This document shows, piece after piece, positions 1-50,936 of a stretch of 50,936 nucleotides of DNA. The notes beneath the pieces were generated by a model. It worked only from the letters and a program-made list of their open reading frames with translations, ran no database searches and had not been told where the DNA came from. Each line of letters opens with the position of its first letter. Positions within the stretch are counted from its first letter, which is position 1. This DNA is from an uncultured Methanosarcinales archaeon (GTDB lineage Archaea > Nanobdellota > Nanobdellia > Woesearchaeales > GW2011-AR9). Made by a program: the position numbers and the translations under genes. The DNA is taken from assembly GCA_964439765.1 (NCBI GenBank), contig CAYTOG010000002.1, forward strand, positions 1-50,936, written 5' to 3'.

Positions 1-92
1 AAAAGATTGTCATAATGCACTACAACAAGACCTTCTAATATAGTAAATTGTGCTGGCATAAAGGGCTGAAAAATGGCCTCTATTTATATATT

Positions 93-881
93 TTATATGT
101 TTGGGAAGGTTTCCTTAAATATCTCCACAGCTTGTTCTTCTGTTTTAACTACAGAAATCCCTGCATCAAGATATGCAACTTTACAACCTCTGCTCTCAAA
201 GATATACCTGAGTTTTTCACTCTCATACAAGGGTTTAATCTTTCCTTGAAATTTGGCAGTTTCAAATTCACAATTATCTTTCTTCTCACGTGCACCAAGA
301 CGTTCCATTAATTCTTCAACATTACTTATTGTTGGAATGATAAGAAGATTTGGTGCATTATTAAGTGCAAAATCGTTTCCTTCAATTTTAAGAACAGTTT
401 TCATTGGTAGAGCAGGTTCATGTGGCAAAAGCTCTTGCATTGGTTGATATACAATAGAAGTTGAAACTGATCTAGATTGAATAATATGTTTACCATTTTT
501 TAATGCCGGTAAAATTACACGTTTGTAAAATGTCATTCTGTCAGCTGCAAACATTCTTGCAGTCATGTGTGCAGAATATTGTCTTTTGTTATCTGCTGTG
601 ATTTCTCTTCTAATCATTCTACCTATTCCTGCTCTAGTTGGTTCTGAAGTTACAAGAACATCAAATGAATCAAGATCAACATAGAATGGATTTTTTTCTC
701 CACCTTCCATTTTATGCATAAACTCTGGGTGGATGTGATGTTTATTCCAATAATCATGTAAATCTAAAATACGTAATTTTTTCTTTTTAATGTAATTAAT
801 TATTGCAGCTTGAACTGTACCTTTGCCAATACCATCAAGTCCATCTATTACTGTGAATGTTCCTGAATATTTTTGTTCCAT
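93..881 (-). CDS. tmk: thymidylate (dTMP) kinase-like nucleotide kinase
   Basis: 262-aa ORF. P-loop-like IDGLDGIGKGT, SEPTRAGIG and FAADR segments follow the Tmk pattern (EGxDGxGKST / TREPGGT / ADR). Lies in a thymidylate/folate cluster. Confidence 0.65.
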   Translation of the reverse strand: MEQKYSGTFTVIDGLDGIGKGTVQAAIINYIKKKKLRILDLHDYWNKHHIHPEFMHKMEGGEKNPFYVDLDSFDVLVTSEPTRAGIGRMIRREITADNKRQYSAHMTARMFAADRMTFYKRVILPALKNGKHIIQSRSVSTSIVYQPMQELLPHEPALPMKTVLKIEGNDFALNNAPNLLIIPTISNVEELMERLGAREKKDNCEFETAKFQGKIKPLYESEKLRYIFESRGCKVAYLDAGISVVKTEEQAVEIFKETFPNI

Positions 882-1075
882 TTTTTTTTGTCCTCTTTAT
901 TGTTAAATATTTTATCTAAATTATTCACACTGGTCAGGCCGGGCTACTTTTTTCCTACTCACTTTGATTTTGTGCAACTGTGTGCAACAAAATGTTCGTA
1001 GGAGGTTGATACATTTTTTTCTTCAGTCCGGCAAGTGGACCTACGCGCAAATAATTTTAATTGTGTTGTTTTTAG

Positions 1076-2473
1076 TTACACATCAAGGGGGAATTGTTTA
1101 CAAAGTTCTCTTACTGCCCCTTGAATTGTTTGAATCTTTATGTCTGCTTGCACTGCAGTGTTGAATTCTTTTAATTTCATATCTTTATACTGGCTTGATG
1201 CTAACATTACTTGATTAATCCACTCTGCGATCTGTGTAATCTCTTCTTCTTTCATTCCACGCATTGTAATCCATGGGGTTCCAAGACGTAAACCAGATGG
1301 ACTTAATGGAGAACGTGTCTCTTGCGGAATAGTGTTATAATTTCCAACAATACCTGCGTGATCAAGTGCTTTTGCAAACTTTTTTCCAATTAGTGGCTTG
1401 TTTCTGAGGTCAATTAGTACCAAATGTTTGTCAGTTCCACCACTTACAATTTTAAATCCATATTTTGAAAGTTCTTTGCATAAATGCTGTGCATTCTTTA
1501 CTGTTTGCACAGCGTATTCTTTGAATTCATTAGTTTGTGTTTCTTCTAATCCCACACAAATTCCTGCGATTTGATGATTGAATGGTCCACCCAAAAGACC
1601 TGGAAGCACTGCTTTGTTGATTTTTTTAATTATGTCTTCATGAGCTAGAATTAATGCTCCACGACCACTTTTTAGCGTCTTGTGCGTTGTCATAGTCACA
1701 ACATCAGCAATCCCAACTGGGCTTTTCATTGCACCTGCTGCAATTAAACCTGCTTCATGTGCTATATCAGCTAGATAGTAAGCTCCAACTTTTTGTGCGA
1801 TTTGTTTCATGCGTTTGTAATCTATTTCTCTTGGATACGCAGTACCACCAGTAATAATGAGTTTTGGCTTTTGCAGAGTTGCAATTCTCTCAATTTCATC
1901 ATAATCAAACATTTGTGTTTTTGGATCAGTTTTGTAAGAAATAGTATTGAATATTTTACTGGAAATGTTTACTTTTTGTTTCCCACCATAATACACTGTT
2001 TTATTTGGATCCGCTGGTTGTTTTGGTGTATAACTCCACCCATGTGAGAGGTGACCACCATCTGGAAGATACATCCCCATGATATAATCTCCAATATTTA
2101 GAAGAGCAAGGTAGACAGCTAGATTTGCAGTGGAACCTGAAAGAGTTTGCACATTTACAGACCAATTCTCTGGAAGATTGAACGCTTTTTTTGCTCTCTC
2201 TATTGTCAATTGTTCAATTGCATCAATATATTGGTTTCCTTCATAATACCTTTTATTGATATTCCCTTCGGCATATTTATGTGCTAAAACACTTCCCACG
2301 GCTTCTCTTACGGATTTACTGAAAAAATTTTCAGATGGGATCATTGATAATTTTGTTTGTTGACGCTCTGTTTCATTTTGGATAAGTTTGAATACTTCTG
2401 AATCTTGTATTTCTAATGGAGATTTCTTTATTTGATCATTTAGGTCTTGTTCTTTAGTTTCTGTTTGCATCAT
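1076..2473 (-). CDS. glyA: serine hydroxymethyltransferase
   Basis: SMIPSENF, AHKYAEG..RYYEG and the PLP-lysine motif TTHKTLKSGRG. Start trimmed from the ORF-track 2515 to the ATGATG at 2473/2470, which follows GGAGA and clears the upstream stop at 2487. Confidence 0.9.
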   Translation of the reverse strand: MMQTETKEQDLNDQIKKSPLEIQDSEVFKLIQNETERQQTKLSMIPSENFFSKSVREAVGSVLAHKYAEGNINKRYYEGNQYIDAIEQLTIERAKKAFNLPENWSVNVQTLSGSTANLAVYLALLNIGDYIMGMYLPDGGHLSHGWSYTPKQPADPNKTVYYGGKQKVNISSKIFNTISYKTDPKTQMFDYDEIERIATLQKPKLIITGGTAYPREIDYKRMKQIAQKVGAYYLADIAHEAGLIAAGAMKSPVGIADVVTMTTHKTLKSGRGALILAHEDIIKKINKAVLPGLLGGPFNHQIAGICVGLEETQTNEFKEYAVQTVKNAQHLCKELSKYGFKIVSGGTDKHLVLIDLRNKPLIGKKFAKALDHAGIVGNYNTIPQETRSPLSPSGLRLGTPWITMRGMKEEEITQIAEWINQVMLASSQYKDMKLKEFNTAVQADIKIQTIQGAVRELCKQFPLDV

Positions 2474-2486
2474 ATTTCTCCTAATC

Positions 2487-4253
2487 TTAAAATGTGACTT
2501 TACTTGTGTCCCCACCTAACTTCTCTAGTTTTTCAACAGTTTTTTCTTCTTGTTTTTTTCTCCCTTCATCACCATCCGACATATCTACTCTCATAAATTT
2601 ACTTAATGTTGGAAGATGTTCTTTTGTTAATTTGAACATACGTTGAGCGATATCACGATAAGACCAATGTCCAGCAGAAGTTGATCTAAGTTCTGTTACA
2701 TACGCTAATTGTTTTGGATCCATTTGCCAAATGAATTGTTGCTTATGCACAAACATAACGATATATGGCGCTAGGTGAGGATATTTTTCTTTTATTTTTT
2801 GAAATAATTCTTCTGTTCTTTTTGCACAAAATTCAATAGTTTCTTTTACTTTCATTAATCCTTCTTCCTCTTCAACAAACTCAGGATACTCAAATCCTAA
2901 TTCTGTTGTTAATGGTGCTGTTAGTAGAAGATTACGTCTGTGCCTTTTTAGATCACGATATCCACCATAGTCCATTGTAACTTCAAAAAGAATGTTCCCA
3001 AGTTCTGTTGCAATTGGAAATGCATCAAATTTATTTCTATCCATTAAATATGCTGTAATAATCGGCTCAACAATTAATGGCATTTGTTTACAAATTGAGA
3101 GGTATTCAGCGAAGCTATGAGCTTCTTTGTTATGTTCAAAAAGTATCGCTGCTGCAATTTTTTCTTCAGTATCACAATCTATTGAAATTAATTTAACTGC
3201 ATCTTCATCTCTTGAATTAACTCTTGTTTTCTTTGTAAGATTTATCTTTTCAATAAGAGTACTCATTCTTGCATTTCTTTTTTGTTGAAATTCATTCACA
3301 TTAACATGATTAAGTAACCCTGGAGAAATTTTTCTTCCCTCTTCTAAAAGTGCATAACCAATTACTCTAATCTCTTCTTTTTCATCAGATATTAATCTTG
3401 AGATATGACGTTCAGCTTCTCTTGTTGGCCATACAACTCCAAGCGATGTTAGTATTGTACTTGGAAGAAAGTATCTTACAATATCGAATGTCTTTGCGTT
3501 AACTGTTCTATTAAATGCAGCTTCTGATTTGAATGTGCTTTTGTCTAATTTTTTTGCAATAAATTCAGATACATCTTTTTTTGATTTTTCATACGAATCT
3601 ATTAGTAAGTTATTCCACTTTCTAATTTCTCCTTCAAATTCTTTTAGATCAGTTGGAACAACTAAATGATCACGACTAAATGGAACATATCTTGTTGATT
3701 TTTCTTGATACGCACCAAGTCTTGCTTCTTCAATTGGACATGTTGCTAGTTGTGTTACATTTTCAATTGCGAATCTTAAGACATCTGAATCTTTAAGAGA
3801 ATCATGACCATACTGAACTGCCCACTTACGCATGAATCTCTCTGCTTTTTGAAGGAAATATCTTAGGTTGAGTGAGTCACCATTTCGAATTTTATCTGCG
3901 AAATCTCGAAGGCTAATACTTTCATCACTGTGAATTTTTCCTTTTTGAAGATCTTTTTTCATATCTTCGAAAATTTGAAGAAAACGCATACGCATACTTT
4001 CTTGTGCTCTTGAATATCCACCTTCAAGCAAAGCCCAAAGAGTGTTAGGCATCGCATCTGTTGCAGCATAAATATTCTGGTCTATATTTGTAAAGAAATG
4101 AAGAAGTACTGTTCTTTCGTCTTCTGTGAATTCTCTTTGTTCAAGAGTTGGCCCAAAAGTTTTGGTTGTAATTAGGTTTTTTTCTTCAGGCATGCTTCTT
4201 ATTGAATTTGAAGGTTTTTGAGAAAATTCCTCTTGATTTACATACTCATCCAT
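2487..4253 (-). CDS. long ThyX-like (FAD-dependent thymidylate synthase family) protein
   Basis: 588 aa. Has KRHRR, ELRSTSAGHWSYRDIAQ (like the ThyX LR..AQxEIR segment) and an N-terminal YSRAQESMRMR resembling the SxxxSxRY half of the ThyX signature. Lies between glyA and folC. About twice the size of canonical ThyX. Confidence 0.5.
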   Translation of the reverse strand: MDEYVNQEEFSQKPSNSIRSMPEEKNLITTKTFGPTLEQREFTEDERTVLLHFFTNIDQNIYAATDAMPNTLWALLEGGYSRAQESMRMRFLQIFEDMKKDLQKGKIHSDESISLRDFADKIRNGDSLNLRYFLQKAERFMRKWAVQYGHDSLKDSDVLRFAIENVTQLATCPIEEARLGAYQEKSTRYVPFSRDHLVVPTDLKEFEGEIRKWNNLLIDSYEKSKKDVSEFIAKKLDKSTFKSEAAFNRTVNAKTFDIVRYFLPSTILTSLGVVWPTREAERHISRLISDEKEEIRVIGYALLEEGRKISPGLLNHVNVNEFQQKRNARMSTLIEKINLTKKTRVNSRDEDAVKLISIDCDTEEKIAAAILFEHNKEAHSFAEYLSICKQMPLIVEPIITAYLMDRNKFDAFPIATELGNILFEVTMDYGGYRDLKRHRRNLLLTAPLTTELGFEYPEFVEEEEGLMKVKETIEFCAKRTEELFQKIKEKYPHLAPYIVMFVHKQQFIWQMDPKQLAYVTELRSTSAGHWSYRDIAQRMFKLTKEHLPTLSKFMRVDMSDGDEGRKKQEEKTVEKLEKLGGDTSKVTF

Positions 4254-4361
4254 TTAATTACCACCCAAGATATTTTGGGAGGTTTAAGGTTTATATTGAT
4301 TGTTGTTGTTGAGTTTAATATAGTGAAATGTTTAAATACAATCTTAAAAAATACCTTTGTT

Positions 4362-4679
4362 ATGGGAGGATTAACAGGTTCTCAAGAAAAAATTATTAGT
4401 ACTTTGGTAGATATAGTTGCTGAATTTCCAGACATAGGAATTGCTGGGGCCTTAGGTTTATTTAATTATGTTTGGATTACAAATCACTCTGTCGGTACTT
4501 CAAGCTTTTCACCTGATTCAGGGTATTCCCTTGCAGCAGATAGACTTTTACATGATCTTGAGGTGTTAGGTTTAGGTGGTGATAATAGCTATGCGCATAA
4601 TCATCCAAGAATGCCTGCAAGAAATTACCTAGATCTTATCCCAGAAGAGTCTTTACCTCCCAATCATTTGTATCAATGA
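4362..4679 (+). CDS. hypothetical protein (105 aa)
   Basis: ORF-track call 4218..4679 trimmed to the internal ATG at 4362, because the upstream part overlaps the ThyX-like start and looks non-coding. No recognisable motifs. Confidence 0.3.
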   Translation: MGGLTGSQEKIISTLVDIVAEFPDIGIAGALGLFNYVWITNHSVGTSSFSPDSGYSLAADRLLHDLEVLGLGGDNSYAHNHPRMPARNYLDLIPEESLPPNHLYQ

Positions 4680-4735
4680 ATAATTTGTGTTACTAGCCTA
4701 TATTCTTTTATAAAAGTCTTATTTTTCGAGTAATT

Positions 4736-6061
4736 ATGGTAAATTCTCTTGTATCGGACTTTGATCCCGTTGAATACCTCTTTAATCTACAGCATTTTGG
4801 GATAAAATTAGGTATTGATAGAATGGAGAAGTTTTGTGAACTTCTTGGTCATCCAGAAAAGAAGTTCAAAATAATTCATGTAGCAGGAACCAACGGCAAA
4901 GGCTCTGTTTGTTCAATGCTCGCATCTATTTTGCAAGCAGCTGGCTATAAAGTTGGATTGTATACTTCGCCACATTTAGAAGCATTTAATGAGAGAATCA
5001 AAATTAATGGTGAAGAAATTTCGGATAATGAATTGAAGCGTTTGACACTTGAAATTAAAAATACAGTTGCTGACTCTGAAACAACATTCTTTGAATTTAC
5101 AACAGCAGTTGCGTTTTCATATTTTGCAGAGCAAAAAGTCGATTATGTTATTTTGGAAGTTGGACTTGGTGGTAGACTTGATGCAACAAATGTAGTTACA
5201 CCAATTGTATCTGTTATTACTTCAATTGATTTTGATCATACAAAAATTCTTGGTGAGACACTTGAAGAAATTGCTCTTGAAAAAGCTGGAATTATCAAAG
5301 AAAATGTTCCTGTTGTTTGTGGTGAAAATAATTCTGATCTGCAAGAATTGTTTCGAAATGTTTGTTTGGAGAATAATTCAGAGTTGTTTTTTGTTGATAA
5401 GGAATATAAACTAATTGATAGTACTTTATCAGGTCAGTGTTTTTTGACTGGTGGAAATGAGTATAATTTATCTTTACTTGGTGAACATCAAATAGAAAAT
5501 GCTCTTACTACAATTAAAACTGTTGAAATTCTTAAAAAACAAGGAGTTCAAATTTCAATTGAAGCTGTAAAGCAAGGTCTTAAATTAGTTAAGTGGGATG
5601 GACGCTTACAAGTCTATTCACAAAAACCACTAATTATTTTTGATGGAGCTCATAATCCATCTGGAATTAAAGCGTTGGATCAGTTTTTAGCAAGTCACAA
5701 TGATGAGTTGTTTTTGCATTTAGGAAAAAACCGTAAATCAGTTTGTATAATTGGAATTTCCTCAGGGAAAGATGTAGGATGGATGTTAAAAAAACTCTCT
5801 TCATATTTTAATCATATTATTATTACACAAGCTTCTCATCGAGGAATTCCAAAAGAAGAATTATTTGCAATTGCTAAACCATTGTTCTCTCAAGTTGAAG
5901 TTTGTGAATTTGATAAGGCAGTTCTTCTTGCACGCAAAATAGTTGGACATGATGGTTTTATTCTTGTTACTGGAAGTTTATACCTTGTTGGAGATATTTT
6001 GAAAACAATTCGAGGAACAGTTGATTCATTAAAACTTACAGGGGCGATTCGTAATGTATAA
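4736..6061 (+). CDS. folC: folylpolyglutamate synthase / dihydrofolate synthase
   Basis: HVAGTNGKGSV P-loop, YTSPHL, GLGGRLDATN and a Mur-ligase-like layout. Confidence 0.85.
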   Translation: MVNSLVSDFDPVEYLFNLQHFGIKLGIDRMEKFCELLGHPEKKFKIIHVAGTNGKGSVCSMLASILQAAGYKVGLYTSPHLEAFNERIKINGEEISDNELKRLTLEIKNTVADSETTFFEFTTAVAFSYFAEQKVDYVILEVGLGGRLDATNVVTPIVSVITSIDFDHTKILGETLEEIALEKAGIIKENVPVVCGENNSDLQELFRNVCLENNSELFFVDKEYKLIDSTLSGQCFLTGGNEYNLSLLGEHQIENALTTIKTVEILKKQGVQISIEAVKQGLKLVKWDGRLQVYSQKPLIIFDGAHNPSGIKALDQFLASHNDELFLHLGKNRKSVCIIGISSGKDVGWMLKKLSSYFNHIIITQASHRGIPKEELFAIAKPLFSQVEVCEFDKAVLLARKIVGHDGFILVTGSLYLVGDILKTIRGTVDSLKLTGAIRNV

Positions 6062-6605
6062 AGAAAGTCAAGTTATTCTTATTGCAGCATATGCTGCCAA
6101 TAGACTCTTTGCAACACATGAAGGGATTCCATGGAAAAATGATCCTGATTGCTGTGAACTTGTTAGAGATGATATTAGACATTTACGTGAAAAAATCAAA
6201 TGGCGATCTGTTATTATGGGTCGTAAAACCTATGAAGAAATTAGTGCTGTGCCTGGGGATCCTATTCTTACTAAATGGAATTCGCAAATTGTTGTTATGA
6301 GTCGTGATCCAATGTTTGAAACAAAACACAAATGCGCAGCAAAGGTTAGTTCTTTAGAAGAAGCGTTAGAAAGATGCAGTTTTCTTCCAATTTGTATACT
6401 TGGTGGTCTTGAAGTGTATCAAGAGAGTTTAAGGTATGACTGGTTAGTTGATAGAATGGAACTTACAGTCATCGATAAAGACTTTGGAAGTGATGGACTT
6501 TGTTTCCCACCATTTAGCCAAAATGATTGGAACCTTGTTAATAATGAAGCTCGTAGAACAAGTTCTGGAGTTAATTATTCTTTTGTGAGTTATGAGAGAA
6601 GGTGA
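6054..6605 (+). CDS. folA: dihydrofolate reductase
   Basis: 183 aa with IPW, VIMGRKTYEEI and ILGG..VY segments typical of DHFR. Its start overlaps the folC stop by 8 nt (ATGTATAA). Confidence 0.8.
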   Translation: MYKESQVILIAAYAANRLFATHEGIPWKNDPDCCELVRDDIRHLREKIKWRSVIMGRKTYEEISAVPGDPILTKWNSQIVVMSRDPMFETKHKCAAKVSSLEEALERCSFLPICILGGLEVYQESLRYDWLVDRMELTVIDKDFGSDGLCFPPFSQNDWNLVNNEARRTSSGVNYSFVSYERR

Positions 6606-6625
6606 TTTAAGGTTTTGCCTAAATT

Positions 6626-7426
6626 ATGGATAGAAAAATGACACTACCAGAAAAAATAGTGGATGTCGCATTCTTACTTCCAGTTATTGGATCAACTATT
6701 TGGCTTGGACAAAGAAATACAGAGCCAAAAAAAGGAATGTATGGAGCTATTGGTGGAAAGACTGATCAACAACAAGGATTAGTTTCTCCTTTTGAAGTTA
6801 GACAATGGAAAAGACATTTAGGTGGAGCTATTCTTCCAAAAGTAGCAGATAGATATGCTGAAGCTCAAGGATTAGAATATATTGGTGGAACAGCATGTCG
6901 TGAGTTTTGTGAAGAAGCATTTTCAGCACAAGTAGATTATCCTGGTAAAGCGCAAAAATTTGATCCAGGCCGATTAGTATATCCACGAGATTTTAATCCT
7001 GGTGATATCACAGACATACTTGATTTAGGATTTTTTTATGATTATAATGATCAAAAACCTGGGGTTCGTTTTGATTGTCATGTTTATTTAGGACGGGTTC
7101 ATCGAACAGATTTTCGTTTAAGCCCAAGAGAACTTAGTGATATCAAACCACTTCATGAAATAGATCCAAAGTTAATTTGGCCAGGAACGCAAATGGCATT
7201 GGAACATATTCGAAGAGTCTGGGCACCAGATGGAATGATGGGTTCTGTTGCTGAGGGGCTTGGTCCAAATGTTCCGGAAGATGATATTAGTCAATCAGAA
7301 AGATGTGCTTTTACATATCATTACTTAAGAATTGTTGAACAAATTAAACCACAAAATATAACAGAGTATAGATTTACAAATATGTTTGGTGCTTTACAAT
7401 ATTTTCTTGAAACTGGACTGGAATGA
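6626..7426 (+). CDS. Nudix-family hydrolase with extended loop
   Basis: Intact Nudix helix E-x7-REFCEE (EYIGGTACREFCEEAF), preceded by WLGQR....GMYGAIGGK. A long insertion sits between the GGK and the helix. Confidence 0.5.
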   Translation: MDRKMTLPEKIVDVAFLLPVIGSTIWLGQRNTEPKKGMYGAIGGKTDQQQGLVSPFEVRQWKRHLGGAILPKVADRYAEAQGLEYIGGTACREFCEEAFSAQVDYPGKAQKFDPGRLVYPRDFNPGDITDILDLGFFYDYNDQKPGVRFDCHVYLGRVHRTDFRLSPRELSDIKPLHEIDPKLIWPGTQMALEHIRRVWAPDGMMGSVAEGLGPNVPEDDISQSERCAFTYHYLRIVEQIKPQNITEYRFTNMFGALQYFLETGLE

Positions 7427-7609
7427 TCAATTGATTTCTAAAATTATTCTCTTTTTAGTGGGACTAAACAAAGTGAATGTCGCACGCACTATCAAACATA
7501 AGGAAATGAAGCATTTCCTGTGTACTGAAAATCAAAATGATTTTCATGTATGCTGCTGCATTTGGTCATAAACTATATAAAGGCTTAAGTTTTCTTTTAA
7601 ACAGGTGAT

Positions 7610-8896
7610 TTGATGGTTGGATTAACTAAACGAATGGTTCTATTATTATCAGTTTTATCAATTATTATTGTTATTTTGTCTTCTTCAGTTTTAGCAGTTG
7701 CAACTTCAGCTGACTTTCAACTTATACTAGAAGAACAAAATCCAGATCCCGTTGAACCAGGAGAAGTTGTAACCATAGAACTTAAAGTTCAAAATGATGG
7801 AACAGCAACAACTGATGATGTTATCATTACAGTTGATCCACAATATCCTTTAACAATTTATGAATCCGAAGATCAAGAAAATATTGGAGCTATGGAAAAC
7901 GGTGAAGTTGTCAGTTCTATTGAATTTAGTTTTTTAGTTGATGATTCTGCAGCACAAGGTGACGCTAGCATAGATGTATATGTTACAATGGAAGGTTCTG
8001 ATGCTTCAAGCAAAGAAACTTTCACAATTGATGTTGAAACAAGGGATGCAGTTCTTGATATCACCAACGTTGAATTATCTCCAGAACAAATTGCCCCAGG
8101 TGAAGAATTTGATCTGTTAATTACACTTACAAACGAAGCAGATAGTCTTTTACAAAGTATTTATGCAACTATAAACACCAGTGATGGTCAACCTGTTGTT
8201 GCATATTTATCTTCTTCTGAGAAAGTTATTAGTTCTCTTTCAAGTGGAGAAGCTATTACATTACATTATAAATTACTTGTAGACCCATCTTTTGAACACG
8301 GTTTATATCGTGTGCCATTTGAATTATCATATGAAGATCGTAGTGGAAATAGTTATACTAGTATTGAATACCTTTCTTTGTTTGTAACGGATACTACACA
8401 AATTGATCTACAGGTTAGAAGTTCTGCTCTTTACAAGGGGGATAAAACTGGAAAAGTAGTCTTTGAACTTGCAAACGTTGGTCAAGGTGAACTTAAAGCA
8501 GTACAATTAGAAGTCATGGATGGAGAAGATTACTCTGTTCTTTCTACACAATCAAGGTATTATATTGGAAACGTTGATAGTGATGACACTGAAACTGAAG
8601 AGATGATCATTTCAGTTAATTCTCGCAAGGACTATGTTGATGTACTTGTTCGTTTAAATTATTTAGATGCACTTAATACAGAGTATACAGAAGATTTTAC
8701 TTTATCTGTTCCAATTTACTCTCATTCTGAAGCTGTTGAAATTGGAATTGCAGAGGCAAGATCATATACTGGTCTTATAATCTTGTTATTGTTGATTATT
8801 GGTGGCGTGTATTGGTACCGTAAGAAAACAGGCAAAGGAAGTCTTTGGAAAGATCTTAAGAAGTTAAAAATGAAATATCTCAAGAAGAAAAAATAG
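7610..8896 (+). CDS. secreted, C-terminally anchored CARDB/COG1361-like surface protein
   Basis: N-terminal signal/TM segment. Several repeats of the CARDB-like pattern (PGE..x.I.L.V.N.G). C-terminal TM helix followed by a basic tail. Directly upstream of the ABC transporter genes. Confidence 0.55.
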   Translation: MMVGLTKRMVLLLSVLSIIIVILSSSVLAVATSADFQLILEEQNPDPVEPGEVVTIELKVQNDGTATTDDVIITVDPQYPLTIYESEDQENIGAMENGEVVSSIEFSFLVDDSAAQGDASIDVYVTMEGSDASSKETFTIDVETRDAVLDITNVELSPEQIAPGEEFDLLITLTNEADSLLQSIYATINTSDGQPVVAYLSSSEKVISSLSSGEAITLHYKLLVDPSFEHGLYRVPFELSYEDRSGNSYTSIEYLSLFVTDTTQIDLQVRSSALYKGDKTGKVVFELANVGQGELKAVQLEVMDGEDYSVLSTQSRYYIGNVDSDDTETEEMIISVNSRKDYVDVLVRLNYLDALNTEYTEDFTLSVPIYSHSEAVEIGIAEARSYTGLIILLLLIIGGVYWYRKKTGKGSLWKDLKKLKMKYLKKKK

Positions 8897-8999
8897 AAAG
8901 AATCAATAATAATTATTTTGCTTTTTTTATTTATTCACATTAATTATTTATGTTAATTTATATTTGGAGGGCGTGTGGTAGCGTTAAGAGGGAAGAATA

Positions 9000-10211
9000 A
9001 TGAAGACAGATTTGTTTAAATTTATTATTGTCTCATTAACACGCCGTGGGTTACGTAGTGTTCTTACAATTCTTGGAATTTCTATTGGAATAGCAGCTGT
9101 TGTAGCTCTCATTGCTCTATCAAGTGGAATGCAACTTGGAATTCAAAGTGAATTTCAATCCCTTGGTTCTGATAAATTATTTGTTAGTGCATCAAGCGCT
9201 GCATTTGGTCCTCCTGGAACATCTGTTGTTGTTCCACTAACAATTGATCAAAAAGATGGAATTGCAGATCTTGATGGTGTGAAACTTACAATCGGGCGTT
9301 TATTACGTTATTATTTAGTAGAGTTTGAAGACCAAGTTGAGACTGTGCCATTTGTTCCAATTCCAGAAGATAGTGATGAATTTGAATTGATGATAGAAGC
9401 ATTTGGATATGAAATTATCCAAGGAAAAATGCCCGATGATGGTAGTAATCAAATTTTCATTGCATCAAAACTTCACACAGATACATTTGATGAACCTCTT
9501 GAACTTCGAGACACAGTTCTTGTCGAGGGAGTTGAACTCGAAGTTGTTGGAATTTCTGATAAAACTGGTGCGCCCGAGAGAGATAACCTTCTTTTACTTA
9601 GTGAAGAGAGCATGCGTGATTATTTTTCTATTGATGATGAATACGATATGATTGTTGTTCAAGTTGAAGATGAAGGTGAATTGGAAGCTGTACAAGAGCG
9701 AATTGAAAATTATCTTCGAGATGAAAGAGATGTTAACGTTGGAGAAGAAGATTTCTCTGTTGAGTCTCCTGAAGCTCTTCTTGCAACATTAGGTAGTGTA
9801 TTACTTGTTGTTCAAGGAGTACTTGTTGGTATTGCATCAATTGCTTTTATTGTTGGAAGTGTTGGGATTATGAACACAATGTATACAAGTGTTGTTGAAA
9901 GACGTCGTGAAATTGGAATCCTTAGAAGTATTGGTGTCAAAGGTAAAACTATTCGTTTATTGTTTTTAGTAGAATCTGGAATTTTAGGTTTTTGTGGTGG
10001 TGTTGTTGGAATTATTTTTGGGGCTGGTGCTGCATATTTATTAGTATTAGTTGCAGGCCCTATTGTTGGATCAAATTTATTGCAAGCACATTTTTCACTT
10101 CCACTTTTTGCTATTCTTTTAGTTATGTCAACATTAGTTGGAGCAATTTCAGGATACTTTCCTGCACGTGAAGCTAGTTCTATTACACCTTTGGAGGCTC
10201 TTAGAACATGA
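9000..10211 (+). CDS. ABC transporter permease, MacB/FtsX family
   Basis: N-terminal TM, a large extracytoplasmic domain, then a C-terminal FtsX-like 3-TM block (MNTMYTSVVERRREIGILRSIG). Confidence 0.85.
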   Translation: MKTDLFKFIIVSLTRRGLRSVLTILGISIGIAAVVALIALSSGMQLGIQSEFQSLGSDKLFVSASSAAFGPPGTSVVVPLTIDQKDGIADLDGVKLTIGRLLRYYLVEFEDQVETVPFVPIPEDSDEFELMIEAFGYEIIQGKMPDDGSNQIFIASKLHTDTFDEPLELRDTVLVEGVELEVVGISDKTGAPERDNLLLLSEESMRDYFSIDDEYDMIVVQVEDEGELEAVQERIENYLRDERDVNVGEEDFSVESPEALLATLGSVLLVVQGVLVGIASIAFIVGSVGIMNTMYTSVVERRREIGILRSIGVKGKTIRLLFLVESGILGFCGGVVGIIFGAGAAYLLVLVAGPIVGSNLLQAHFSLPLFAILLVMSTLVGAISGYFPAREASSITPLEALRT

Positions 10212-11428
10212 TAGTTGATTACTTACGTCTTGTATGGGGACAAATGCTTGCACGTAAACGTCGTAGTTGGCTAACTCTTCTTGGTGTAGTCATAGGTATT
10301 TGTGCAATCATTAGTTTAATGCTCATCGGTGGTGGATTGGAAAATGCAATTAATGAACAACTCAATTCACTTGGGTCAGATATTTTATTCATTACACCAA
10401 AAGGATCAACTCTAACACTTGGGCTCTCTTCAGATACTAATCCTTTAACAGAAGATGATTTAGATGTTATTGAATCTACTCGAGGAATATCTCAAGTGTC
10501 TGGAATGATTTATACTTCTGCGCGTGTTGAATTTAATGATGAAATAAGATATTTTTTCGTCTCAGGTATGTCTGATAACCCTGAAGAGCGTGAATTAGTT
10601 GGAGAAGGACAGAATCTTAACATAGGTGAAGGAAGAGTTATTGAAAAAGGAGACCGCTATAAAGCAGTTGTTGGAATTGATTACACTGATGAAACACTTT
10701 TTGGGCAAGCAGCTGAAATTGGGGATAAAATTTTAGTTCAAGATGTGGAATTCAAAATTATTGGGGTTTGGCAAACAATTGGTAGCAGTCCTGATGATAG
10801 AAGTGTTATGATCCCTATTGAAACATATTGGGAAGTTTTTGGAGATGAAGGAGAATATGGTTTTATTATTGCTGAAGTTGAAGGTGGAGTTGATGTATCT
10901 ATTGCTGAAGAGAGGATTATTGAAGAGCTCCGGGATCATCGCAGCGTTGAAGAAGGTAAAGAAGATTTTACTATTCAAACCCCTCAACAAATGGCAGATA
11001 GTTTCGCTGCAATCCTTGGAATTGTAGCTGCTGTGCTTGTTGGAATTGCAGGGATTTCTCTTCTGGTAGGTGGAATTGGTATTATGAACACAATGTTCAC
11101 AGCAGTTCTACAACGAACTCGTGAAATTGGTTTGTTAAAAGCAATTGGTGCAAAGCGTAATCAAATATTAATGCTCTTTTTATTAGAGAGTGCTTTGTAT
11201 GGACTTGTTGGTGGAGCTATAGGTGTTGCAATTGGAGTTGGTTTTGCTGAAGCAGTTGAATGGGTCTTTTGGAATTTTGTTGGACCGAACCTTTTTATTG
11301 TTGAAGTTAATTATGTATTACTTATTGTTGTTTTAATTGGTTCAGCTCTCTTTGGAGGATTATGTGGATTTATTCCAGCCAGACGTGCTGCTAAGGCTGA
11401 TGCTGTTACAAGTTTGAGATATGAATGA
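10208..11428 (+). CDS. ABC transporter permease, MacB/FtsX family (paralog)
   Basis: Same architecture as the upstream permease (MNTMFTAVLQRTREIGLLKAIG). Its start overlaps the upstream stop by 4 nt. Confidence 0.85.
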   Translation: MIVDYLRLVWGQMLARKRRSWLTLLGVVIGICAIISLMLIGGGLENAINEQLNSLGSDILFITPKGSTLTLGLSSDTNPLTEDDLDVIESTRGISQVSGMIYTSARVEFNDEIRYFFVSGMSDNPEERELVGEGQNLNIGEGRVIEKGDRYKAVVGIDYTDETLFGQAAEIGDKILVQDVEFKIIGVWQTIGSSPDDRSVMIPIETYWEVFGDEGEYGFIIAEVEGGVDVSIAEERIIEELRDHRSVEEGKEDFTIQTPQQMADSFAAILGIVAAVLVGIAGISLLVGGIGIMNTMFTAVLQRTREIGLLKAIGAKRNQILMLFLLESALYGLVGGAIGVAIGVGFAEAVEWVFWNFVGPNLFIVEVNYVLLIVVLIGSALFGGLCGFIPARRAAKADAVTSLRYE

Positions 11429-11458
11429 TTGTTTGAATAATAATTATTAGTTAAATAG

Positions 11459-12163
11459 GTGAAATTTATGGTAGAGAAAAAAAATACAGGAAGAAAACTT
11501 GTTTACAAGTTACAAGATATTTATCGTTCATTTCCACTTGGTCATTTAGAGGTTAAAGTCCTAAAAGGAATTAATTTAGAAGTAAAAAGTGGAGAATTTG
11601 TTGTAATTACTGGGGAAAGTGGCTCTGGTAAATCTACTCTTATGAATCTTCTTGGAATGCTAGATGTTGCAAACTCAGGAGATTTATTATTCGATGGTGA
11701 AAATATTTCAAAGCTTGATGACGATGAACTCTCTGATATTCGTGGAAAGAAAATAGGATTTATCTTTCAACAATTTCATTTGCTAGCTACACTTTCTGCT
11801 CTTGAAAATGTTGCACTACCACTTTTGTTTCAAGGTGTTTCTGAAGAAGAACGTATTGAAAAGGCAGCAAAAGTTCTACAGAAAGTAGGTCTTACTGATA
11901 GAATGCATCATAAACCAAATGAACTCTCTGGTGGACAACAACAGCGTGTGGCTATTGCTCGAGCCCTTGTAAATGATCCTGAAGTAATCCTTGCTGATGA
12001 ACCAACTGGAAACTTGGATTCAGTTACTAGTCGTGAAGTTATGGAAATTGTAAGTTCTTTGCATAAAGAAGGCAGTACAATTGTTTTAATTACACATGAT
12101 CACCACTTAGTTAAACTTGGAAGCAGGCATATTAAATTAAAGGATGGGTTAGTTGTTAGATAA
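11459..12163 (+). CDS. ABC transporter ATP-binding protein (MacB/LolD-like)
   Basis: Walker [10 protein letters not shown], signature [15 protein letters not shown], Walker [12 protein letters not shown]. The ORF-track start is GTG 11459; an in-frame ATG lies at 11468. Confidence 0.9.
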
Positions 12164-12175
12164 GTTGAAAGAATT

Positions 12176-12445
12176 TTATTTTTTCCAATAATGATTTACC
12201 CATATTCTTTTGAAGTAAGGTACTGTTAATGTTGAAAGAACAAATGCAACACTTGGAACAATTGCATTAATCCATGGATTTGTTAAATTTGCTATGTAAA
12301 AGAAGATCACTATTAAAAAATATGTAATGATAACAATTAGTATTTTACGGCTAATACTTGTTTCCCATGCTTTATCTGCTTCAACGCGTTTATTACGTTT
12401 TTTAAGATTTTCTACTTCGGCTTCAAGTTTTTTTATTGTTGTCAT
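12176..12445 (-). CDS. small membrane protein
   Basis: 89 aa with a charged coiled N-terminus followed by two hydrophobic helices. No family recognised. Confidence 0.4.
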   Translation of the reverse strand: MTTIKKLEAEVENLKKRNKRVEADKAWETSISRKILIVIITYFLIVIFFYIANLTNPWINAIVPSVAFVLSTLTVPYFKRIWVNHYWKK

Positions 12446-12464
12446 AGTTTTCCTAAATTGTTTG

Positions 12465-12734
12465 TTATTTATTATATTTCTTAAATTTGAAATATATAAA
12501 CAGTAGTAGTATTAAAACTATTCCCCATATAATAAAAGGTAAAATTAGTTGAGTAATGGCTTGACTATACGCAGGATCACACCCACCAACTAGATTAATT
12601 TCACCAGTTACAGGATCAGTTTCTGCACCATCCCAACATAGAATTGGTGCATTGATGATTTTGAAAACAGCAAACCCTACAAATAATAATAACCATGCTA
12701 TCATTACGATTTGTAATAGTTTTGATTTATCCAT
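12465..12734 (-). CDS. small membrane protein
   Basis: 89 aa with two hydrophobic helices flanking a Cys-containing loop. Confidence 0.4.
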   Translation of the reverse strand: MDKSKLLQIVMIAWLLLFVGFAVFKIINAPILCWDGAETDPVTGEINLVGGCDPAYSQAITQLILPFIIWGIVLILLLFIYFKFKKYNK

Positions 12735-12865
12735 TTAATTGAATTATTTATTTGTGATTATAAAGGTGTTTATAACTTCAAAACCAATTAAAGTAATAGT
12801 TCTCAAATCATTAGTATGATCTATTAACGAAATCTTCAAAAAGAGTCCTATGTTGATTTTTCTTT

Positions 12866-13537
12866 ATGGGAAAAAGATGTCTATTATTATTTGTAAAGTA
12901 TCCAGAGCCAGGAAAAGTTAAGACTCGTTTGGCAGCAGAAATCGGCGAAGAAAAAGCAGTAGAATTGTATAAATTGTTTATTGAAGATTTACTTTCTACA
13001 GTTAAGGGACTTGATATGTCAGTTATAGTTTGTTATGAACCTTCTGACAAAGGTGTTGATATATTAAAATGGCTTGGTGCTGGACCATTGTATTACGCAC
13101 AAACTGGTGCTGATATGGGTGAGAAAATGGAGAATTCTTTTTACTACGCCTATTCAAAAAATTTCACTGATGTTGTAATTATAGATTCAGATATTCCAGA
13201 TCTTTCACTTGATGAACTTAATTTTGCGTTCGATTCTCTTGACAATACTGAATCAGTTATAGGCCCATCAGATGATGGAGGCTATTATTTGCTTGGATTC
13301 AATCGTGGTGGATTCTTTTTAGATGTCTTCAAAGATATTCCTTGGTCAACAAACATGGTTTACATGGAAACCTGGTCGAAAATACGCAAAGCTGGAAAGA
13401 TGGTTGAAGTTCTGGGGGAAAGAAGTGATGTTGATACATTTTTAGATCTTGAGCAATTATGGCTTAGGAATCAAGATACATGGTTCAAAGAATCTAGGAC
13501 TTTTGAGTGGTTGAAGAAGGAGAAAATGTTTGAGTAA
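12866..13537 (+). CDS. DUF2064/TIGR04282-like nucleotidyl/glycosyl-transferase fold protein
   Basis: The N-terminus LLLFVKYPEPGKVKTRLA and the later DSDIPDL and DGGYYLLG segments are characteristic of this family. Confidence 0.65.
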   Translation: MGKRCLLLFVKYPEPGKVKTRLAAEIGEEKAVELYKLFIEDLLSTVKGLDMSVIVCYEPSDKGVDILKWLGAGPLYYAQTGADMGEKMENSFYYAYSKNFTDVVIIDSDIPDLSLDELNFAFDSLDNTESVIGPSDDGGYYLLGFNRGGFFLDVFKDIPWSTNMVYMETWSKIRKAGKMVEVLGERSDVDTFLDLEQLWLRNQDTWFKESRTFEWLKKEKMFE

Positions 13538-13545
13538 AGGTCTTA

Positions 13546-14529
13546 TTATCCCTTCTTCTGAGCAACAGTTGCAACAACAACAGCTTCTTGATACGCTTGT
13601 ACCGCAGAACCTGTTTGCATGAATCTAAGATAACCTTCGGGATCTCCTCTCTGTGGTCTTGGATCGAAAACTTTATGCATGTGGTCGTTTCCAAAATATA
13701 TATGACTAGTGTTTCCCCTAATTGGTGTTCTTGCACGAACATACCTGTTTAATTTAACATCAAGATCTCTTCTTCTCCCTAAGCTTGCACCAATATTTCT
13801 TCGGAAAAGTTCGAAATCTGTTACCCACTCCCCTCCAACCTTAAAAGCAACCATTTTTTCAAGTTTCTTCTGAAATGCTAAACATTCTTTTGGATAACTA
13901 CCTGTAGCACGAGTGATGTAAGAAGTTGTACAACCAAAGCCAGGATTAACATCTTGAATATGTAAGAAATATCCACCAGGCATAAGTGCATCAGCTACTT
14001 GATCAATTGCTTTATCCATTTCAATTGCAGTATCAAAAGATGATAGTCCACAAATCGTTGGAATATTCTTATGCTTAATATCATAATAATCACCTTCAAA
14101 CACTACCGCCTGAGGGTTTCTTCGCTTGTTTTCTTCAATTGCTTTGGGATTAATTTCTAGTTGAATCCATTGACCAACATCTTCTGGACGTAATTTCGCA
14201 TAGAAGTATCCTGTTGACCCTGGACCGAACTCTAAAACCAGAGTTTTGGGTATTCTAAATCTATCCCAAACATTGCGAACAATTGTTTGCAATAATGGTA
14301 AAAATTTCTCCCTGTTTCTGTCATAATCTGTAAGATCAATTCCTTGCCCTTGGAATAGAAATCTATTGAAAATAGGATGTGACCTTCTGGGATCAAATTT
14401 AGGAGGTTCAATCCCCACAGGAATCAGACCAGTTTCCAAATCAGTAGTTTCATATTGCTTTACCATCCACTTGTAGTAATCTCCTTCCTCGCAATCTACA
14501 TCTTGGATACTAATTGACATATTTGTCAA
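13546..14529 (-). CDS. class I SAM-dependent methyltransferase-like protein
   Basis: Motif I-like VLEFGPGSTG, LEIN post-I acidic residue and LMPGGYFL motif. The N- and C-terminal extensions are unassigned. Confidence 0.45.
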   Translation of the reverse strand: MTNMSISIQDVDCEEGDYYKWMVKQYETTDLETGLIPVGIEPPKFDPRRSHPIFNRFLFQGQGIDLTDYDRNREKFLPLLQTIVRNVWDRFRIPKTLVLEFGPGSTGYFYAKLRPEDVGQWIQLEINPKAIEENKRRNPQAVVFEGDYYDIKHKNIPTICGLSSFDTAIEMDKAIDQVADALMPGGYFLHIQDVNPGFGCTTSYITRATGSYPKECLAFQKKLEKMVAFKVGGEWVTDFELFRRNIGASLGRRRDLDVKLNRYVRARTPIRGNTSHIYFGNDHMHKVFDPRPQRGDPEGYLRFMQTGSAVQAYQEAVVVATVAQKKG

Positions 14530-14599
14530 AAAAAAGCCCCAATTTATAAATTTATCTCTGGAAAGTAGTTAAAACCCCTAAGGTATGTTGCAAAGTATT

Positions 14600-14914
14600 T
14601 TAGAAATTTATCCTTATTACTTCAGCATTCTTTGGTAAATATCCACCAAATTCATGGAAATGTCTTAGACGGAAGAATTATCCTCTGATTGAATGAAGGT
14701 ATCCTACACTATATGTTATTCTTTCAAGAATTCCACTTGGACCCTGTGGGTGATCTATAGTTGATCTTTGAGGAAATAGAGTATCAAGGACAGTTTGTAT
14801 TCGTAATCCCTTATACCCTGTATTTAATTCACCTACTCTGCGTAAGGCTAAATCTACTCTCGCGTCTTCTTGCGCAATAGAGTACATCTTCTGTAACCTT
14901 TCGACTAGATCCAC
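14600..14914 (-). pseudogene. relic of a histidine-phosphatase paralog (C-terminal half, in-frame stop)
   Basis: The 78-aa ORF 14678..14914 continues in the same frame past a single TAA (14678-14680) for 25 more codons ending HEFGGYLPKNAEVIRINF. This parallels the C-terminus KEFEGYQAKNAEVLILKI of the adjacent intact phosphatase. A 17-nt stretch is identical at 14618-14634 and 15003-15019. Confidence 0.4.
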
Positions 14915-14984
14915 AGAGGCTGAAATCTTGCTTTTTATAAAAAGACTTGGAGGATATTTTATGTATATTATACCTGCATGTCAA

Positions 14985-15527
14985 TTATATCTTAAGAATA
15001 AGTACTTCAGCATTCTTTGCTTGGTATCCTTCAAATTCTTTGAGGGTTTTTTGTTGTTTATACGCAATTATGCATGCAATAGGGCAACCGTGGCTTACCA
15101 TAAGGACTGTTTCATTTTTATGTTTCTTTTCTAATTGTTTTAGAAATGGAATTGTTCTATCCCATACTTCCCATAAATTTTCTCCACCTTCTGGTTTCCA
15201 ATCTTCATAACGAATGTTGTTTTCTTTGAAGAAATTTTTTCTATCAGAGTTTAATGTTCCTTCAAAAATCCCCTTTGACTGATCACGTAATTCTTTATAT
15301 GTGTTAAGTTTAATGTTTGGGTGATGTTTAAGGATAATTTTACAAGTGTCAATTGCTCTATCTAAATCACTAGAATATGCTGCTTGAAATATTGTTGATT
15401 TAAGTTTTTGTGCAAGTTCTTTTGATTGCTCTATTCCTTTTTGATTTAACTGTGTGTTCATTTGACCTTGAGAAATTCCTTTGTTATTTTCTTCAGTTTC
15501 TCCGTGCCTAATAAGAATTAATTTCAT
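14985..15527 (-). CDS. histidine phosphatase family protein (phosphoglycerate mutase-like)
   Basis: N-terminal LIRHGETEEN catalytic motif and a C-terminal VSHG motif. Confidence 0.8.
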   Translation of the reverse strand: MKLILIRHGETEENNKGISQGQMNTQLNQKGIEQSKELAQKLKSTIFQAAYSSDLDRAIDTCKIILKHHPNIKLNTYKELRDQSKGIFEGTLNSDRKNFFKENNIRYEDWKPEGGENLWEVWDRTIPFLKQLEKKHKNETVLMVSHGCPIACIIAYKQQKTLKEFEGYQAKNAEVLILKI

Positions 15528-15529
15528 TA

Positions 15530-15910
15530 TTAATGCTCATGTTCTGCTTTATCAGCTTCTTCTTTCGTCTTATGAACTGTTCCAGGTGCATGCTCTGGAG
15601 TGGCATAAATTGAATAGAGTTTTAACTTTTTTTCTTGAGAGCTATTTTTCACATAATGTTTTTTCCCTGCTGGAATAATTATCACATCATCATCTGCTAA
15701 GTTGAACTTTTCTTCATCGATTATTACTAATGCTTCACCATGTTCTATTCTAATAAATTGATCAATATGATTATGTACTTCAAGAGGAATATCTTCTCCT
15801 ACATTTAGACTCATTACTACAAGTTGCATTTTTTCTCCAGTGTGGAGAACTTTTCGATAATTTTCATTTTCAATTGTTTCTTTTTCAATATTCGATTTGT
15901 ATGCATTCAT
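15530..15910 (-). CDS. cupin domain protein
   Basis: 126 aa with HxH..E...G and a later GxxH pattern (LEVHNHIDQFIRIEHGEA ... PAGKKHYV). Confidence 0.6.
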   Translation of the reverse strand: MNAYKSNIEKETIENENYRKVLHTGEKMQLVVMSLNVGEDIPLEVHNHIDQFIRIEHGEALVIIDEEKFNLADDDVIIIPAGKKHYVKNSSQEKKLKLYSIYATPEHAPGTVHKTKEEADKAEHEH

Positions 15911-16045
15911 TTTTCCCTCTTAATAAGTTATATTTGAATTGAAATTGCTATTTTATATGAACATGAGTAAATTTAAATTTAAATAACTTTTGATTAGAAT
16001 TCTCTTCCAAAACACTTAAAAAACACCCCTTTTCTGAATAGGTTT

Positions 16046-16543
16046 ATGGCTAATTGTCCAGTATTTTGTGGGATGTATGAGATATGGAAATCACAAGGAG
16101 ATATTCTTGTAGAGAATGACGTAGCGTATGCTATTTTCACTCGGCGAGATATTATAACACCAGGTCAAGTTCTTCTTGCACCAAAGCGCCATGTTGATAG
16201 GTTACGAGATTTAACAGATGCTGAATGTGGTGGTTTGATCAGTCGTTTGATTCCATCTGCCTTTGATGCAATTCAAGAAATCTATCAAAGGGATTCAGAG
16301 AAAATAGTTGCTTTTTATGAGAAATTGCGTGATGGATCTGATAATCTCAGTTCTAAGTCAGCTATAGAAATTCTTGATAATCCTTGGCTGAGTGTAATGC
16401 CAGAAGGGTACAATGCTGGCGTTAATCGATATCATGTTGCAGGACAACGTATGGCACATTTACATTGGCATTTGGTTCCACGTAGAACAGGAGATGGAAA
16501 TAATTTAGGTTTCCAGACCGGTTTAAAACAACTTTTAGGATAA
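16046..16543 (+). CDS. HIT family protein
   Basis: Histidine triad HLHWHLVPR near the C-terminus. Confidence 0.7.
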   Translation: MANCPVFCGMYEIWKSQGDILVENDVAYAIFTRRDIITPGQVLLAPKRHVDRLRDLTDAECGGLISRLIPSAFDAIQEIYQRDSEKIVAFYEKLRDGSDNLSSKSAIEILDNPWLSVMPEGYNAGVNRYHVAGQRMAHLHWHLVPRRTGDGNNLGFQTGLKQLLG

Positions 16544-16588
16544 AAATTTTACACAAGAAAAAAAAAGAAAAAAGTTTTCTTATTCTCA

Positions 16589-16984
16589 TCAATACAAGAT
16601 TACATACAACCCAATTATAGAAAATATAAGCCATCCAGCTGCAATCCATCTAAATTGATTTGCTTTGAACTTTGATATTGCTTTAATCCATCCATCCCAC
16701 ATGCTTTTTTGTGAGAATAATAGGCCAAACATTAACGCATACAAAGTCATTCCAGCTACAAACCACTCAGCGAAACTCATATCTGAAATATATGAAAAGT
16801 ATGCTAATACAAGGCCAAATATAGCTATGCACCACACCGCTAGTTTTTGATTGTTCACAAATGCTTTTAGAATTTTGTTCTTTTTGTAATCAAGTAATGT
16901 TTTTGGTGAGATCAAACCCACTATCATCTTTAACATTCCAATACCTAATAGGACTATTGCAACCCATTCTATTGTTGTTACCAT
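16589..16984 (-). CDS. multi-pass membrane protein
   Basis: 131 aa with four hydrophobic helices. No family recognised. Confidence 0.4.
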   Translation of the reverse strand: MVTTIEWVAIVLLGIGMLKMIVGLISPKTLLDYKKNKILKAFVNNQKLAVWCIAIFGLVLAYFSYISDMSFAEWFVAGMTLYALMFGLLFSQKSMWDGWIKAISKFKANQFRWIAAGWLIFSIIGLYVILY

Positions 16985-17030
16985 AACAGAAAAGAATATT
17001 ATTTAGGTTTTTAAATATTTGGAGTTATTA

Positions 17031-17717
17031 TCAAAGCATCTTATCTACAGTTGCATCAACAAATATCTTCATAGTATCAAATATCTTTAATTTTGGATGC
17101 TTTGGTATCAATAATTGCAAATCTGTACAAGCAAGCGCTACACAATCAACATTTTTATTTTCAAAATTGTTAATAATTTTCACTAATCTATCTCTATCCT
17201 TGTTGTTTTGTTGACCCATAACTAAGTTGTGAATAAATTTCCCAAGCTTTGCTTGTTCTAAACTGTTTGGTGTTGCATAACTGATTTTAGCTTTTTCAAA
17301 CGCAGTTTCATACAATTTGTTTTCAATAGTAGCTGATGTTGACACAATACCCACTTTTTTGTATTTCTTTTTCTTCATGAATTTTACTGTTTCTTCAATT
17401 ATGCTAAGAACTGGAATTTTCACTGCTTTTCTAATGTCTTCAATGAACACATGTAATGAATTACAAGGCATAACTAGAAAATCAGCTCCTGCTTTTTCTA
17501 ATCGTTTTGCTTCTGCTACAAGGAAAGGAATGTATCTTTTTGATCCTTTGTTTTTCATAATCAAATCTTCTTCTATTTTGTATGGCAAAGGCACGCTTGA
17601 AATAATTATTCCTGGCCTTGTTTTTTTAGATTTTTTTTGACAAGAAAAAATTAGATCTAAATAGAACTCTGATGTTGTTTCTGGTCCAAGACCACCAATT
17701 ATTCCAACTGTTTTCAT
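17031..17717 (-). CDS. aspartate/glutamate racemase family protein
   Basis: IGGLGPETT N-terminus and both catalytic Cys motifs (VMPCNSLH, ALACTDL). Confidence 0.8.
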   Translation of the reverse strand: MKTVGIIGGLGPETTSEFYLDLIFSCQKKSKKTRPGIIISSVPLPYKIEEDLIMKNKGSKRYIPFLVAEAKRLEKAGADFLVMPCNSLHVFIEDIRKAVKIPVLSIIEETVKFMKKKKYKKVGIVSTSATIENKLYETAFEKAKISYATPNSLEQAKLGKFIHNLVMGQQNNKDRDRLVKIINNFENKNVDCVALACTDLQLLIPKHPKLKIFDTMKIFVDATVDKML

Positions 17718-17830
17718 TATAAGTTTGCTTGTTTGTTGTTATTTAAATTTATTGATTAGTATTGTTATGTATCTTTCCCACCTTTGGTAGAACAAATGCT
17801 TTAAAAAGAATATAGTTTATTATTTGTTTT

Positions 17831-18169
17831 ATGGCAGAAATAACTTGGAAAGATTTTGAAAAAGTTGACCTTAGGGTGGGTACAATCACCTCAGTTGAAG
17901 ATTTTCCCGAAGCTCGTAAGCCTGCGTATAAATTATTGATTGATTTTGGTCCTGAAATTGGTATTAAGAAATCTAGTGCACAGATTACAACACATTATTC
18001 TAAAGAAGATTTACTTGGCAAACAAGTTCTTTGTGTATGTAACTTTCCACCACGGCAAATTGGACCATTTATGTCTGAAGTTCTAACAACTGGTTTCATC
18101 AAAGAAGATGATACAGTAATACTTGCAAGCCCAGAAAGGAAAGTTGAGAATGGTTTGAAGCTAGCTTAA
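17831..18169 (+). CDS. tRNA-binding domain protein (CsaA/EMAP-like)
   Basis: 112 aa. [23 protein letters not shown] pattern of CsaA-type OB-fold proteins. Confidence 0.75.
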
Positions 18170-18226
18170 TGTTTATTTCGATGTTTACCCAACAACTTAA
18201 TAAATAACTAGTTTTCTTTTCTTTTT

Positions 18227-18643
18227 ATGAGGCGAGGAAGAATACCAAAAGTCTATGGTCAATCCATGGTGAACAGTTGTCCTTTCTGTGGTAAAGTAGC
18301 TACTGCAAAATCTGAACAAGGCGCTGATGTTTGTAGTAAACACACTAAAACAATGCTTGTGAACGCTAAATGTAATTGTGGTGATTATATTGATTTGCTT
18401 TCTGGCAAATATGGCCCATACTTTAATTGCTTAAAATGTGGAAATGTGAATTATCAAAAAGGTCTTGATATGTGGAGGGCCAGCGGTGCTGCATTTGAAG
18501 AAGATGGTGCTATTTCTAAAAAAGATGCACGTGAAGAGTTTAAACGTAAATTTGGTGCTAAGAAACCTTTTGGTTCTAGAAATACTGGTTCTAAGAAAAA
18601 AGAAATAGTTATTACAAGTCGGGACAGTTATTATTTTGATTAG
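18227..18643 (+). CDS. zinc-ribbon protein (topoisomerase-type C4 finger-like)
   Basis: CPFCG...C and CNCG....GKYGPYFNCLKCGN resemble zf-C4_Topoisom units. Basic C-terminal tail. Confidence 0.45.
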   Translation: MRRGRIPKVYGQSMVNSCPFCGKVATAKSEQGADVCSKHTKTMLVNAKCNCGDYIDLLSGKYGPYFNCLKCGNVNYQKGLDMWRASGAAFEEDGAISKKDAREEFKRKFGAKKPFGSRNTGSKKKEIVITSRDSYYFD

Positions 18644-19275
18644 TTATCTTCTATAAGTATTGCTCTTGCTGGTGCGGCATCAATTCCTTTAACAGCAAGT
18701 GGTAAACACACAAAGTAATATCCTTTTGATTTTACTTCTTTTAACCTTAAACCTTCAATAATTGGAATGTCTGCAGCTAAAAGAGTTTTATGTGCTATGT
18801 GAGAAACATTTCCCCTTTCAATTCCAAGGTAATCAATTCCAACTGCTTTGACTTTTTTTTCTTTTAGATGTTTTGCAGCACTTGAAGTTAGATATACAAA
18901 CTCAGAATCAAATTTGTCTGTTTCAGTGTGAAGACTGTTTTTTGTCTTTAGGAGAATGATTTGTCCTCTTTTAATTTTGTGCTTTTTCAAATCTGTTGAT
19001 GTAATACGTCTTTTTATCTTTGTTAAATCTAATACTCTTGAATTCCCTATAAATTTCTGCAATGCTTCCTCTTCAATTGTTTTTCCTTTTCTTAGAAAAT
19101 GACTTGGAGCATCAATATGGGTTCCTGTGTGAGATGAAAGTGTTATCCTTGTTTCTCGTTTATGATCTGTGTGATATGTTTTACTTGGATGAACATTAAA
19201 TAAAGATCTATTTCTATAGCTTGTTGACTTTTTTGTGAGTGGCCAACTGATGTCAATTATTGTTTGTTTCTTCAT
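18640..19275 (-). CDS. cyclase family protein / kynurenine formamidase-like
   Basis: HTGTHIDAPSHF metal-binding motif. Its 4-nt overlap with the gnd stop suggests co-transcription. Confidence 0.7.
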   Translation of the reverse strand: MKKQTIIDISWPLTKKSTSYRNRSLFNVHPSKTYHTDHKRETRITLSSHTGTHIDAPSHFLRKGKTIEEEALQKFIGNSRVLDLTKIKRRITSTDLKKHKIKRGQIILLKTKNSLHTETDKFDSEFVYLTSSAAKHLKEKKVKAVGIDYLGIERGNVSHIAHKTLLAADIPIIEGLRLKEVKSKGYYFVCLPLAVKGIDAAPARAILIEDN

Positions 19276-20270
19276 TTTCTTCTCTTAGTTGTTTTCTTTT
19301 CCTTCTTCGCCTTCAGAGCATGTCCACCAAACTCATTACGTACAGCATTGATTACCTTTCCACGAAAACTTGGCTTTTCTCTTGACTCTGCCCTTTCAAT
19401 TACAGCACCACCTATTGCATGATAATGGACTTTGAGAACTTTCGCTTCATCTAAAGCCCAATTAGCTTCTGCTTTCACTGCCTTCCCTGCTGATTTGCCA
19501 CCTTGTCCTGCAGCTCCAGAAACACCCTCTAGTTTATCACCATGTTTTGTAAATGCTCTTATCATCATTTCCATCAACTTTGATTCAATAATCGAACCAT
19601 GTTGATACACAGAAGAAACTTTCTTCAAATTTGGTTTAAATTTAGACTTCTTTAGTATCTCAAAACCCTCAGCTAAAGATTCCATAACACCATATTCAAT
19701 TCCATTATGAACCATCTTCACATAATGGCCTGCTCCAGCTCCTTCAAAGTGTTCAACACCACAAGGAACACAAATACTTTTGAACAATGGTTGAAGATAA
19801 CTGAACTGTGATTTTTTCCCACCAACCATCATACAAGCACCATGCCTTGCACCATTTGGTCCTCCTGAAACTCCAACATCAACAAAATGTATCCCTTTTT
19901 TACTAAGATATTTTGCCCTTCTTGCAGCATCTTTGTAAATTGAGTTTGATCCATCGATAACTATGTCTCCACGTTTTAAGTAAGGAATAATTTTTTTAAG
20001 TTTTGATTCAGTTATTTCTCCTGCCGGTAGCATTAACCAAATAATTCTTTTAGTTTGTTTTCTTCTTTTGATTGTTGCATTAAGTTTTGTAAAAAGTTCA
20101 TCTAGATTAAACGCATCTATTGCTCCATGACTCTTCGCTTTAAGAATAGGATCTTTAGACCTGTTTGTTACAACAACAGTATGGCCTTTTTTGACCATAT
20201 GGCATGCCATGTTAAGGCCCATTTTTCCAAGCCCAATATATCCTATTACAAATTTTTGTGTTTTTTCCAT
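19272..20270 (-). CDS. gnd: 6-phosphogluconate dehydrogenase, decarboxylating (short YqeC/Gnd-like form)
   Basis: IGLGKMG Rossmann motif, IDGSNS, DVGVSGG, MMVGG and GAGHYVKMVHNGIEYG. Confidence 0.8.
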   Translation of the reverse strand: MEKTQKFVIGYIGLGKMGLNMACHMVKKGHTVVVTNRSKDPILKAKSHGAIDAFNLDELFTKLNATIKRRKQTKRIIWLMLPAGEITESKLKKIIPYLKRGDIVIDGSNSIYKDAARRAKYLSKKGIHFVDVGVSGGPNGARHGACMMVGGKKSQFSYLQPLFKSICVPCGVEHFEGAGAGHYVKMVHNGIEYGVMESLAEGFEILKKSKFKPNLKKVSSVYQHGSIIESKLMEMMIRAFTKHGDKLEGVSGAAGQGGKSAGKAVKAEANWALDEAKVLKVHYHAIGGAVIERAESREKPSFRGKVINAVRNEFGGHALKAKKEKKTTKRRK

Positions 20271-20280
20271 CTTTTTTATA

Positions 20281-21691
20281 TTACCAGATACATTTTTCTT
20301 TACTACACCAATTGCTCAATTCTTTTGGTCCAGTTGATCTTTTTGAATATTTAAACAATGGTGATTGTTTTTTCATCCCTTTTTCAATGATTTTCCACGC
20401 AATTTCTACTTCATCTCCTCTTACAAACACAGATTGGTCACCATCCATTACTTGTTCTAACAGATTTTCATATGCAGCCCGTGTATTTGGACCAAACGTT
20501 AACTCTTCAGAAAATTGGAGTTTAATTGGGACAACTTCCATTTTCAATCCTGGAATTTTATTATTGACAGTCATATAAATTCCTGCTTTAGGAAATATTT
20601 GTATTCGCAAATGATTTGTTTCTCGTGGACAACTATTCAACAAACAAGGAATTCGTTTAAATTTTATGTCAATATATGTCTCCTTTTTTGTTAGAGCTTT
20701 TCCTGTTTTAATGAAAAACGGAACGCCTTTCCATCTCTTAGTATTAATTGTTAGTTTAGCAACAGCAAATGTTTCTGTCGTTGAATCATTTCTCACGCCT
20801 TTTGTTTTTCTATACCCTTTGTATTGGGCACGCAACAGTGATGAGATTTTGGTTTTTTTTAAGAACTGCAACTTTAGAATCCCTTATGTCGTCTCCAACC
20901 AACTGTTTTGGTTGTTCCATTGCAACTAATGTTAGTAGTTGAAGCATGTGGTTTTGCATCACATCTTTTATTTGGCCATGTGAATCAAAGAATCTTGCTC
21001 TCTTTTCAATACCTAATTTTTCATTCATTACAATGTTTACAGATTCAATGTGTTTTGCACACCACAAAGGTTCAAGAATTCTATTTGTAAACCTTGCGAG
21101 TGCGATGTTTCCAACTAACTCTTTTCCAAGGTAATGATCTATTCGGTATATTTGTTCTTCACTGAATGCTTTTTTAATACATTTGTTTATCTTTTTTGCA
21201 GATTCCTGATTTGTCCCAAATGGTTTTTCATAAATTACTTTTACTCTTTCTTTCATCTTTTTAGATGCAAGTTTTCTTTTCGAAAGATTCTTTGTTATTA
21301 TTTTGTAATGCTCTGGGTATGTTGCAAGATAAAATATTCTTTGACTTTCTTGTCTTTGTTTTTTTTCTATTTCTTCAACGGCTTCTTGTAACTGTTCATA
21401 ATCTTCACTTTCAGTGAAATCAATTTGAAGATATCGACTATTTTTGATTAGTTTATTCCAAACTTTTGCTTTTGGTTTTTTAATGAATTTTTTTGCTTCA
21501 TTAAAAATAGAATTAATTGATAACTTTCTTCTAGCGCATGCAATTATTTCACAATGTTTGATCTTTTTATTCTCTATCAATTGATAAATCGCAGGAATCA
21601 ATTTGCGCTTTGCTAAATCTCCACTTGCCCCTAGAATAATGAATGTGGCAGATTTTTTCTGTACCTTATTTTTGAGTTTTGCTGGTGCCAT
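20281..21691 (-). pseudogene. zwf: glucose-6-phosphate dehydrogenase, reading frame split at an A8 homopolymer
   Basis: The N-terminal ORF 20810..21691 has GASGDLAKRKL and RIDHYLGKE. The C-terminal ORF 20281..20871 carries RAQYKGY and the rest of the G6PD C-domain. The total span is 1411 nt (3n+1), and removing one A from the run at 20853-20860 gives a continuous 469-codon frame. Confidence 0.8.
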
Positions 21692-21713
21692 GTATTGGTT
21701 CCTTACTCAATTA

Positions 21714-23033
21714 TTATTTCTTTTGGAGTATTTGTCTTGTCTCAAACTTATATTTCTCTACACTTGGTTGATCAAATGGATCAACATCAAGTAAAAATGC
21801 AAGATAAATCATTTCTATCATCTTCCAGAATAAAAGTTCAGCTATTGCATGTTCATTTCTTTTTGGAATAGTTACTTCCATAAATGGGCGTTTATCTTTC
21901 ATATATGCCTTTGTTGTTCCATTGTAAATAGCATTCATTATTGTTTTTAATTCCTTCCCACCAACATCTTTTATCATTGCATTTACTTCTTCATTTGAAG
22001 GTACTTTGATTTTTGTTTGCTCTTCTATGTTGTAAAAGCAAGTGAATTTATCTCTTGGGCCTCCAAGGTTCAATTGAGCCATTGAATGCAGATCAGTTGA
22101 TCCTACAGCAACTGTTGGAGTAATTCCTACGTGAATCTTCTTTGTGTGCTTCTTATTCCATGTTTTCCCGATACTTTCACTTATAAGCTGCCTATACCAC
22201 TTCCCAAATCCTTCAAGGTAACTTGAAAAGAGGAAGTTATCATTTATATTGCACCCTTTTTTGTTTTGTAAATATATTAATGCTGCACTCATCGCTGCAG
22301 GGTTTTCTTCTAAGTTTTCACTTAAGCATCTCTTTTGCATAGCTTTAGCTCCTGCTTGAATCTTTTTGTTATTGTTTTTTGTGTAAGCAAATGCAAGTAA
22401 TCCTAGAGCTGTTAGAACTGAGTATCTTCCTCCCACTTCATGAGGGATTACGAATTTTTGATAGTTATTTTTTTCTGCGATGTTATATAGTTCAACATCA
22501 TTTTTTGCAGTGCAAAGAATAAATTTATTGTGATCTTTTTTTTTGTATTTTTTTAGGAGAGTTCTGAATAATTCACCATTTACAATGGCTTCTGTTGTTG
22601 TTCCTGACTTTGATACTATGTGAACCAAAATGTTTTTGTTTTGTTTTAATAGGCTCTCTGCGTGTTTTAGCATAGCTGTTGTATAATCTGGATCAATGTT
22701 GTCAAGTATGAATAAATTTCTCTTTGGATTTTCTTCATTGTATAACTTGCCATTCAAGAATTGATGTACTGCTATGTTACCAAGAGATGATCCTCCTTGT
22801 CCAATATGAAAAAGTGCAACTGGATTTAATTTATCTTTTTCTTTAAGTGCTTTATTCACTTTTGTGATAATAGAAGTGTCGTTTGGTAAATGCATTGCTG
22901 CATACTCAGTATCATATTCTTTTTGTATTTCTTTATTTATCTTTTTTATCTCAGGCGTAAGTCTCTTAAGAGTTTTCTCTAGTTCCGTTTTGCTAATTCT
23001 CGCATTAGAATAGCTAAATGTTATTTCTTTCAT
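21714..23033 (-). CDS. pgi: glucose-6-phosphate isomerase
   Basis: SKSGTTTE, GGRYSVLTALGL and the short bacterial-type PGI length (439 aa). Confidence 0.85.
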   Translation of the reverse strand: MKEITFSYSNARISKTELEKTLKRLTPEIKKINKEIQKEYDTEYAAMHLPNDTSIITKVNKALKEKDKLNPVALFHIGQGGSSLGNIAVHQFLNGKLYNEENPKRNLFILDNIDPDYTTAMLKHAESLLKQNKNILVHIVSKSGTTTEAIVNGELFRTLLKKYKKKDHNKFILCTAKNDVELYNIAEKNNYQKFVIPHEVGGRYSVLTALGLLAFAYTKNNNKKIQAGAKAMQKRCLSENLEENPAAMSAALIYLQNKKGCNINDNFLFSSYLEGFGKWYRQLISESIGKTWNKKHTKKIHVGITPTVAVGSTDLHSMAQLNLGGPRDKFTCFYNIEEQTKIKVPSNEEVNAMIKDVGGKELKTIMNAIYNGTTKAYMKDKRPFMEVTIPKRNEHAIAELLFWKMIEMIYLAFLLDVDPFDQPSVEKYKFETRQILQKK

Positions 23034-23851
23034 TTTGTTAGTTTTTCATACTCTGCAATTTTATCTTTAGTAAAGTTCTTCATTCCCTTATATGTCTCTG
23101 GATGTTTTAACATCTCTTGTATGACTGTAAATGGAAGTGTTGCAATGTCTGACCCTACAAGAGCTGCTTCTCTTACTTGTCTTGTGTTTCTAAGGGATGC
23201 TGCTAAAACTTCTGTTTTCAAATTATACTGTTTTAGAATGTGTACACATGACTCAACAAGATCAATACCTGAAACTATCCCATTGTCATGGATTGTTTTA
23301 CCTTTCTTTTCAATTCCCCACACTGGATAATGAGCTGTTTTATCGAATTTGATCTTTGCATTTGTTCTAAGAAAGTCGTCAACGCGTCCAGCAAAAGGGC
23401 TAACAAAACTAGCACCTGCCTTTGCTGCAAGAAGTGCTTGCTCTGGAGTGAAGATAAGTGTACAATTTGTTTTTATCTTCGCTTTAGTTAAGGTTTTAAT
23501 TGCTCTTATTCCATCAAAATGTGTAGAATCGCTTTTTTTAAGAGCAGGATTAATTGGAATTTTTATGTAAACATTTTTTGCTACTTTATTGAATAATTTA
23601 TGAATCGCCTTTCCTTGTTTTACCATTCCTTCATAACCAAGTTCAGTTACTTCCAAAGAAACCGGTGTGCCTTTGGCTACTTTACAAATTTCAGTTATGT
23701 ATTGTTTAAGGTTGATCTTTGCTCCTAGTTTTTTGCGTTTATCTACTGCTTTCTTTAGAAGAGAAGGGTTTGTTGTTACTCCATTTGCTATGCCCCATGC
23801 ATACGCTTGTTTAATTTCATCAATATCAGCACTATCAATAAAGATTTTCAC
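23030..23851 (-). CDS. tal: transaldolase (TalC/FSA-type with insertion)
   Basis: MKIFIDSADIDEI, GVTTNPSL, KIP and SPFAGRVDD motifs. Overlaps the pgi start by 4 nt. Confidence 0.85.
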   Translation of the reverse strand: MKIFIDSADIDEIKQAYAWGIANGVTTNPSLLKKAVDKRKKLGAKINLKQYITEICKVAKGTPVSLEVTELGYEGMVKQGKAIHKLFNKVAKNVYIKIPINPALKKSDSTHFDGIRAIKTLTKAKIKTNCTLIFTPEQALLAAKAGASFVSPFAGRVDDFLRTNAKIKFDKTAHYPVWGIEKKGKTIHDNGIVSGIDLVESCVHILKQYNLKTEVLAASLRNTRQVREAALVGSDIATLPFTVIQEMLKHPETYKGMKNFTKDKIAEYEKLTK

Positions 23852-24001
23852 TTGTAAATCACCTCATCACCTCTTTAGAAGGAGGCAACTTCACTTTATA
23901 TGTCTTGTGGAGACTATGTATTAAAATTTGTGACTAGAAATATGATGTTTTGAGTAAAGTAAGCTTTATAAGATACTATTTTTTAAGTTAGTTGAGTTGT
24001 A

Positions 24002-25267
24002 ATGGTAGATCTTGGTGGTGTAGTTAGAAAATTATTCAGGACTTCTTTTGAAGGTTCAATGCATGTTATTACTGGACCAGTTGGTTCTAAGAAAAATGAA
24101 GCACTTTCTGCTCATCTTGACCCCCTTATTGACAGTGGTCGGATGGCAAAATGGGGTGGCGTTATTGTTTCTCATCCAATGGAAGGAGAACAAGTTACAG
24201 ATCGGCACAAGGCAGACTTAGTTACCTCTTCAGCTCAAGAAGTTTATAGCCTTGTTCTTGAAAGAAATCCAGGAATTGTTGTTATTGCTGGAGCATCACA
24301 ATTTGCTCATTCTGATAGAGATGATGATTTGAGTTCTCTTTGTCGTGAATTGTTTCGTTCTAATCGAAAATTAATATTATCTGGACCGAATTTAGATATT
24401 AATGCAGAACCATATGGTATTATGCCACAATTACTTTCAAGAGCAAGTTCAGTTGAACTAGTCAAGGGAGTATGTCATGTTGGAAAGTATAAACATGCCA
24501 ATAGGAGTATGTACTTTGGTGAAGAATTACGTTCAGTTTGTGCATATCATTTAGAGAATCCTGGTCATGAAGAACCAATAAACCATGGGATGTTACATTT
24601 GTATTTAGGACCAATGTTTTCAGGAAAATCTAGTTCTTGGAGAGCACAACTTTTTAGACTTCGTGAAGAAGGGATTGATCCACTTGTTATTAAGTGGACT
24701 GAAGAGAGATATGCTGCTAAAGTACATGAAGTTGCTTTACACAATGGATTAACTGAAAGGGCACAACCATTCAATAATGTTGATCAAGTTCGTGATTATT
24801 TGAAAAAACACTCAAGAAAAAAAGTTTTATTTTGGGATGAATTACAATTTTTTCCTGGTTGTTATGAATTAATCAAAGAATTGATTCCAAAAGGTTATCG
24901 AATTTATGGAACTGGTTTACCAAGAGATTTTCGTAGAATTGGTTTTAATGATATTCCTAATTTGATGTGTCTAGCTGATGAAATTGAAATTAATGAAGCT
25001 TATTGTGATGAGTGCTCTGATCCTGCCACAGAAAGCCAAAGGGTTGCACGCCGCAGAGGTATTTTTAGAGAAATTGTTACACCCGCAGGATTCCATGGAG
25101 ATTTAGTACTTGCTGGAGGAAGCGAAGATTATCGTCCTACTTGTATCTCCCACCATGATCTTCCAGGTAAGCCGCCTACCCGTTTTCCTATGCCAACATT
25201 TTACTGGGGAAGAAGGAGGATTTTGAATTCAAGAAGTCTTCCAAATCTTTTAAGTCTAGTGAATTAA
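24002..25267 (+). CDS. tandem thymidine kinase: degenerate N-terminal TK-like domain fused to an intact TK domain
   Basis: The C-terminal half (from about 24590) has GPMFSGKSS, WDELQFF, GLPRDFR, CDEC....ATESQR and C..HH. The N-terminal half has the same order of elements but degraded (GPVGSKKN, AGASQF, GPNLDINAEPYG, one Cys/His pair). Confidence 0.7.
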   Translation: MVDLGGVVRKLFRTSFEGSMHVITGPVGSKKNEALSAHLDPLIDSGRMAKWGGVIVSHPMEGEQVTDRHKADLVTSSAQEVYSLVLERNPGIVVIAGASQFAHSDRDDDLSSLCRELFRSNRKLILSGPNLDINAEPYGIMPQLLSRASSVELVKGVCHVGKYKHANRSMYFGEELRSVCAYHLENPGHEEPINHGMLHLYLGPMFSGKSSSWRAQLFRLREEGIDPLVIKWTEERYAAKVHEVALHNGLTERAQPFNNVDQVRDYLKKHSRKKVLFWDELQFFPGCYELIKELIPKGYRIYGTGLPRDFRRIGFNDIPNLMCLADEIEINEAYCDECSDPATESQRVARRRGIFREIVTPAGFHGDLVLAGGSEDYRPTCISHHDLPGKPPTRFPMPTFYWGRRRILNSRSLPNLLSLVN

Positions 25268-25662
25268 ATATATAATAAAGAAAAAATAAAGAAAATAAAA
25301 GAATTACTTGCGCTTTAACGACTTCTTAGCTTCCTCTTTAATAAAGAATGACTCTAGCTTTTGTGATTCAATTTGTGCTTTGTAACTAATTTTCCCCATA
25401 ATTTATTACACCTCTTTTTGCACTCTTTTTTTTTCTTTTATCACTCGATTATATCTTTTAATTTTACTCACTTGATGAAATAAATGAAAGCTTTTCGCTA
25501 TTTAAAGAATTATATTCTCAAAACCGATACCACTTCAATTGTAAACACCAACGTTTTCTTTACTCGTAGTATCTTCCTAGTATCACTTACCAGAGAAACC
25601 CATGTTAGGTGTTAAATTATTGCTTAAAAGTTATAAGATATGAGAGTTATAACTAAGAATAA

Positions 25663-26223
25663 TTATTTTGCCTCTGGGACAATTGCGCTCTCATTACTTG
25701 CTGCAATTTTTTCTCCAGTTGTTGCATCAAGTTTGATATTCAAGAAAGTCAATTTCTTTGTAATAAAAGAGATATTCCACACTACTTTCCCGTCTATATT
25801 CTGCAGAATAGCAAAACCATTTCCCCTTAAGTTTTTTACCTCAGAAAATTCTTCTGCAATTAGTTTTTCTGCATGAGGAATTATTAATGGAAAATCTAAA
25901 GTTTTCTCATCAACAACTAAAGGATATATCTTTGTTGTTTTTGTTGCAAATACATCGTCAGTTGTTTTAATTTCAAACTTTCCAGCATCATTTAGAGTAA
26001 ACACAGTCACTTTGTTTGATTCAGAATCATAATATCCAATATCCCAAGCACTTGTTGCAGCATACTTCTCATTAATTTGTAAAAAGAAATGTGAGGGGGT
26101 ACTTTTTTTGTGGTCTTTATGCCACTGTTTAAATGCTTCACAGCTCTCTAAACTTGCAATAAGCTTTTGTGCAGCAGATTTATTTGTTAATTGTTCATCT
26201 TTCTCATTAGATTTTTCTGTCAT
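25663..26223 (-). CDS. hypothetical protein (186 aa)
   Basis: The ORF-track start at 26346 overlaps the TFS gene, so it was trimmed to the ATG at 26223, one nt after the TFS stop. No motifs recognised. Confidence 0.4.
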   Translation of the reverse strand: MTEKSNEKDEQLTNKSAAQKLIASLESCEAFKQWHKDHKKSTPSHFFLQINEKYAATSAWDIGYYDSESNKVTVFTLNDAGKFEIKTTDDVFATKTTKIYPLVVDEKTLDFPLIIPHAEKLIAEEFSEVKNLRGNGFAILQNIDGKVVWNISFITKKLTFLNIKLDATTGEKIAASNESAIVPEAK

Positions 26224-26224
26224 C

Positions 26225-26548
26225 TTATGAATACTCTCGCCATGTATGACTACATTTTGTGCATTTGAAAAAACGTGTCTCTGGTTCATCCGCTGATCTT
26301 GTTTGTTGCGTCCAAAAATATGCAGCATTGTTCTCACATTTACCACAAATGGTTCGAATCTTTGGAAGAAGTGCCATTTCGTTTACAATTTCTACTTTCT
26401 TTGCAGCTTTTACTTCTTCTTTAATTACTAGTGATCCCTCTGGCTCTTTGGTATAGCCACAACTACAATAAAGAATTTTTTTATTGCCTTTGGCTTTTGG
26501 ACGTAAAATACTACTACATTCTGGACAAAACATTGACATTTTTCTCAC
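26225..26548 (-). CDS. tfs: transcription factor S / RNA polymerase subunit M-type zinc-ribbon protein
   Basis: N-terminal CPEC...CSCG ribbon and the C-terminal TFIIS-type ribbon CGKC....QTRSADEPETRFFKCTKCSHTW. Confidence 0.9.
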   Translation of the reverse strand: MRKMSMFCPECSSILRPKAKGNKKILYCSCGYTKEPEGSLVIKEEVKAAKKVEIVNEMALLPKIRTICGKCENNAAYFWTQQTRSADEPETRFFKCTKCSHTWREYS

Positions 26549-26722
26549 CTAATTTCCTCTTTCGAAGACTATTAATTTTTACTCTTGCTTTAAAAATGTT
26601 GTGAATGTTTTTAGAGATACAGTAAAAGGCATATATATTATATCTCTTAATAATTATTAGTCGAGGCACAATGTTTAAATAGGCATTTCAATTGTAATAT
26701 TAACGGTTTTGAGGAAACAGAG

Positions 26723-27346
26723 ATGGGTTTACAATCATTAAAACAAGAAATACGTGCATTACCAAGCATTGGTTCTGATTTACAGGGTTTTAAGAAACAT
26801 TGGCTTAGTCCTTTACGTAAAGGACAAAAGTGCAATAAAGCGCAACAGGGGCTTCATGAGATGCATCCTGATGACAAATCTAAAATTCATTCCACCCTTA
26901 AAGGATTTTATTCTCAGTTTTCAGAGTTAGAAGGACATACAATACTTCCTGAAAAATTACATGCACTTAGTTCTGCACTTGTTGAAATGAAACTATTAAG
27001 TTTACGTGGCGCAGAAAATGGTGGGAAAATGTCATTTCTCCAAGGAAAAGTTTTAGATGACCCACAGTTTAGTCTTTCAAATACAATAACTGAGATTAAA
27101 TCATTTGATGAAAAGCTTAGTCAAATTGAAACACTTTATCACGACGTTAATGGATATCTTCATCAAACACTTTCATTAGAACATTCTGTTGCTCTTCTTG
27201 AACTACCACATTATGCTTATTTGAAAAATTTGAAAGAAACTGCAAAACATCAAAAACGAATCGTTAAAAAACTTGGGCGTGAATTTGTTTCTCTTCAACG
27301 AAAATTAGAACGTCAGAAAAAAAAGCAACAACGTGCTTCTAATTAA
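26723..27346 (+). CDS. hypothetical protein, basic C-terminus
   Basis: 207-aa ORF in an otherwise empty interval. Helical/charged composition with no family motif. Confidence 0.35.
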   Translation: MGLQSLKQEIRALPSIGSDLQGFKKHWLSPLRKGQKCNKAQQGLHEMHPDDKSKIHSTLKGFYSQFSELEGHTILPEKLHALSSALVEMKLLSLRGAENGGKMSFLQGKVLDDPQFSLSNTITEIKSFDEKLSQIETLYHDVNGYLHQTLSLEHSVALLELPHYAYLKNLKETAKHQKRIVKKLGREFVSLQRKLERQKKKQQRASN

Positions 27347-27389
27347 AAAAAATATTTAAAAAAAATAAAAAAAACAAGATTCTATTCTA

Positions 27390-30300
27390 TTACAATTCAT
27401 CCTTGCGTTTGTGGTAGATAAATGATGCTACACCTATTGTTACAATGATGATTATAGCAACTGCAATTAACAGAGTTTGCATATCAACGTCTAACTCAAA
27501 AGCTGCTTCTTCAATTGGTATTGTTGATTCGTCTTCAACAGCTTCTGTCTCTTCTGCTAATTCTTCAGTTTCGTCTTCAGCTGTTTCTTCTACAACAATT
27601 CTGTTTTCAACAACTGAATCTGTATACGCTATTGCAAAATAACTAAATCCAGGTGTTTCTGCAACATATGTATAACCTGAAGCTGATTCTTCTGTGAGGT
27701 AAGTTGTTAGCTCAACCCATGCGTCGTCAACAAAACGATACATTGCAACATGGCTACCATCAGTCCCTGTTTCACTCAACCAGCTTTTGCTTACTTCAAA
27801 CTCAATTTCAACATCTTCTAAGACTTCTTCAGTTAGTGTTGTGACTGTTGTTATTTGGAATCTGCTGTAAGTATCTACTGCATCATCCCCACCAACTTCA
27901 CCAACACTACTTGGGAATTCTTCTTGTATTGAAACTTTAAGGTAAGGCCCATACACTGTTTCAGTTACATCAAAAGTAATTTCTGAGATTGCAATATTAT
28001 CACTATCTACAGTCATTACAACAGGGTCTGTTGTTTCTAATGATGTCCAAGTTGTTTGACTGGTGTCATCGGAACTACTTGTTGTACCTGAATTGGTTGT
28101 TGCTCCGCCACCGCCACCTCCTCCTGAAGAAGAGGATGAGGATGAAGATGAACTACTACTGCTTGAAGAGCTTGAACCTGAATCTGGTTCTCCACCTGCC
28201 CAATTGGAAAACTCACAGTAAGGAAGACGCCATATACAATAATCTGATCCAGTTTCCATTAGTGTTGATTCTGTTGTCCTATCAACACAAGTGTCTAAAT
28301 CATCATTACAATGCCAAAGTTCATCACATGTTCCAACTCCTGGTATCTTTAATGTACAAGTTTCTGGGTATAGGTTGTTTACAATTTTATCTCTTGTTGC
28401 TGAAATCATTCCAGCATATCCTATTGTGTTCCCTGACGCATCAGTTGTTGTTCCAGATCCCAAAGCATCACTGTCCCCAATATCTCTTATCTTTCTACCA
28501 AAACCAGTTTTTGTTAGACTTGTACCATTGAATTCAATCCATGTTGTGTTATCACTTTTTGCAAGTAAGATAGAACTTCTCCTACCATCTGTGTAATTTG
28601 TTTTCATTCCTGCATTTTCTCCACAAACTGAACCTTGTATATGTTCATATACATTGTCTTGATCAAGGTCGTAACTTACATCCCAACCTGTTGGTGCTTC
28701 AATTCTACTAATGAAGTCACAGAATGCACAAGTTGCATCTGTTTCTGTTTTTAGTTCCGTACATTTACTGATTCCACATTTGTTCTGATCATCACATACT
28801 TCAATTCTAAAGTAATATGATGTGTCAGGTTCTAAATTAGAACTAAGAGAGTATATTCCAGCATCATTATAGATTTCACCAACATGAGGCAGCCTATATT
28901 CTCGAATACTGCTACTTGTTACACCCCTATCATAAATAATTGTATCTAAAATAGTACAAGTATTATCAGCACCATAAAAGTGCAATGTTCCATTTGCTGG
29001 TTTATCAGTTATGTACACTATTAATGCACTATCTCGGTATAATTCTTTACTAATTGCAACAACCTTTGGAGTTCTTGTATCTTCATATCCAGTTGCATGA
29101 ACTCCGAACTTATTTGCCGTACAATATGGGTGGTTGTAACATGAATACTCAGCGCAACCAGCTTCTGTCCAACAATCAGCTGTAAATTCAATATATCCCT
29201 TACTTGCTTTATCTTGCCCATAGTTACTTCCATTTGATTTCTTTGAAAGATCTAATGTATCAAGACTAAAGTCTACTGAACCTGGTGTTACAAAACCTGG
29301 CGATGCTGTATCACTTGGGTTTGTTATGTTCATTGATTCATTAGCTGTTGCTACTTCAACTCTAATATCAATTCCTGGCGTGTACAAATCAGGATATGTA
29401 CTCAAGTCATCTTTATCTATTGCGAGCATTCCACCGCCAATTTCTACACACATTTTCTGATTAAAGGCAGTTGCTTTAACTGGTGTTGTAACCCAATTTC
29501 CATCACTACAACGGTATACTTGAGATTGTTCGGTTGCTACACTATTAGTTCCACTCCAAGTGCTCACAAATGTTGCATAAAATTCGTAACCAACAGCACT
29601 TTCATTATCTTTTTTCGCGCAGCCACCTGTTCTATCACCATCAGTATCCAAATACCAATAATATTTCGTAGCATCCATACCAACAGCACTATTTCCAAAC
29701 ATTTTTACTCCATTACATATCGCAGCTTGACCCATATCAACAACTTGAATTCCAAAGCCAAAAGCATCTCCTAGATCTTTCATTCCAAAACTTATGATGT
29801 CTATGGAATCAGGAGTAGCGTCACCTACACTGTCTGACCCAAGCATAGTTATGGTTCCACCTTCCATGTTTTCAAAGTACTTTGCAGCCATGGCTCCACT
29901 ACACCATCCACCAATCCATTTACAAACAGATGTATTTGTTCCAGTATAATTGAATGATTCACATGATTGGCTATCATCCCCACTGACAAAACAAATTGAT
30001 TCACATATCTCTGCTTTACTATTCCAAGCGCAATGTGTTTCTTCGTCACAAGATGTACTGTTTTCTGCAGTCATACATGAAAATGCTTTTTGTTCACAGA
30101 AACTTCCAAAACTATTCCAGCTACAACTATCAATACTTTCGCAAGTTGTTTGATTAGTAGTATATTGTTGACAATTATCTCCTAATTTAATGTCACAGAA
30201 TGGACTTCCTTCACTAAACCAACCACATCCATTTGTCTCATCACATCCTGTTTGATTTCCATCATATAGTTTACAATCTAAACCATTTCCAGAGTATCCA

Positions 30301-33300
30301 CCATCATCTCCGCCTACTCCTGCATTAGTAGTTGAACCAAATCCTGGAGGATCACAAAATCCTGAAACCCAATTACAACCAATTCCTTCACAACCAGTTT
30401 GATCATTTTTATTCCAACATGAATCAGTTCCTGATGTTACACCTTCGCACCAACTGTCACCCCATTCATTAGTACTCCAATTACACCATTCAGAATTTGT
30501 TGCATTCGTACAAACTGATGAAGATTCATATTGCCAACATGAAAATTTGGAATGGTCACAATAACCTGCATCTTCTCCTTGTGATGCACACCAGCTATCT
30601 TCCATCCAATTACATGGTTTTGCACCATTGCCATCAGCTGTCCCTGCATCTTCACAAGTTGCTGATCCATCACTATCATGTTGTATACAATTATACCATT
30701 CTCCTTCATATGTCCAATCAGGATCACAATAACCTCCTGATTCACTACACCAATCATCAATCATCCATGTGCAATCTGCTATTTCAGAACAAGATGTTGA
30801 ATTTTCAGCATTGAAACAGCTGCTAAAACTTGCATCATCCCAATTTTCTTCACACATTCCACCAAAATCACTATGCCAAACACACCCTGATGCTTCACAA
30901 AATGTTTGATTTGTTCCATCATGGCTCCAACAGTCACTTCCTGGGATATCACACCAACTTCCCCATTGTTCATCAATCCATGTACAATTTCCACTTCCTG
31001 TATCTGTTGTTATACATGTTGCTTCTTCACTTTTTCCAAAGCACTCTTGCCCAACTCCAACAAGTCCACCACCACAAAATGGATCACTATAACACATTGA
31101 ATCTGCACAATCAGTTTTTCCATCATTATTGTTATCTATTCCATCAAAACAGAACTCCATTTGGTCTGCTCCTTGACTTGGTTGACATTTAATTGTCTCT
31201 GTATCACTCCAACTACATTGTGCAGCTAATGCAGAGTCGCCTTTTTTATTTCCATATTGTGTACATTGACTTTGGGAATCACATTTTAAACAACTATCTG
31301 CACAAGTCTTCTCGGATTCTGATGCGCAACGTCCTTTACTTTCATCAGTTGGATAATCTAAATTTACTATCCACTGACAATTTGCATCACTATTTTTACA
31401 GAAATATGATGGTTTATTTGTCTTATCTGCAGCTGTTGAATCTCCCATATGAGTACAACTTCCACAATCTTCATTACATGTTCCAGCAATTCCTTGGACA
31501 AATTCATCTTTTACATTACAAGATCCTAAACCATTTGGCGCAGTTGTATCACTTGTGTACTCACAAAATCCTAAATTTGATCCAACACATGCACTTTTGA
31601 AATCTGTTGCACTACTCCAATTAGTTCCATCTGTTTGATATTCACAAGCATAACATTCTTTGTTACAATTACGTTCTTCATCAAACTTAAGTTCACATCT
31701 TCCCGCAGGAATTGCTATATCTCCTTCACAGTAACTTTCAACAACCCAAATTCCACCTGCGTATTCACAGCTTTGTTCGTTATCAACATAAATTAAGTTC
31801 TCTCTTCCTTCAGTAAATATCTTATCTAGCCTTGCTTCACAATGTTCTGTTCCGTTATTCCACTGACATGGCATATACCATGGAGCACCTGAAATCTGTA
31901 AACAAAGGTCGTCGTCATCGTATGCGTTATAATCTTCACAGAAGCTTGCCCCATCTGGTGGAGTATCAATATCATCGTAGCAATTTGCACTAAATTGATC
32001 TTTTGCACAACTTGATCCTTGCCAGCTACAACAACTGCTCAATGCTGCAATGGAATTACAAAGGCCTGTCGCATTAATGTCGGTACAAGTTAGACCACTT
32101 TCTGAGATTGTTGCATTTGAATTACAAGTTCCTCCCGACCAACTACATCCTTCTGTTTCCCCACATGATGTCTCATTAAAATCAAATATATAACACCCAG
32201 GATTCCATTCTGTATGTATGTTAATTATTCCTAAATCTGCATAAGTAGAACAACTTGATGATGAACTATTCCATGAACATCCATAATCATAACATTCTTT
32301 TTCACTGTTAACATCAGAACAACTTCCAGAGGTTACATCTTCATAACACCAACTTCCATCGGCTTCCCAAGTACATGTTAATCCTGCTGCGTTGTTTACA
32401 CAAGAGTCTTCATCACTTCCATCAAAAGACCAGCACCTAGTTTCTTCACACCAACCAGTTGATGTTGAAGTCTCCCATTTACAATTGCCATTTGCATCAC
32501 AACTGTTTGCATCATCAAAATTCCAACATCCTCTATCATTACAGTAAGGGTCACTCCAAGAACACTCCAAACTATTTGTATTATTTACACAAGCAGTTCC
32601 GTTAGTATAACTAAAATCACTACACCAATAATCTGAACAATATCCATTATCCCATCGACAACTATTGCTTTCACAGGCAGTAGAATTTGTATAATCCCAA
32701 CATCCAGCTTCAGAACAGTATTCATATTGAGTGTTCCATACACAAGTGTTACTGTTATATCCTGTTGCTGCTTCACATGTTGTTTTTGTTGATTGGTCCC
32801 AACAACCTTCTTGATAACAATCTCCCCAAGTACAACCATCTATTGCTGTACAAGCAGAATCTGTTGTTTGTTCCCAACAACTTTTTTCCCATGGGCCCAT
32901 ACAAGGGAATTGGTTATTGTCAGCGTTATAAGTATCTTCCCATACACAAGAAAGTCCTTGAGAGTTGCTTTCACAAGCTGTTTGGTTTGTTCCACCAAAA
33001 GACCAACATTGAACTTCAGTACACCAACCAGAATCAGAAGAACTTTTCCAAGTACATGTTTTGTTTAAATAAGAATCACTTGAAGAATCGTTTGAAGCTT
33101 CACATGCAGTTTGTCCCCATTGAGACCAACATTGTTTTTCTTCACACCAAGATCCCCATGGGTCAGTTTTCCATTTACAATCAGAATTATCTTCACATGT
33201 GGATTCGGTGGAAAAATCCCAACAACTAGAAGACATCGTTGATACTGGCAATCCACCAGAATCAAATTCCGCAACTGCTAACCCAGTTATAGAATTCCCT

Positions 33301-33419
33301 GAATCGAACATTGTTAAGAGGTCTGAATTGCTATCAAGCAAGTTCATTCCGATAAAACCTCCAAGAATAAAAACTACTGCAATTAAGAAAAATACTTTAT
33401 GCGTTCGATCCATACTCAC
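27390..33419 (-). CDS. giant cysteine-rich, membrane-anchored surface protein
   Basis: 2009-aa ORF. Has an N-terminal signal/TM helix, about two dozen 4-Cys modules (C[WYF]..C..CxW..C), a poly-Ser/Gly linker, a PGF-pre-PGF-like domain ending ETPGFSYFAIAY, an acidic spacer, and a C-terminal TM plus KRK. The ORF-track start is GTG 33419; the in-frame ATG at 33413 lies 7 nt after GAGGTG and is the likelier start. Confidence 0.85.
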   Translation of the reverse strand: MSMDRTHKVFFLIAVVFILGGFIGMNLLDSNSDLLTMFDSGNSITGLAVAEFDSGGLPVSTMSSSCWDFSTESTCEDNSDCKWKTDPWGSWCEEKQCWSQWGQTACEASNDSSSDSYLNKTCTWKSSSDSGWCTEVQCWSFGGTNQTACESNSQGLSCVWEDTYNADNNQFPCMGPWEKSCWEQTTDSACTAIDGCTWGDCYQEGCWDQSTKTTCEAATGYNSNTCVWNTQYEYCSEAGCWDYTNSTACESNSCRWDNGYCSDYWCSDFSYTNGTACVNNTNSLECSWSDPYCNDRGCWNFDDANSCDANGNCKWETSTSTGWCEETRCWSFDGSDEDSCVNNAAGLTCTWEADGSWCYEDVTSGSCSDVNSEKECYDYGCSWNSSSSSCSTYADLGIINIHTEWNPGCYIFDFNETSCGETEGCSWSGGTCNSNATISESGLTCTDINATGLCNSIAALSSCCSWQGSSCAKDQFSANCYDDIDTPPDGASFCEDYNAYDDDDLCLQISGAPWYMPCQWNNGTEHCEARLDKIFTEGRENLIYVDNEQSCEYAGGIWVVESYCEGDIAIPAGRCELKFDEERNCNKECYACEYQTDGTNWSSATDFKSACVGSNLGFCEYTSDTTAPNGLGSCNVKDEFVQGIAGTCNEDCGSCTHMGDSTAADKTNKPSYFCKNSDANCQWIVNLDYPTDESKGRCASESEKTCADSCLKCDSQSQCTQYGNKKGDSALAAQCSWSDTETIKCQPSQGADQMEFCFDGIDNNNDGKTDCADSMCYSDPFCGGGLVGVGQECFGKSEEATCITTDTGSGNCTWIDEQWGSWCDIPGSDCWSHDGTNQTFCEASGCVWHSDFGGMCEENWDDASFSSCFNAENSTSCSEIADCTWMIDDWCSESGGYCDPDWTYEGEWYNCIQHDSDGSATCEDAGTADGNGAKPCNWMEDSWCASQGEDAGYCDHSKFSCWQYESSSVCTNATNSEWCNWSTNEWGDSWCEGVTSGTDSCWNKNDQTGCEGIGCNWVSGFCDPPGFGSTTNAGVGGDDGGYSGNGLDCKLYDGNQTGCDETNGCGWFSEGSPFCDIKLGDNCQQYTTNQTTCESIDSCSWNSFGSFCEQKAFSCMTAENSTSCDEETHCAWNSKAEICESICFVSGDDSQSCESFNYTGTNTSVCKWIGGWCSGAMAAKYFENMEGGTITMLGSDSVGDATPDSIDIISFGMKDLGDAFGFGIQVVDMGQAAICNGVKMFGNSAVGMDATKYYWYLDTDGDRTGGCAKKDNESAVGYEFYATFVSTWSGTNSVATEQSQVYRCSDGNWVTTPVKATAFNQKMCVEIGGGMLAIDKDDLSTYPDLYTPGIDIRVEVATANESMNITNPSDTASPGFVTPGSVDFSLDTLDLSKKSNGSNYGQDKASKGYIEFTADCWTEAGCAEYSCYNHPYCTANKFGVHATGYEDTRTPKVVAISKELYRDSALIVYITDKPANGTLHFYGADNTCTILDTIIYDRGVTSSSIREYRLPHVGEIYNDAGIYSLSSNLEPDTSYYFRIEVCDDQNKCGISKCTELKTETDATCAFCDFISRIEAPTGWDVSYDLDQDNVYEHIQGSVCGENAGMKTNYTDGRRSSILLAKSDNTTWIEFNGTSLTKTGFGRKIRDIGDSDALGSGTTTDASGNTIGYAGMISATRDKIVNNLYPETCTLKIPGVGTCDELWHCNDDLDTCVDRTTESTLMETGSDYCIWRLPYCEFSNWAGGEPDSGSSSSSSSSSSSSSSSSSGGGGGGGATTNSGTTSSSDDTSQTTWTSLETTDPVVMTVDSDNIAISEITFDVTETVYGPYLKVSIQEEFPSSVGEVGGDDAVDTYSRFQITTVTTLTEEVLEDVEIEFEVSKSWLSETGTDGSHVAMYRFVDDAWVELTTYLTEESASGYTYVAETPGFSYFAIAYTDSVVENRIVVEETAEDETEELAEETEAVEDESTIPIEEAAFELDVDMQTLLIAVAIIIIVTIGVASFIYHKRKDEL

Positions 33420-33636
33420 CCACCTCTTTTGTACTCAATAATAACCTTGCTTTGTACCACCAATAGCAAAGATCAAATATATTTTATATTATGTATTTTA
33501 ATCTTGAATGATTTAGAGTATATAAATATTCCTTGAGTACAATACTAAATATTATTGAAGTTCTGTTTGGGATAAACAAAAAAAATGTTACAAAAATTGC
33601 CTGAAATGTTGCAAGAATACAAAAATAAAAAATATG

Positions 33637-34290
33637 TTATTTTTCGTTTGGATACTTACAATACTTTGTAATCTTGCATTGTTCACATTTTGGTCTAACT
33701 GGTGCACATATTCTCTGCCCATGGTCCACAAGCAATGAATTTACTTTAATCCATTTATTCTTTGGTAGAAGTTTCATTAATTCTTGCTCTGTTTGTTCAG
33801 GTGTTTTTGTGTTGATCCACGCAAGTCTGTTTTTGTTTGTAATTCTATGAACATGAATGTCAACTGCTATTGCTGGAACACCGTACACATAACTTAAGAT
33901 ACAATTTGCAGTTTTTCTTCCAACTCCAGGAAGAGACATTAATTCCTTTCTTGTTTTTGGAACCTTTCCTTCAAATTGATCTAACAAAATTACACATAAT
34001 TGAAGAATATGTTTTGCTTTTGTGTTATGAAATCCTATGCCATGAATCTTTTTTGAAAGTTCTCTTTGGTTTAATTGAAGCATTGTTTCTGCTGTCCCAT
34101 ATTTCTTGAACAATTTTAGCGCAATTGGAATTACTGTTGAGTCTTTGCTTCTTGCACTGAGTAATGTCATTATAAGAAGTTGGAACGCTGAAAGATGTTT
34201 GTATTCCTCAAGCATTGTTTTACTTTTATGTTTCTTTTTATCTTTTGTTAATAGATTAAGAACTGTTTGAATTTCTTTTTGTGAAACCAT
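33637..34290 (-). CDS. nth: endonuclease III (DNA glycosylase/AP lyase)
   Basis: HhH-GPD LPGVGRKTANCIL, DIHVHRI and the C-terminal 4Fe-4S cluster loop CAPVRPKCEQCKITKYC. Confidence 0.9.
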   Translation of the reverse strand: MVSQKEIQTVLNLLTKDKKKHKSKTMLEEYKHLSAFQLLIMTLLSARSKDSTVIPIALKLFKKYGTAETMLQLNQRELSKKIHGIGFHNTKAKHILQLCVILLDQFEGKVPKTRKELMSLPGVGRKTANCILSYVYGVPAIAVDIHVHRITNKNRLAWINTKTPEQTEQELMKLLPKNKWIKVNSLLVDHGQRICAPVRPKCEQCKITKYCKYPNEK

Positions 34291-34307
34291 TGTCTTTTTG
34301 AAACTTA

Positions 34308-35306
34308 TTACTTACAAATCTCTTTTACTTCTTTTCCTTCAAAAAGTATTTTGTACAAAGTTGTTGTAAGAGGTGCTTTGATATTATGTGCCTGCGTCAT
34401 TTGGTGGACTACCTTTATTGTTGTATGGCCCTCAACAGATTTCTTTTCTTCATACATCTGTTTAATAGCATCTTCTGGTGAGATTCCTGCGCCAACACGT
34501 CTTCCGAACTCTTTATTTCGTGATCCCCCAAAACATGTTGTCATTAAATCTCCCCACCATGCATGAGATCCTGGAGCAAAAGTATCACTTGTTGCACCAA
34601 GTGCTAAAGCCAAATCTTGCATTTCTTTTGCTATTTCAGTTATGAATCCTGATTTAGAACTTTCTTTTAAGCTCAATCCATCAAACACTCCAGCACCAAT
34701 TGCTGCAACGTTTTTGAGAGCACCACATAATTCGGTTCCTATTACATCAGTTGATGTTCTAATTTTTAATGTATTGTTTTGAATTAGAGTTTTGAGAAGT
34801 TCTGCAATTTCTTTTTTTTCACATGCTATGTCAGCACCCAATGGTGCATCTTTAGTTACTTCTGCTGCTATCATTCCACCAGAAAGGGTTGCATAAGTGT
34901 AAGCATGGTTTGGTAATTCTTCGCTTAGTATTTCTGAAATGCGTTTATTTGTTTCTTGTTCTAAACCTTTTCCTAGGTTAAGGAAAATAACTTCATGTGT
35001 TAATTCTTTTGCCAAAGCTTTTGATGCCTTGCGAAAAAATTTTGATGGGATAGCTAGAACTATTAAATTTGTATCTTTAATTGCATTTAGCAGATCTGTT
35101 GTCGCACTCACATTTTGTGGTAATTTTATTCCTTGATGAAAAAAAGGATGCTCATTTGTCTCTTGAATCTTTTTGATAACTTCTTCTTGTATGTCATAGA
35201 TTGTAATTGGAATTTCATTGTTGTTATTTGCAAGCACATGCGCAATTGCAAATCCAAAGGCACCAGCTCCTAAAATTGTTATTTTGTTGATTTTTGTTTC
35301 TGCCAT
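34308..35306 (-). CDS. gpsA: NAD(P)H-dependent sn-glycerol-3-phosphate dehydrogenase
   Basis: ILGAGAFG Rossmann motif, LGKGLE and GALKNVAAIGAG, typical of bacterial GpsA. Confidence 0.85.
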   Translation of the reverse strand: MAETKINKITILGAGAFGFAIAHVLANNNNEIPITIYDIQEEVIKKIQETNEHPFFHQGIKLPQNVSATTDLLNAIKDTNLIVLAIPSKFFRKASKALAKELTHEVIFLNLGKGLEQETNKRISEILSEELPNHAYTYATLSGGMIAAEVTKDAPLGADIACEKKEIAELLKTLIQNNTLKIRTSTDVIGTELCGALKNVAAIGAGVFDGLSLKESSKSGFITEIAKEMQDLALALGATSDTFAPGSHAWWGDLMTTCFGGSRNKEFGRRVGAGISPEDAIKQMYEEKKSVEGHTTIKVVHQMTQAHNIKAPLTTTLYKILFEGKEVKEICK

Positions 35307-35443
35307 AAATAACTGTTTTGAATGTTAGTGTTTAAGAGTTTTGTGCATTATTATGCTTCATGAAAAAAAGAAAATTACTTCAACAAACTTTATATACTCG
35401 AATTTTGAATAGTTTTAGTATCAAATATGAGGTGTAAATTATT

Positions 35444-35776
35444 ATGGTAACAGTTCTTGATGAAAAAAGTTTTAACCAACATGTTGTAGAAAAAGGAGAA
35501 TTAATCTTAGTTGACTTTTGGGCAAGTTGGTGTGGTCCTTGTAAAGCACTCGCTCCTGTTCTTGATGATGTTAGCAAAGATGATGATTTTAAGGGTAAAT
35601 TAAAATTCGGTAAGATTAGTACTGAAGATCATCCAGAGGTAGCTCAAGCACACGATATTTCAGGAATTCCTTGTTTGATTATCTTCAAAGATGGAAAAGA
35701 AGTTGATCGAATTGTTGGCTTTAGTCCAAAACCTGTTCTTAAAGGCAAAATCGCTGATATTCTTGCGAAGCTTTGA
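35444..35776 (+). CDS. trxA: thioredoxin
   Basis: 110 aa with the WASWCGPCK active site. Confidence 0.9.
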   Translation: MVTVLDEKSFNQHVVEKGELILVDFWASWCGPCKALAPVLDDVSKDDDFKGKLKFGKISTEDHPEVAQAHDISGIPCLIIFKDGKEVDRIVGFSPKPVLKGKIADILAKL

Positions 35777-35825
35777 TTATTTTTTTATTTTTTTGTTTAC
35801 TTATTTGAAATTATTAAAAAAAGAA

Positions 35826-36017
35826 TTATTGATCTACTGTTGAAACTGTAGGTGCTGGTTTGCCTTCTATCTCTGCTTCTAACTCTTCAAGTTGCTTCTT
35901 GTAATTATTGATTCTTGCAACCTTCGCTTCATGTAGTTGGCCTTGGCTTAAATCCCATTCCATTGTTAGAATCTTTTTGCGAATTGCAACTGCCCTAATT
36001 TTTAGTTCTTGCGTCAT
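35826..36017 (-). CDS. small hypothetical coiled-coil protein
   Basis: 63-aa ORF in its own interval. Charged helical sequence. Confidence 0.3.
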   Translation of the reverse strand: MTQELKIRAVAIRKKILTMEWDLSQGQLHEAKVARINNYKKQLEELEAEIEGKPAPTVSTVDQ

Positions 36018-36127
36018 AATATCAACTCATTCTCTCTAATTTAATTTGAAGAGTTAGTGAAATATATAAGAATTTCGAGGGTTTTGTGACTATTTTATGG
36101 AAAAAGGCAAGAAATTGACTTATTTGA

Positions 36128-36838
36128 TCACTTTATCATTTTATACTTCTGAAAATTATGACAAACATGTTTTCCTTCTTTATGATCTTCATACAACTTA
36201 TCTATCACTTTTAGGACTTCACTTTGACGTTTTGCATTAAAAATATTGTTCATATCTTCTTTGCTCATTAGTTTTTTCTTAAGTGGTTGTTTCTTAATCC
36301 AATCAAGTAAACCTTCATACATACTCCCAAGTAAAATAATTGGAGTATCACAAATATGTTTGACTTGTACAAGTTGCCAAGTATAAAAAAATTCAAGAAG
36401 TGTTCCAATTCCCCCTGGAGCTACAATTACAACGTTCGAAAGTGACATGAATGTGTCAAGTCTACTACTAAATCTATCAAAGTTTTTATAGACATCCAAA
36501 TGCTTTCCTTCTTTTTGTTCTAATGGTAATTTGATGTTTAATCCAATTGAATGAGAATCTTTGTTTTTTTGTTTTGATTTTTTTCTTCCTTTATGATGCC
36601 CACTATTCGCTGCTTGCATAATCCCTGGTCCGCCACCTGTCACCACATCAAAACCACGCTCTCCAAGTTTTTCTGCAAGATTATGTACTATCTTATATCT
36701 TGGATCACCTTTCTTTATTCTAGCTGATCCAAAGATGGCAACTCTGAAATGATCACTCTTCAATTCCTTTGTTATAGAATGTTTTTGTTTGGAACTTCGT
36801 TTTTTTGAAAGCTTCTTCATTTTTTTCCCAATAACCAT
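36128..36838 (-). CDS. LOG family (TIGR00730) nucleotide-binding protein
   Basis: VAIFGSAR, GGGPGIMQAAN and PGGIGTLLEF motifs, with a lysine-rich insertion. Confidence 0.8.
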   Translation of the reverse strand: MVIGKKMKKLSKKRSSKQKHSITKELKSDHFRVAIFGSARIKKGDPRYKIVHNLAEKLGERGFDVVTGGGPGIMQAANSGHHKGRKKSKQKNKDSHSIGLNIKLPLEQKEGKHLDVYKNFDRFSSRLDTFMSLSNVVIVAPGGIGTLLEFFYTWQLVQVKHICDTPIILLGSMYEGLLDWIKKQPLKKKLMSKEDMNNIFNAKRQSEVLKVIDKLYEDHKEGKHVCHNFQKYKMIK

Positions 36839-36978
36839 CTTTGTTGAAATAATCTTTTAGCTGTAATAAAACTTACTATTACATTGTTTTAAGTTAAATT
36901 AATAGATTAATCTTCCAAAAAGTATAAATACTAGTTGAATTAACAATAGTTAATAACTGGTGGCCAGAGGGGATTTCT

Positions 36979-37560
36979 ATGATAAAAAAAAGAGTAAAAG
37001 AATTTGATTGTTCAGATATGTTTGTTACAAGATGGTCACCGCGAGCGCTTACCCATGAAAATGTAAACAAAGACATACTCATGAAACTTTTTGAAGCTGC
37101 ACGTTGGGCGCCAAGTTCATACAACGAACAACCATGGCGCATAATTTATGCCCTTAATGGAGAAAAAGGTTGGAGTGAAATATATGAAAGCATGGTTGAA
37201 TTTAACCAAAGCTGGACTAAAACTGCTGGAGCTCTTCTTGTTATTTGTTCCACTAAAACATTTTCTAAAAACAATAAAGAAAATAGACACAATGGTTTTG
37301 ATGCTGGTAGTGCGTGGATGAGTATTGCACTTGAAGCTCAAAAATTAGGATTGTATGCCCATGGAATGGCGGGTTTTGATACTGAAAAAATACGAAAGAG
37401 TTTTTCCATTCCAAATGATGTTGAAATTTATGCTCTTGTTGCTATTGGTGGGCTTGGAAAGAAAGAAGATCTTCCTTCTGAAATGCAAGAACAAGAGATA
37501 TTATCTTCACGGAAAAAAGTCGAAGATTTTGCATTTGAAGGAGAGTTTAAGGTACAATAA
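36979..37560 (+). CDS. nitroreductase family protein
   Basis: RWAPSSYNEQPWR segment and typical length. Confidence 0.75.
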   Translation: MIKKRVKEFDCSDMFVTRWSPRALTHENVNKDILMKLFEAARWAPSSYNEQPWRIIYALNGEKGWSEIYESMVEFNQSWTKTAGALLVICSTKTFSKNNKENRHNGFDAGSAWMSIALEAQKLGLYAHGMAGFDTEKIRKSFSIPNDVEIYALVAIGGLGKKEDLPSEMQEQEILSSRKKVEDFAFEGEFKVQ

Positions 37561-37590
37561 ACAGAATTATATTCTTGGAGGAAAAATAAA

Positions 37591-38202
37591 ATGAAAGATT
37601 GTTGTAATATGGAAGAAAGTGAAAATTGGCAAGTCTCACTTGCAAAAATTGGGTGTCCTGCACCAGAATTTACAGGCGATGCTCTTGTTGGCGAAGAGAT
37701 TAAAAAAATTAGTCTTAATGATTACAAAGGTAAATGGGTTGTCCTATTTTTTTACCCTGCAGATTTTACATTTGTTTGTCCAACTGAACTTGGTGATATG
37801 GCAGATCATTATGCTAAACTTCGTGAAATGAATGTTGAAGTTATTTCTATTTCAACAGATACTGCTTTTGTTCACAAAGCATGGAAAGATGCAACACCAA
37901 CTATTTCTAAAATTCAATTTCCTATGCTTGCTGACCCTACATTAAATGTTTGCAGAAGTTATGGAACACTTATTGAAGAAGAAGGCTTGTCACTTCGTGG
38001 AACATTTATTATTAATCCAGATGGAATATTAAAATCAGCAGAATTAAATGATAATTCAATTGGAAGAAATAGTTCTGAGATTATTCGAAAGATTCATGCT
38101 GCACAATATGTTGATGCTAATGGCGGAGAAGTCTGCCCCATGAACTGGACACCAGGCCAAAAAACACTAAAACCAGGATTAGATTTAGTTGGAAAATTAT
38201 AA
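37591..38202 (+). CDS. 2-Cys peroxiredoxin (AhpC/Prx1 type)
   Basis: FFYPADFTFVCPTE peroxidatic-Cys motif and a C-terminal GEVCP resolving Cys. GGAGGA lies upstream. Confidence 0.9.
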   Translation: MKDCCNMEESENWQVSLAKIGCPAPEFTGDALVGEEIKKISLNDYKGKWVVLFFYPADFTFVCPTELGDMADHYAKLREMNVEVISISTDTAFVHKAWKDATPTISKIQFPMLADPTLNVCRSYGTLIEEEGLSLRGTFIINPDGILKSAELNDNSIGRNSSEIIRKIHAAQYVDANGGEVCPMNWTPGQKTLKPGLDLVGKL

Positions 38203-38224
38203 AGAGATATTGGAGGAATTTACA

Positions 38225-38830
38225 ATGTTAAAAGAATTTATATTACCAGAATTACCATACAAGTATGATGCACTTGAACCGTTGTATGATAAAAAAACTC
38301 TTGAGATACATCATTCAAAGCACCATGCAGGATATGTTAAAGGTCTTAACAATGCTATGGCAAAGTTATCTGAAGCTAGATCTTCAGGTGACTTTAGTTT
38401 GATTAAACATTGGGAGAGAGAATTTGCATTTCATGGTGCAGGACACTTTTTGCATAGTTTGTTCTGGGAGAACATGCGCCCAAGTAGAGATGCTAATAAA
38501 GCCACAGGAGATTTGCTTCTTTCTATTGAAAACTCCTTTGGTTCATGGGGAAAATTTGTTAACCAATTTGTTTCTGCCACTTGTGCTATTGAAGGGAGTG
38601 GTTGGGGAGTACTTGCTTTGTGTCCAAAAGGTGGCCTACATGTTTTTGCTGTTGAAAATCATCAAAAATCTATGATCTCTCAATTCACAACAATTATGGT
38701 TTGTGATGTATGGGAACATGCATATTATTTGAAATACCAAAATCAAAGAAAAGAATGGGTTACAAACTTCATGAAACTTGTTAATTGGGAAAAAGTTTCA
38801 GAGAGGCACAAATCTGCTAAAAAATCTTAG
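38225..38830 (+). CDS. sod: Fe/Mn superoxide dismutase
   Basis: LPELPY..ALEP, HHSKHH and DVWEHAYYL. Start trimmed to ATG 38225, which follows GGAGGA; the ORF-track start at 38189 overlaps the prx stop. Confidence 0.9.
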   Translation: MLKEFILPELPYKYDALEPLYDKKTLEIHHSKHHAGYVKGLNNAMAKLSEARSSGDFSLIKHWEREFAFHGAGHFLHSLFWENMRPSRDANKATGDLLLSIENSFGSWGKFVNQFVSATCAIEGSGWGVLALCPKGGLHVFAVENHQKSMISQFTTIMVCDVWEHAYYLKYQNQRKEWVTNFMKLVNWEKVSERHKSAKKS

Positions 38831-38834
38831 ATAT

Positions 38835-39617
38835 TTAATTTTGTTTTTTGTTTTTTTGTTTCATTAATTTTGTTTTAATTTTCTTCAAATGATTTCTCAT
38901 CTGTCCTTTTTTTGCCTTATCTCTTACTATTTTTTTGAAGATATATGGGTTTTTTTCTACAAACTTGTAAATTGCGCGTTCCATGAAAAATACTTTTTTG
39001 TATTTAAGAGAAACATATCCTAAAAATGCAACAGCCATTGCTCCTATTAAATCAACAATTAAATCCCACATGGTATCAATTAAACCAGTTTTTTGCATTG
39101 AAAGACCAAAAATTGAATCCATTGCGAATTCAAATATCTCCCAAATAGTGCCAATTGCTATAGCGAAACTTAATGCGAAAAGAGCAATAAATATTGGTTG
39201 CATCTTTAATTGTACTTTTGGATTAGTATTGAGAATATACACTAATGTAAACCCTATTGCTCCAAGTAAAACTCCACTTAAAGCATGCAAAAATACATCC
39301 CACCACCAAAAATGTGTATAAAATGCCTTTATTTCCCCTAAGAATAATGCTCCATAAATAAAAATTACAATAAATACTTCAAACTCTATTGGAATTGTTA
39401 CTCTATAATTTCTCTGTAAAATTGCTGGGAGAAATGTTAATAATAAAATTATTATTGATGTAAATGCAGTTAAGAATTTTTGTTCAATTATTAAACTAAT
39501 TACAGCAATTAGAATAGAAACTCTAATGATATTAGAGATTGTAAAATGAGTTTTCTCTATCATTAAGTTTTGCCACTTCTTACTAACAGATATTTTTGGA
39601 AGTTTGAACCAAGACAT
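38835..39617 (-). CDS. multi-pass membrane protein
   Basis: About six hydrophobic helices with WWWD..LH..SG and WE..EF..D motifs. Trimmed to ATG 39617 to avoid overlapping the divergent neighbour. Family not confidently recognised. Confidence 0.5.
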   Translation of the reverse strand: MSWFKLPKISVSKKWQNLMIEKTHFTISNIIRVSILIAVISLIIEQKFLTAFTSIIILLLTFLPAILQRNYRVTIPIEFEVFIVIFIYGALFLGEIKAFYTHFWWWDVFLHALSGVLLGAIGFTLVYILNTNPKVQLKMQPIFIALFALSFAIAIGTIWEIFEFAMDSIFGLSMQKTGLIDTMWDLIVDLIGAMAVAFLGYVSLKYKKVFFMERAIYKFVEKNPYIFKKIVRDKAKKGQMRNHLKKIKTKLMKQKNKKQN

Positions 39618-39674
39618 TATAAAAGTAATAATAACAAAGGATATTAAAAGGTTATTTGTTTTCTTAATATTATT

Positions 39675-40295
39675 GTGGCACAGACAACATTGAATCAATC
39701 ACAACGTAAAAAATTGAGATTTGTACTCTTGTTAGTCTTTTCAGTCATTTTAGTGATTTTAAGCTTTCTTTTTTCATACAAACTAGCACTTCTGGTATAT
39801 CCATTTAATTCAGAGCAACAACTCATTGTTGATTTTCTTGCTTCTCCAGCAGAACTCTATGATGCTGTTTTTCAAGCAGGGGCCGCTCAAAATGAAATGG
39901 AACATCTGCAAGATGTTGCTTCTTTATCTTTAACTGTTAATATTCTCTTCATAATTGAGATGATCTTATTTTTGATGTTATTAGTTGTCTCATTGCGCTC
40001 AAAACTAGTGCCTCTTGTCAAAAGTTTTCGCCTTGCTGGAATTGGAGGTATAACAATCTCTGTGCTTCTTGGCCTTTCCAGTCTCTTTTTCTTTGATGAA
40101 ACCTTTGAAATCTTTCATAGAGTATTCTTTCCACAAGGAAATTATCAATTCGCATTTGATTCTTATCTAATTACAACCCTACCTGCTGAATTATTCTTTC
40201 AAATAGGTCTTATGATCTTCTCCTTTGTTTTAGTTTGTAACTTAGGGTATTTGATCATCTCATATTTGTTGAAGAGGAAGAAGAAAACTAAATAG
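39675..40295 (+). CDS. integral membrane protein, possibly DUF1461/TIGR01906-like
   Basis: GTG start. Four TM segments with EMEHLQDV and F..FH..FF motifs reminiscent of that family, recalled from memory and not searched. Confidence 0.4.
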   Translation: MAQTTLNQSQRKKLRFVLLLVFSVILVILSFLFSYKLALLVYPFNSEQQLIVDFLASPAELYDAVFQAGAAQNEMEHLQDVASLSLTVNILFIIEMILFLMLLVVSLRSKLVPLVKSFRLAGIGGITISVLLGLSSLFFFDETFEIFHRVFFPQGNYQFAFDSYLITTLPAELFFQIGLMIFSFVLVCNLGYLIISYLLKRKKKTK

Positions 40296-40466
40296 AGTGA
40301 TTCTCAACACTATTCATTCAATTGCTATAGTCAAGCAACGAAAGATTTAATAACAGAAAACCTTGAATAGAACTTCAGAGAGGTGGGACATTCTATAGAT
40401 GAGTGATCTCTAAGCATTGATGTTTTCAATGTATATATTTCAATATAAATAGGTAGGTGTTATGGA

Positions 40467-41105
40467 GTGAATCGATTCATTAAAAAACTTCTTCGATCTT
40501 TGGGATTGAAAAACTTGTTTGGGAAAAAAGAAAACATCAAACTAGGTTTATATGGTCCGCCAAACGGAGGAAAAAGTACCCTTGCAAATCGCATTAGTAA
40601 AGATTGGCTTGGTGAAGATATGTCTTCAGTTTCTCACATCGCACACGAGACTCGTGAGATTGTTATTAAAGAACAAATCAAAATTGAAAATAAAGATGGC
40701 GAAAGTGTTACTTTTAGTCTTGTTGATACTCCAGGTATAGCCACTCGTATTGATTATGAAGATTTCTTGAAAAGAGGAATCAAAAAGAAAGAAGCAAAAA
40801 GTAGAGCAAAAGAGGCAACCAAAGGAGTTATTGATTCTATCAAGTGGCTCGATGATATGGATGCTGTTGTTGTTGTGCTTGACTCTACTAAAGATCCTTA
40901 TTCACAAGTTAATATTACAATTATTGGAAATCTGCAAGCTCGAAAAATTCCTGTTTTAATTGCTGCAAACAAAATGGATCTAAAGAGAGCTAATATTGAT
41001 CTGATTGAAGCTGCATTCCCACAATATGAGGTTGTTGGAGTGTCTGCAAAATATGGTAAAAACATGAAAGATTTTTATGAAACCTTAATTGAATTTGCTA
41101 ATTAG
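40467..41105 (+). CDS. small GTP-binding protein
   Basis: G1 GPPNGGKST, G3 DTPG, G4 NKMD, G5 SAK. GTG start. Confidence 0.8.
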   Translation: MNRFIKKLLRSLGLKNLFGKKENIKLGLYGPPNGGKSTLANRISKDWLGEDMSSVSHIAHETREIVIKEQIKIENKDGESVTFSLVDTPGIATRIDYEDFLKRGIKKKEAKSRAKEATKGVIDSIKWLDDMDAVVVVLDSTKDPYSQVNITIIGNLQARKIPVLIAANKMDLKRANIDLIEAAFPQYEVVGVSAKYGKNMKDFYETLIEFAN

Positions 41106-41218
41106 AAGAATTATTGTACTCTAGCGCTATATTTAAATACTACAATACATGTATTAGAAAAAAATAGTTCCTGTTCTGTATTGTGTTAAAAATTGGTCAG
41201 GAGCTTTGAAAATTTTAG

Positions 41219-41644
41219 GTGAGGAAAAGGATGGTTACATTTCAGTTTGTCCCGTTTCATGAAGTAAGGGAATTAGATTCTTCCAAAAGAGTTCAAAAAC
41301 TCTTTAATATTGTGAAGAATCAAAAAATAGTAGTTATGGAAGGGCGACTTCGTAAAGACGAAGAAACTGCACTTATTGAACATACAATGAATCAAGTTAG
41401 TAAAGCATTTCCTGGAATTGAACTTGGAGTTATTTATCCAGATAAAAGTAAAATTTTAGGAATAGAAAAACTAAAAGAATCAATGTTGAAGTTTTTTTTA
41501 GGTGACAGACAAGGCTTCACTGTAATTGGGCCAGCCTCTATTGTAAAGAGGATTGTTAGAAACCCTGGAAAATTAGAACTATTCACAACTGACAACGGTG
41601 TTAAACGAAAAGTTAAACGCCGACGTACTAAAAAGAAAAAGTGA
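41219..41644 (+). CDS. DUF2073-like protein (archaeal GTPase-associated)
   Basis: 141 aa directly after the GTPase and before a Zn-ribbon protein, the arrangement recalled for archaeal DUF2073/DUF2072. An alternative ATG start lies at 41231. Confidence 0.5.
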   Translation: MRKRMVTFQFVPFHEVRELDSSKRVQKLFNIVKNQKIVVMEGRLRKDEETALIEHTMNQVSKAFPGIELGVIYPDKSKILGIEKLKESMLKFFLGDRQGFTVIGPASIVKRIVRNPGKLELFTTDNGVKRKVKRRRTKKKK

Positions 41645-41650
41645 TAAATA

Positions 41651-42034
41651 ATGCCACACCAATGCGTTCGATGTAGTACCTTATACCCAGATGGTGCACA
41701 AGAAATTTTGAAAGGGTGTAATTGTGGTGCTCGCTTATTTTTCTATGTTAAACAAAAACACGTTAAAGAAGGTAGTGAACTAATTAATAAATTGTCTTCT
41801 TCAGAAAAAGAACAAATTGAAGGTGACATCTTAGAGATTGCAAGAGTTCGTAATGAATCAAAAGATCCTAACGCACCAGTTATTCTAGATTTCGAATCCA
41901 TTCGTATTATGAAACCTGGGAAATATGAACTTGATCTTGTTTCTATTTTCAAAAATGACCCACTAGTCTTTAAACTCGAAGAAGGAAAATATGTTATTGA
42001 TATTATGCAAGCGTTTAATAAAAAAGATAATTGA
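41651..42034 (+). CDS. Zn-ribbon protein (DUF2072-like)
   Basis: N-terminal C..C....C.C ribbon (CVRCSTLY...CNCG), and the last gene of the GTPase trio. Confidence 0.55.
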   Translation: MPHQCVRCSTLYPDGAQEILKGCNCGARLFFYVKQKHVKEGSELINKLSSSEKEQIEGDILEIARVRNESKDPNAPVILDFESIRIMKPGKYELDLVSIFKNDPLVFKLEEGKYVIDIMQAFNKKDN

Positions 42035-42046
42035 AAGAAAAAAATT

Positions 42047-42358
42047 CTATGCAGTTTCTATTCCTGCTTTGTTTAATATTGCTTGAATTGTAGCTAAAAA
42101 TTCATTTATTGTTCCCTTGTCTCTTGGTTTTTCTAACAAAGCATCCTTTAGATGATGTAGACTTACTTCCACTGGTTGTTTTGCTAATTCAACTTGTGCT
42201 TCGTCTTCTCTTACTTCTTCGTATTTTCGTACTGCTGCAACTAATGAGCCCATTAAATCCTGAAACTTACTTGCAACTTCTTCATTTGCTGCATCTTTGA
42301 TATCTGAATTTTTATCTCGATATAATGTTGATAATTTTTCACTTGCTTTTTTTGACAT
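42047..42358 (-). CDS. hypothetical helical protein
   Basis: 103-aa ORF upstream-coupled to the ZPR1 gene (12-nt gap). No motifs. Confidence 0.35.
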   Translation of the reverse strand: MSKKASEKLSTLYRDKNSDIKDAANEEVASKFQDLMGSLVAAVRKYEEVREDEAQVELAKQPVEVSLHHLKDALLEKPRDKGTINEFLATIQAILNKAGIETA

Positions 42359-42370
42359 TTTTCCACCACC

Positions 42371-42886
42371 TTACAATTTCTTTTTCTGTGCTTTATCAGA
42401 AATGATTGCACTATTTCCACTAGGATCACTTAATGTGATTTTGAGCTTTTCTCGCCCTAAAATAACATTGTTTAGTTTTTTAATCATATTTTTTGCTTTC
42501 TTTTTTGCTGCTTTATCATCTTCTTCACTATCTGCTGCACTTTGAATTGCTTTTTTGACTCTCTCTAGCAATCCTTCAATGTTGCTGATAAACCCATTAC
42601 TTCCTGAGCCTGCTTCCATTGTAATAATTCTTGGAATTTTAATTGTTCCAGTTGAAGCTTTGATTACTTTAACAGACATATCGTCTTCAGAATCTACTTC
42701 CATGACATATTGCATGCCTGGGTGTTTCTCCTGTGCTTCTAAATCGCTTTTACGGTAGCCACAGGCCCCACAATACATTCCAAAGACAAATGTCTTACCA
42801 AAATGAGGAATATCCACTTCTTCTTCATGCAATGTTAGCTGTTTTTTGCCACACATCATACAATCTTGGCCTTTTAGTTCTGACAT
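42371..42886 (-). CDS. ZPR1-type zinc finger protein
   Basis: CMMCGKK....IPHFG......C..CGYR, followed by a beta-rich domain, as in archaeal ZPR1 homologs. Confidence 0.75.
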   Translation of the reverse strand: MSELKGQDCMMCGKKQLTLHEEEVDIPHFGKTFVFGMYCGACGYRKSDLEAQEKHPGMQYVMEVDSEDDMSVKVIKASTGTIKIPRIITMEAGSGSNGFISNIEGLLERVKKAIQSAADSEEDDKAAKKKAKNMIKKLNNVILGREKLKITLSDPSGNSAIISDKAQKKKL

Positions 42887-42971
42887 AAGTCTTCTTTAGG
42901 CAAATCTAGTTTATAAGGTTTATGGCGCCATGTGTTTATCGTCGGTATAACTCTCTTTTATTTGCAAAAGG

Positions 42972-42980
42972 TTTAAAAAA
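42972..42980 (+). promoter_or_regulatory. candidate TATA box for the tRNA gene
   Basis: TTTAAAAAA lies about 27-35 nt upstream of tRNA position 1 and is preceded by purine-rich AAAG. Called on position only. Confidence 0.3.
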
Positions 42981-43006
42981 GGAAGATTGGTTCATAGTGG
43001 TTTATG

Positions 43007-43116
43007 CGCCGGTAGTTTAATGGCTAGAATCCCGGCCTTCCATATGAAGGCTGGCAGCTTTACTGCCTTGCTTTGAAGCAAGCCGGTGATCCGGGTTCAA
43101 ATCCCGGCCGGCGCAC
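43007..43116 (+). tRNA. tRNA-Gly (anticodon UCC) with a 38-nt intron after position 37
   Basis: Hand-folded. Acceptor stem GCGCCGG/CCGGCGC plus discriminator A; D arm GTTT/GAAT; anticodon stem CCGGC/GCCGG; loop C-T-TCC-A; T arm CCGGG-TTCAAAT-CCCGG. The intron spans 43044-43081. A 4-bp helix CTTC (43038-41)/GAAG (43076-79) is flanked by 3-nt bulges carrying both splice sites (BHB-like). Confidence 0.8.
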
Positions 43117-43119
43117 TCC
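43106..43119 (+). repeat. att direct repeat, left copy (inside the tRNA 3' end)
   Basis: CGGCCGGCGCACTC, identical to 47888-47901. Confidence 0.8.
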
Positions 43120-43126
43120 CTTTCTA

Positions 43127-43160
43127 TTCCGATGCGCTACCACATGTTTAACAGAATTAT
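43127..43160. repeat. terminal inverted repeat, left
   Basis: ATTCCGATGCGCTACCACATGTTTAACAGAATTA. Its reverse complement matches 47840-47873 at 27 of 34 positions ungapped, with perfect 13-bp and 9-bp arms. Confidence 0.7.
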
Positions 43161-43196
43161 ATATACTTTTAGCCGTCTGCTATGAGGTAACGGAAA

Positions 43197-44465
43197 ATGG
43201 CAGAAGACGATATTTACAAAAGCAAAGCAAAATATGAAAGATTGATTTCTATTATGGATTCTTGGGTTCTAACGCCTGATTGTTACAAAGGCAGAGGGTA
43301 CAGAAAGTATTACATCAAGTACAAAGATAATCTCAAATATTTCTATAAGTTGCTTCCAATTTGGGAAATGAAGGATTTGAGCTACATTAGAAGGATTCGA
43401 TTGCTCAATGTAATGCTAATGATTTGCTTTGTACCTGAAAAAGACTTGAAGGATTGTAATCGTGATGATATTAACGAAATCATGGGATTTATGCATACTT
43501 GTCATAAAACAATCAAAAGTAAATCAGATTTTATTAAAAATCTCAAATGTCTATGGAGAGTATTGTTTCCAGATATTGATCAATTCGGACGAGCTGATGA
43601 AACATTGATACCTTATGTTGTAAGACATCTGTCTGGAAAAATTGATAAGAGCAAACAAAAAAGGCGTAATGAGAAATATACCATAGAAGAATTTCAAAAA
43701 ATAGTTCAATTCTTTGATAAGGATCCAAAGGTTCAAGCTTATATCACTGCCATACATGAGACATATGTAAGACCACAGGAATTATTGTACTTGAAAATTC
43801 AGGATTTGGAGTTCTATGATAATTATGGGATTGCTAATGTCTCTTCTCATGGAAAAGAAGGATGTAAACCAATTCAATTTGAAAATCTTTCATATCCTTA
43901 CTTGTGTAAATGGTATCATCAACACCCTTTGAAAAATGATCCTGAGGCATATTTATTCTTAGGAGAGAGCAATAATAATAGGTACAAGCAATTAGGAATC
44001 TCAGCTATGAACAAGAAAATCTCTCATGCCTGTAAGGTGCTTGGGATCAATAAGCGCATTACAAGTTATACTTTCAAGAGGATGGGAATTACAATTGATC
44101 GGATGAATGGTGTTTTGGATAAAATTATTATTTCAAAAGCAGGTTGGACTTCAGGGAAACAGTTGTCTACTTACGATCTTGGTTCTCGTAAAGAAGGTTT
44201 GCGGATGTCTCTGATTTCAAAAGGTTTGGTTACAGCAGAATCATTTGATGAGAAAAGATTTCAACCAAAGCAAAAGCATTGCAGTTTCTGTCAATATGTG
44301 AACGCCTACGCAGATAATCTTTGTGGTGGATGTCATCGGCCACTCAATCGTGAACATATGCAAGAGATGGAGCAGAGTCATCAGAAGCTAATGAGTAATG
44401 AGTTGTTGTCTCGGATCGATAAGTTGGAGACAGCGTTGACTGAGAAGCTGGAGGAAAGCGTGTAA
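43197..44465 (+). CDS. tyrosine recombinase / integrase with C-terminal zinc ribbon
   Basis: YVRPQELLYLKIQDL (box I Arg), GKEGCKP hairpin Lys, TFKRMG, AGW and STYDL (candidate nucleophile Tyr), then C..C...C..C. Lies 80 nt from the tRNA. Confidence 0.75.
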   Translation: MAEDDIYKSKAKYERLISIMDSWVLTPDCYKGRGYRKYYIKYKDNLKYFYKLLPIWEMKDLSYIRRIRLLNVMLMICFVPEKDLKDCNRDDINEIMGFMHTCHKTIKSKSDFIKNLKCLWRVLFPDIDQFGRADETLIPYVVRHLSGKIDKSKQKRRNEKYTIEEFQKIVQFFDKDPKVQAYITAIHETYVRPQELLYLKIQDLEFYDNYGIANVSSHGKEGCKPIQFENLSYPYLCKWYHQHPLKNDPEAYLFLGESNNNRYKQLGISAMNKKISHACKVLGINKRITSYTFKRMGITIDRMNGVLDKIIISKAGWTSGKQLSTYDLGSRKEGLRMSLISKGLVTAESFDEKRFQPKQKHCSFCQYVNAYADNLCGGCHRPLNREHMQEMEQSHQKLMSNELLSRIDKLETALTEKLEESV

Positions 44466-44533
44466 AAAATTAAAAGTAAATAAATTAAAAAAAAAATGTT
44501 GGTAAATTTCCTGCTACCAACAGATTGTTAAAA

Positions 44534-44680
44534 TTATTTTGCCAACCAAGCTAATTGTAAAATTACCCCTAAAGATAGAAGGAGTCCTGATCCAGCGATT
44601 CCTCCAAGAAAGCCCACACTTCCAAGTGCAAGTAAAATCGTTGGTGGATTTTTTGCGATAATTTTCACAGTTGTCTTCAT
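44534..44680 (-). CDS. small hydrophobic peptide (48 aa), below the ORF-track cutoff
   Basis: Hand-translated as MKTTVKIIAKNPPTILLALGSVGFLGGIAGSGLLLSLGVILQLAWLAK. Its ATG is 1 nt after the stop of the upstream 216-aa ORF. Confidence 0.35.
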   Translation of the reverse strand: MKTTVKIIAKNPPTILLALGSVGFLGGIAGSGLLLSLGVILQLAWLAK

Positions 44681-44681
44681 T

Positions 44682-45332
44682 TTATTTGACCTTAAATCTA
44701 CTAGCTTTACAATTCAAATTAATTGCTTCAATATCTTCATGGGTTTTATTTTTCCAGAAATTTTCAATTACTTGGTTTCTTTCATTCAGATAATTGTGTT
44801 GTTTATCATTCTTTTTCATCTTGATTAATTTAGCAAAAACTTTATTTGCAAGAATGAGTCTAAGTTTTTGTAAATCTTCATCAAGATAACTATCTCGTTT
44901 TTCTTTTCCATAAATAAAATTTACCGCCTCTCCTTTATGATTTGTTAATCTGAAAAATGGTACAACTCTTCCGTTACCTATTTTCTGTACAAATCCATAT
45001 GGGATTAGCCATACTTTGAACGTTCTGCCTATTTTGTTTCTCTTTAAGCCAAGTTCATTTGCAACTTTAGTTATAGTTATGTCTTTCTCTTGTTTTGACA
45101 TTTCCAATACTTTCTTGTAAACTTCTTTGATGAAATTCACATCTGCTCTAGGGTGCTCTTTCATGATTACATCTACTTTGTTCTCTATCATAGTATTCTC
45201 CACAAGAAGTAGTGCCACAAAAAGAAAATCTTTTAAAGATGCTCTCTTTTTCAATGTTTGTGACGTTGCTGTAAATACTAATTTAATTAGTGTTTGCAGT
45301 GACACTTTTCTTGATTTAGTTTTAAAGATCAT
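44682..45332 (-). CDS. hypothetical protein with probable (w)HTH DNA-binding segment
   Basis: The ITITKVANELGLKRNKIGRTF segment looks like helix-turn-helix. The true start is uncertain, with internal Met residues at codons 48 and 57. Confidence 0.4.
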   Translation of the reverse strand: MIFKTKSRKVSLQTLIKLVFTATSQTLKKRASLKDFLFVALLLVENTMIENKVDVIMKEHPRADVNFIKEVYKKVLEMSKQEKDITITKVANELGLKRNKIGRTFKVWLIPYGFVQKIGNGRVVPFFRLTNHKGEAVNFIYGKEKRDSYLDEDLQKLRLILANKVFAKLIKMKKNDKQHNYLNERNQVIENFWKNKTHEDIEAINLNCKASRFKVK

Positions 45333-45533
45333 TGAGTTAATTTCATTTATAAGCTTTATTGTCGTTTCGACCTGAATAAGTGGTAAATTTTGGAGACATC
45401 GTCTAAATCAAAGAAATTTTCTGTTTTTAGACAGTCACTATCCAAAAGATACGAATGTAGAAATAACTGTAAAAACCACCAAAAGTACCTCATCCAACAA
45501 AGAAAGATAAGATAAAAGCCTATATAAAATTTG

Positions 45534-45668
45534 TTAACTATAATAAGGTAGTAAGAAACCTCTCCTCACCAACTCCGCAATACTTTTCCCTTGTCTCTTT
45601 GCTTCATAGCGTAGTCTTTGATCTTCTTCTGGCGTTACCCTAATTCCAATGAATCGTTTACGTGACAT
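45534..45668 (-). CDS. ribbon-helix-helix (CopG/MetJ-like) protein, 44 aa, below the ORF-track cutoff
   Basis: Hand-translated as MSRKRFIGIRVTPEEDQRLRYEAKRQGKSIAELVRRGFLLPYYS. Shows a beta-strand (IGIRV), helix, G-x-S/T turn, helix pattern. Confidence 0.55.
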   Translation of the reverse strand: MSRKRFIGIRVTPEEDQRLRYEAKRQGKSIAELVRRGFLLPYYS

Positions 45669-45670
45669 TA

Positions 45671-45775
45671 TCAAACCTCTTGAATCCTCTGTTCCGCTGC
45701 ATCAAGAATTGCCTTAATTTCTCTGTGCATCCAAGAGCGAATTTCTGTTATCTGTTTGTGTTTTGTCCAGTTCAT
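45671..45775 (-). CDS. 34-aa mini-ORF upstream-coupled to the RHH gene
   Basis: MNWTKHKQITEIRSWMHREIKAILDAAEQRIQEV. Its TGA is 2 nt before the RHH ATG, and an AT-rich TATA-like ATAAATATT lies about 30 nt upstream. Coding status is unproven. Confidence 0.25.
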   Translation of the reverse strand: MNWTKHKQITEIRSWMHREIKAILDAAEQRIQEV

Positions 45776-45851
45776 GATAGAATATGTATTACAAATCTAA
45801 TATTTATATCTTGTAAACCCCACAGGCTACAATGCAAAAACAGCCATTTCT

Positions 45852-46252
45852 AGACATGTGTTTTTTCACTATTTTTGAGATTCTTCTCGTCGTAGAAGAA
45901 ACAGGAAAAAAGCCAAATTAGTCACCAGCTATAACAGGTGTTTGCAGAGTGGTGCCTAATTTGAGATTTAGAAGAAAAGAGAAGAATTTATCGTATTTTT
46001 GGACACCTGTTTTTTCGTGAAAAATTTTGGTCTTGTTGTCGTAGAAAGACTATGAATCAAGTGAATTAGTCACCCCTAATAAGAGATGTTGGAAGTGGTG
46101 GTGACTAAAAAGAGATCAGCAAAAAATCTCGTTTTTGGCCACAAGGATTTTCGCTAAAATCAAGAATTTTCTCGTCGTAAAGAACATAGAAAAAGCTCAA
46201 AAAAGTCACTGACTATAAGGCATGTTTGATAGGGTGGTGACAAGTTTGAGAT
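45852..46252. repeat. three degenerate tandem repeats (periods 149 and 136 bp), each with an internal inverted repeat
   Basis: Conserved blocks in each unit are GTTTTTTC / TCGTCGTAGAAGAA-like / TTAGTCACC ... GGTGACTAA / TTTGAGAT. Stem positions: unit 1 45918-26 and 45951-59 (one mismatch), unit 2 46066-74 and 46100-08 (perfect 9 bp), unit 3 about 46204-09 and 46236-41 (degenerate). Confidence 0.75.
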
Positions 46253-46276
46253 AAAAAAATGAATTAACTCAAGAAT

Positions 46277-47707
46277 TTATTTCATTTTGAAAATATAAAC
46301 TTCCTTCCTCTCTGGTCCTACCTGTGCAAAAAGGTTTCCATGTGCAGCATATACTGCATCACAAATTACATCCATTGAAGAATCCTGGGGATAACCTATG
46401 TGGAGTAAATCAAATCTACTTGGAAGTGGCCCATTAATTTGATCACGTCTTTTTGGCAATGTTGTTTCATTATAATGAGGTCTAAAAATTGCTTGCATAG
46501 GAGTTATACCAAACCCATCAAATATTGCTTGTACAACAAGGAAATTATCACCAAAAGCAAATTTACTAGAAGGATGAAGTGGCCCTAACCTATCTGTGTG
46601 TGTTTTCAAATCACCAAGATACTGTTGAGTTTGACCAGAATCATCTATCCCTGCAAGAATGTGGCCTCTTGGAAAATAGACATTTCCATCAAATGCTCCA
46701 AGCCGCATAGTCATATCATCCGCAGGACTCATTGCAAAAGAAGTTGGAAATGCCCCTTCATATTTTACTTCGTCTCCTGAATTAATTGAAATTACTTGAT
46801 GAACATGTGGTCTGTCCCTTCCGCCTTTTGAAACACTAAGAAATACCTGCCCATTAACAGCTAATGTATCGTGAATCCTAACTCCCCTTTCCAAAACTTT
46901 TTTTGTATCATACCTTCTTATAACTCCGCTTGCAGCATCTGGTCTTTGAAATGAATAAACTGTTGAATCTCCATCAGTTAAGACAACCATATTATTTGCT
47001 ACAGTAATTGAATGTTTTTGTGTAAGTTCTTCTATAAATCTGTGGAAACCTTTCCCAAATGCTTCTGGAAATTCAATTTCCCATCCAGCTATTCTTGAGC
47101 CTTCTCTGTACACAGAGAGATGACTATCCTTATCTAAAATGTACAGGTCTCCACTTTCATCAAAGGTTAATGCAATCGGTTCAGAATCAAGTTCTAGTGT
47201 CATTTCTAAACTAGCAGGATTAACTCTTCCTTGGTTTAATTGGTCTGCTCTTTGTCTATTAATCTCAAAACGTTCTTTCCCAGTATGTTGTAAATTTCTA
47301 ACATCTGACCAAGCATAACTAGCACTTTCTTTTTTATTCTTCAATTCCAAACAATATGCTACTGTTGCATGCGCTGTTTCTGGACCAAGAAGTTTTAATT
47401 CAATACCCCTTGTACCTCGAATAAATTGTCTGGCAGTCACTTCTCTTTGGACTAACTGGGCAGCAACTTTCTGTCCAACTTGATACTCATTAGTTGCCCA
47501 TCCACCATATACTGCAAGAAGAGGAGCTATTCTGATCAGATCTTCTGTTCCCATTCTTTCAATAACAGAATCATCCCATTCAAACCAACCATGTCCAAAT
47601 TTATGAGATCTGTGTCGTTCTGGTGCTAACTGAAAATGATCTACAAAGAATTTCCACTCATCTGGGTGATATGCTTGTTCACCTTTATGTGTTGGACATC
47701 TAACCAT
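46277..47707 (-). CDS. orphan 476-aa protein (element cargo)
   Basis: Long uninterrupted ORF that is visibly less Lys/Asn/Ile-rich and more Arg/His/Gly-rich than its neighbours. The C-terminal two-thirds looks beta-rich and repetitive. No family recognised. Confidence 0.6.
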   Translation of the reverse strand: MVRCPTHKGEQAYHPDEWKFFVDHFQLAPERHRSHKFGHGWFEWDDSVIERMGTEDLIRIAPLLAVYGGWATNEYQVGQKVAAQLVQREVTARQFIRGTRGIELKLLGPETAHATVAYCLELKNKKESASYAWSDVRNLQHTGKERFEINRQRADQLNQGRVNPASLEMTLELDSEPIALTFDESGDLYILDKDSHLSVYREGSRIAGWEIEFPEAFGKGFHRFIEELTQKHSITVANNMVVLTDGDSTVYSFQRPDAASGVIRRYDTKKVLERGVRIHDTLAVNGQVFLSVSKGGRDRPHVHQVISINSGDEVKYEGAFPTSFAMSPADDMTMRLGAFDGNVYFPRGHILAGIDDSGQTQQYLGDLKTHTDRLGPLHPSSKFAFGDNFLVVQAIFDGFGITPMQAIFRPHYNETTLPKRRDQINGPLPSRFDLLHIGYPQDSSMDVICDAVYAAHGNLFAQVGPERKEVYIFKMK

Positions 47708-47839
47708 ATGCCCTCAGGGTTTGGTTATTTTAAAAAGATATATGTTCTATTTTGAAATAATCTGTTTAATACCACAAATTATTTAATGTTAAACACTTTA
47801 CTTTTAACTAATAAACAAGACGATGGCTTTGGTTGCACA

Positions 47840-47873
47840 TAATTCTGTGTTACACATGTAAGCGCATCGGAAT
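47840..47873. repeat. terminal inverted repeat, right
   Basis: TAATTCTGTGTTACACATGTAAGCGCATCGGAAT, the partner of 43127-43160. Confidence 0.7.
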
Positions 47874-47887
47874 TCGGGGCGTCTGCA

Positions 47888-47901
47888 CGGCCGGCGCACT
47901 C
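47888..47901 (+). repeat. att direct repeat, right copy
   Basis: CGGCCGGCGCACTC, identical to tRNA positions 43106-43119. There is no T arm or the rest of a tRNA beside it. Confidence 0.8.
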
Positions 47902-47939
47902 TTTTTATTCTAAAGATTATATACAAAGAAAGTGACAAA

Positions 47940-49214
47940 TTAAAACTGATATTGTGAGCATTGTTCATAAGATGCTACAACATCAAATGTTTGTGCAATG
48001 ATATGGCCCACAGAAGCAAGGGTTTCTCTTGATGGCACAGTGACATCATTAGGAGTTCCATCTTTTCTCGCGCCCAGGAGAGGTAATGGTTCTTTACTAT
48101 GATATCCATAATCCCAAAACTTTGATCCCTTCAAATGAGTATGATAATCTAAGTCACCAGCATGCAACATTCCATGATCTGCTGTAACCAACAATAAATC
48201 TCCTTGATCCATTGCTTCAAGAATCAATTTAATGTTTCTATCAACTTCTTGAAGTGATCTTAAAGATCCCCTTACATCTTGAGTATGACCAAATACACTG
48301 TCAGTATCAACACAGTTTGCAAAAATAAGAACCCCTCCAGTATAACTCCTTGTATCATTAAGTGCATTTATAACTCCTTGGATAGTGTAAGGATTTGTAT
48401 CTTTCTTATCTGGATGTACAAATTGTAAGCCCAAACTTGGATCTAATTGAGATGGATCACTTAATTTTATTTTTCTGTCCCATGAGCCTGGGACTAGTTC
48501 TGCTGGTTTTCCCACACTAATTGTTTGTACTCCATACTGCTTTAAAATATCAATTAACATAGGGTCTTCTATTGGAAGTACTTTATCATGCCGATTAGCA
48601 GTCCTAACAACTGTACCATCATCTTTCACAACATAGGTTCGTGCGATTGCTCTTGTTATTTTAACACCCATTTCCCAAGCCAAGTCAAAAGCAATATCAC
48701 ATATTCTGTGGGCCTCAGCCACTGAAATAATTTCTTCGTCCGTTGCTATTTGAATTAATGGGTCACAAACACTTGCATAAACTATTGGTTTACCTGTTCT
48801 CTTGTGTTCTCTTCTATTTTGTTCAATTGCATCACTACCACCAGACATTTTGTTGAATATGGTTCCTTTTCCAATTCTCTTCTCTAAAGCTTGGATGTAT
48901 GGTCTTGGAAAACCACCATAAAATAAATCAAATTGATTATTATCTACAAGACAACACATTTCTCTGTGGCCAACAACACTATCAGCCTCTGCTGAAGCTT
49001 GCCTAAGTGCAACAGCCAGATCTGGACTTGTAACTGGAATAATCCTTGATTGATGTCTTTGTGCAATTAAATTTCCAAGACCCATTTGTGCTAAATTAGG
49101 AAGATGAACACTCCCAGAATGTCTATCAAGAAGATATTCTAAAGTCTTAAGACCCATTGCATCAATAACAAGGTTTACAACTCTTGGTTTTCTTTGCATA
49201 TGTCTAAATTTCAC
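47940..49214 (-). CDS. phosphopentomutase (DeoB)-like metalloenzyme
   Basis: N-terminal VIDAMG, LPNL..MGL, VVGHREM, NCVDTDSVFGH and TADHG segments parallel the DeoB motifs (LDSFG, LPNL, TGHWE, NxVDFDxxxGH, TADHG). Confidence 0.65.
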   Translation of the reverse strand: MKFRHMQRKPRVVNLVIDAMGLKTLEYLLDRHSGSVHLPNLAQMGLGNLIAQRHQSRIIPVTSPDLAVALRQASAEADSVVGHREMCCLVDNNQFDLFYGGFPRPYIQALEKRIGKGTIFNKMSGGSDAIEQNRREHKRTGKPIVYASVCDPLIQIATDEEIISVAEAHRICDIAFDLAWEMGVKITRAIARTYVVKDDGTVVRTANRHDKVLPIEDPMLIDILKQYGVQTISVGKPAELVPGSWDRKIKLSDPSQLDPSLGLQFVHPDKKDTNPYTIQGVINALNDTRSYTGGVLIFANCVDTDSVFGHTQDVRGSLRSLQEVDRNIKLILEAMDQGDLLLVTADHGMLHAGDLDYHTHLKGSKFWDYGYHSKEPLPLLGARKDGTPNDVTVPSRETLASVGHIIAQTFDVVASYEQCSQYQF

Positions 49215-49275
49215 TTCTTTCTTTATAAGAATTTGTTAAGAGAAGAAAATAGTTGAAATATTGTTTATTAATAAG

Positions 49276-49584
49276 TTATTTTTTTGATTTCTTTTTATGG
49301 TTTTTATGGGTTTCCAAATATCCTATTATTACATCAGCTCCAGCTAAAAAGTCCCCATTGATCTTTAGAACAGGAAGATCTGTATTTTCTGTTTTTTCAA
49401 ATAATTCTTTTCGAAGCGAAACATCTGAATCTCTGTCCACTTGACGCGTAGAATATGGAATTTTAAGAATTTTAAGCTGTTCTTCTACTTTCTTTGTTGC
49501 TTTATCACTTGGAATACAATAAAGAATTGCCTCATCACTTGATTTTTTTATTACTTTTGTTATTTTCTTGTTAAGAATCTTCAT
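49276..49584 (-). CDS. glutaredoxin-fold-like small protein lacking CxxC
   Basis: 102 aa. The LYCIPSD...LPVLKINGDFLAG pattern resembles the Grx/NrdH fold, but only one Cys sits at the active-site position. Confidence 0.35.
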   Translation of the reverse strand: MKILNKKITKVIKKSSDEAILYCIPSDKATKKVEEQLKILKIPYSTRQVDRDSDVSLRKELFEKTENTDLPVLKINGDFLAGADVIIGYLETHKNHKKKSKK

Positions 49585-49646
49585 GTTTCCTGGACCTTTG
49601 TATCATATTTTGATAAATGTTTCTATTATTGATTCTTTATTAAGAT

Positions 49647-50294
49647 TTATGGTTTTACTAGCTCCCTTAACGATGACTCTAAACGCAACATGAATGCTGT
49701 ATTCTTTATATTTGCTAAGAAAACATGAACTATCACTGCTACAGCAAAAGCAATTAGGCTTGCGAGCAAGACTAAATTGAAGACACCAAGAAATAAACCA
49801 ATAATTGCTTCACTTGAAATTATCCATGTCAAAGTAATTGGAATTGATGAGGCTGAAATTATACTTGCAACTGTTTCAGCTAATAATGGGTGATCTATAT
49901 TATCTCTGAACACATACCTCATGAACACAAAAAGTACTGCACTAATTAGGTATATCAACAATTTTTCTTTTCCCTGAACAGTAAATTCTGTAGTATTCAA
50001 AGTTAATATTGCCACTAAAAGTGTAGAATAAAGCGGCGACCAATATGATTTCACAATAGAGAAACTGATAAGCTGTACAACAAGAATAATTGAAATCCCT
50101 AATGCAAACTGTGTAAAAAATGAGGCCTCGATATAACTTCTGAAGAGCGCAAGGATTATTGCTGCTATAACACCAATAGAAGTTAACAACAAAATTTTAC
50201 GGTGCAAAACAGATCTTTTCTTTCCAGGATTTTTTTTTGCTTCCTTCTTAGATCTATTTCTTTTTCCTTTTCCTTTTTTTCTTTTTTGTTTCAT
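49647..50294 (-). CDS. multi-pass membrane protein with lysine-rich N-terminus
   Basis: 215 aa: a basic tail followed by about five hydrophobic helices. Its first 41 nt overlap the upstream ORF. Confidence 0.4.
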   Translation of the reverse strand: MKQKRKKGKGKRNRSKKEAKKNPGKKRSVLHRKILLLTSIGVIAAIILALFRSYIEASFFTQFALGISIILVVQLISFSIVKSYWSPLYSTLLVAILTLNTTEFTVQGKEKLLIYLISAVLFVFMRYVFRDNIDHPLLAETVASIISASSIPITLTWIISSEAIIGLFLGVFNLVLLASLIAFAVAVIVHVFLANIKNTAFMLRLESSLRELVKP

Positions 50295-50913
50295 TTTTTT
50301 GAATGTTACTTTCTACTTTAAGGGCCCCTTCGTGTAGTTTCTTCTCTTTTATTTTTCTTCCTTCTAACTCTGCTATGATTACTGGAAGTGTATGATTTAT
50401 TTCATTGAGCCTTTGGCGATATAATTTAGATTTTACTTTGTACTCTTTCGTTGATATTTTTTTATCGATAAAACACCTTTTTTGCAATTTTTTTAGCTGT
50501 TCTTGTACATGTTTCTCTTCAAGTTTTAATCGTTTTTTGCGATATTGCAATCTCTTTTTTCGTATTTTCTTTGACAGTGGGAAGGATAACACAACACAAA
50601 GTAATAGAACTTGAAGAATTTTTATCCAATTCCTCTCAAAGAAATTTTTACTAAAATTAGCTAAACCACTCTGCCTGTAGTCTTCTAATCTTATGTTTTC
50701 TAACATTAGTTTAATCTCAGAAATTAATTCAATAACTTCATCATATCTTTCATATTGGTATGCTTCATCAACTTCTTCAAATAACTCGCTTGCTGAACTT
50801 GTGTTTATTCCTTGATTTATCAATTCTTGTTCTTCCAAGTACAATAAAATGATCTCATCATGTAATCTTAGTGACTCCTCTTGTAGGAATTGAACCAGAA
50901 AACTCGCACTCAT
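50254..50913 (-). CDS. coiled-coil/TM protein with lysine-rich C-terminus
   Basis: 219 aa with one central TM helix. The frame upstream of the ATG stays open to the window edge (50936), so the N-terminus may be truncated by the window. Confidence 0.4.
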   Translation of the reverse strand: MSASFLVQFLQEESLRLHDEIILLYLEEQELINQGINTSSASELFEEVDEAYQYERYDEVIELISEIKLMLENIRLEDYRQSGLANFSKNFFERNWIKILQVLLLCVVLSFPLSKKIRKKRLQYRKKRLKLEEKHVQEQLKKLQKRCFIDKKISTKEYKVKSKLYRQRLNEINHTLPVIIAELEGRKIKEKKLHEGALKVESNIQKNETKKKKRKRKKK

Positions 50914-50936
50914 GCTATGAGAATAATTTCCTTCAG

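Follow-up and report, generated by a model that had tools for sequence, protein, structure and literature searches.

The question raised by this locus is what a thymidine kinase (TK) gene is doing with two TK domains in one reading frame. Ordinary TKs are chains of about 190-220 aa which work as four identical subunits (PMC4433323), whereas in the window (viz. the whole stretch of 50,936 nucleotides of archaeal DNA that was analysed) a single chain carries two domains, of which one looks competent. The original prediction described the protein as a fusion in which a degenerate copy of TK at the N-terminus precedes an intact TK at the C-terminus, and on this point Pfam, profile and fold comparisons all agree. 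The gene and its main parts are as follows.

23965..23971, plus strand: TTTATAA, a TATA-box-like element read from the sequence, about 34 nt upstream of the ATG
24002..25267, plus strand: the whole tandem thymidine kinase gene, a single ORF of 421 aa plus stop
24050..24565, plus strand: the N-terminal pseudo-TK domain, residues ~17-188, with a TK1 alpha/beta fold and a short Zn ribbon (Pfam, profile, fold)
24566..24586, plus strand: the inter-domain linker, residues 189-195, placed by the AF2 model after the final helix of the N-domain (181-185) and before the first strand of the C-domain (197-202)
24587..25177, plus strand: the C-terminal TK1 domain, residues 196-392, predicted to be the catalytic one (Pfam, PDB, fold)
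25178..25264, plus strand: the C-terminal tail, residues 393-421 (alignment and AF2)

The ORF at 24002..25267 is initiated by ATG and its 421 codons include zero internal stops, and two matches to PF00265 are found within one 423-codon open frame. All of the motifs that had been quoted for the two halves are present in the order given, viz. GPVGSKKN (residues 25-32), AGASQF (96-101) and GPNLDIN (128-134) in the N-half, and GPMFSGKS (203-210), WDELQFF (278-284), GLPRDFR (305-311), CDEC (335-338) and C381..H384-H385 in the C-half. Met1 is favoured as the start, because a conserved 'F-x-(Q/E)-G' stretch of the relatives aligns upstream of Met20. The TTTATAA element is a putative promoter, as follows from what is established for archaeal promoters, and the leader of the transcript would then be short or absent. 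The gene is flanked by a divergently transcribed transaldolase/pgi operon and by a gene for a TFS-type transcription factor (PF01096), and it is the sole TK of a 1.15-Mb genome that is 94.6% complete. A foreign origin of the gene was considered and rejected, as its GC content (0.30-0.39 along the gene) is close to that of its neighbours (0.29-0.37). The linker is modelled with a pLDDT of about 92-96. The last ~17 residues of the tail have no counterpart in the aligned relatives, whose ends fall near '...F-x-W', and are predicted to be disordered, the pLDDT being below 50 at residues 405-413 and 419-421 of the AF2 model.

The C-terminal half has every catalytic and structural TK residue that was checked and is, on that basis, predicted to be a thymidine kinase. 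Its match to the Pfam TK family PF00265 runs over the whole profile (positions 1-176 of 176), with an E value of 1.2e-25 and a score of 90.8 bits where the cut-off is 20.6, and its matches to solved TKs in the PDB reach E values down to 2.3e-23. The fold of this half (AF2 residues 195-392) is closest to 2b8t (Z 25.4, rmsd 1.5 Å, 183 residues aligned), and the Z-scores against 24 TK entries are 19.5-25.4, whereas those of unrelated P-loop proteins are at most 11.3. Its Walker A motif, GPMFSGKS, is canonical (GxxxxGK[ST]), and the following codon specifies the residue that should act as its catalytic base.

24839..24841, plus strand: the codon for Glu280, the predicted catalytic base (equivalent to hTK1 E98 and LmTK E85), Glu being found in 47/47 family C-domains and 111/117 single TKs

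The role of the equivalent Glu as catalytic base is known from other TKs (PMC9190010, PMC4433323), and this Glu as well as the roles of the Zn-site residues and of the lasso clamped by an Arg and a Tyr are described in PMC4433323. The Arg that stabilizes the transition state (equivalent to hTK1 R60) is R236, the Zn ligands C335, C338, C381 and H384 are all present, and so are the lasso clamp residues R347 and Y377. In the C-domains of 47 relatives K209, E280, C335, C338 and C381 are invariant, and the conservation of R236, R347 and Y377 is 90% or above. Three features nevertheless make an altered substrate preference of the C-domain possible: its score of 134.9 bits does not reach the equivalog cut-off of NCBIfam (183 bits), the residue aligned with D58 is Glu234 where the usual residue is Asp, and its lasso carries an 8-residue insertion.

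The relationship of the N-terminal half to TK is not apparent from a direct comparison of the two halves. In BLASTP they match at E 0.009 over the P-loop strand only, and due to this weak match the internal repeat is detectable only via profiles and fold. The N-half alone matches the Pfam TK family with 23.8 bits (E 4.6e-5; cut-off 20.6) and the PDB entry 1xx6 with E 2.4e-5 over residues 13-160, and a profile built from five N-halves matches all 18 distinct TK1 sequences in the PDB, the best at 1.6e-21. When the N-half was folded alone (pLDDT 80.3) and compared, without a Foldseek pre-filter, with 48,161 PDB representatives, the top three were the TKs of T. maritima, human and vaccinia (Z 18.3, 16.4 and 15.6) and the next entry had Z 10.8. 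The superposition on the T. maritima enzyme (2orw) has an rmsd of 2.6 Å over 158 residues, and the alignment extends through the Zn-ribbon region. The possibility that this half is unrelated to TK is thus refuted at the levels of Pfam, profile and fold. Further, both halves share with the canonical TK1s (human 1XBT/1W4R, T. maritima 2ORW, U. urealyticum 2B8T and C. acetobutylicum 1XX6) an alpha/beta domain followed by a Zn-ribbon/lasso domain, and in the AF2 model the order of secondary-structure elements is identical in the two halves. However, the N-half is without the beta-hairpin after strand 2, and its lasso is shortened to ~27 residues (154-180), as compared to ~50 (331-380) in the C-half.

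The residues required for catalysis are not retained in this fold. The position of the catalytic Glu is occupied by Gly97 in the HMM alignment, or by Ala98, one residue on, in the full-length alignment, the residue equivalent to R60 is Pro59, and the lasso Tyr is also lost from the N-half of the window protein. The Zn site is partial, as had been stated: C158, C180 and H183 are kept, whereas the second Cys, which is present in 39/47 relatives, is replaced by Gly161. The P-loop is altered as well.

24074..24097, plus strand: the degenerate Walker A motif GPVGSKKN, residues 25-32, in which Lys31 is kept, the second Gly is changed to Lys, and Ser/Thr is changed to Asn

Judged by these residues, the N-half is a homologue of TK but not a functional member of the group, and it is predicted to be catalytically dead.

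To compare the state of the corresponding residues in the family, alignment columns were mapped via the TK HMM in the 47 N-domains, in the same number of C-domains, and in 117 single TKs.

Catalytic Glu: N-domains 0/47 (Gly in 44, Ala in 3), C-domains 47/47, single TKs 111/117
Preceding Asp: N-domains 3/47, C-domains 35/47, single TKs 108/117
Transition-state Arg: N-domains 8/47, C-domains 44/47, single TKs 108/117
Walker A Lys: N-domains 46/47, C-domains 47/47, single TKs 116/117
First Zn Cys: N-domains 46/47, C-domains 47/47, single TKs 117/117
Second Zn Cys: N-domains 39/47, C-domains 47/47, single TKs 113/117

The catalytic Glu is absent from every N-domain and present in every C-domain of the family, and the covalent pairing of a pseudo-enzyme with an enzyme, which had been proposed from the window protein, is upheld. 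Most of the N-domains also lack the Arg of the lasso clamp, and the lasso Arg/Tyr are mostly gone. The Walker A glycine is retained in the family N-domains, and their P-loop reads G-P-V-x-S-x-K-[TS] in the full-length alignment, where 43/44 aligned rows have the Lys and 17/44 have a G-K-[ST] that is fully canonical. The C..H pair that closes the ribbon of the N-domains (C180, H183) is at least 90% conserved. Overall, the mean pairwise identity of the N-domains is 35.8%, compared to 34.7% for the C-domains (1081 pairs, r = 0.62). The N-half has 12 positions that are at least 90% conserved, including K31, H58, G97, R122, N130, L131, C158, C180 and H183, and its residues S120, D132 and P137 are invariant in smaller alignments and strongly conserved in the 47 sequences. 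As the N-half is conserved like the C-half and has near-invariant positions of its own, it is interpreted as a selected pseudo-enzyme domain and not as the product of decay.

Based on these observations, we consider it likely that the protein is a pseudo-dimeric kinase of the TK1 family (type II), in which the duplicated N-terminal domain lost catalysis but has been maintained by selection, serving as a partner subunit built into the chain. The N-domain would have been derived by internal duplication of the same TK in a Woesearchaeota-type ancestor, and catalysis would have been lost from it along with the Glu base, the preceding Asp and the transition-state Arg and with the shortening of the thymidine-binding lasso. 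The closest guide to what such a domain may do is the tandem TK of T. brucei. In the summaries given in PMC9190010 and PMC10208901, for which the source is Ranjbarian et al. 2012 (J Biol Chem, PMID 22442154; structures of the catalytic domain 5FUV-5FUY), this enzyme is presented as a monomeric pseudodimer with an active C domain and an inactive N domain, the latter of which improves the binding of substrate. By analogy, the dead N-domain of the archaeal protein most likely packs on the catalytic domain in the manner of the second protomer of a TK1 tetramer, and such packing may stabilize the catalytic domain and raise its affinity for the substrate without any need for concentration-dependent oligomerization. 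Thymidine would be phosphorylated by the C-half only, with the N-half supplying a partner surface. The AlphaFold model of the monomer, which had been recommended along with the original prediction, is consistent with this. The full chain is modelled from the 47-sequence alignment with a pLDDT of 90.1 and a pTM of 0.89, and within it the pLDDT of the N-half is mostly above 94. The pTM indicates a confidently fixed arrangement of the domains in the model, compatible with an intramolecular pseudodimer, and the window protein is read as such due to three lines of evidence, viz. the same polarity of dead and live domains as in T. brucei, the short and confidently modelled linker, and the high pTM of the whole chain.

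A different emphasis, which overlaps with the partner-subunit reading, is that the N-domain is mainly a regulatory sensor, whose P-loop binds ATP or dTTP, the end product, and allosterically tunes the kinase in the C-half. Such a role is suggested by the Walker A Lys, kept in nearly all N-domains, by the canonical G-K-[ST] of a part of them, and by a degree of conservation which equals that of the catalytic domain. It is also in keeping with the architecture of TK1 enzymes, which have two subunit interfaces, one formed by a 12-stranded beta-sheet and one of the alpha1-alpha1 type, with the phosphate-donor (ATP) site located at the alpha1-alpha1 interface and the tetramer being opened by ATP (PMC4433323). 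However, the truncation of the thymine-binding lasso, together with the loss in most cases of the lasso Arg/Tyr, makes canonical binding of dTTP unlikely, the P-loop of the window protein (GPVGSKKN) is without the Mg-binding Ser/Thr, and TK1 enzymes are, according to a review, generally without true allostery (PMC10208901). Further, the N-domain of the window protein is the most divergent of the family, with a terminal branch of 1.69 compared to a median of 0.62 and an identity to its relatives of 30% compared to 36%. In view of this divergence, and since the second Zn Cys, the lasso Tyr and the Ser/Thr of the P-loop have been lost, the N-half of this protein is less likely to bind a nucleotide than are the N-halves of the relatives. 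A mainly sensory role is for these reasons regarded as unlikely. Under the partner-subunit reading, which we prefer, the retained Walker A Lys suggests that the dead domain may hold phosphate or a nucleotide, at least in the relatives.

The same divergence could also be taken to mean that the N-half is a functionless relic of the duplication on its way to being lost, as all of its catalytic residues are gone and, in the window protein, it sits on the longest branch of the N clade. However, in a family whose members are only ~35% identical, a relic should not be conserved like the enzyme half with 12 of its positions at 90% or above. Neither stops nor frameshifts were seen in the N-half of any family member found, and within the full chain this half is modelled with high confidence. 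Hence, this explanation is disfavoured, and we consider it very improbable.

The fusion is not confined to the window. A search of an index of 5.8 billion proteins yielded nine relatives of 290-454 aa, and a profile of the N-domain searched against 1.84 billion cluster representatives matched 34 proteins at E <= 1e-30; in this latter search about 45-50 clusters, with proteins of 370-450 aa, share the layout of a dead N-domain and a live C-domain, and the same two-domain architecture, for which a search had been recommended, is thus found in dozens of relatives outside the window. With a 4-sequence alignment of the closer relatives, tandem loci were also retrieved from named genomes. The gene is present in groundwater MAGs labelled 'Candidatus Woesearchaeota archaeon', and one family member in GenBank is MFW6046255.1, 'hypothetical protein [Candidatus Woesearchaeota archaeon]'. 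The other carriers are unclassified or auto-labelled archaeal MAGs, one of which has a CDP-archaeol synthase nearby. The annotation of the family is inconsistent, one member being called 'thymidine kinase' in JGI and another 'hypothetical protein' in GenBank. That the 421-aa ORF is an artefact, in which two neighbouring genes were joined by an error of assembly or sequencing, is a possibility in favour of which nothing was found and which can be dismissed almost with certainty, since the fusion is shared by those about 45-50 independent clusters and by named MAGs, a separate assembly of what is probably the source run (a seawater metagenome) reproduced the region with 0 differences, a 266-base contig from a second metagenome sample covers positions 24531-24796, inclusive of the domain junction, without differences, and the linker is short and confidently modelled.

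Within the taxonomic family of the window, the tandem form is present in 6/37 genomes, one of them from a congener which shares the transaldolase synteny of the window; an ordinary TK of 205-220 aa is present in about a dozen of the 37, and in the remainder no TK was found. In even samples of genomes, the tandem form was found in 14/401 from the order and 15/401 from the phylum, and the carriers in these samples belong to at least seven families, nearly all of them inside the order. Every tandem-bearing genome has a single TK, which is the tandem one, and the tandem form therefore replaces the single form and is not an addition to it.

The branching of the two halves indicates how this arrangement arose. 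In a FastTree phylogeny of 272 domains, the N-domains all fall into one clade (support 1.0) and the C-domains all into a second (0.99). In an IQ-TREE mixture-model tree of 71 rows the SH-aLRT values for the N and C clades are 94 and 100, respectively, and the internal branching of the two clades is parallel. The presence of two single clades with matching internal branching indicates that the tandem gene had one origin, after which the two domains diverged together. When the N and C clades were constrained to group together, the likelihood was higher by 30.95 lnL than that from a quick free search, and the grouping was not rejected (p-AU 0.878). This favours a single internal duplication of TK within the Woesearchaeota-type archaeal lineage, although long-branch attraction could help to produce the sister relationship of the N and C clades. 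[quoted passage not shown] Other tandem TKs are seen in metagenomic data. P0045, P0065 and P0070 each have two intact domains, P0046 (637 aa) has three domains, each with a P-loop, and in its middle domain Gly takes the place of the catalytic Glu (VDGGQF), and P0064 and P0106 are further tandem or triple TKs of about 670 aa. Like the window gene, P0045, P0046, P0065 and P0070 are TK1s internally duplicated in one ORF. However, in contrast to the window family, their copies are sisters and most of them keep the P-loop and DE-x-QF, and they are separate, younger duplications.

The view that an architecture of this kind had not been described does not hold, as tandem TK1s with one inactive half have been published from T. 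brucei, T. congolense (with four domains), Giardia, Trichomonas vaginalis and Ascaris suum (PMC9190010, PMC10208901), the same papers describing the distribution of tandem TKs as 'indicating an overrepresentation in parasites'. The T. brucei enzyme, so far as it is described in these accounts, resembles the window protein in having two TK1 domains in a chain of ~400-450 aa, with an active C domain and an N domain that is dead because key residues have been lost, and the C-domain of the window protein superimposes on the catalytic domain of TbTK with Z 21.1 and an rmsd of 1.9 Å. However, T. brucei is a eukaryotic parasite and the window is from a DPANN archaeon, and the archaeal family most likely underwent its own duplication, in which case the likeness is convergent. 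The TK of Giardia intestinalis and G. muris is likewise a TK1 chain made of an active half and a dead half; it is a 42-kDa monomer, viewed as a pseudodimer and with a high affinity for thymidine, in which the dead half is weakly homologous to the active one (Krakovka et al. 2022, PMC9190010). In this case the polarity is opposite to that of the window protein, the N half being active and the C half dead (PMC9190010). Further, the identity between the two Giardia halves is only 13% and it is uncertain whether they share an origin, whereas the dead half of the window protein is recognized clearly as a TK from profiles and fold, and Giardia is without de novo synthesis of dTMP, whereas the window archaeon has ThyX. 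In the literature, no report of a tandem dead/live TK from an archaeon or another prokaryote was found, inclusive of DPANN and Woesearchaeota. Hence, proteins of this kind are already known from eukaryotic parasites, and the archaeal occurrence appears to be unreported and independently evolved.

The setting of the gene is informative in regard to its metabolic role. The window also encodes Tmk, SHMT and a 588-aa double-domain ThyX, and the genome has two genes for the large subunit of ribonucleotide reductase (RNR), whereas ThyA was not found in it. In view of the presence of ThyX, SHMT, Tmk and ribonucleotide reductase, the kinase is interpreted as a salvage route beside de novo synthesis of dTMP. 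No link was found between the tandem form and the loss of de novo dTMP synthesis, as ThyX is present in 5/6 of the tandem-bearing genomes of the family, and the genomes with a single TK or without TK are mixed; as the genomes are kin, this comparison is descriptive only. In the relatives, the tandem gene is adjoined by a Rad50/SbcC-like ATPase in 5/11 loci, and such a gene also neighbours the single-domain TKs of the family. A corrinoid adenosyltransferase and an ATP-cone RNR are found beside the tandem gene in 3-4/11 loci of the relatives. Both types of neighbourhood are related to deoxynucleotides and DNA maintenance. It was also observed that an internally duplicated ThyX occurs in genomes with the tandem TK.

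A broader and more tentative suggestion, which we regard as possible but doubtful, is that pseudo-dimeric TKs have arisen convergently in host-dependent, ultra-small DPANN archaea and in parasitic eukaryotes, that their dead half is a conserved nucleotide-binding regulatory subunit, and that the duplicated ThyX hints at a general hard-wiring of homo-oligomeric dTMP enzymes in tiny cells. If this is true, the overrepresentation of tandem TKs in parasites would extend to a second domain of life, and single-chain dTMP enzymes would free the assembly of these enzymes from its dependence on protein concentration. The family provides a prokaryotic and independent example of a pseudo-enzyme/enzyme tandem, of which the cases studied until now are all from eukaryotic parasites, and from its about 50 diverged natural sequences one can learn what in the dead half is indispensable. 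In terms of annotation, it would be wrong to score the dead domain as an additional TK. These results also bear on the question of why homo-oligomeric enzymes turn into covalent pseudo-oligomers, and on the supply of thymidine nucleotides in symbiotic DPANN archaea, where salvage is found next to ThyX and, in the relatives, next to ribonucleotide reductase.

In several members of the family of 47 aligned tandem thymidine kinases (TKs), which pair a dead N-domain with an intact C-domain, the second glycine of the C-domain Walker A motif is replaced by serine, aspartate or alanine (giving sequences such as GAVCSSKST and GPMFADKST). Examples of this kind are L006, a locus from the genus of the window organism, the related archaeal locus L005, and the proteins P0002 and P0006; in this column 21 of the 47 C-domains carry glycine, 19 serine and 4 aspartate. 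For a P-loop kinase that works, such a relaxation is unusual. At the end of the kinase from the window, no relative has an equivalent of the final ~17 residues (GRRRILNSRSLPNLLSLVN), which are predicted to be disordered and possibly represent read-through once the ancestral stop was lost.

Two proteins are possible stand-alone forms resembling the N-domain, viz. G006:C13:21901-22152, from a related genome, where the match within a 233-aa frame is restricted to profile positions 59-143, and the metagenomic P0020 (174 aa), which falls within the N-domain clade. These may be either fragments or truly split forms. Further multi-domain TKs are also present in metagenomic protein collections, and they include triple TKs and tandems retaining the P-loop and DE-x-QF in both copies (P0046, 637 aa; P0064 and P0106, 669-677 aa; P0045, P0065 and P0070, 418-441 aa). 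Because the copies within each of these proteins are mutual sisters, their sequences indicate duplications separate from that of the archaeal tandem family.

The features of the window relevant here are as follows:

25178-25264 (+), C-terminal tail of the kinase
25663-26346 (-), 227-aa ORF flanking the TFS-type transcription factor gene, which lies downstream of the kinase
26723-27346 (+), 207-aa ORF flanking the same gene
222-4253 (-), thymidylate gene cluster (Tmk, SHMT, ThyX)
222-659 (-), Tmk match
1076-2515 (-), serine hydroxymethyltransferase (SHMT)
2487-4253 (-), ThyX, 588 aa, two Thy1 domain matches

Neither of the two TFS-flanking ORFs has a Pfam match. In related loci, a Rad50/SbcC-like ATPase gene, whose orientation varies, directly adjoins the tandem TK gene (L005, L015, L016, L018, L020) and also the single-domain TK gene (L012, L013). 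In four loci (L004, L015, L016 and L017) a corrinoid adenosyltransferase (CobA/BtuR-type; PduO-like in L004) and then an ATP-cone ribonucleotide reductase come after the tandem TK, an arrangement that looks like a small dNTP-supply cluster and implies that the reductase is B12-dependent. ThyX frames with two domains, 460-615 aa long, occur commonly in related genomes and, given also the two Thy1 matches in the ThyX of the window, the de novo dTMP enzyme is therefore internally duplicated too in the lineage of this organism.

What the first reader, a model, noticed from the sequence alone, without database searches (positions are those of the whole stretch)
27390..33419. 2009-aa surface protein built from roughly two dozen 4-cysteine 'CW...C...CxW...C' modules
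Residues about 66-1173 (nt 29901-33224) are a run of 30-45-aa modules with the spacing C-[WYF]-x(4-8)-C-x(4-12)-C-x-W-x(3-10)-C, for example CWDFSTESTCEDNSDCKWKTDPWGSWC and CWSFGGTNQTACESNSQGLSCVW. About one residue in nine or ten is Cys. The modules are dense in N-x-S/T sequons and almost free of hydrophobic core stretches.

I do not recognise the module as a named domain. The remaining architecture is an N-terminal signal/TM, a non-repeat beta-rich middle region, a Ser/Gly linker, a PGF-pre-PGF-like domain and a C-terminal TM anchor, which indicates a cell-surface display protein. Giant Cys-rich surface proteins are what one would expect for cell-cell attachment in an episymbiotic archaeon, but that role is inference.
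Basis: partly seen in the sequence, partly recalled or inferred. Interest (0 to 1): 0.75.

Follow-up and report, generated by a model that had tools for sequence, protein, structure and literature searches.

The report
Conserved giant disulfide-rich DPANN surface protein
This gene encodes a real, 2,000-residue, membrane-anchored surface glycoprotein, conserved cysteine for cysteine across Woesearchaeota/Pacearchaeota-type nano-archaea and built largely from an unnamed two-disulfide mini-domain; it is a good candidate for their unknown cell-envelope protein, but its function is untested.

Summary
ORF 27390-33419(-) encodes a 2009-aa (probably 2007-aa) acidic protein with 142 Cys. A module profile finds 21 canonical 4-Cys "C[WFY]…C…CxW…C" modules in two blocks (res 66-432 and 793-1173), not one continuous run. 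Between them lie 2 degenerate modules, three 6-Cys variants and one acidic double-disulfide repeat. It is not an assembly artefact. More than 120 full-length homologues in DPANN MAGs keep the same order of parts, and 141/142 Cys are conserved. Pfam finds nothing for any part, and NCBIfam, PDB sequences and Foldseek recognise no module. The only lead is a non-significant resemblance to the 4-Cys unit of the trypanosome VSG C-terminal domain. Only 213 of 1.84 billion representative proteins carry the module. AlphaFold models each module as a helix plus β-hairpin. Correlated Cys loss indicates C1-C3/C2-C4 disulfides plus one long-range C564-C1599 link. Res 1174-1745 is a confident β-sandwich body, followed by a linker, a PGF-pre-PGF domain (E=7e-19) and a TM anchor. 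The body and arms are conserved and only the stalk varies. I therefore favour a structural envelope or coat role (~0.45) over a host-specific adhesin (~0.3). Both are inference.

The parts
27390..33419 (-). Whole ORF: 2009 aa from the listed GTG, probably 2007 aa from the ATG at 33413. About 218 kDa, pI about 4.05, 142 Cys, 30 N-x-S/T sequons.
33420..33425 (-). AGGTGG Shine-Dalgarno-like motif 6 nt upstream of the ATG at 33413-33411. It argues that the real start is codon 3 of the listed ORF.
   Evidence: read directly from the sequence
33330..33419 (-). N-terminal hydrophobic segment (res about 5-30): a signal peptide or signal anchor. In this protein and a subgroup of homologues it is followed by a linker of about 35 aa (res 31-65, nt 33225-33329). 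Most homologues instead have a ...A-x-A|(N)CW cleavage-type junction.
32124..33224 (-). Module block 1 (arm 1): 11 canonical 4-Cys modules M01-M11 (res 66-432). M01-M09 are joined by uniform 4-residue linkers.
   Evidence: AF2 models a helix plus beta-hairpin per module, pLDDT mostly 70-90.
31830..32123 (-). Two degenerate modules (res 433-530): a 6-Cys unit at 445-480 and a 4-Cys unit at 494-527, both keeping CxW.
31044..31829 (-). Mid region (res 531-792). It holds a beta-hairpin with Cys triplet 551/564/575, then three 6-Cys CxxxCxxC...C...CxW...C units (585-634, 648-698, 706-745). This is the most conserved Cys-rich part (46% pairwise identity excluding C/W).
31728..31730 (-). Codon of Cys564, the odd cysteine of the N-terminal 121. 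It is the inferred disulfide partner of Cys1599.
31074..31160 (-). Acidic double-disulfide-like repeat FCFDGIDNNNDGKTDCADSMCYSDPFC (res 754-782), with a DxDxDG-type loop that probably binds Ca2+. The Ca2+ binding is inference.
   Evidence: NF033662, E=2e-5, 24.1 bits, below the cutoff of 41
29901..31043 (-). Module block 2 (arm 2): 10 canonical modules M12-M21 (res 793-1173) with longer linkers. It includes a disordered Gly-rich hinge at res 1023-1048 (nt 30276-30353).
28185..29900 (-). Non-repeat body (res 1174-1745): a compact assembly of beta-sandwich domains with 21 conserved Cys. AF2 pLDDT is 89.4 and pTM 0.86. This is the most conserved region (50%).
28623..28625 (-). Codon of Cys1599, the odd cysteine of the beta body. 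It is lost together with Cys564 in the same 10 homologues.
28044..28184 (-). Ser/Gly-rich low-complexity linker (res 1746-1792).
27627..28043 (-). PGF-pre-PGF domain (res 1793-1931). Its sequence is poorly conserved among the orthologues (17% pairwise identity).
27393..27626 (-). Acidic stalk (res 1932-1975), a C-terminal TM helix (about 1976-2000) and a basic tail HKRKDEL. There is no PGF tripeptide.

Best explanation
This is the local copy of a conserved, apparently single-copy family of giant type-I surface glycoproteins in Woesearchaeales/Pacearchaeales-type DPANN archaea. Shown or strongly indicated: the protein is exported and stays anchored by a C-terminal TM helix. A variable stalk (acidic linker, PGF-pre-PGF domain, Ser/Gly linker) carries a compact beta-sandwich body. 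The mid region appears to be tied to that body by an extra disulfide, Cys564-Cys1599, which could be within one chain or between neighbouring subunits. Two arms made of an unnamed mini-domain project from the body. Each mini-domain has about 25-35 residues, two disulfides (C1-C3, C2-C4), a helix plus a beta-hairpin, a conserved Trp after C3, and often an N-glycan site before C2. Arm 1 has 11 canonical and 2 degenerate modules, is rod-like with 4-residue linkers, and has a free N-terminal end in most homologues. Arm 2 has 10 modules, is a closed excursion, and contains a Gly-rich hinge. Inferred function: a structural component of the cell envelope, meaning the main surface-coat (S-layer-type or canopy-type) glycoprotein of these organisms, whose envelope protein is unknown. 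The conserved arms and body would mediate self-association, and the disulfides and glycans would give stability. I put this functional reading at about 0.45. The structural and anatomical part I put at about 0.85.
For: Family and conservation: more than 120 full-length homologues at 35-54% identity (the most distant down to 27%), named Woese-/Pace-/Nanoarchaeota. 141/142 Cys are conserved in at least 80% of 80 homologues. The order block1-mid-block2-beta is kept even in the most distant members. The genome scan found 40 loci in 40 different assemblies, including the complete AR15 chromosome. The gene neighbourhood is housekeeping and not syntenic, so this is a stand-alone gene. Structure: the beta body has pLDDT 89.4 and pTM 0.86 and matches only generic FN3/Ig-like arrays. 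The modules are modelled as helix plus hairpin. Disulfides: C1 and C3 of M21 are lost together while C2 and C4 stay. C564 and C1599 are lost in the same 10 sequences, and C1698 and C1728 are lost together. Parity: 121 and 21 Cys in the query. Of the homologues with the pair, 57/69 are odd/odd. All 10 without it have 20 Cys in the beta body, and 6/7 are even/even. Envelope-type features: pI 4.05, 30 sequons, a TM anchor with a basic tail, and a PGF-pre-PGF domain. Conservation gradient: body 46-50%, arms 33-34%, stalk 17%. Open niche: there is 'limited to no information' on Woese-/Pacearchaeota S-layers (PMC5744192).
Against: There are no expression, abundance or imaging data, so the coat or S-layer role is inference. 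Classical archaeal S-layer proteins lack cysteine (PMC5744192), whereas this protein is 7% Cys. No similarity to any known S-layer family was found. Long arrays of small rigid modules are also typical of adhesin stalks, and the wider repeat class occurs in phage tail fibres and a pilin. Single-copy status and universality were not tested genome-wide, because the genome scan used one peptide pattern. The AF2 module model is of moderate confidence (pLDDT 72, pTM 0.34). No coordinates were available, so disulfide geometry and arm shape were not read from the model. The C564/C1599 co-loss may be a single evolutionary event.
Confidence: 0.45

Rival explanations
1. It is a host-attachment adhesin or tether. 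The disulfide-stapled module arms would act as a long rigid stalk that presents a binding surface to the host cell of an episymbiotic archaeon.
For: The organism type is DPANN. The protein is a long array of small rigid modules distal to the membrane anchor. Foldseek matches of the beta body are to adhesin or receptor ectodomain arrays such as Bap, SiiE, Sas6 and FN3 arrays. Related Cys repeats occur in phage tail-fibre-like and pilin-like proteins, which are binding organelles.
Against: The module number and every cysteine are fixed across orders that must have different hosts. The distal arms are more conserved than the stalk. There is no lectin, protease or other recognisable binding or enzymatic domain. 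There is no co-located secretion or attachment operon.
Confidence: 0.3
2. It is a protective glycocalyx or decoy coat analogous to the trypanosome VSG or Giardia VSP coats. It would be a dense layer of disulfide-rich glycoprotein whose job is shielding, for example against viruses, proteases or host defences, rather than lattice formation or adhesion.
For: The module shares four Cys, a conserved aromatic residue and a helix/strand make-up with the VSG C-terminal structured region. 5m4t (VSG CTD) is the only PDB hit of the module profile (E=0.47). A module-bearing mucin-like protein hits PF10659. The protein has many sequons.
Against: The loci found were one per assembly and strongly conserved, with no sign of a variable multigene family. 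The VSG resemblance is statistically non-significant.
Confidence: 0.08
3. The cysteines are metal ligands or redox centres (Zn, Fe-S, or extracellular electron or sulfur chemistry) rather than disulfides.
For: The Cys content is very high in a protein from organisms that often live in anoxic habitats. CxxxCxxC motifs occur in the mid region.
Against: Cysteines are lost in pairs, not in quartets, and parity is kept. The spacing (C-x9-C-x5-16-C-x7-11-C) is unlike metal knuckles. The protein is extracellular and glycosylation-prone. No metal-binding family matched.
Confidence: 0.03
4. It is an artefact: a mis-assembled or collapsed repeat array, or a spurious ORF.
For: Repeat-rich long ORFs in metagenome assemblies are a known source of artefacts (general knowledge).
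Against: The modules are only 60-85% identical over 20-44 nt at the DNA level. The ORF is collinear, residue for residue, with more than 120 independent assemblies, including a complete chromosome.
Confidence: 0.01

Closest known systems
Structured 4-Cys region of the Trypanosoma brucei VSG C-terminal domain (Pfam PF10659; PDB 1XU6, 2JWG, 2JWH, 5M4T)
   Same: Both are small units of about 25-40 aa with four conserved Cys (two disulfides), a conserved aromatic residue and a helix plus beta-strand core. Both occur once or twice in tandem next to the membrane anchor of a surface glycoprotein (PMC12226131). 5m4t_A is the only PDB sequence the module profile touches. A module-bearing mucin-like protein (P0127) passes the PF10659 threshold.
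   Different: There is no significant sequence match from the DPANN protein to PF10659. The 5m4t hit has E=0.47. Foldseek did not recover any VSG CTD, and P0127 does not hit VSG chains directly. Here the unit is repeated 21 or more times, lies distal to the membrane, and the organism is an archaeon.
Archaeal C-terminally anchored S-layer and surface glycoproteins (e.g. the haloarchaeal S-layer glycoprotein; PGF-pre-PGF / PGF-CTERM proteins, TIGR04213)
   Same: Shared features are a Sec-type N-terminus, an acidic and sequon-rich ectodomain, a low-complexity linker near the membrane, a PGF-pre-PGF domain (E=7e-19) and a C-terminal TM helix with a basic tail. The envelope-protein role is open for this lineage.
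   Different: There is no PGF tripeptide or PGF-CTERM match. The protein is 7% Cys, whereas classical S-layer proteins lack Cys. No homology to known S-layer domains was found. The ectodomain is built from an unnamed mini-domain.
Giant repeat adhesins with beta-sandwich arrays (Bap, SiiE, FN3/Ig arrays)
   Same: The beta body (res 1174-1745) gives Foldseek matches to these arrays (E=3e-5 to 2e-3). The overall logic is also shared: a long, repeat-built, membrane- or wall-anchored ectodomain.
   Different: TM-scores are about 0.15, which is generic fold similarity only. The repeats that dominate this protein are disulfide mini-domains, not Ig-like domains. The repeat number is fixed rather than variable.
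NCBIfam NF033662 acidic double-disulfide repeat
   Same: Res 754-782 (FCFDGIDNNNDGKTDCADSMCYSDPFC) aligns to positions 4-32 of the 32-position model. A second copy is visible in the family consensus within the beta body.
   Different: The score of 24.1 bits is below the curated cutoff of 41. It is a single element and not the repeat that builds the protein.
Unnamed CxW Cys-repeats in phage tail-fibre-like, prepilin-like, lipoprotein and mucin-like proteins (P0164, P0218, P0232, P0199, P0127)
   Same: The motif is the same: C-x-x-[FY]-x(4-6)-C-x(4-6)-C-x-W-x(3-8)-C. These proteins are detected by the module profile at E between 1e-34 and 1e-7. They too are extracellular fibrous proteins.
   Different: They have no similarity to the mid or beta regions of this family. 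Their repeats are often packed so that C4 doubles as the next C1. These proteins are also unnamed and uncharacterised.

Membership tests
PGF-pre-PGF domain proteins (TIGR04213) | Match to the TIGR04213 model above the curated cutoff | tested here: met
   68.3 bits against a cutoff of 28, E=7.2e-19, res 1793-1931 covering model positions 15-152 of 153
PGF-CTERM / archaeosortase A substrates | C-terminal Pro-Gly-Phe motif followed by a TM helix and a basic tail | tested here: not met
   The C-terminus is ...DVDMQTLLIAVAIIIIVTIGVASFIYHKRKDEL. The TM helix and basic tail are present but there is no PGF. No PGF-CTERM model was reported by NCBIfam or Pfam.
Archaeal S-layer glycoprotein | Exported, membrane-anchored, acidic, N-glycosylation-prone ectodomain | tested here: met
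   N- and C-terminal hydrophobic segments only, pI 4.05, 30 sequons
Archaeal S-layer glycoprotein | Homology to a known S-layer protein family | tested here: not met
   No Pfam hit. The only NCBIfam hits are PGF-pre-PGF and a weak repeat. There were no PDB sequence hits and only generic Foldseek hits.
Archaeal S-layer glycoprotein | Little or no cysteine (typical composition) | tested here: not met
   7.1% Cys. The review states that classical S-layer proteins lack cysteines.
Archaeal S-layer glycoprotein | Most abundant envelope protein, forming a 2-D lattice | not testable with these tools
   This needs proteomics or cryo-ET of an enrichment. No usable expression data were found.
VSG C-terminal domain (PF10659) | Significant match to the family model | tested here: not met
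   0 Pfam families for the whole protein at E<=1 and for separate regions at E<=10
VSG C-terminal domain (PF10659) | Four conserved Cys, a conserved aromatic residue and a helix/beta-strand mini-fold | tested here: inconclusive
   The pattern and the AF2 secondary structure agree. However, the module profile hits 5m4t only at E=0.47, and Foldseek finds no VSG CTD.
NF033662 acidic double-disulfide repeat proteins | Score above the curated cutoff (41 bits), normally from several repeats | tested here: not met
   One stretch, 24.1 bits
EGF-like, TNFR, furin-like or Paramecium/Giardia-type Cys-rich repeats | Match to the corresponding Pfam models or to solved folds | tested here: not met
   No Pfam hit at E<=10. 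The best Foldseek PDB hit for the module region has E=4.9, and the best in the viral library has E=0.12.
Ig-like/FN3 repeat adhesins | Tandem beta-sandwich domains with specific similarity to an adhesin family | tested here: inconclusive
   Foldseek E=3e-5 to 2e-3 against Bap, SiiE and FN3 arrays, but TM about 0.15 and 5-11% identity. There is no Pfam Ig/FN3 hit.

The most novel reading that the evidence does not exclude
This family is the long-missing principal envelope (S-layer or canopy) protein of Woesearchaeales/Pacearchaeales. It would be built on a previously undescribed two-disulfide mini-domain fold and cross-linked through the conserved unpaired pair Cys564/Cys1599, possibly between subunits, giving a covalently stapled coat. 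That would be an S-layer architecture unlike any described, with about 71 disulfides per chain. It would also imply an extracytoplasmic oxidative-folding system in these reduced, often anaerobic symbionts.
Probability: 0.25. Interest if true: 0.8.

Novelty: new variant of a known kind. Interest (0 to 1): 0.62.

Why it matters
Woesearchaeota and Pacearchaeota are among the most widespread uncultured archaea, and nothing is known about their cell envelope or how they contact other cells. This is a 218-kDa protein kept almost cysteine for cysteine across the lineage, so it is a prime handle on that question. It gives a concrete target for metaproteomics, antibody or cryo-ET labelling, and recombinant structure work. 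It also defines a new small disulfide-rich domain that is rare (213 of 1.84 billion representative proteins). The same motif turns up in phage tail fibres, a pilin and a protist-like mucin, which suggests a general-purpose rigid extracellular building block. Finally, up to 71 disulfides in one exported protein raises the question of how these minimal, mostly anaerobic cells carry out oxidative folding.

Tried and rejected
(1) Known-domain assignment failed. Pfam on the whole protein and on five separate regions at E<=10 gave nothing real; the CoA_transf_3 and DUF7481 hits at E=0.18-0.3 are noise. PHROGs also gave nothing.

(2) PDB by sequence gave only spurious low-complexity hits.

(3) Foldseek of the module model against PDB and BFVD gave nothing significant. 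Foldseek of the beta body gave only generic FN3/Ig arrays.

(4) An operon or synteny clue was sought and not found. The neighbours are PGI, transaldolase, thymidine kinase, TFS, Nth, GpsA and thioredoxin, and they are not shared with the homologues' contigs.

(5) The literature searches found no description of this family. The supplements that might have linked it to expression or family tables were not held or were truncated.

(6) The direct P0127-to-VSG structure link failed, so the VSG relationship stays a lead.

(8) A simple segmental duplication of arm 1 into arm 2 is not evident. Only scattered cross-arm best matches appear, such as M01~M16~M12 and M11~M18.

(9) I rejected a TATA-box or promoter claim for the upstream region, because it is too AT-rich to judge.

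Full report
OBSERVATION. The ORF at 27390..33419 on the minus strand exists and encodes 2009 aa. An AGGTGG motif lies 6 nt upstream of the in-frame ATG at 33413. The real start is therefore probably codon 3, giving 2007 aa. The protein has 142 Cys (7.1%). Res 66-1173 contain 121 Cys (10.9%). CxW occurs 25 times in that region, against 6.4 ± 2.3 (maximum 16) in composition-preserving shuffles. A profile built from the modules finds 21 complete copies: 11 in res 66-432 and 10 in res 793-1173. It also finds degenerate copies at 444-471 and 491-527.

The run is interrupted by res 531-792. That region contains a β-hairpin with a Cys triplet and three 6-Cys units of the form CxxxCxxC…C…CxW…C. It also contains one element resembling NCBIfam's acidic double-disulfide repeat, at 24 bits against a cutoff of 41.

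Only two hydrophobic segments exist, one at each end of the protein. The protein is about 218 kDa with a pI of about 4.05. TIGR04213 (PGF-pre-PGF) matches res 1793-1931 at E=7e-19. Sequons are only mildly enriched over composition (22 against 16.4 ± 3.5). They do recur at one position, just before C2, in about 46% of module-by-homologue cells.

NOT AN ARTEFACT. At the DNA level the repeats are 60-85% identical over only 20-44 nt, and TRF finds no array. A search of 5.8 billion proteins returns more than 120 full-length homologues. Most are 1,800-2,100 aa with 35-54% identity, and the most distant fall to 27%. Those that carry a source name are called Woesearchaeota, Pacearchaeota, Nanoarchaeota, Aenigmarchaeota or simply 'archaeon'. 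All are labelled hypothetical or 'PGF-pre-PGF domain-containing'. They share the same statistics: about 140-160 Cys, about 24-28 CxW, a signal peptide followed directly by (N)CW, and a C-terminal TM with a basic tail.

In a MAFFT alignment with 80 of these homologues, 141 of the 142 Cys are conserved in at least 80% of sequences, and most in 100%. Even the most distant members keep the order block 1 → mid → block 2 → β body. Variants only add extra N-terminal modules (up to 275 Cys in 2,967 aa) or other N-terminal domains. A scan of GTDB species genomes with one conserved peptide pattern found 40 loci in 40 different assemblies. These include the complete chromosome of archaeon GW2011_AR15, with 58% identity in the β body and a 1951-aa ORF. 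The neighbours in the window are housekeeping genes and are not shared with the homologues' contigs, so this is a stand-alone gene.

WHAT THE PARTS ARE. An AlphaFold2 model of res 1174-1745, built with a 39-sequence alignment, is confident (pLDDT 89.4, pTM 0.86) and almost all β. Foldseek against the PDB gives only generic FN3/Ig-like arrays such as Bap, cytokine receptors, LAR and SiiE. E-values reach 3e-5 but TM-scores are about 0.15. This means a compact multi-β-sandwich body with no specific solved relative and no enzyme fold.

The model of res 60-1180 has pLDDT 72 and pTM 0.34, as expected for a chain of small domains. Most modules score 70-90. Each module reads as a short turn at C1-W, an α-helix carrying C2, and a β-hairpin with C3-x-W on strand 1 and C4 at the end of strand 2. 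Foldseek finds no match in the PDB (best E=4.9) or in BFVD (best E=0.12). Pfam gives nothing for any region even at E≤10. PDB sequence searches give nothing significant.

DISULFIDES, FROM EVOLUTION.

- In module M21, C1 and C3 are replaced together (CF→GF, CxW→[FY]xW) in at least eight homologues, while C2 and C4 remain. This indicates C1-C3 / C2-C4 pairing.
- C1698 and C1728 are lost together.
- C564 (mid region) and C1599 (β body) are 1,035 residues apart, yet they are lost in exactly the same 10 homologues.

Parity agrees independently. The query has 121 Cys before res 1174 and 21 in the β body, both odd numbers. The odd N-terminal cysteine falls in the triplet 551/564/575. Among homologues with both residues, 57 of 69 are odd/odd. 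All 10 that lack them have exactly 20 Cys in the β body, and 6 of 7 are even/even.

Cysteines are therefore lost in pairs, which fits disulfides and not metal sites. One disulfide most likely ties the mid region to the β body, or ties neighbouring subunits together. If it is intramolecular, block 2 is a closed excursion. Its disordered Gly-rich segment (res 1023-1048) would then be a natural hinge. Block 1 modules M01-M09 are joined by uniform 4-residue linkers, which suggests a rigid rod.

HOW COMMON IS THE MODULE. A 29-position profile of 109 modules (A5) was searched against 1.84 billion representative proteins. It finds 213 proteins at E≤1e-3 (80 at ≤1e-10 and 12 at ≤1e-30). Most are this family or fragments of it.

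A minority are unrelated proteins that carry the same motif:
- P0127, a mucin-like protein of eukaryotic appearance with 7 modules separated by Thr/Pro linkers;
- P0199, a bacterial lipoprotein with about 19 repeats;
- P0232, a prepilin-like protein;
- P0164 and P0218, which have phage tail-fibre N-terminal domains.

P0127 passes the Pfam threshold for PF10659, the trypanosome VSG C-terminal domain (26.3 bits against 21.4). The only PDB sequence touched by the module profile is the VSG MITat1.1 CTD, 5m4t, at E=0.47. VSG CTD structured regions are described as 4-Cys units with a conserved aromatic residue and a conserved helix/strand fold (PMC12226131). This resemblance is a lead and not a membership. 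The DPANN protein itself does not hit PF10659. P0127 does not hit VSG chains. Foldseek did not recover VSG CTDs.

FUNCTION (INFERENCE). Pairwise identity excluding Cys and Trp is 46-50% in the mid and β body, 33-34% in the two arms, and only 17-21% in the PGF-pre-PGF domain and stalk. The fixed module number, the invariant cysteines and the conserved distal parts hold across lineages that must differ in habitat and partner. This argues for a constrained structural or self-associating role, and against a rapidly adapting host-specific adhesin.

The overall design is that of archaeal envelope glycoproteins: an acidic, sequon-rich ectodomain, a low-complexity linker, a PGF-pre-PGF domain, and a TM anchor with a basic tail. 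No S-layer protein is known for Woese- or Pacearchaeota (PMC5744192). I therefore rank 'principal surface-coat or S-layer-type protein' first, at about 0.45. Against it, classical S-layer proteins lack Cys, nothing links this family to known S-layer families, and no abundance data could be found.

The adhesin or tether reading (about 0.3) remains viable. Modular rigid stalks and β-sandwich arrays are adhesin-like, and the wider repeat class occurs in binding organelles. A VSG/VSP-like shielding coat (about 0.08), metal or redox chemistry (about 0.03) and an artefact (about 0.01) are less likely.

NOVELTY. I found no paper that describes the family. The kind of object, a C-terminally anchored repeat-built archaeal surface glycoprotein, is known. 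The building block, the two-arm architecture with a long-range disulfide, and the extreme Cys conservation are new. I rate it a new variant of a known kind, with interest 0.62.

Noticed in passing
window 43006-43115 (+): Rfam finds a 110-nt tRNA (56.6 bits) that ARAGORN misses. It is presumably an intron-containing archaeal tRNA.
   Followed up: no
window 33411-33425 (-): The listed GTG start (33419) abuts an AGGTGG motif. The ATG at 33413 has ideal 6-nt spacing from that motif, so the protein is probably 2007 aa.
   Followed up: partly
proteins P0164, P0218, P0172, P0186, P0196, P0210: A group of proteins of 400-900 aa has phage tail-fibre-type N-termini (PHROGs, PF12789), tightly packed CS-x-F-x-GD-x3-C-x4-GC-[ST]-W repeats and a conserved C-terminus (C-[SG]-G-[ST]-Y-x3-[KR]-x-W). 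It looks like an unnamed Cys-repeat shaft in tail fibres.
   Followed up: partly
protein P0127 (850 aa): This is a eukaryote-like mucin with 7 copies of SCFSxxDQAACEAxxxSCQWSTxYGFGFC separated by Thr/Pro-rich linkers, a TM helix and a Pro-rich tail. It passes the Pfam threshold for the trypanosome VSG C-terminal domain.
   Followed up: partly
homologues P0014, P0015, P0041, P0052, P0055, P0062, P0095, P0098 and others: Many orthologues start their C-terminal TM helix with a conserved [LS]-x-W-[LI]-W-[IL] ('WLW') motif. Several others end in a His-rich tail (YYHGHHH[VI]K...; P0025, P0030, P0096, P0121). These may be sorting or cytoplasmic-interaction signals. The window's protein has neither.
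   Followed up: no
homologues P0107, P0109, P0110, P0111, P0114, P0121, P0123, P0192: A subfamily is expanded to 2,500-3,170 aa, with up to 275 Cys and 42-52 CxW motifs. The expansion comes from extra modules added N-terminally to the conserved core.
   Followed up: partly
window 29121-29174 (-), res 1416-1433: The family consensus here is a second acidic double-disulfide repeat (CFNxxDDDxDGxxDCxDWxCxxxxxC). This protein keeps the four Cys but has lost the acidic DxDxDG loop (CWTEAGCAEYSCYNHPYC).
   Followed up: no
window 35444-35776 (+): A 110-aa thioredoxin gene lies 2 kb upstream of the Cys-rich gene. It has no obvious export signal, so a link to oxidative folding is unlikely, but this was not tested.
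   Followed up: no
window 24002-25267 (+): A thymidine kinase domain (res 196-385) sits in a 421-aa ORF with an unassigned N-terminal extension of about 195 aa.
   Followed up: no
window 33225-33419 (-), res 1-65; homologues P0018, P0019, P0036, P0062: This protein and a subgroup of orthologues have a hydrophobic N-terminal segment followed by a linker of about 35-40 aa before the first module, instead of an A-x-A|NCW junction. The N-terminus may stay membrane-anchored, which would tether arm 1 at both ends.
   Followed up: no

Follow-up and report, generated by a model that had tools for sequence, protein, structure and literature searches.

Positions 43105-47901 of the window (the whole stretch of DNA analysed, 50,936 nt) hold what we take, with a probability of about 0.75, to be a 4.8-kb mobile element integrated in the DNA of an AT-rich archaeon of DPANN type, specifically a minimal and probably non-autonomous cryptic integrated element. 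On the evidence, it is best placed as a pared-down representative of a DPANN integrase-element family, other members of which are T4SS-bearing (ICE-like), carry PrimPol or form defence islands. Its features, from left to right, are as follows.

43006..43115, + strand: tRNA-Gly(UCC) gene with a 38-nt intron after the anticodon
43105..43118, + strand: attL core, left 14-nt direct repeat
43126..43160, no strand: terminal inverted repeat, left arm
43197..44465, + strand: tyrosine integrase, 422 aa
44534..44680, - strand: hydrophobic glycine-rich peptide, 48 aa
44682..45191, - strand: winged-helix (wHTH) DNA-binding protein, 169 aa
45534..45674, - strand: ribbon-helix-helix (RHH) protein, 46 aa
45671..45775, - strand: mini-ORF, 34 aa
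45836..46262, no strand: three degenerate direct repeats of 149, 136 and 142 nt
46277..47707, - strand: ORFan cargo protein of 476 aa (orf476)
47839..47873, no strand: terminal inverted repeat, right arm
47888..47901, + strand: attR core, right 14-nt direct repeat

The target tRNA gene and the ends of the element

The original prediction placed the insertion in a tRNA-Gly gene, and both tRNA searches agree: Rfam model RF00005 scored 56.6 bits with model positions 1-71 covered, and ARAGORN with introns allowed returned tRNA-Gly(tcc) i(36,38), while a default ARAGORN run missed the intron-containing gene at 43006-43115. This tRNA-Gly(UCC) gene is the integration target, its 3' end now being provided by attL. 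The repeated core, CGGCCGGCGCACTC, begins with the T-stem's final 3 nt and continues through the acceptor 3' strand (7 nt) and the discriminator A into 3 nt of trailer, the tRNA part being the final 11 nt of the gene. It occurs in the window as two exact copies, both on the + strand, with no third copy at up to two mismatches, and the direct repeat reaches 19 nt if two mismatches are tolerated. Across 100 dinucleotide-preserving shuffles there were no matches. The 14-mer is thus repeated exactly and in the same orientation and is very unlikely to recur by chance, as originally proposed; only the coordinates of the left copy need amending, from 43106-43119 to 43105-43118, a shift of 1 nt. The attR core is followed by TTTTTATTC, which, going by its sequence, is plausibly the original oligo-T trailer of the tRNA-Gly gene.

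Just within both ends lies a 35-nt inverted repeat, the longest that an inverted-repeat search found, with a score of 17.5, where shuffled sequences reached no more than 12.5. The inner 13 nt of its left arm (ATTCCGATGCGCT) match the right arm perfectly, and the outer part (ATGTTTAACAGAATTATATA) is kept upstream of the integrase gene in two related loci (L089 and L002). The int-proximal motif ATGTTTAACAGAATTWTATA is also kept in elements targeting tRNA-Leu and tRNA-Ser. The left arm is probably an integrase-binding arm and/or a TATA-like int promoter. Five relatives are bounded by repeats of a tRNA 3' end (L005, 7.3 kb; L006, 8.7 kb; L065, 10.2 kb; L077, 7.9 kb; L081, 10.4 kb); among them, L005 and L006 show a borderline terminal inverted repeat, and the other three show none. 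That it is not clearly reproduced in these delimited relatives is a point against our preferred explanation.

The integrase and its family

The integrase ORF is intact and begins 81 nt past the end of the tRNA gene, 1 nt further than the 80 originally given. It exceeds the Pfam threshold for PF00589 (30.6 versus 27.1 bits), matches the PHROG 1 integrase and, when aligned to XerA (PDB 5HXY), shows R192, K220, Y291-x-x-K294-R295, W317 and Y326. After the catalytic Tyr comes an extension of ~95 aa with helices and a C-terminal zinc ribbon of the form CxxC...CxxC (C362, C365, C376, C379). All catalytic and zinc-ribbon residues that are invariant in the family alignment are present. The HxxR box, however, reads YxxKR, so that the enzyme is only presumed to be catalytically competent, a point against our preferred explanation. 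Its GC3 of 0.34 is the highest of all window ORFs of at least 150 aa (0.13-0.29 in the others).

The family comprises at least 140 full-length proteins from DPANN archaea, with the zinc ribbon at their C termini, and has no member among the 2.9 million contigs of IMG/VR. Of the 63 loci that could be tested, at least 29 have a + strand tRNA 60-150 nt before the integrase gene. Together with the like repeats around the five delimited relatives, this bears out the classic integrative-element layout that had been recognized in the window.

Cargo genes and the repeat array

The original prediction listed as cargo a wHTH-like ORF, a 48-aa hydrophobic peptide, an RHH protein, a mini-ORF, a 400-bp repeat array and a 476-aa orphan, and each of these was recovered. 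The mechanical ORF of the wHTH gene reaches 45332; its 17 homologues, of ~170 aa, align only from residue 48-50 on. The AlphaFold2 model of the protein has a pLDDT of 91.7, and its matches are only to generic wHTH proteins of the ArsR/MarR/TrmB type. Its position makes it a candidate regulator or replication/partition factor. Because the 48-aa peptide starts 2 nt past the wHTH stop, the two genes are probably translationally coupled. The peptide has no family match in Pfam, PHROGs, NCBIfam or PADLOC; small membrane peptides also follow the wHTH homologue in one related locus (L093).

The RHH protein passes the cut-off of the NikA-like family PF21983 (29.2 bits versus 27) and also matches MobA, TraJ and MbpA accessory proteins, with matches to ParD, Arc, CopG and RelB almost equally good. 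Homologues occur in eight related loci, mostly directly after the integrase gene, and the protein is the integrase's conserved partner in the element family. The mini-ORF overlaps the RHH start by 4 nt and is conserved at the same position relative to the RHH gene in L002 (59% identity over 34 aa) and L019 (44%). The element has this pair in common with L002 and others, and shares no other cargo with its relatives. From its position, the RHH protein is most likely a regulator that acts on the element via the neighbouring repeat region.

That region is an array of ~427 bp with three units of ~142 nt (76% column identity) in a non-coding gap of 500 nt that precedes the mini-ORF/RHH operon. Each unit contains the palindrome AGTCAC-N(22-32)-GGTGNC, which has four matches, all within the array, against 0.04 expected. 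The array has no Rfam match, is absent from all related loci compared and gives weak RNA-folding z-scores (-0.2 to -2.3); its position marks it out as a candidate for an operator, an origin or an oriT region.

The remaining protein, orf476, is an orphan in every search: a word-seeded search among 5.8 billion proteins found no homologue, Pfam, PHROGs, NCBIfam, PADLOC and PDB gave no match, and tblastn gave no match in phages (50,697 phage records) or plasmids. An AlphaFold2 model built without an alignment (pLDDT 37, and thus of low confidence) points to helices in the N-terminal third and to much beta structure in the rest.

With an overall GC content of 0.346 versus 0.339 and a tetranucleotide usage ranking 41st of 93 windows, the element is not distinct from its host in composition; orf476 likewise has a host-like GC3 (0.19). 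These values weigh against the preferred explanation and are compatible with long residence or fixation.

Related elements

The same site, OapB-OapC-ZPR1-tRNA-Gly(UCC), is occupied by related integrases in two loci (L021 and L011), and a third (L010) has a related integrase with the ZPR1 flank in common. Among integrases with long context, the three nearest (67%, 65% and 57% identity) stand at the head of T4SS-bearing elements; further relatives carry VirB4/TraC, PrimPol, BREX, restriction-modification or Fic genes. None of the BREX, restriction-modification, PrimPol or T4SS genes of the relatives is present in the 4.8-kb element, and four HMM libraries (Pfam, PHROGs, NCBIfam and PADLOC) found no Rep, primase, capsid, terminase or T4SS gene, upholding the claim that it carries no recognizable replication, capsid or transfer gene.

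The search for an empty site found none, which also weighs against the preferred explanation, as synteny breaks down at ~60% identity: the nearest phosphopentomutase homologues (53-60% identity) have other neighbours and no adjacent tRNA-Gly. Those element and flank proteins that are present in a collection of 15 billion proteins are all singletons at 90% identity, and for this reason there is no strain-level comparison.

Comparison with known systems

In archaeal integrases of the pNOB8 type (type II, non-partitioning), the att core is not part of the int gene, which therefore stays intact on integration, and the 3' end of a tRNA gene serves as target. In its anatomy, the element shares this core position and target, and its integrase relatives head conjugative elements. 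It differs in its catalytic box (YxxKR versus HxxR), in the ~95-aa extension after the Tyr and in having no conjugation genes.

Cryptic integrated elements (CIE), defined for Thaumarchaeota, range from 2.6 to 98 kb, with a median att-site length of 17 bp (Krupovic et al., 2019; PMC6563490); one of them is the 2.6-kb NitUzo-E2, and the smallest encodes an integrase, a wHTH protein and two hypotheticals. Our element, at the low end of this size range, resembles them in its tyrosine integrase beside attL, its short direct repeats (14 bp), its target, tRNA genes being common targets of CIE, its cargo of wHTH and RHH regulators and hypothetical proteins, and its lack of viral or conjugation hallmark genes. 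Unlike them, it has a DPANN-type host, terminal inverted repeats of 35 nt, an array of three ~142-nt repeats, the 476-aa ORFan and an integrase of another family, one that bears a C-terminal zinc ribbon.

The T4SS elements of DPANN archaea (contigs of P0007, P0009/L002 and P0013; also L052 and L070) have in common with it an integrase downstream of a tRNA (57-67% identical in P0007, P0009 and P0013), the int-proximal motif and, in L002, the RHH/mini-ORF pair. In contrast, they carry genes for a TrbC-like pilin, TrbL and the VirB4/TraC ATPase and extend >10 kb past the integrase. Like the bacterial integrative mobilizable elements (IMEs; Guedon et al., 2017; PMC5704250), the element is small, bears an integrase and lacks its own mating apparatus, and its RHH protein resembles relaxosome accessory factors; unlike them, it has no relaxase or demonstrated oriT, its host is archaeal and no helper element was identified.

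Alternative explanations

It is possible, if rather unlikely, that the region is a fixed remnant, that is, a larger element such as a T4SS-bearing ICE of the same integrase family that lost its conjugation and replication modules and became an immobile island with captured or orphan cargo. The T4SS elements with the integrase and RHH/mini-ORF module in common are its closest long-context relatives, transfer and replication genes are missing, overall composition and orf476 GC3 are host-like and the empty-site search recovered none. Points against decay are a full-length integrase ORF that keeps all family-invariant residues, 14-nt cores that are still identical, a preserved terminal inverted repeat and intact small ORFs, and tblastx shows no traces of T4SS pseudogenes. 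A provirus or casposon-like transposon of a new kind, or orf476 as an unrecognized capsid or other virion protein, is very improbable. The terminal inverted repeat with a 14-nt flanking repeat at a tRNA end recalls casposons, and orf476 is unassignable; but there is no match to Cas1, PolB, capsid, terminase or portal proteins, neither IMG/VR (for the integrase family) nor the phage records (for orf476) gave a match, a tyrosine integrase is present, and the duplication is the tRNA's own 3' end with the gene restored, as site-specific recombination predicts.

Two further explanations, both improbable and to a like degree, turn on the regulators and the repeat array. The excised circle might replicate itself as a minimal integrative plasmid, the 169-aa wHTH protein acting as initiator at an iteron-like origin formed by the ~142-nt palindromic repeats and recruiting the host replisome. 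The wHTH protein does have a conserved family and a confident fold, HTH_36 matches occur in five of the 17 family members, the array is unique and non-coding and has conserved palindromes, with weak folding scores that favour a role at the DNA level, and the same wHTH role was proposed for the 2.6-kb thaumarchaeal element (PMC6563490). Yet Foldseek and PDB profile searches gave only generic ArsR/MarR-type regulators (E > 0.01), there is a single wHTH domain rather than a Rep-like tandem, repeats of ~140 nt greatly exceed the usual length of iterons and are ~650 nt away from the wHTH gene, and the homologue P0131 belongs to a chromosomal restriction-modification/toxin-antitoxin island and has neither an integrase nor repeats in its vicinity. 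Alternatively, the element could be mobilizable by the T4SS of a related DPANN conjugative element, with the NikA-like RHH protein and the palindromic repeats as transfer-origin module. Consistent with this, the RHH protein passes the NikA-like threshold and matches relaxosome accessory proteins, and in the T4SS-bearing relative L002, the RHH/mini-ORF pair is divergent from the pilin operon, a position held here by the array. Against it, no relaxase was found in the element, the 51-kb contig has no T4SS element and none of the relatives has the array; the RHH protein could equally well be a plain repressor, since the ParD, Arc, CopG and RelB matches are nearly as good.

Proposed integration and meaning for the family

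Under the preferred reading, a minimal non-autonomous cryptic integrated element, the anatomy suggests that a circle carrying attP recombined with the 3' end of tRNA-Gly(UCC) (attB), catalysed by the element's own tyrosine integrase. Exchange would have taken place within the 14-bp identity CGGCCGGCGCACTC, therefore leaving the tRNA intact at attL and an 11-nt tRNA fragment at attR, with the integrase gene whole, a non-'suicidal', pNOB8-type behaviour. In attP, the 35-nt inverted repeats would flank the core as likely integrase-binding arms, the left one also overlapping the conserved, putative TATA-like int promoter motif. The predicted attB junction has the tRNA followed directly by TTTTTATTCTAAAG..., and the predicted attP junction reads ...GTCTGCA-CGGCCGGCGCACTC-CCTTTCT....

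Such an element would persist by integration, probably with excision and reintegration, and would depend on the host or a helper element for replication and cell-to-cell transfer. It is a small but fairly ordinary sort of archaeal genomic island, cryptic integrated elements being an already described class. The integrase and the RHH/mini-ORF pair form the conserved backbone of a large family of tRNA-targeting DPANN elements, whose variable cargo ranges from T4SS conjugation genes to PrimPol replicases to defence systems.

The tRNA-Gly insertion site and the ends of the element

Towards the right end of the window, a tRNA gene is left intact while its 3' end is duplicated 4.8 kb downstream. Rfam matches the full tRNA model to this gene with 56.6 bits, and it is the sole tRNA gene in the window. 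With introns allowed, ARAGORN reads it as a tRNA-Gly(TCC) with a 38-nt intron adjoining the anticodon; the default ARAGORN scan of the window missed it entirely. The features of the region are as follows:

43006-43115, +, tRNA-Gly(TCC), intron-containing
43105-43118, +, attL core
43197-44465, +, tyrosine recombinase (integrase), 422 aa; starts 81 nt past the tRNA; PF00589 and PHROG 1
44534-44680, -, hydrophobic peptide, 48 aa; starts 2 nt past the winged-helix stop
44682-45191, -, winged-helix protein, 169 aa; likely extent, from homolog alignment
45534-45674, -, RHH protein, 46 aa; NikA-like, 29.2 bits against a cut-off of 27
45671-45775, -, mini-ORF, 34 aa; overlaps the RHH gene
46277-47707, -, orf476, 476 aa
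47888-47901, +, attR core

The 14-mer CGGCCGGCGCACTC lies on the + strand at both att cores, has no third copy in the window with up to two mismatches allowed, and was matched in none of 100 dinucleotide-preserving shuffles. The original prediction had described an exact, same-strand repeat of the tRNA 3' end, which stands, with its first copy moved 1 nt to the left; its concern that the word might prove frequent was not borne out in the window. The left copy runs from the final 3 nt of the T-stem through the acceptor 3' strand and the discriminator and continues for 3 nt into the trailer, and the identity of the direct repeat reaches 19 nt with two mismatches. The sequence after the right copy reads TTTTTATTC, which would be the original oligo-T trailer expected of an archaeal tRNA gene.

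Just inside both ends lies the longest inverted repeat of the region (43126-43160 / 47839-47873; 35 nt, 80% complementarity), whose score of 17.5 compares with a maximum of 12.5 in 200 shuffles and whose arms match without a mismatch over the inner 13 nt (ATTCCGATGCGCT / AGCGCATCGGAAT). In the reconstructed circular-form junction (attP), its arms would flank a 35-bp centre holding the 14-bp core. Recombination would then take place inside the core, with the inverted repeats as putative integrase-binding arms; the predicted junction of the empty site (attB) is ...GGGTTCAAATCCCGGCCGGCGCACTC followed by TTTTTATTCTAAAGATT..., and that of attP is ...AGCGCATCGGAATTCGGGGCGTCTGCA followed by CGGCCGGCGCACTC and then CCTTTCTATTCCGATGCGCT.... 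The outer half of the left arm is the motif ATGTTTAACAGAATTWTATA, which resembles a TATA-type promoter and/or an arm site and precedes the integrase start by 30-45 nt in the window and in two related loci (L089 and L002). Only L011, another tRNA-Gly-targeting element, shares the inner half (CCGATGCRC) with the window. At the left ends of L011 (2030-2110), L010 and L021, all at the same tRNA-Gly site, a segment GGTGCAT...TAGTCCGATGCACA is tandemly duplicated just past attL; within either copy, the GGTGCAT that resembles the tRNA end pairs in inverted orientation with the motif ATGCAC(A/C)C, and these pairs may be core-type integrase sites.

A search for the empty site was made with the flanking phosphopentomutase gene, whose homologs are at most 60% identical. 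A scan of genome contigs with this gene returned no close relative and one irrelevant clostridial match, and the nearest phosphopentomutase contexts (L085, L086, L088, L090 and L091; ≤ 60% identity) had neither conserved synteny nor a tRNA-Gly. Those element and flank proteins that are present in a collection of 15 billion sequences are singletons at 90% identity, from this contig only; two small ORFs of the element are absent from that collection.

Foreignness of the element as a whole relative to its host was not detectable in the window by composition. The integrase has a GC3 of 0.34, the highest among window ORFs of at least 150 aa (range 0.13-0.29), and orf476 has a host-like GC3 of 0.19. 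Elsewhere in the window, a 2009-aa ORF on the - strand (27390-33419) has no Pfam domain, and of all stretches of the contig those covering it deviate most in tetranucleotide composition.

A tRNA-targeting integrase family with a C-terminal zinc ribbon

The tyrosine recombinase predicted about 80 nt from the tRNA is there, and it scores above the PF00589 threshold (30.6 bits against a cut-off of 27.1, residues 164-326) and matches PHROG 1 'integrase' (E = 5.8e-10). A protein search recovered at least 140 full-length homologs, which are about 410-450 aa long and up to 72% identical and, where named, come from Woesearchaeota, Nanoarchaeota or an 'archaeon'; no member of the family was found in IMG/VR.

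In an alignment of 36 family members, R192, K220, Y291, K294, R295, W317 and Y326 are invariant, as are C362, C365, C376 and C379 in a C-terminal extension, and the window integrase has every one of these residues. The profile of this alignment matches XerA (PDB 5HXY, E = 4.4e-6), on which the motifs RPQEL, HGKEG, YSLKR, W and Y fall on known catalytic positions: the set R192, K220, R295, W317 and Y326 aligns with RVGEL, GKGDK, HVLRH, H and Y of XerA. The HxxR box deviates, reading Y291-S/T-L/F-K294-R295, so that Tyr stands in the place of His and Arg lies one position off. This YxxKR in place of the canonical HxxR occurs in all 36 sequences, and so does a CxxC...CxxC zinc ribbon (window residues 362-379), with a helical tail, after the catalytic tyrosine.

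We surveyed 80 metagenome loci encoding integrase relatives. Among the 63 with enough upstream sequence, at least 29 have a + strand tRNA gene 60-150 nt upstream of the integrase, with targets including Gly, Ser, Leu, Glu and Val tRNAs, and many integrase-proximal tRNAs of these loci were probably missed in the way that the intron-containing one of the window was. In L005 and L006, for example, no tRNA was called although a tRNA-like direct repeat is present. In five relatives, an exact copy of the tRNA 3' end recurs downstream and marks the far boundary of the element:

L005, element of 7.3 kb, repeat of 15 nt
L006, element of 8.7 kb, repeat of 17 nt
L065, element of 10.2 kb, repeat of 14 nt
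L077, element of 7.9 kb, repeat of 36 nt
L081, element of 10.4 kb, repeat of 12 nt

Judged from these loci, a repeat of the tRNA 3' end with an adjacent integrase is the norm in the family.

The insertion site itself recurs. The left flank of the window element (OapB, OapC and ZPR1) is common to L021 and L011, where a related integrase follows; the L021 flank also has an intron-containing tRNA-Gly(UCC), and L010 shares the ZPR1 flank. These matching flanks indicate that the same attB is used in other organisms. In the window, the OapB and OapC (origin-associated protein) genes (41219-42034, + strand) are immediately followed by ZPR1 and the tRNA-Gly target. As the trio precedes the integrase in the window, L021 and L011, the insertion site may be near a chromosomal replication origin.

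Cargo of the related elements

The cargo of the relatives is diverse. The closest integrases with long context, P0007 (67% identical), P0009 at locus L002 (65%) and P0013 (57%), are each followed by small ORFs and then by genes for a TrbC-like pilin, TrbL and a VirB4/TraC ATPase, and for this reason we regard these elements as ICE-like. VirB4/TraC genes also occur in L052 and L070, and PrimPol genes in L081 and L023. In L021, a relative that occupies the tRNA-Gly site of the window element, the BREX genes BrxL (Lon-like protease) and PglZ lie within 10 kb downstream of the integrase (15562-20194, - strand); no attR-like sequence was found there within 10 kb. Further genes downstream of the integrase encode type I restriction-modification (L026), a fused methyltransferase/restriction enzyme (L055) and SNF2/ResIII helicases (L057), and Fic (L077) and AsnC-type regulators are also among the family cargo. 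The gene content of these loci suggests that the family may mobilise defence systems in DPANN archaea. The nearest integrase of all (L089, 72% identical) is inserted in a tRNA-Leu and is followed by genes for a PLP-decarboxylase-like and a LigT-like protein. In L005, an Rfam RT-16 RNA (RF03019, 66 bits; 417-559, + strand) lies about 3 kb upstream of the integrase.

Cargo of the window element

Every gene of the window element other than the integrase is on the - strand, convergent with it, and only the RHH protein and the mini-ORF recur in relatives. The RHH protein has counterparts in eight other loci, where its gene usually comes directly after the integrase and on the other strand, and the mini-ORF is conserved in L002 (59% identity) and L019 (44%); on the P0009 contig the RHH/mini-ORF pair is divergent from the pilin operon. 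The RHH protein passes a NikA-like threshold, RHH repressor families score similarly, and weaker matches are to ParD, CopG and RelB; it is probably a regulator.

An exhaustive HMMER search found 17 homologs of the winged-helix protein, about 170 aa each. Because all of them align from residue 48-50 on, the mechanical ORF of 216 aa is probably too long, and the true gene is likely the 169-aa version. With the 17-sequence alignment this version was modelled confidently, at a pLDDT of 91.7; it matches only generic ArsR/MarR/TrmB-type winged helices, and Foldseek matches in PDB and BFVD are likewise generic. One homolog of the 169-aa protein lies in a Nanoarchaeia chromosomal island (L093, 8001-8900, + strand) that also has a restriction-modification system of the CfrBI type, a PD-(D/E)XK nuclease and toxin-antitoxin-like genes; membrane peptides of 79 and 44 aa come after this homolog, mirroring the order of winged-helix gene and 48-aa peptide in the window.

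For orf476, a word-seeded search of 5.8 billion proteins found no homolog, Pfam, PHROGs, NCBIfam and PADLOC no family, phmmer against PDB nothing meaningful (best E = 1.5), and tblastn no match in phage or plasmid collections. The protein has no internal repeats, and its AlphaFold2 model, made without an alignment, has a pLDDT of 37.

The 500-nt non-coding gap between orf476 and the mini-ORF holds three degenerate direct repeats (149, 136 and 142 nt; 76% column identity), each with a palindrome AGTCAC-N(22-32)-GGTGNC whose four matches all lie inside the array, against 0.04 expected. TRF found nothing in the array, Rfam gave no match even at E ≤ 1, and nhmmer found no copy in 88 loci; comparable repeats were not found next to the RHH genes of relatives. 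A structured RNA is not supported, with no Rfam match and weak folding z-scores that are not clearly better than those of shuffles. Given these blanks and z-scores, a role at the DNA level is likelier, and the array could be an operator, an origin or a transfer origin.

What kind of element is it?

The integrative-element layout of the original prediction is upheld: the ends are defined, the integrase is intact and the architecture recurs across the integrase family. So is its reading that replication, capsid and transfer genes are not recognisable, as Pfam, PHROGs, NCBIfam and PADLOC matched only the integrase and the RHH protein among all six ORFs. An integrase-bearing, att-bounded, multigene block without virus, casposon or conjugative hallmarks is a cryptic integrated element in the sense of PMC6563490. 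In Thaumarchaeota such elements range from 2.6 to 98 kb, with a median att site of 17 bp, and the smallest comprises an integrase, a wHTH protein and two hypotheticals (PMC6563490). The window element belongs to the same class, in a DPANN-type archaeon; this host assignment rests on the intron in the tRNA, on the ZPR1 and OapB/OapC genes and on the lineages named for homologs. The most economical reading is that the element is a site-specifically integrated one of the cryptic class, and an unusually small member of that known class; with the genes it has, it would be non-autonomous.

Several other readings have to be weighed against this. Chance or an assembly artefact is unlikely, given how far both the direct and the inverted repeat exceed their shuffled controls and given that the architecture recurs in relatives. 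A provirus is unlikely when PHROGs gives only the integrase and weak repressor matches, the family is absent from IMG/VR and orf476 matches no phage record. A casposon is also unlikely: such an element encodes a Cas1 casposase, usually with PolB, and is bounded by terminal inverted repeats and a target-site duplication. An inverted repeat and a 14-nt repeat are present here, but no ORF matches Cas1 or PolB. Rivals of more weight are a fixed remnant of an ICE and, both improbable, a minimal integrative plasmid, in which the winged-helix protein and the repeats would form the replicon, and a mobilizable satellite of DPANN ICEs. The remnant reading draws on the relatives, which have the ICE genes (VirB4/TraC-type ATPase, pilin and other mating-pair-formation genes) that are missing from 43105-47901; tblastx against these relatives detected no trace of such T4SS genes in the element. 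For the plasmid, a repeat array is present, and the sole candidate initiator is a single-domain generic winged-helix protein with no specific Rep match.

The satellite reading, which we consider improbable, would make this an integrative mobilizable element of archaea or one that lives as a satellite on DPANN conjugative elements. Such an element would have kept only an integrase, an RHH/mini-ORF switch and a repeat-structured origin of transfer or replication, would pass from one ultra-small archaeon to another by using a related ICE's T4SS, and would deliver a lineage-unique 476-aa cargo protein. The RHH/mini-ORF pair shared with a T4SS-bearing relative (P0009) fits this picture; no relaxase was found in the window element in Pfam, PHROGs or NCBIfam. 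To our knowledge, hitchhiking of this kind on an ICE T4SS has not been described in DPANN archaea, and our literature search found no report of it.

Taken as a small cryptic integrated element, the window element offers three leads, none of which would overturn current views. One is orf476, a protein with no detectable relative. Another concerns genetic tools, which this lineage lacks: the element is only 4.8 kb long, its ends are defined, and with its integrase, its two small DNA-binding proteins and its compact repeats it could be tried as the backbone of an integrative vector. Finally, the element anchors a family of DPANN integrases that target tRNA genes and have a C-terminal zinc ribbon. 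The family is large and seems to be little described, and, as one that may mobilise T4SS, PrimPol, BREX and restriction-modification genes, it bears on gene exchange in genome-reduced symbiotic archaea.

Follow-up and report, generated by a model that had tools for sequence, protein, structure and literature searches.

What might a small mobile element of an archaeon do with three diverged repeats, set head to tail in a gap between its genes? The array in question lies in a stretch of 50,936 nucleotides that we analysed (the window), and an initial annotation had offered iterons or an origin, operator sites and paralogous small RNAs as explanations. The array is real and exists as described in its main lines. 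We tentatively favour, from the way its sequence is conserved, the reading that the units are tandem copies, since diverged, of a DNA module that acts in cis and belongs to the backbone of a Woesearchaeota-type family of tRNA-integrating elements. The module is in none of the known families tested here.

The host element

The element that contains the array is integrated in the genome of a DPANN archaeon of Woesearchaeota type and spans 4.8 kb (43105-47906). The integration target is an intron-containing tRNA on the plus strand (43006-43115), which the Rfam model RF00005 recovers at 56.6 bits and ARAGORN misses. As in other tRNA-integrating elements that use a tyrosine recombinase, the recombinase adjoins the tRNA and the tRNA 3' end recurs at the far boundary: CGGCCGGCGCACTC, the last 14 nt of the tRNA, marks the attL core at 43105-43123 and the attR core at 47888-47906, both read on the plus strand. 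Just inside the two att copies lie the arms of a perfect 13-nt inverted repeat, ATTCCGATGCGCT (43126-43138) following attL and AGCGCATCGGAAT (47861-47873) preceding attR. Together, the tRNA 3'-end repeat and this inner inverted repeat define the element. A composite element was rejected because no extra att copy was found inside the array, as were arm-type attP sites, the nearest att core being 1.6 kb from the array.

The genes run in the order integrase (plus strand), 48-aa and 216-aa proteins (minus), ribbon-helix-helix (RHH) protein and p34 (minus), array, 476-aa protein (minus). The 422-aa tyrosine integrase (43197-44465, plus strand; Pfam PF00589) has a conserved C-terminal CxxC..CxxC and is one of a family with annotated members in Woesearchaeota and Nanoarchaeota genomes. 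The 216-aa ORFan (44682-45332, minus strand), in which inspection by eye alone suggested a possible helix-turn-helix, found no match in Pfam, PHROG, NCBIfam or the PDB, and a search of 5.8 billion protein sequences returned only the protein itself; it is followed by the gene for a 48-aa membrane peptide (44534-44680, minus strand). Directly downstream of the array is an operon whose first gene encodes the 34-aa p34 (45674-45775, minus strand) and whose second encodes a 46-aa NikA-like RHH protein (45534-45674, minus strand; PF21983, 29.2 bits against a cut-off of 27), with MobA, TraJ and MbpA as next-best, weak NCBIfam matches. Adjoining the TATA box of this operon, and outside the array, is an inverted repeat of the form TTGTA-N12-TACAA (45811-45832), which is likely the operon's own operator.

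On the other side of the array, the 476-aa protein (46277-47707, minus strand) is predicted with a pLDDT of 84 to combine an N-terminal helical domain with a beta-propeller (a single-sequence AlphaFold run, at pLDDT 37, was unusable). An indexed protein search returned only the protein itself; it has about 30 remote relatives, two of which sit among housekeeping genes. Because of the beta-propeller and this housekeeping context, we regard the protein as cargo, not as a replicase or relaxase. A 'PHVHQ' motif reminiscent of rolling-circle proteins was set aside, as it is not conserved in the protein's family and the protein is a beta-propeller. Searches of the element's proteins against Pfam, PHROG and NCBIfam revealed no recognisable relaxase, HUH-family protein or replication initiator, and the gene list and Pfam revealed no transfer genes.

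The comparison set of 116 loci around relatives of the integrase places this element in a wider family. The p34-RHH pair is kept beside the integrase in many of them (p34 is 59% identical by tblastn in locus L003), and in several it diverges from an operon headed by a TrbC/VirB2-like pilin gene; one close relative also encodes a VirB4/TraC-like ATPase. The integrase family therefore includes conjugative-type elements, and the element in the window represents a small form that lacks transfer genes. Near the relatives' RHH genes, whose products are 45-64% identical to that of the window, we found neither a comparable tandem array nor a GTCAC..GTGAC repeat; in the closest relatives of the p34-RHH pair (L003-L005) the contigs end within or just past the pair, that of L003 78 nt upstream of p34. 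The relatives' p34 promoters do carry TTGTAC-type inverted repeats (TTGTACGCC..GGCGTACAA and CTTGTACGTCA..TGACGTACAAG), which the window repeat at 45811-45832 resembles and from which the array motifs differ.

The repeat units

The array consists of three units on the plus strand: unit 1 at 45847-45995 (149 bp; 140.8 bits to the covariance model R1), unit 2 at 45996-46131 (136 bp; recovered by repeat search, MAFFT, nhmmer and model R1) and unit 3 at 46132-46267 (136 bp; repeat search, MAFFT and model R1). This bears out the three tandem units with periods of 149 and 136 bp that had been aligned by hand. A repeat search independently shows four collinear families of blocks over 45847-46252, with start-to-start distances of 148/149 and 136 bp, and a MAFFT alignment of the units has 63 invariant columns. 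Pairwise identities among units 1-3 are 59%, 62% and 59%. Judged against 1000 dinucleotide shuffles, the Smith-Waterman scores of units 1 and 2 (z = 13.9) and of units 1 and 3 (z = 17.2) exceed every shuffle, while that of units 2 and 3 (z = 4.1) falls slightly under the best one. Tandem Repeats Finder did not detect the array because the copies are too diverged. Conservation is concentrated in blocks of 5-8 nt, and the invariant columns are clumped (five runs of at least 5; P about 0.0015 by permutation).

The gap that holds the units, put at 420 bp in the initial annotation, measures about 500 bp (45776-46276). The tail of unit 3 and a partial fourth unit, an approximately 18-nt unit start at 46271-46288, reach into the 476-aa gene at its stop codon. 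Two units contain duplications of their own, TTTGAGATT occurring twice in unit 1 (86 nt apart) and TCAAGAATTT twice in unit 3 (109 nt apart). Weakly stable, AT-rich duplexes flank the array, at 46243-46302 and 45759-45818, and are among the five lowest-stability 60-mers of the element; promoters and gene ends of this 33%-GC genome have the same appearance. A/T tracts show weak phasing peaks at lags of about 9-12, 23-25 and 34-35, a pattern for which there was no control.

The units do not appear to derive from a gene. The largest open reading frame confined to the array has 34 aa, in keeping with the earlier statement that none reaches 60 aa. Neither period, 149 or 136, is divisible by 3, and substitutions among the units show no codon phasing (13/14/11, 5/5/4 and 8/7/7 by phase). 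The short frames and the absence of 3-nt periodicity rule out a coding repeat or decayed gene; micro-ORFs starting from GTGGTG were rejected as well, since the small frames differ between units. ARAGORN and Rfam found nothing tRNA-like in the array, and no tandem tRNA genes.

Blocks common to the units are G(T)6, GTCGTA, AGTCAC, CTATAA, TGTT, GTGGTGAC and GAGAT. All blocks named in the initial annotation are found, some in altered form: the G(T)6C block reads GGATTTTC in unit 3, and in unit 2 the TCGTCGTA(G/A)A block reads TTGTCGTAGA and the TTTGAGAT block AAAGAGAT. The GTCGTA block lies on the plus strand at 45889-45894, 46038-46043 and 46174-46179 in units 1, 2 and 3; its pattern matches four places in the window, three of them in the array, with 0.97 expected. 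It is flanked by a pyrimidine/purine inverted repeat whose register shifts from unit to unit (TTCTTCT/AGAAGAA, GTCTT/AAGAC and TTCT/AGAA). The unit-start pattern TTTYTRGMCA has four matches in the 50.9 kb, namely the three unit starts and a copy at 45424, part of an isolated unit-start motif with GTCACT (TTTTTAGACAGTCACT, 45424-45439, plus strand) that lies upstream of the 216-aa gene at a distance of about 90 bp. Read from the sequence and the alignment, the conserved blocks are spaced 30-38 bp apart, which would put them roughly on one face of the helix.

The inverted repeat that had been described as perfect over 9 bp in unit 2, near-perfect in unit 1 and eroded in unit 3 is present in just that form. 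Unit 1 carries CAAATTAGTCACCA (45914-45927) and TGGTGCCTAATTTG (45950-45963), which match at 13 of 14 pairs around a 22-nt spacer containing CTATAA. In unit 2, TTAGTCACC (46066-46074) and GGTGACTAA (46099-46107) pair perfectly over 9 bp around a 24-nt spacer with CTAATAA. Unit 3 retains the core, GTCAC at 46205-46209 and GTGAC at 46237-46241, with the middle three pairs broken; including the outer arms CTCAAA/TTTGAG (46196-46209 and 46237-46250) it is 79% complementary. The spacer had been called variable, yet it is not freely so, as ATAA, TGTT.G and GTGGTG occur in all three units.

A single copy beside a related integrase

A covariance model, R1, built solely from the three window units finds one further match, L072:11246-11357 (30.6 bits, E about 0.03 in 1.07 Mb), and the same place is the top match of nhmmer; the match is one independent sequence, and its E-value is roughly calibrated. 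L072 belongs to another Woesearchaeota genome. Its unit is a single copy that begins at the stop codon of an integrase 51% identical to that of the window, immediately on the 3' side, and unit and integrase are oriented to each other as they are in the window. The unit keeps G(T)6, TCGT, GAAAAAG, GTCAC, CTATAA and GGTGGTGAC in unchanged order and spacing, and its inverted repeat, TTTGTCAC/GTGACAAA, is perfect over 8 bp with one A-T to T-A swap relative to the window. The motif search near homologous integrases that had been proposed has thus yielded one homologue, so that the lack of homologous repeats in related elements, which would have counted against the initial annotation, does not apply.

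The locus around this copy reads NosD-like, Fic, integrase, unit, PQQ beta-propeller, and homologues of the RHH protein, p34, the 216-aa protein and the 476-aa protein are all missing from it, the integrase being the only element protein shared with the window. What the unit accompanies is therefore the integrase backbone and not the neighbouring RHH/HTH genes; we regard it as a non-coding module, conserved and linked to the integrase, of which the window has three copies. A short palindrome resembling a tRNA end precedes the L072 integrase, and at least 10 assemblies carry the locus in identical form. The locus looks like a fixed chromosomal remnant, so that the copy may be kept by linkage alone.

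Further copies were not found in the places searched: a covariance model of all four sequences recovered no additional one, about 1.3 Mb of related loci held no other relative of the unit, nhmmer and two covariance models detected no homologue in the relatives that bear type IV secretion system (T4SS) genes, exact-pattern scans of IMG/VR and GTDB genomes gave no match, and blastn of the unit against plasmids and phages returned nothing. A scan for the palindrome by itself produced one GC-rich, unrelated match. A relaxed pattern matched six IMG/VR sequences, which we attribute to chance because all lie inside one family of 242-245-aa ORFs at 14-16 bits. The tandem repeats beside three other integrases of the family (L085, L071 and L086) proved to be just tRNA pairs or att remnants.

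Candidate functions and rival explanations

Since the unit occurs as a single copy beside a related integrase elsewhere, it is probably, to judge from sequence comparison, a DNA site that the element needs in cis, and its most likely role is that of an origin-type or control site. We propose that each unit acts as double-stranded DNA bound by proteins and not as RNA. It would present the GC-containing blocks GG(A/C)CAC, GTCGTA, AGTCAC and GGTGAC at their 30-38-bp spacing, separated by AT-rich spacers and T/A tracts, with two inverted GTCAC half-sites bracketing the conserved CTATAA, and a protein of the element or its host would assemble on these sites. The clumping of conservation into 5-8-nt blocks fits such predicted sequence-specific binding sites. 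Both the isolated unit-start motif with GTCACT upstream of the 216-aa gene and the AT-rich flanks of the array speak in favour of an origin or control role.

Among the specific roles, an origin of transfer (oriT) used together with a helper conjugative element ranks first, though it is on balance unlikely. The array is directly upstream of an operon encoding a NikA/TraJ/MobA-like RHH protein, and in the bacterial plasmids R64 and RP4 oriT sits upstream of RHH genes of the nikA/traJ type, likewise in a non-coding region rich in repeats and inverted repeats. In the relatives that carry T4SS pilin and VirB4 genes, the p34-RHH operon lies beside a divergent promoter region of transfer genes. An element without transfer genes could plausibly profit from a cis site on which functions supplied in trans can act, and in this respect it resembles relaxase-less mobilizable elements that carry only an oriT. 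Unlike oriT systems, however, the array has no relaxase in cis and no recognisable nic sequence, comes in three copies of about 140 bp, and has arms 22-26 nt apart in place of a tight hairpin, a spacer that is long for a relaxase hairpin or a dimer operator alike; the unit is also absent from the T4SS-bearing relatives and present in L072 without any RHH gene. With its one compensatory swap, the inverted repeat is equally compatible with a hairpin.

A replication origin seems distinctly unlikely as the specific role, and we rate a promoter or operator platform no higher. Of the proposal of iterons or an origin, the origin part may yet hold, though not in the classical iteron form. Like the origins of pSC101, R6K, P1 and F, the array lines up direct repeats in tandem within the chief non-coding region of a small mobile replicon; it has AT-rich flanks, and a motif related to the repeats lies upstream of a nearby gene whose product may bind DNA. 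Iterons, in contrast, are near-identical and 17-22 bp long, whereas the units here are 136-149 bp long and 59-62% identical, and the element encodes no Rep-like protein or other initiator. No sequence like the archaeal origin recognition box (ORB) seems to be present. A rolling-circle origin was rejected: the element lacks an HUH protein, and the small TACGAC hairpin has a different register in each unit, the minus-strand TACGAC in its loop presumably recalling the pMV158 nick site. Integron attC arrays and other hairpin sites of tyrosine recombinases share with the array units of 60-150 bp, imperfect inverted repeats, a less conserved centre and the linkage to a tyrosine recombinase. They differ from it in their boxes (R''/L''...L'/R', of the form RYYYAAC/GTTRRRY, as opposed to TTAGTCACC/GGTGACTAA); the units here are homologous throughout, with no cassettes and no ORF of at least 35 aa between them, and the real att sites of the element are elsewhere, at 43105 and 47888.

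Whether the units act as DNA or RNA bears on the initial suggestion of three paralogous small RNAs. Each unit could be a structured small RNA, or part of one repetitive transcript, with the GTCAC...GTGAC stem-loop as its main feature. The stem is predicted in all units on both strands, the L072 stem of 8 bp is kept despite the A-T to T-A swap, the plus strand of the L072 copy folds better than shuffles (z = -3.1), as does the minus strand of unit 1 (z = -2.7), and transcription towards the array could also start from a quasi-symmetric TATA box at about 45806-45813. Five of six single-unit folds nevertheless lie within 2 sd of shuffles, and the covariation term of RNAalifold is positive, that is unfavourable, on both strands. 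Compensatory pairs number 0 of 14 among the three units and 1 of 12 among the four sequences, equal to shuffled and slid controls; so small a set does not allow a firm negative. Half of the stem pairs (7 of 14) are simply broken in one unit, the outer stem varies without compensation, and what is kept is the sequence of the GTCAC/GTGAC cores. Rfam has no family for the array at the gathering score and only chance-level matches at E <= 10. No box of the TTTATATA type, as found in promoters of the element and its family, occurs inside the units, nor did we see a convincing internal promoter. Runs of T5-T7, which in archaea suffice to terminate transcription, interrupt the units on both strands, and the loop is partly conserved. 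The missing Rfam match, covariation and promoter boxes, the broken pairs, the T runs and the block spacing together favour a protein-bound site at the DNA level, and leave the small-RNA proposal weakened and, in our estimate, unlikely. ToxI of type III toxin-antitoxin systems and small-RNA arrays are likewise head-to-tail non-coding repeats on mobile elements, but ToxI has a period of 36 nt as against about 140 and a toxin gene, which is lacking here, and promoter or covariation evidence and an Rfam match are lacking for the array.

The remaining alternatives concern the neighbouring genes. The array might consist of operators by which the RHH protein or the 216-aa protein, or the two together, control the operons that encode them: it adjoins the p34-RHH operon, RHH proteins such as omega, ParR and CopG commonly bind repeat arrays, and a copy of the unit-start motif with GTCACT lies upstream of the 216-aa gene. 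The L072 homologue without RHH, p34 and 216-aa genes argues against this, as do the position of the array, 70-490 bp upstream of the p34 start and clear of the TATA box, the occupation of the promoter by a different repeat (TTGTA..TACAA, 45811-45832) that resembles the RHH-proximal repeats of relatives, and the lack of GTCAC..GTGAC sites in relatives with 45-64% identical RHH proteins. We consider the operator array, also put forward initially, quite unlikely. Slightly less credible again is that the units are the terminator or 3'-end region of the upstream cargo gene, triplicated and insulating the p34-RHH operon from read-through. The window and L072 do agree in having a unit downstream of a minus-strand beta-propeller gene, in the same relative orientation; read on the minus strand, units 1 and 3 and the L072 copy show T5-T6 at 0-8 nt past the stem-loop, and the different array of locus L080 is likewise found between convergent genes. 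Yet archaeal termination needs T runs alone, a T7 run already lies no more than about 20 nt past the stop codon of the 476-aa gene, ahead of the first stem-loop, the T run is missing in unit 2, and a pattern scan gave no terminator-like site; the cargo proteins of the window and L072 are not homologous, and the conservation of GTCGTA, CTATAA and GG(A/C)CAC would be left unexplained. A functionless, decaying tandem duplication of intergenic DNA would suit copies just 59-62% identical, unit-specific duplications that suggest slippage-prone DNA, and the lack of unit relatives in most related elements. It is very improbable given that mismatches are unevenly spread and that L072 retains the same blocks as the three copies across 49% integrase divergence.

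To our knowledge, DPANN mobile elements are known almost only by their gene content, and their cis-acting sites are essentially uncharted. Our study yields a conserved integrase-linked module, the boundaries of a 4.8-kb element and a set of T4SS-bearing relatives. The module offers a concrete handle on the cis-biology of these elements, mechanistically unsurprising so far, and opens the question of how small elements are maintained in, or move between, ultra-small archaea; were it merely a regulatory or terminator region, it would be of local interest. It is a long shot that DPANN mobile elements harbour a class of non-coding modules, linked to integrases and as yet undescribed, to which the unit belongs and of which L080 would be the clearest other example. 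If so, the matched words of the L080 array could point to a programmable, RNA- or DNA-templated recognition device working with a tyrosine recombinase, and its unit-specific words would be a poor fit to an ordinary origin or operator. The L080 array is a stranger object than that of the window: it comprises five units of about 102 bp, each with its own 10-12-nt word, and the two copies of a word stand exactly 63-65 nt apart, on either side of a TATA-like box.

A conserved gene pair beside the integrase

The gene for the 34-aa protein p34 and that for the NikA-like ribbon-helix-helix (RHH) protein, at 45534-45775 of the window, form a conserved pair adjoining integrases of the same family as that of the window, as seen at the integrase loci L003, L075, L017, L073, L069, L006/L007 and others. 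In several of these relatives the pair is divergent from a TrbC/VirB2-pilin operon, and in one a VirB4/TraC-like ATPase is additionally present. They are therefore integrative elements of conjugative type in Woesearchaeota-like archaea. The p34-RHH operon probably has its operator in inverted repeats of TTGTA(C) type, which adjoin its TATA box both in the window (45811-45832) and in two relatives (L073:7521-7543; L009:1758-1782).

The closest relative of the pair accompanies integrase P0007 (L003-L005), where all contigs end within or just past the p34-RHH region, that of L003 terminating 78 nt upstream of p34 (L003:10545-10623). This assembly break falls at the same place as the repeat array in the window.

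Element boundaries and the 476-aa protein

The 4.8-kb integrated element occupies window positions 43105-47906, its ends marked by direct copies of the tRNA 3' end, 14 nt long. The tRNA gene itself, intron-containing and 110 nt long (43006-43115), is recognized with Rfam (56.6 bits) but was not detected by ARAGORN. Inside the element lies a perfect 13-nt inverted repeat (43126-43138 and 47861-47873) that, in the circular form, would flank the att core with a 35-nt spacing.

The 476-aa protein (46277-47707) matches no Pfam family and is a member of a rare, unannotated family of about 30 representatives at 21-32% identity, with one short match at 39%; both of the representatives checked for context sit amid housekeeping genes. 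AlphaFold with the family alignment predicts a helical N-domain and a beta-propeller (pLDDT 84).

Non-coding units downstream of related integrases

At L072:11246-11357 (and at L120-L129) the window unit has a homologue in single copy, beginning immediately 3' of the stop codon of an integrase 51% identical to that of the window. Its sequence is identical in at least ten assemblies, and it is followed by a very AT-rich spacer of ~230 bp and then by a convergent PQQ/BamB-like beta-propeller gene. Elsewhere on this contig, which is binned as Woesearchaeota, a 193-aa ORF (L072:2872-3453) carries domains for sigma-70 regions 2 and 4; such an ORF is odd for an archaeon and could reflect horizontal transfer or a binning problem.

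On the Woesearchaeota MAG contig CAZAKS010000030.1, an integrase 48% identical to that of the window is followed directly on its 3' side by a different non-coding array with five units of ~102 bp (L080:4257-4770). Each unit has its own 10-12-nt word in two copies exactly 63-65 nt apart, the same within a unit and different from unit to unit (AGAGGTCACAA, AGACTATACAA, AACCTCACAAA, AAGGGGACAA and AACCGGAGAAAA), and the paired copies enclose a close variant of the word together with a TATA-like box (for example CTTTATATTAG); shared 8-mers number 22, compared with 1.6 in shuffles. The window array likewise contains unit-specific internal direct repeats (45874-45977 and 46159-46278), namely TTTGAGATT (twice, 86 nt apart) and TAGAAGAAA (twice, 76 nt apart) in unit 1 and TCAAGAATTT (twice, 109 nt apart) around unit 3. 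With 8 shared 8-mers in total against 1.7 in shuffles, these faintly resemble the paired-word pattern of L080.
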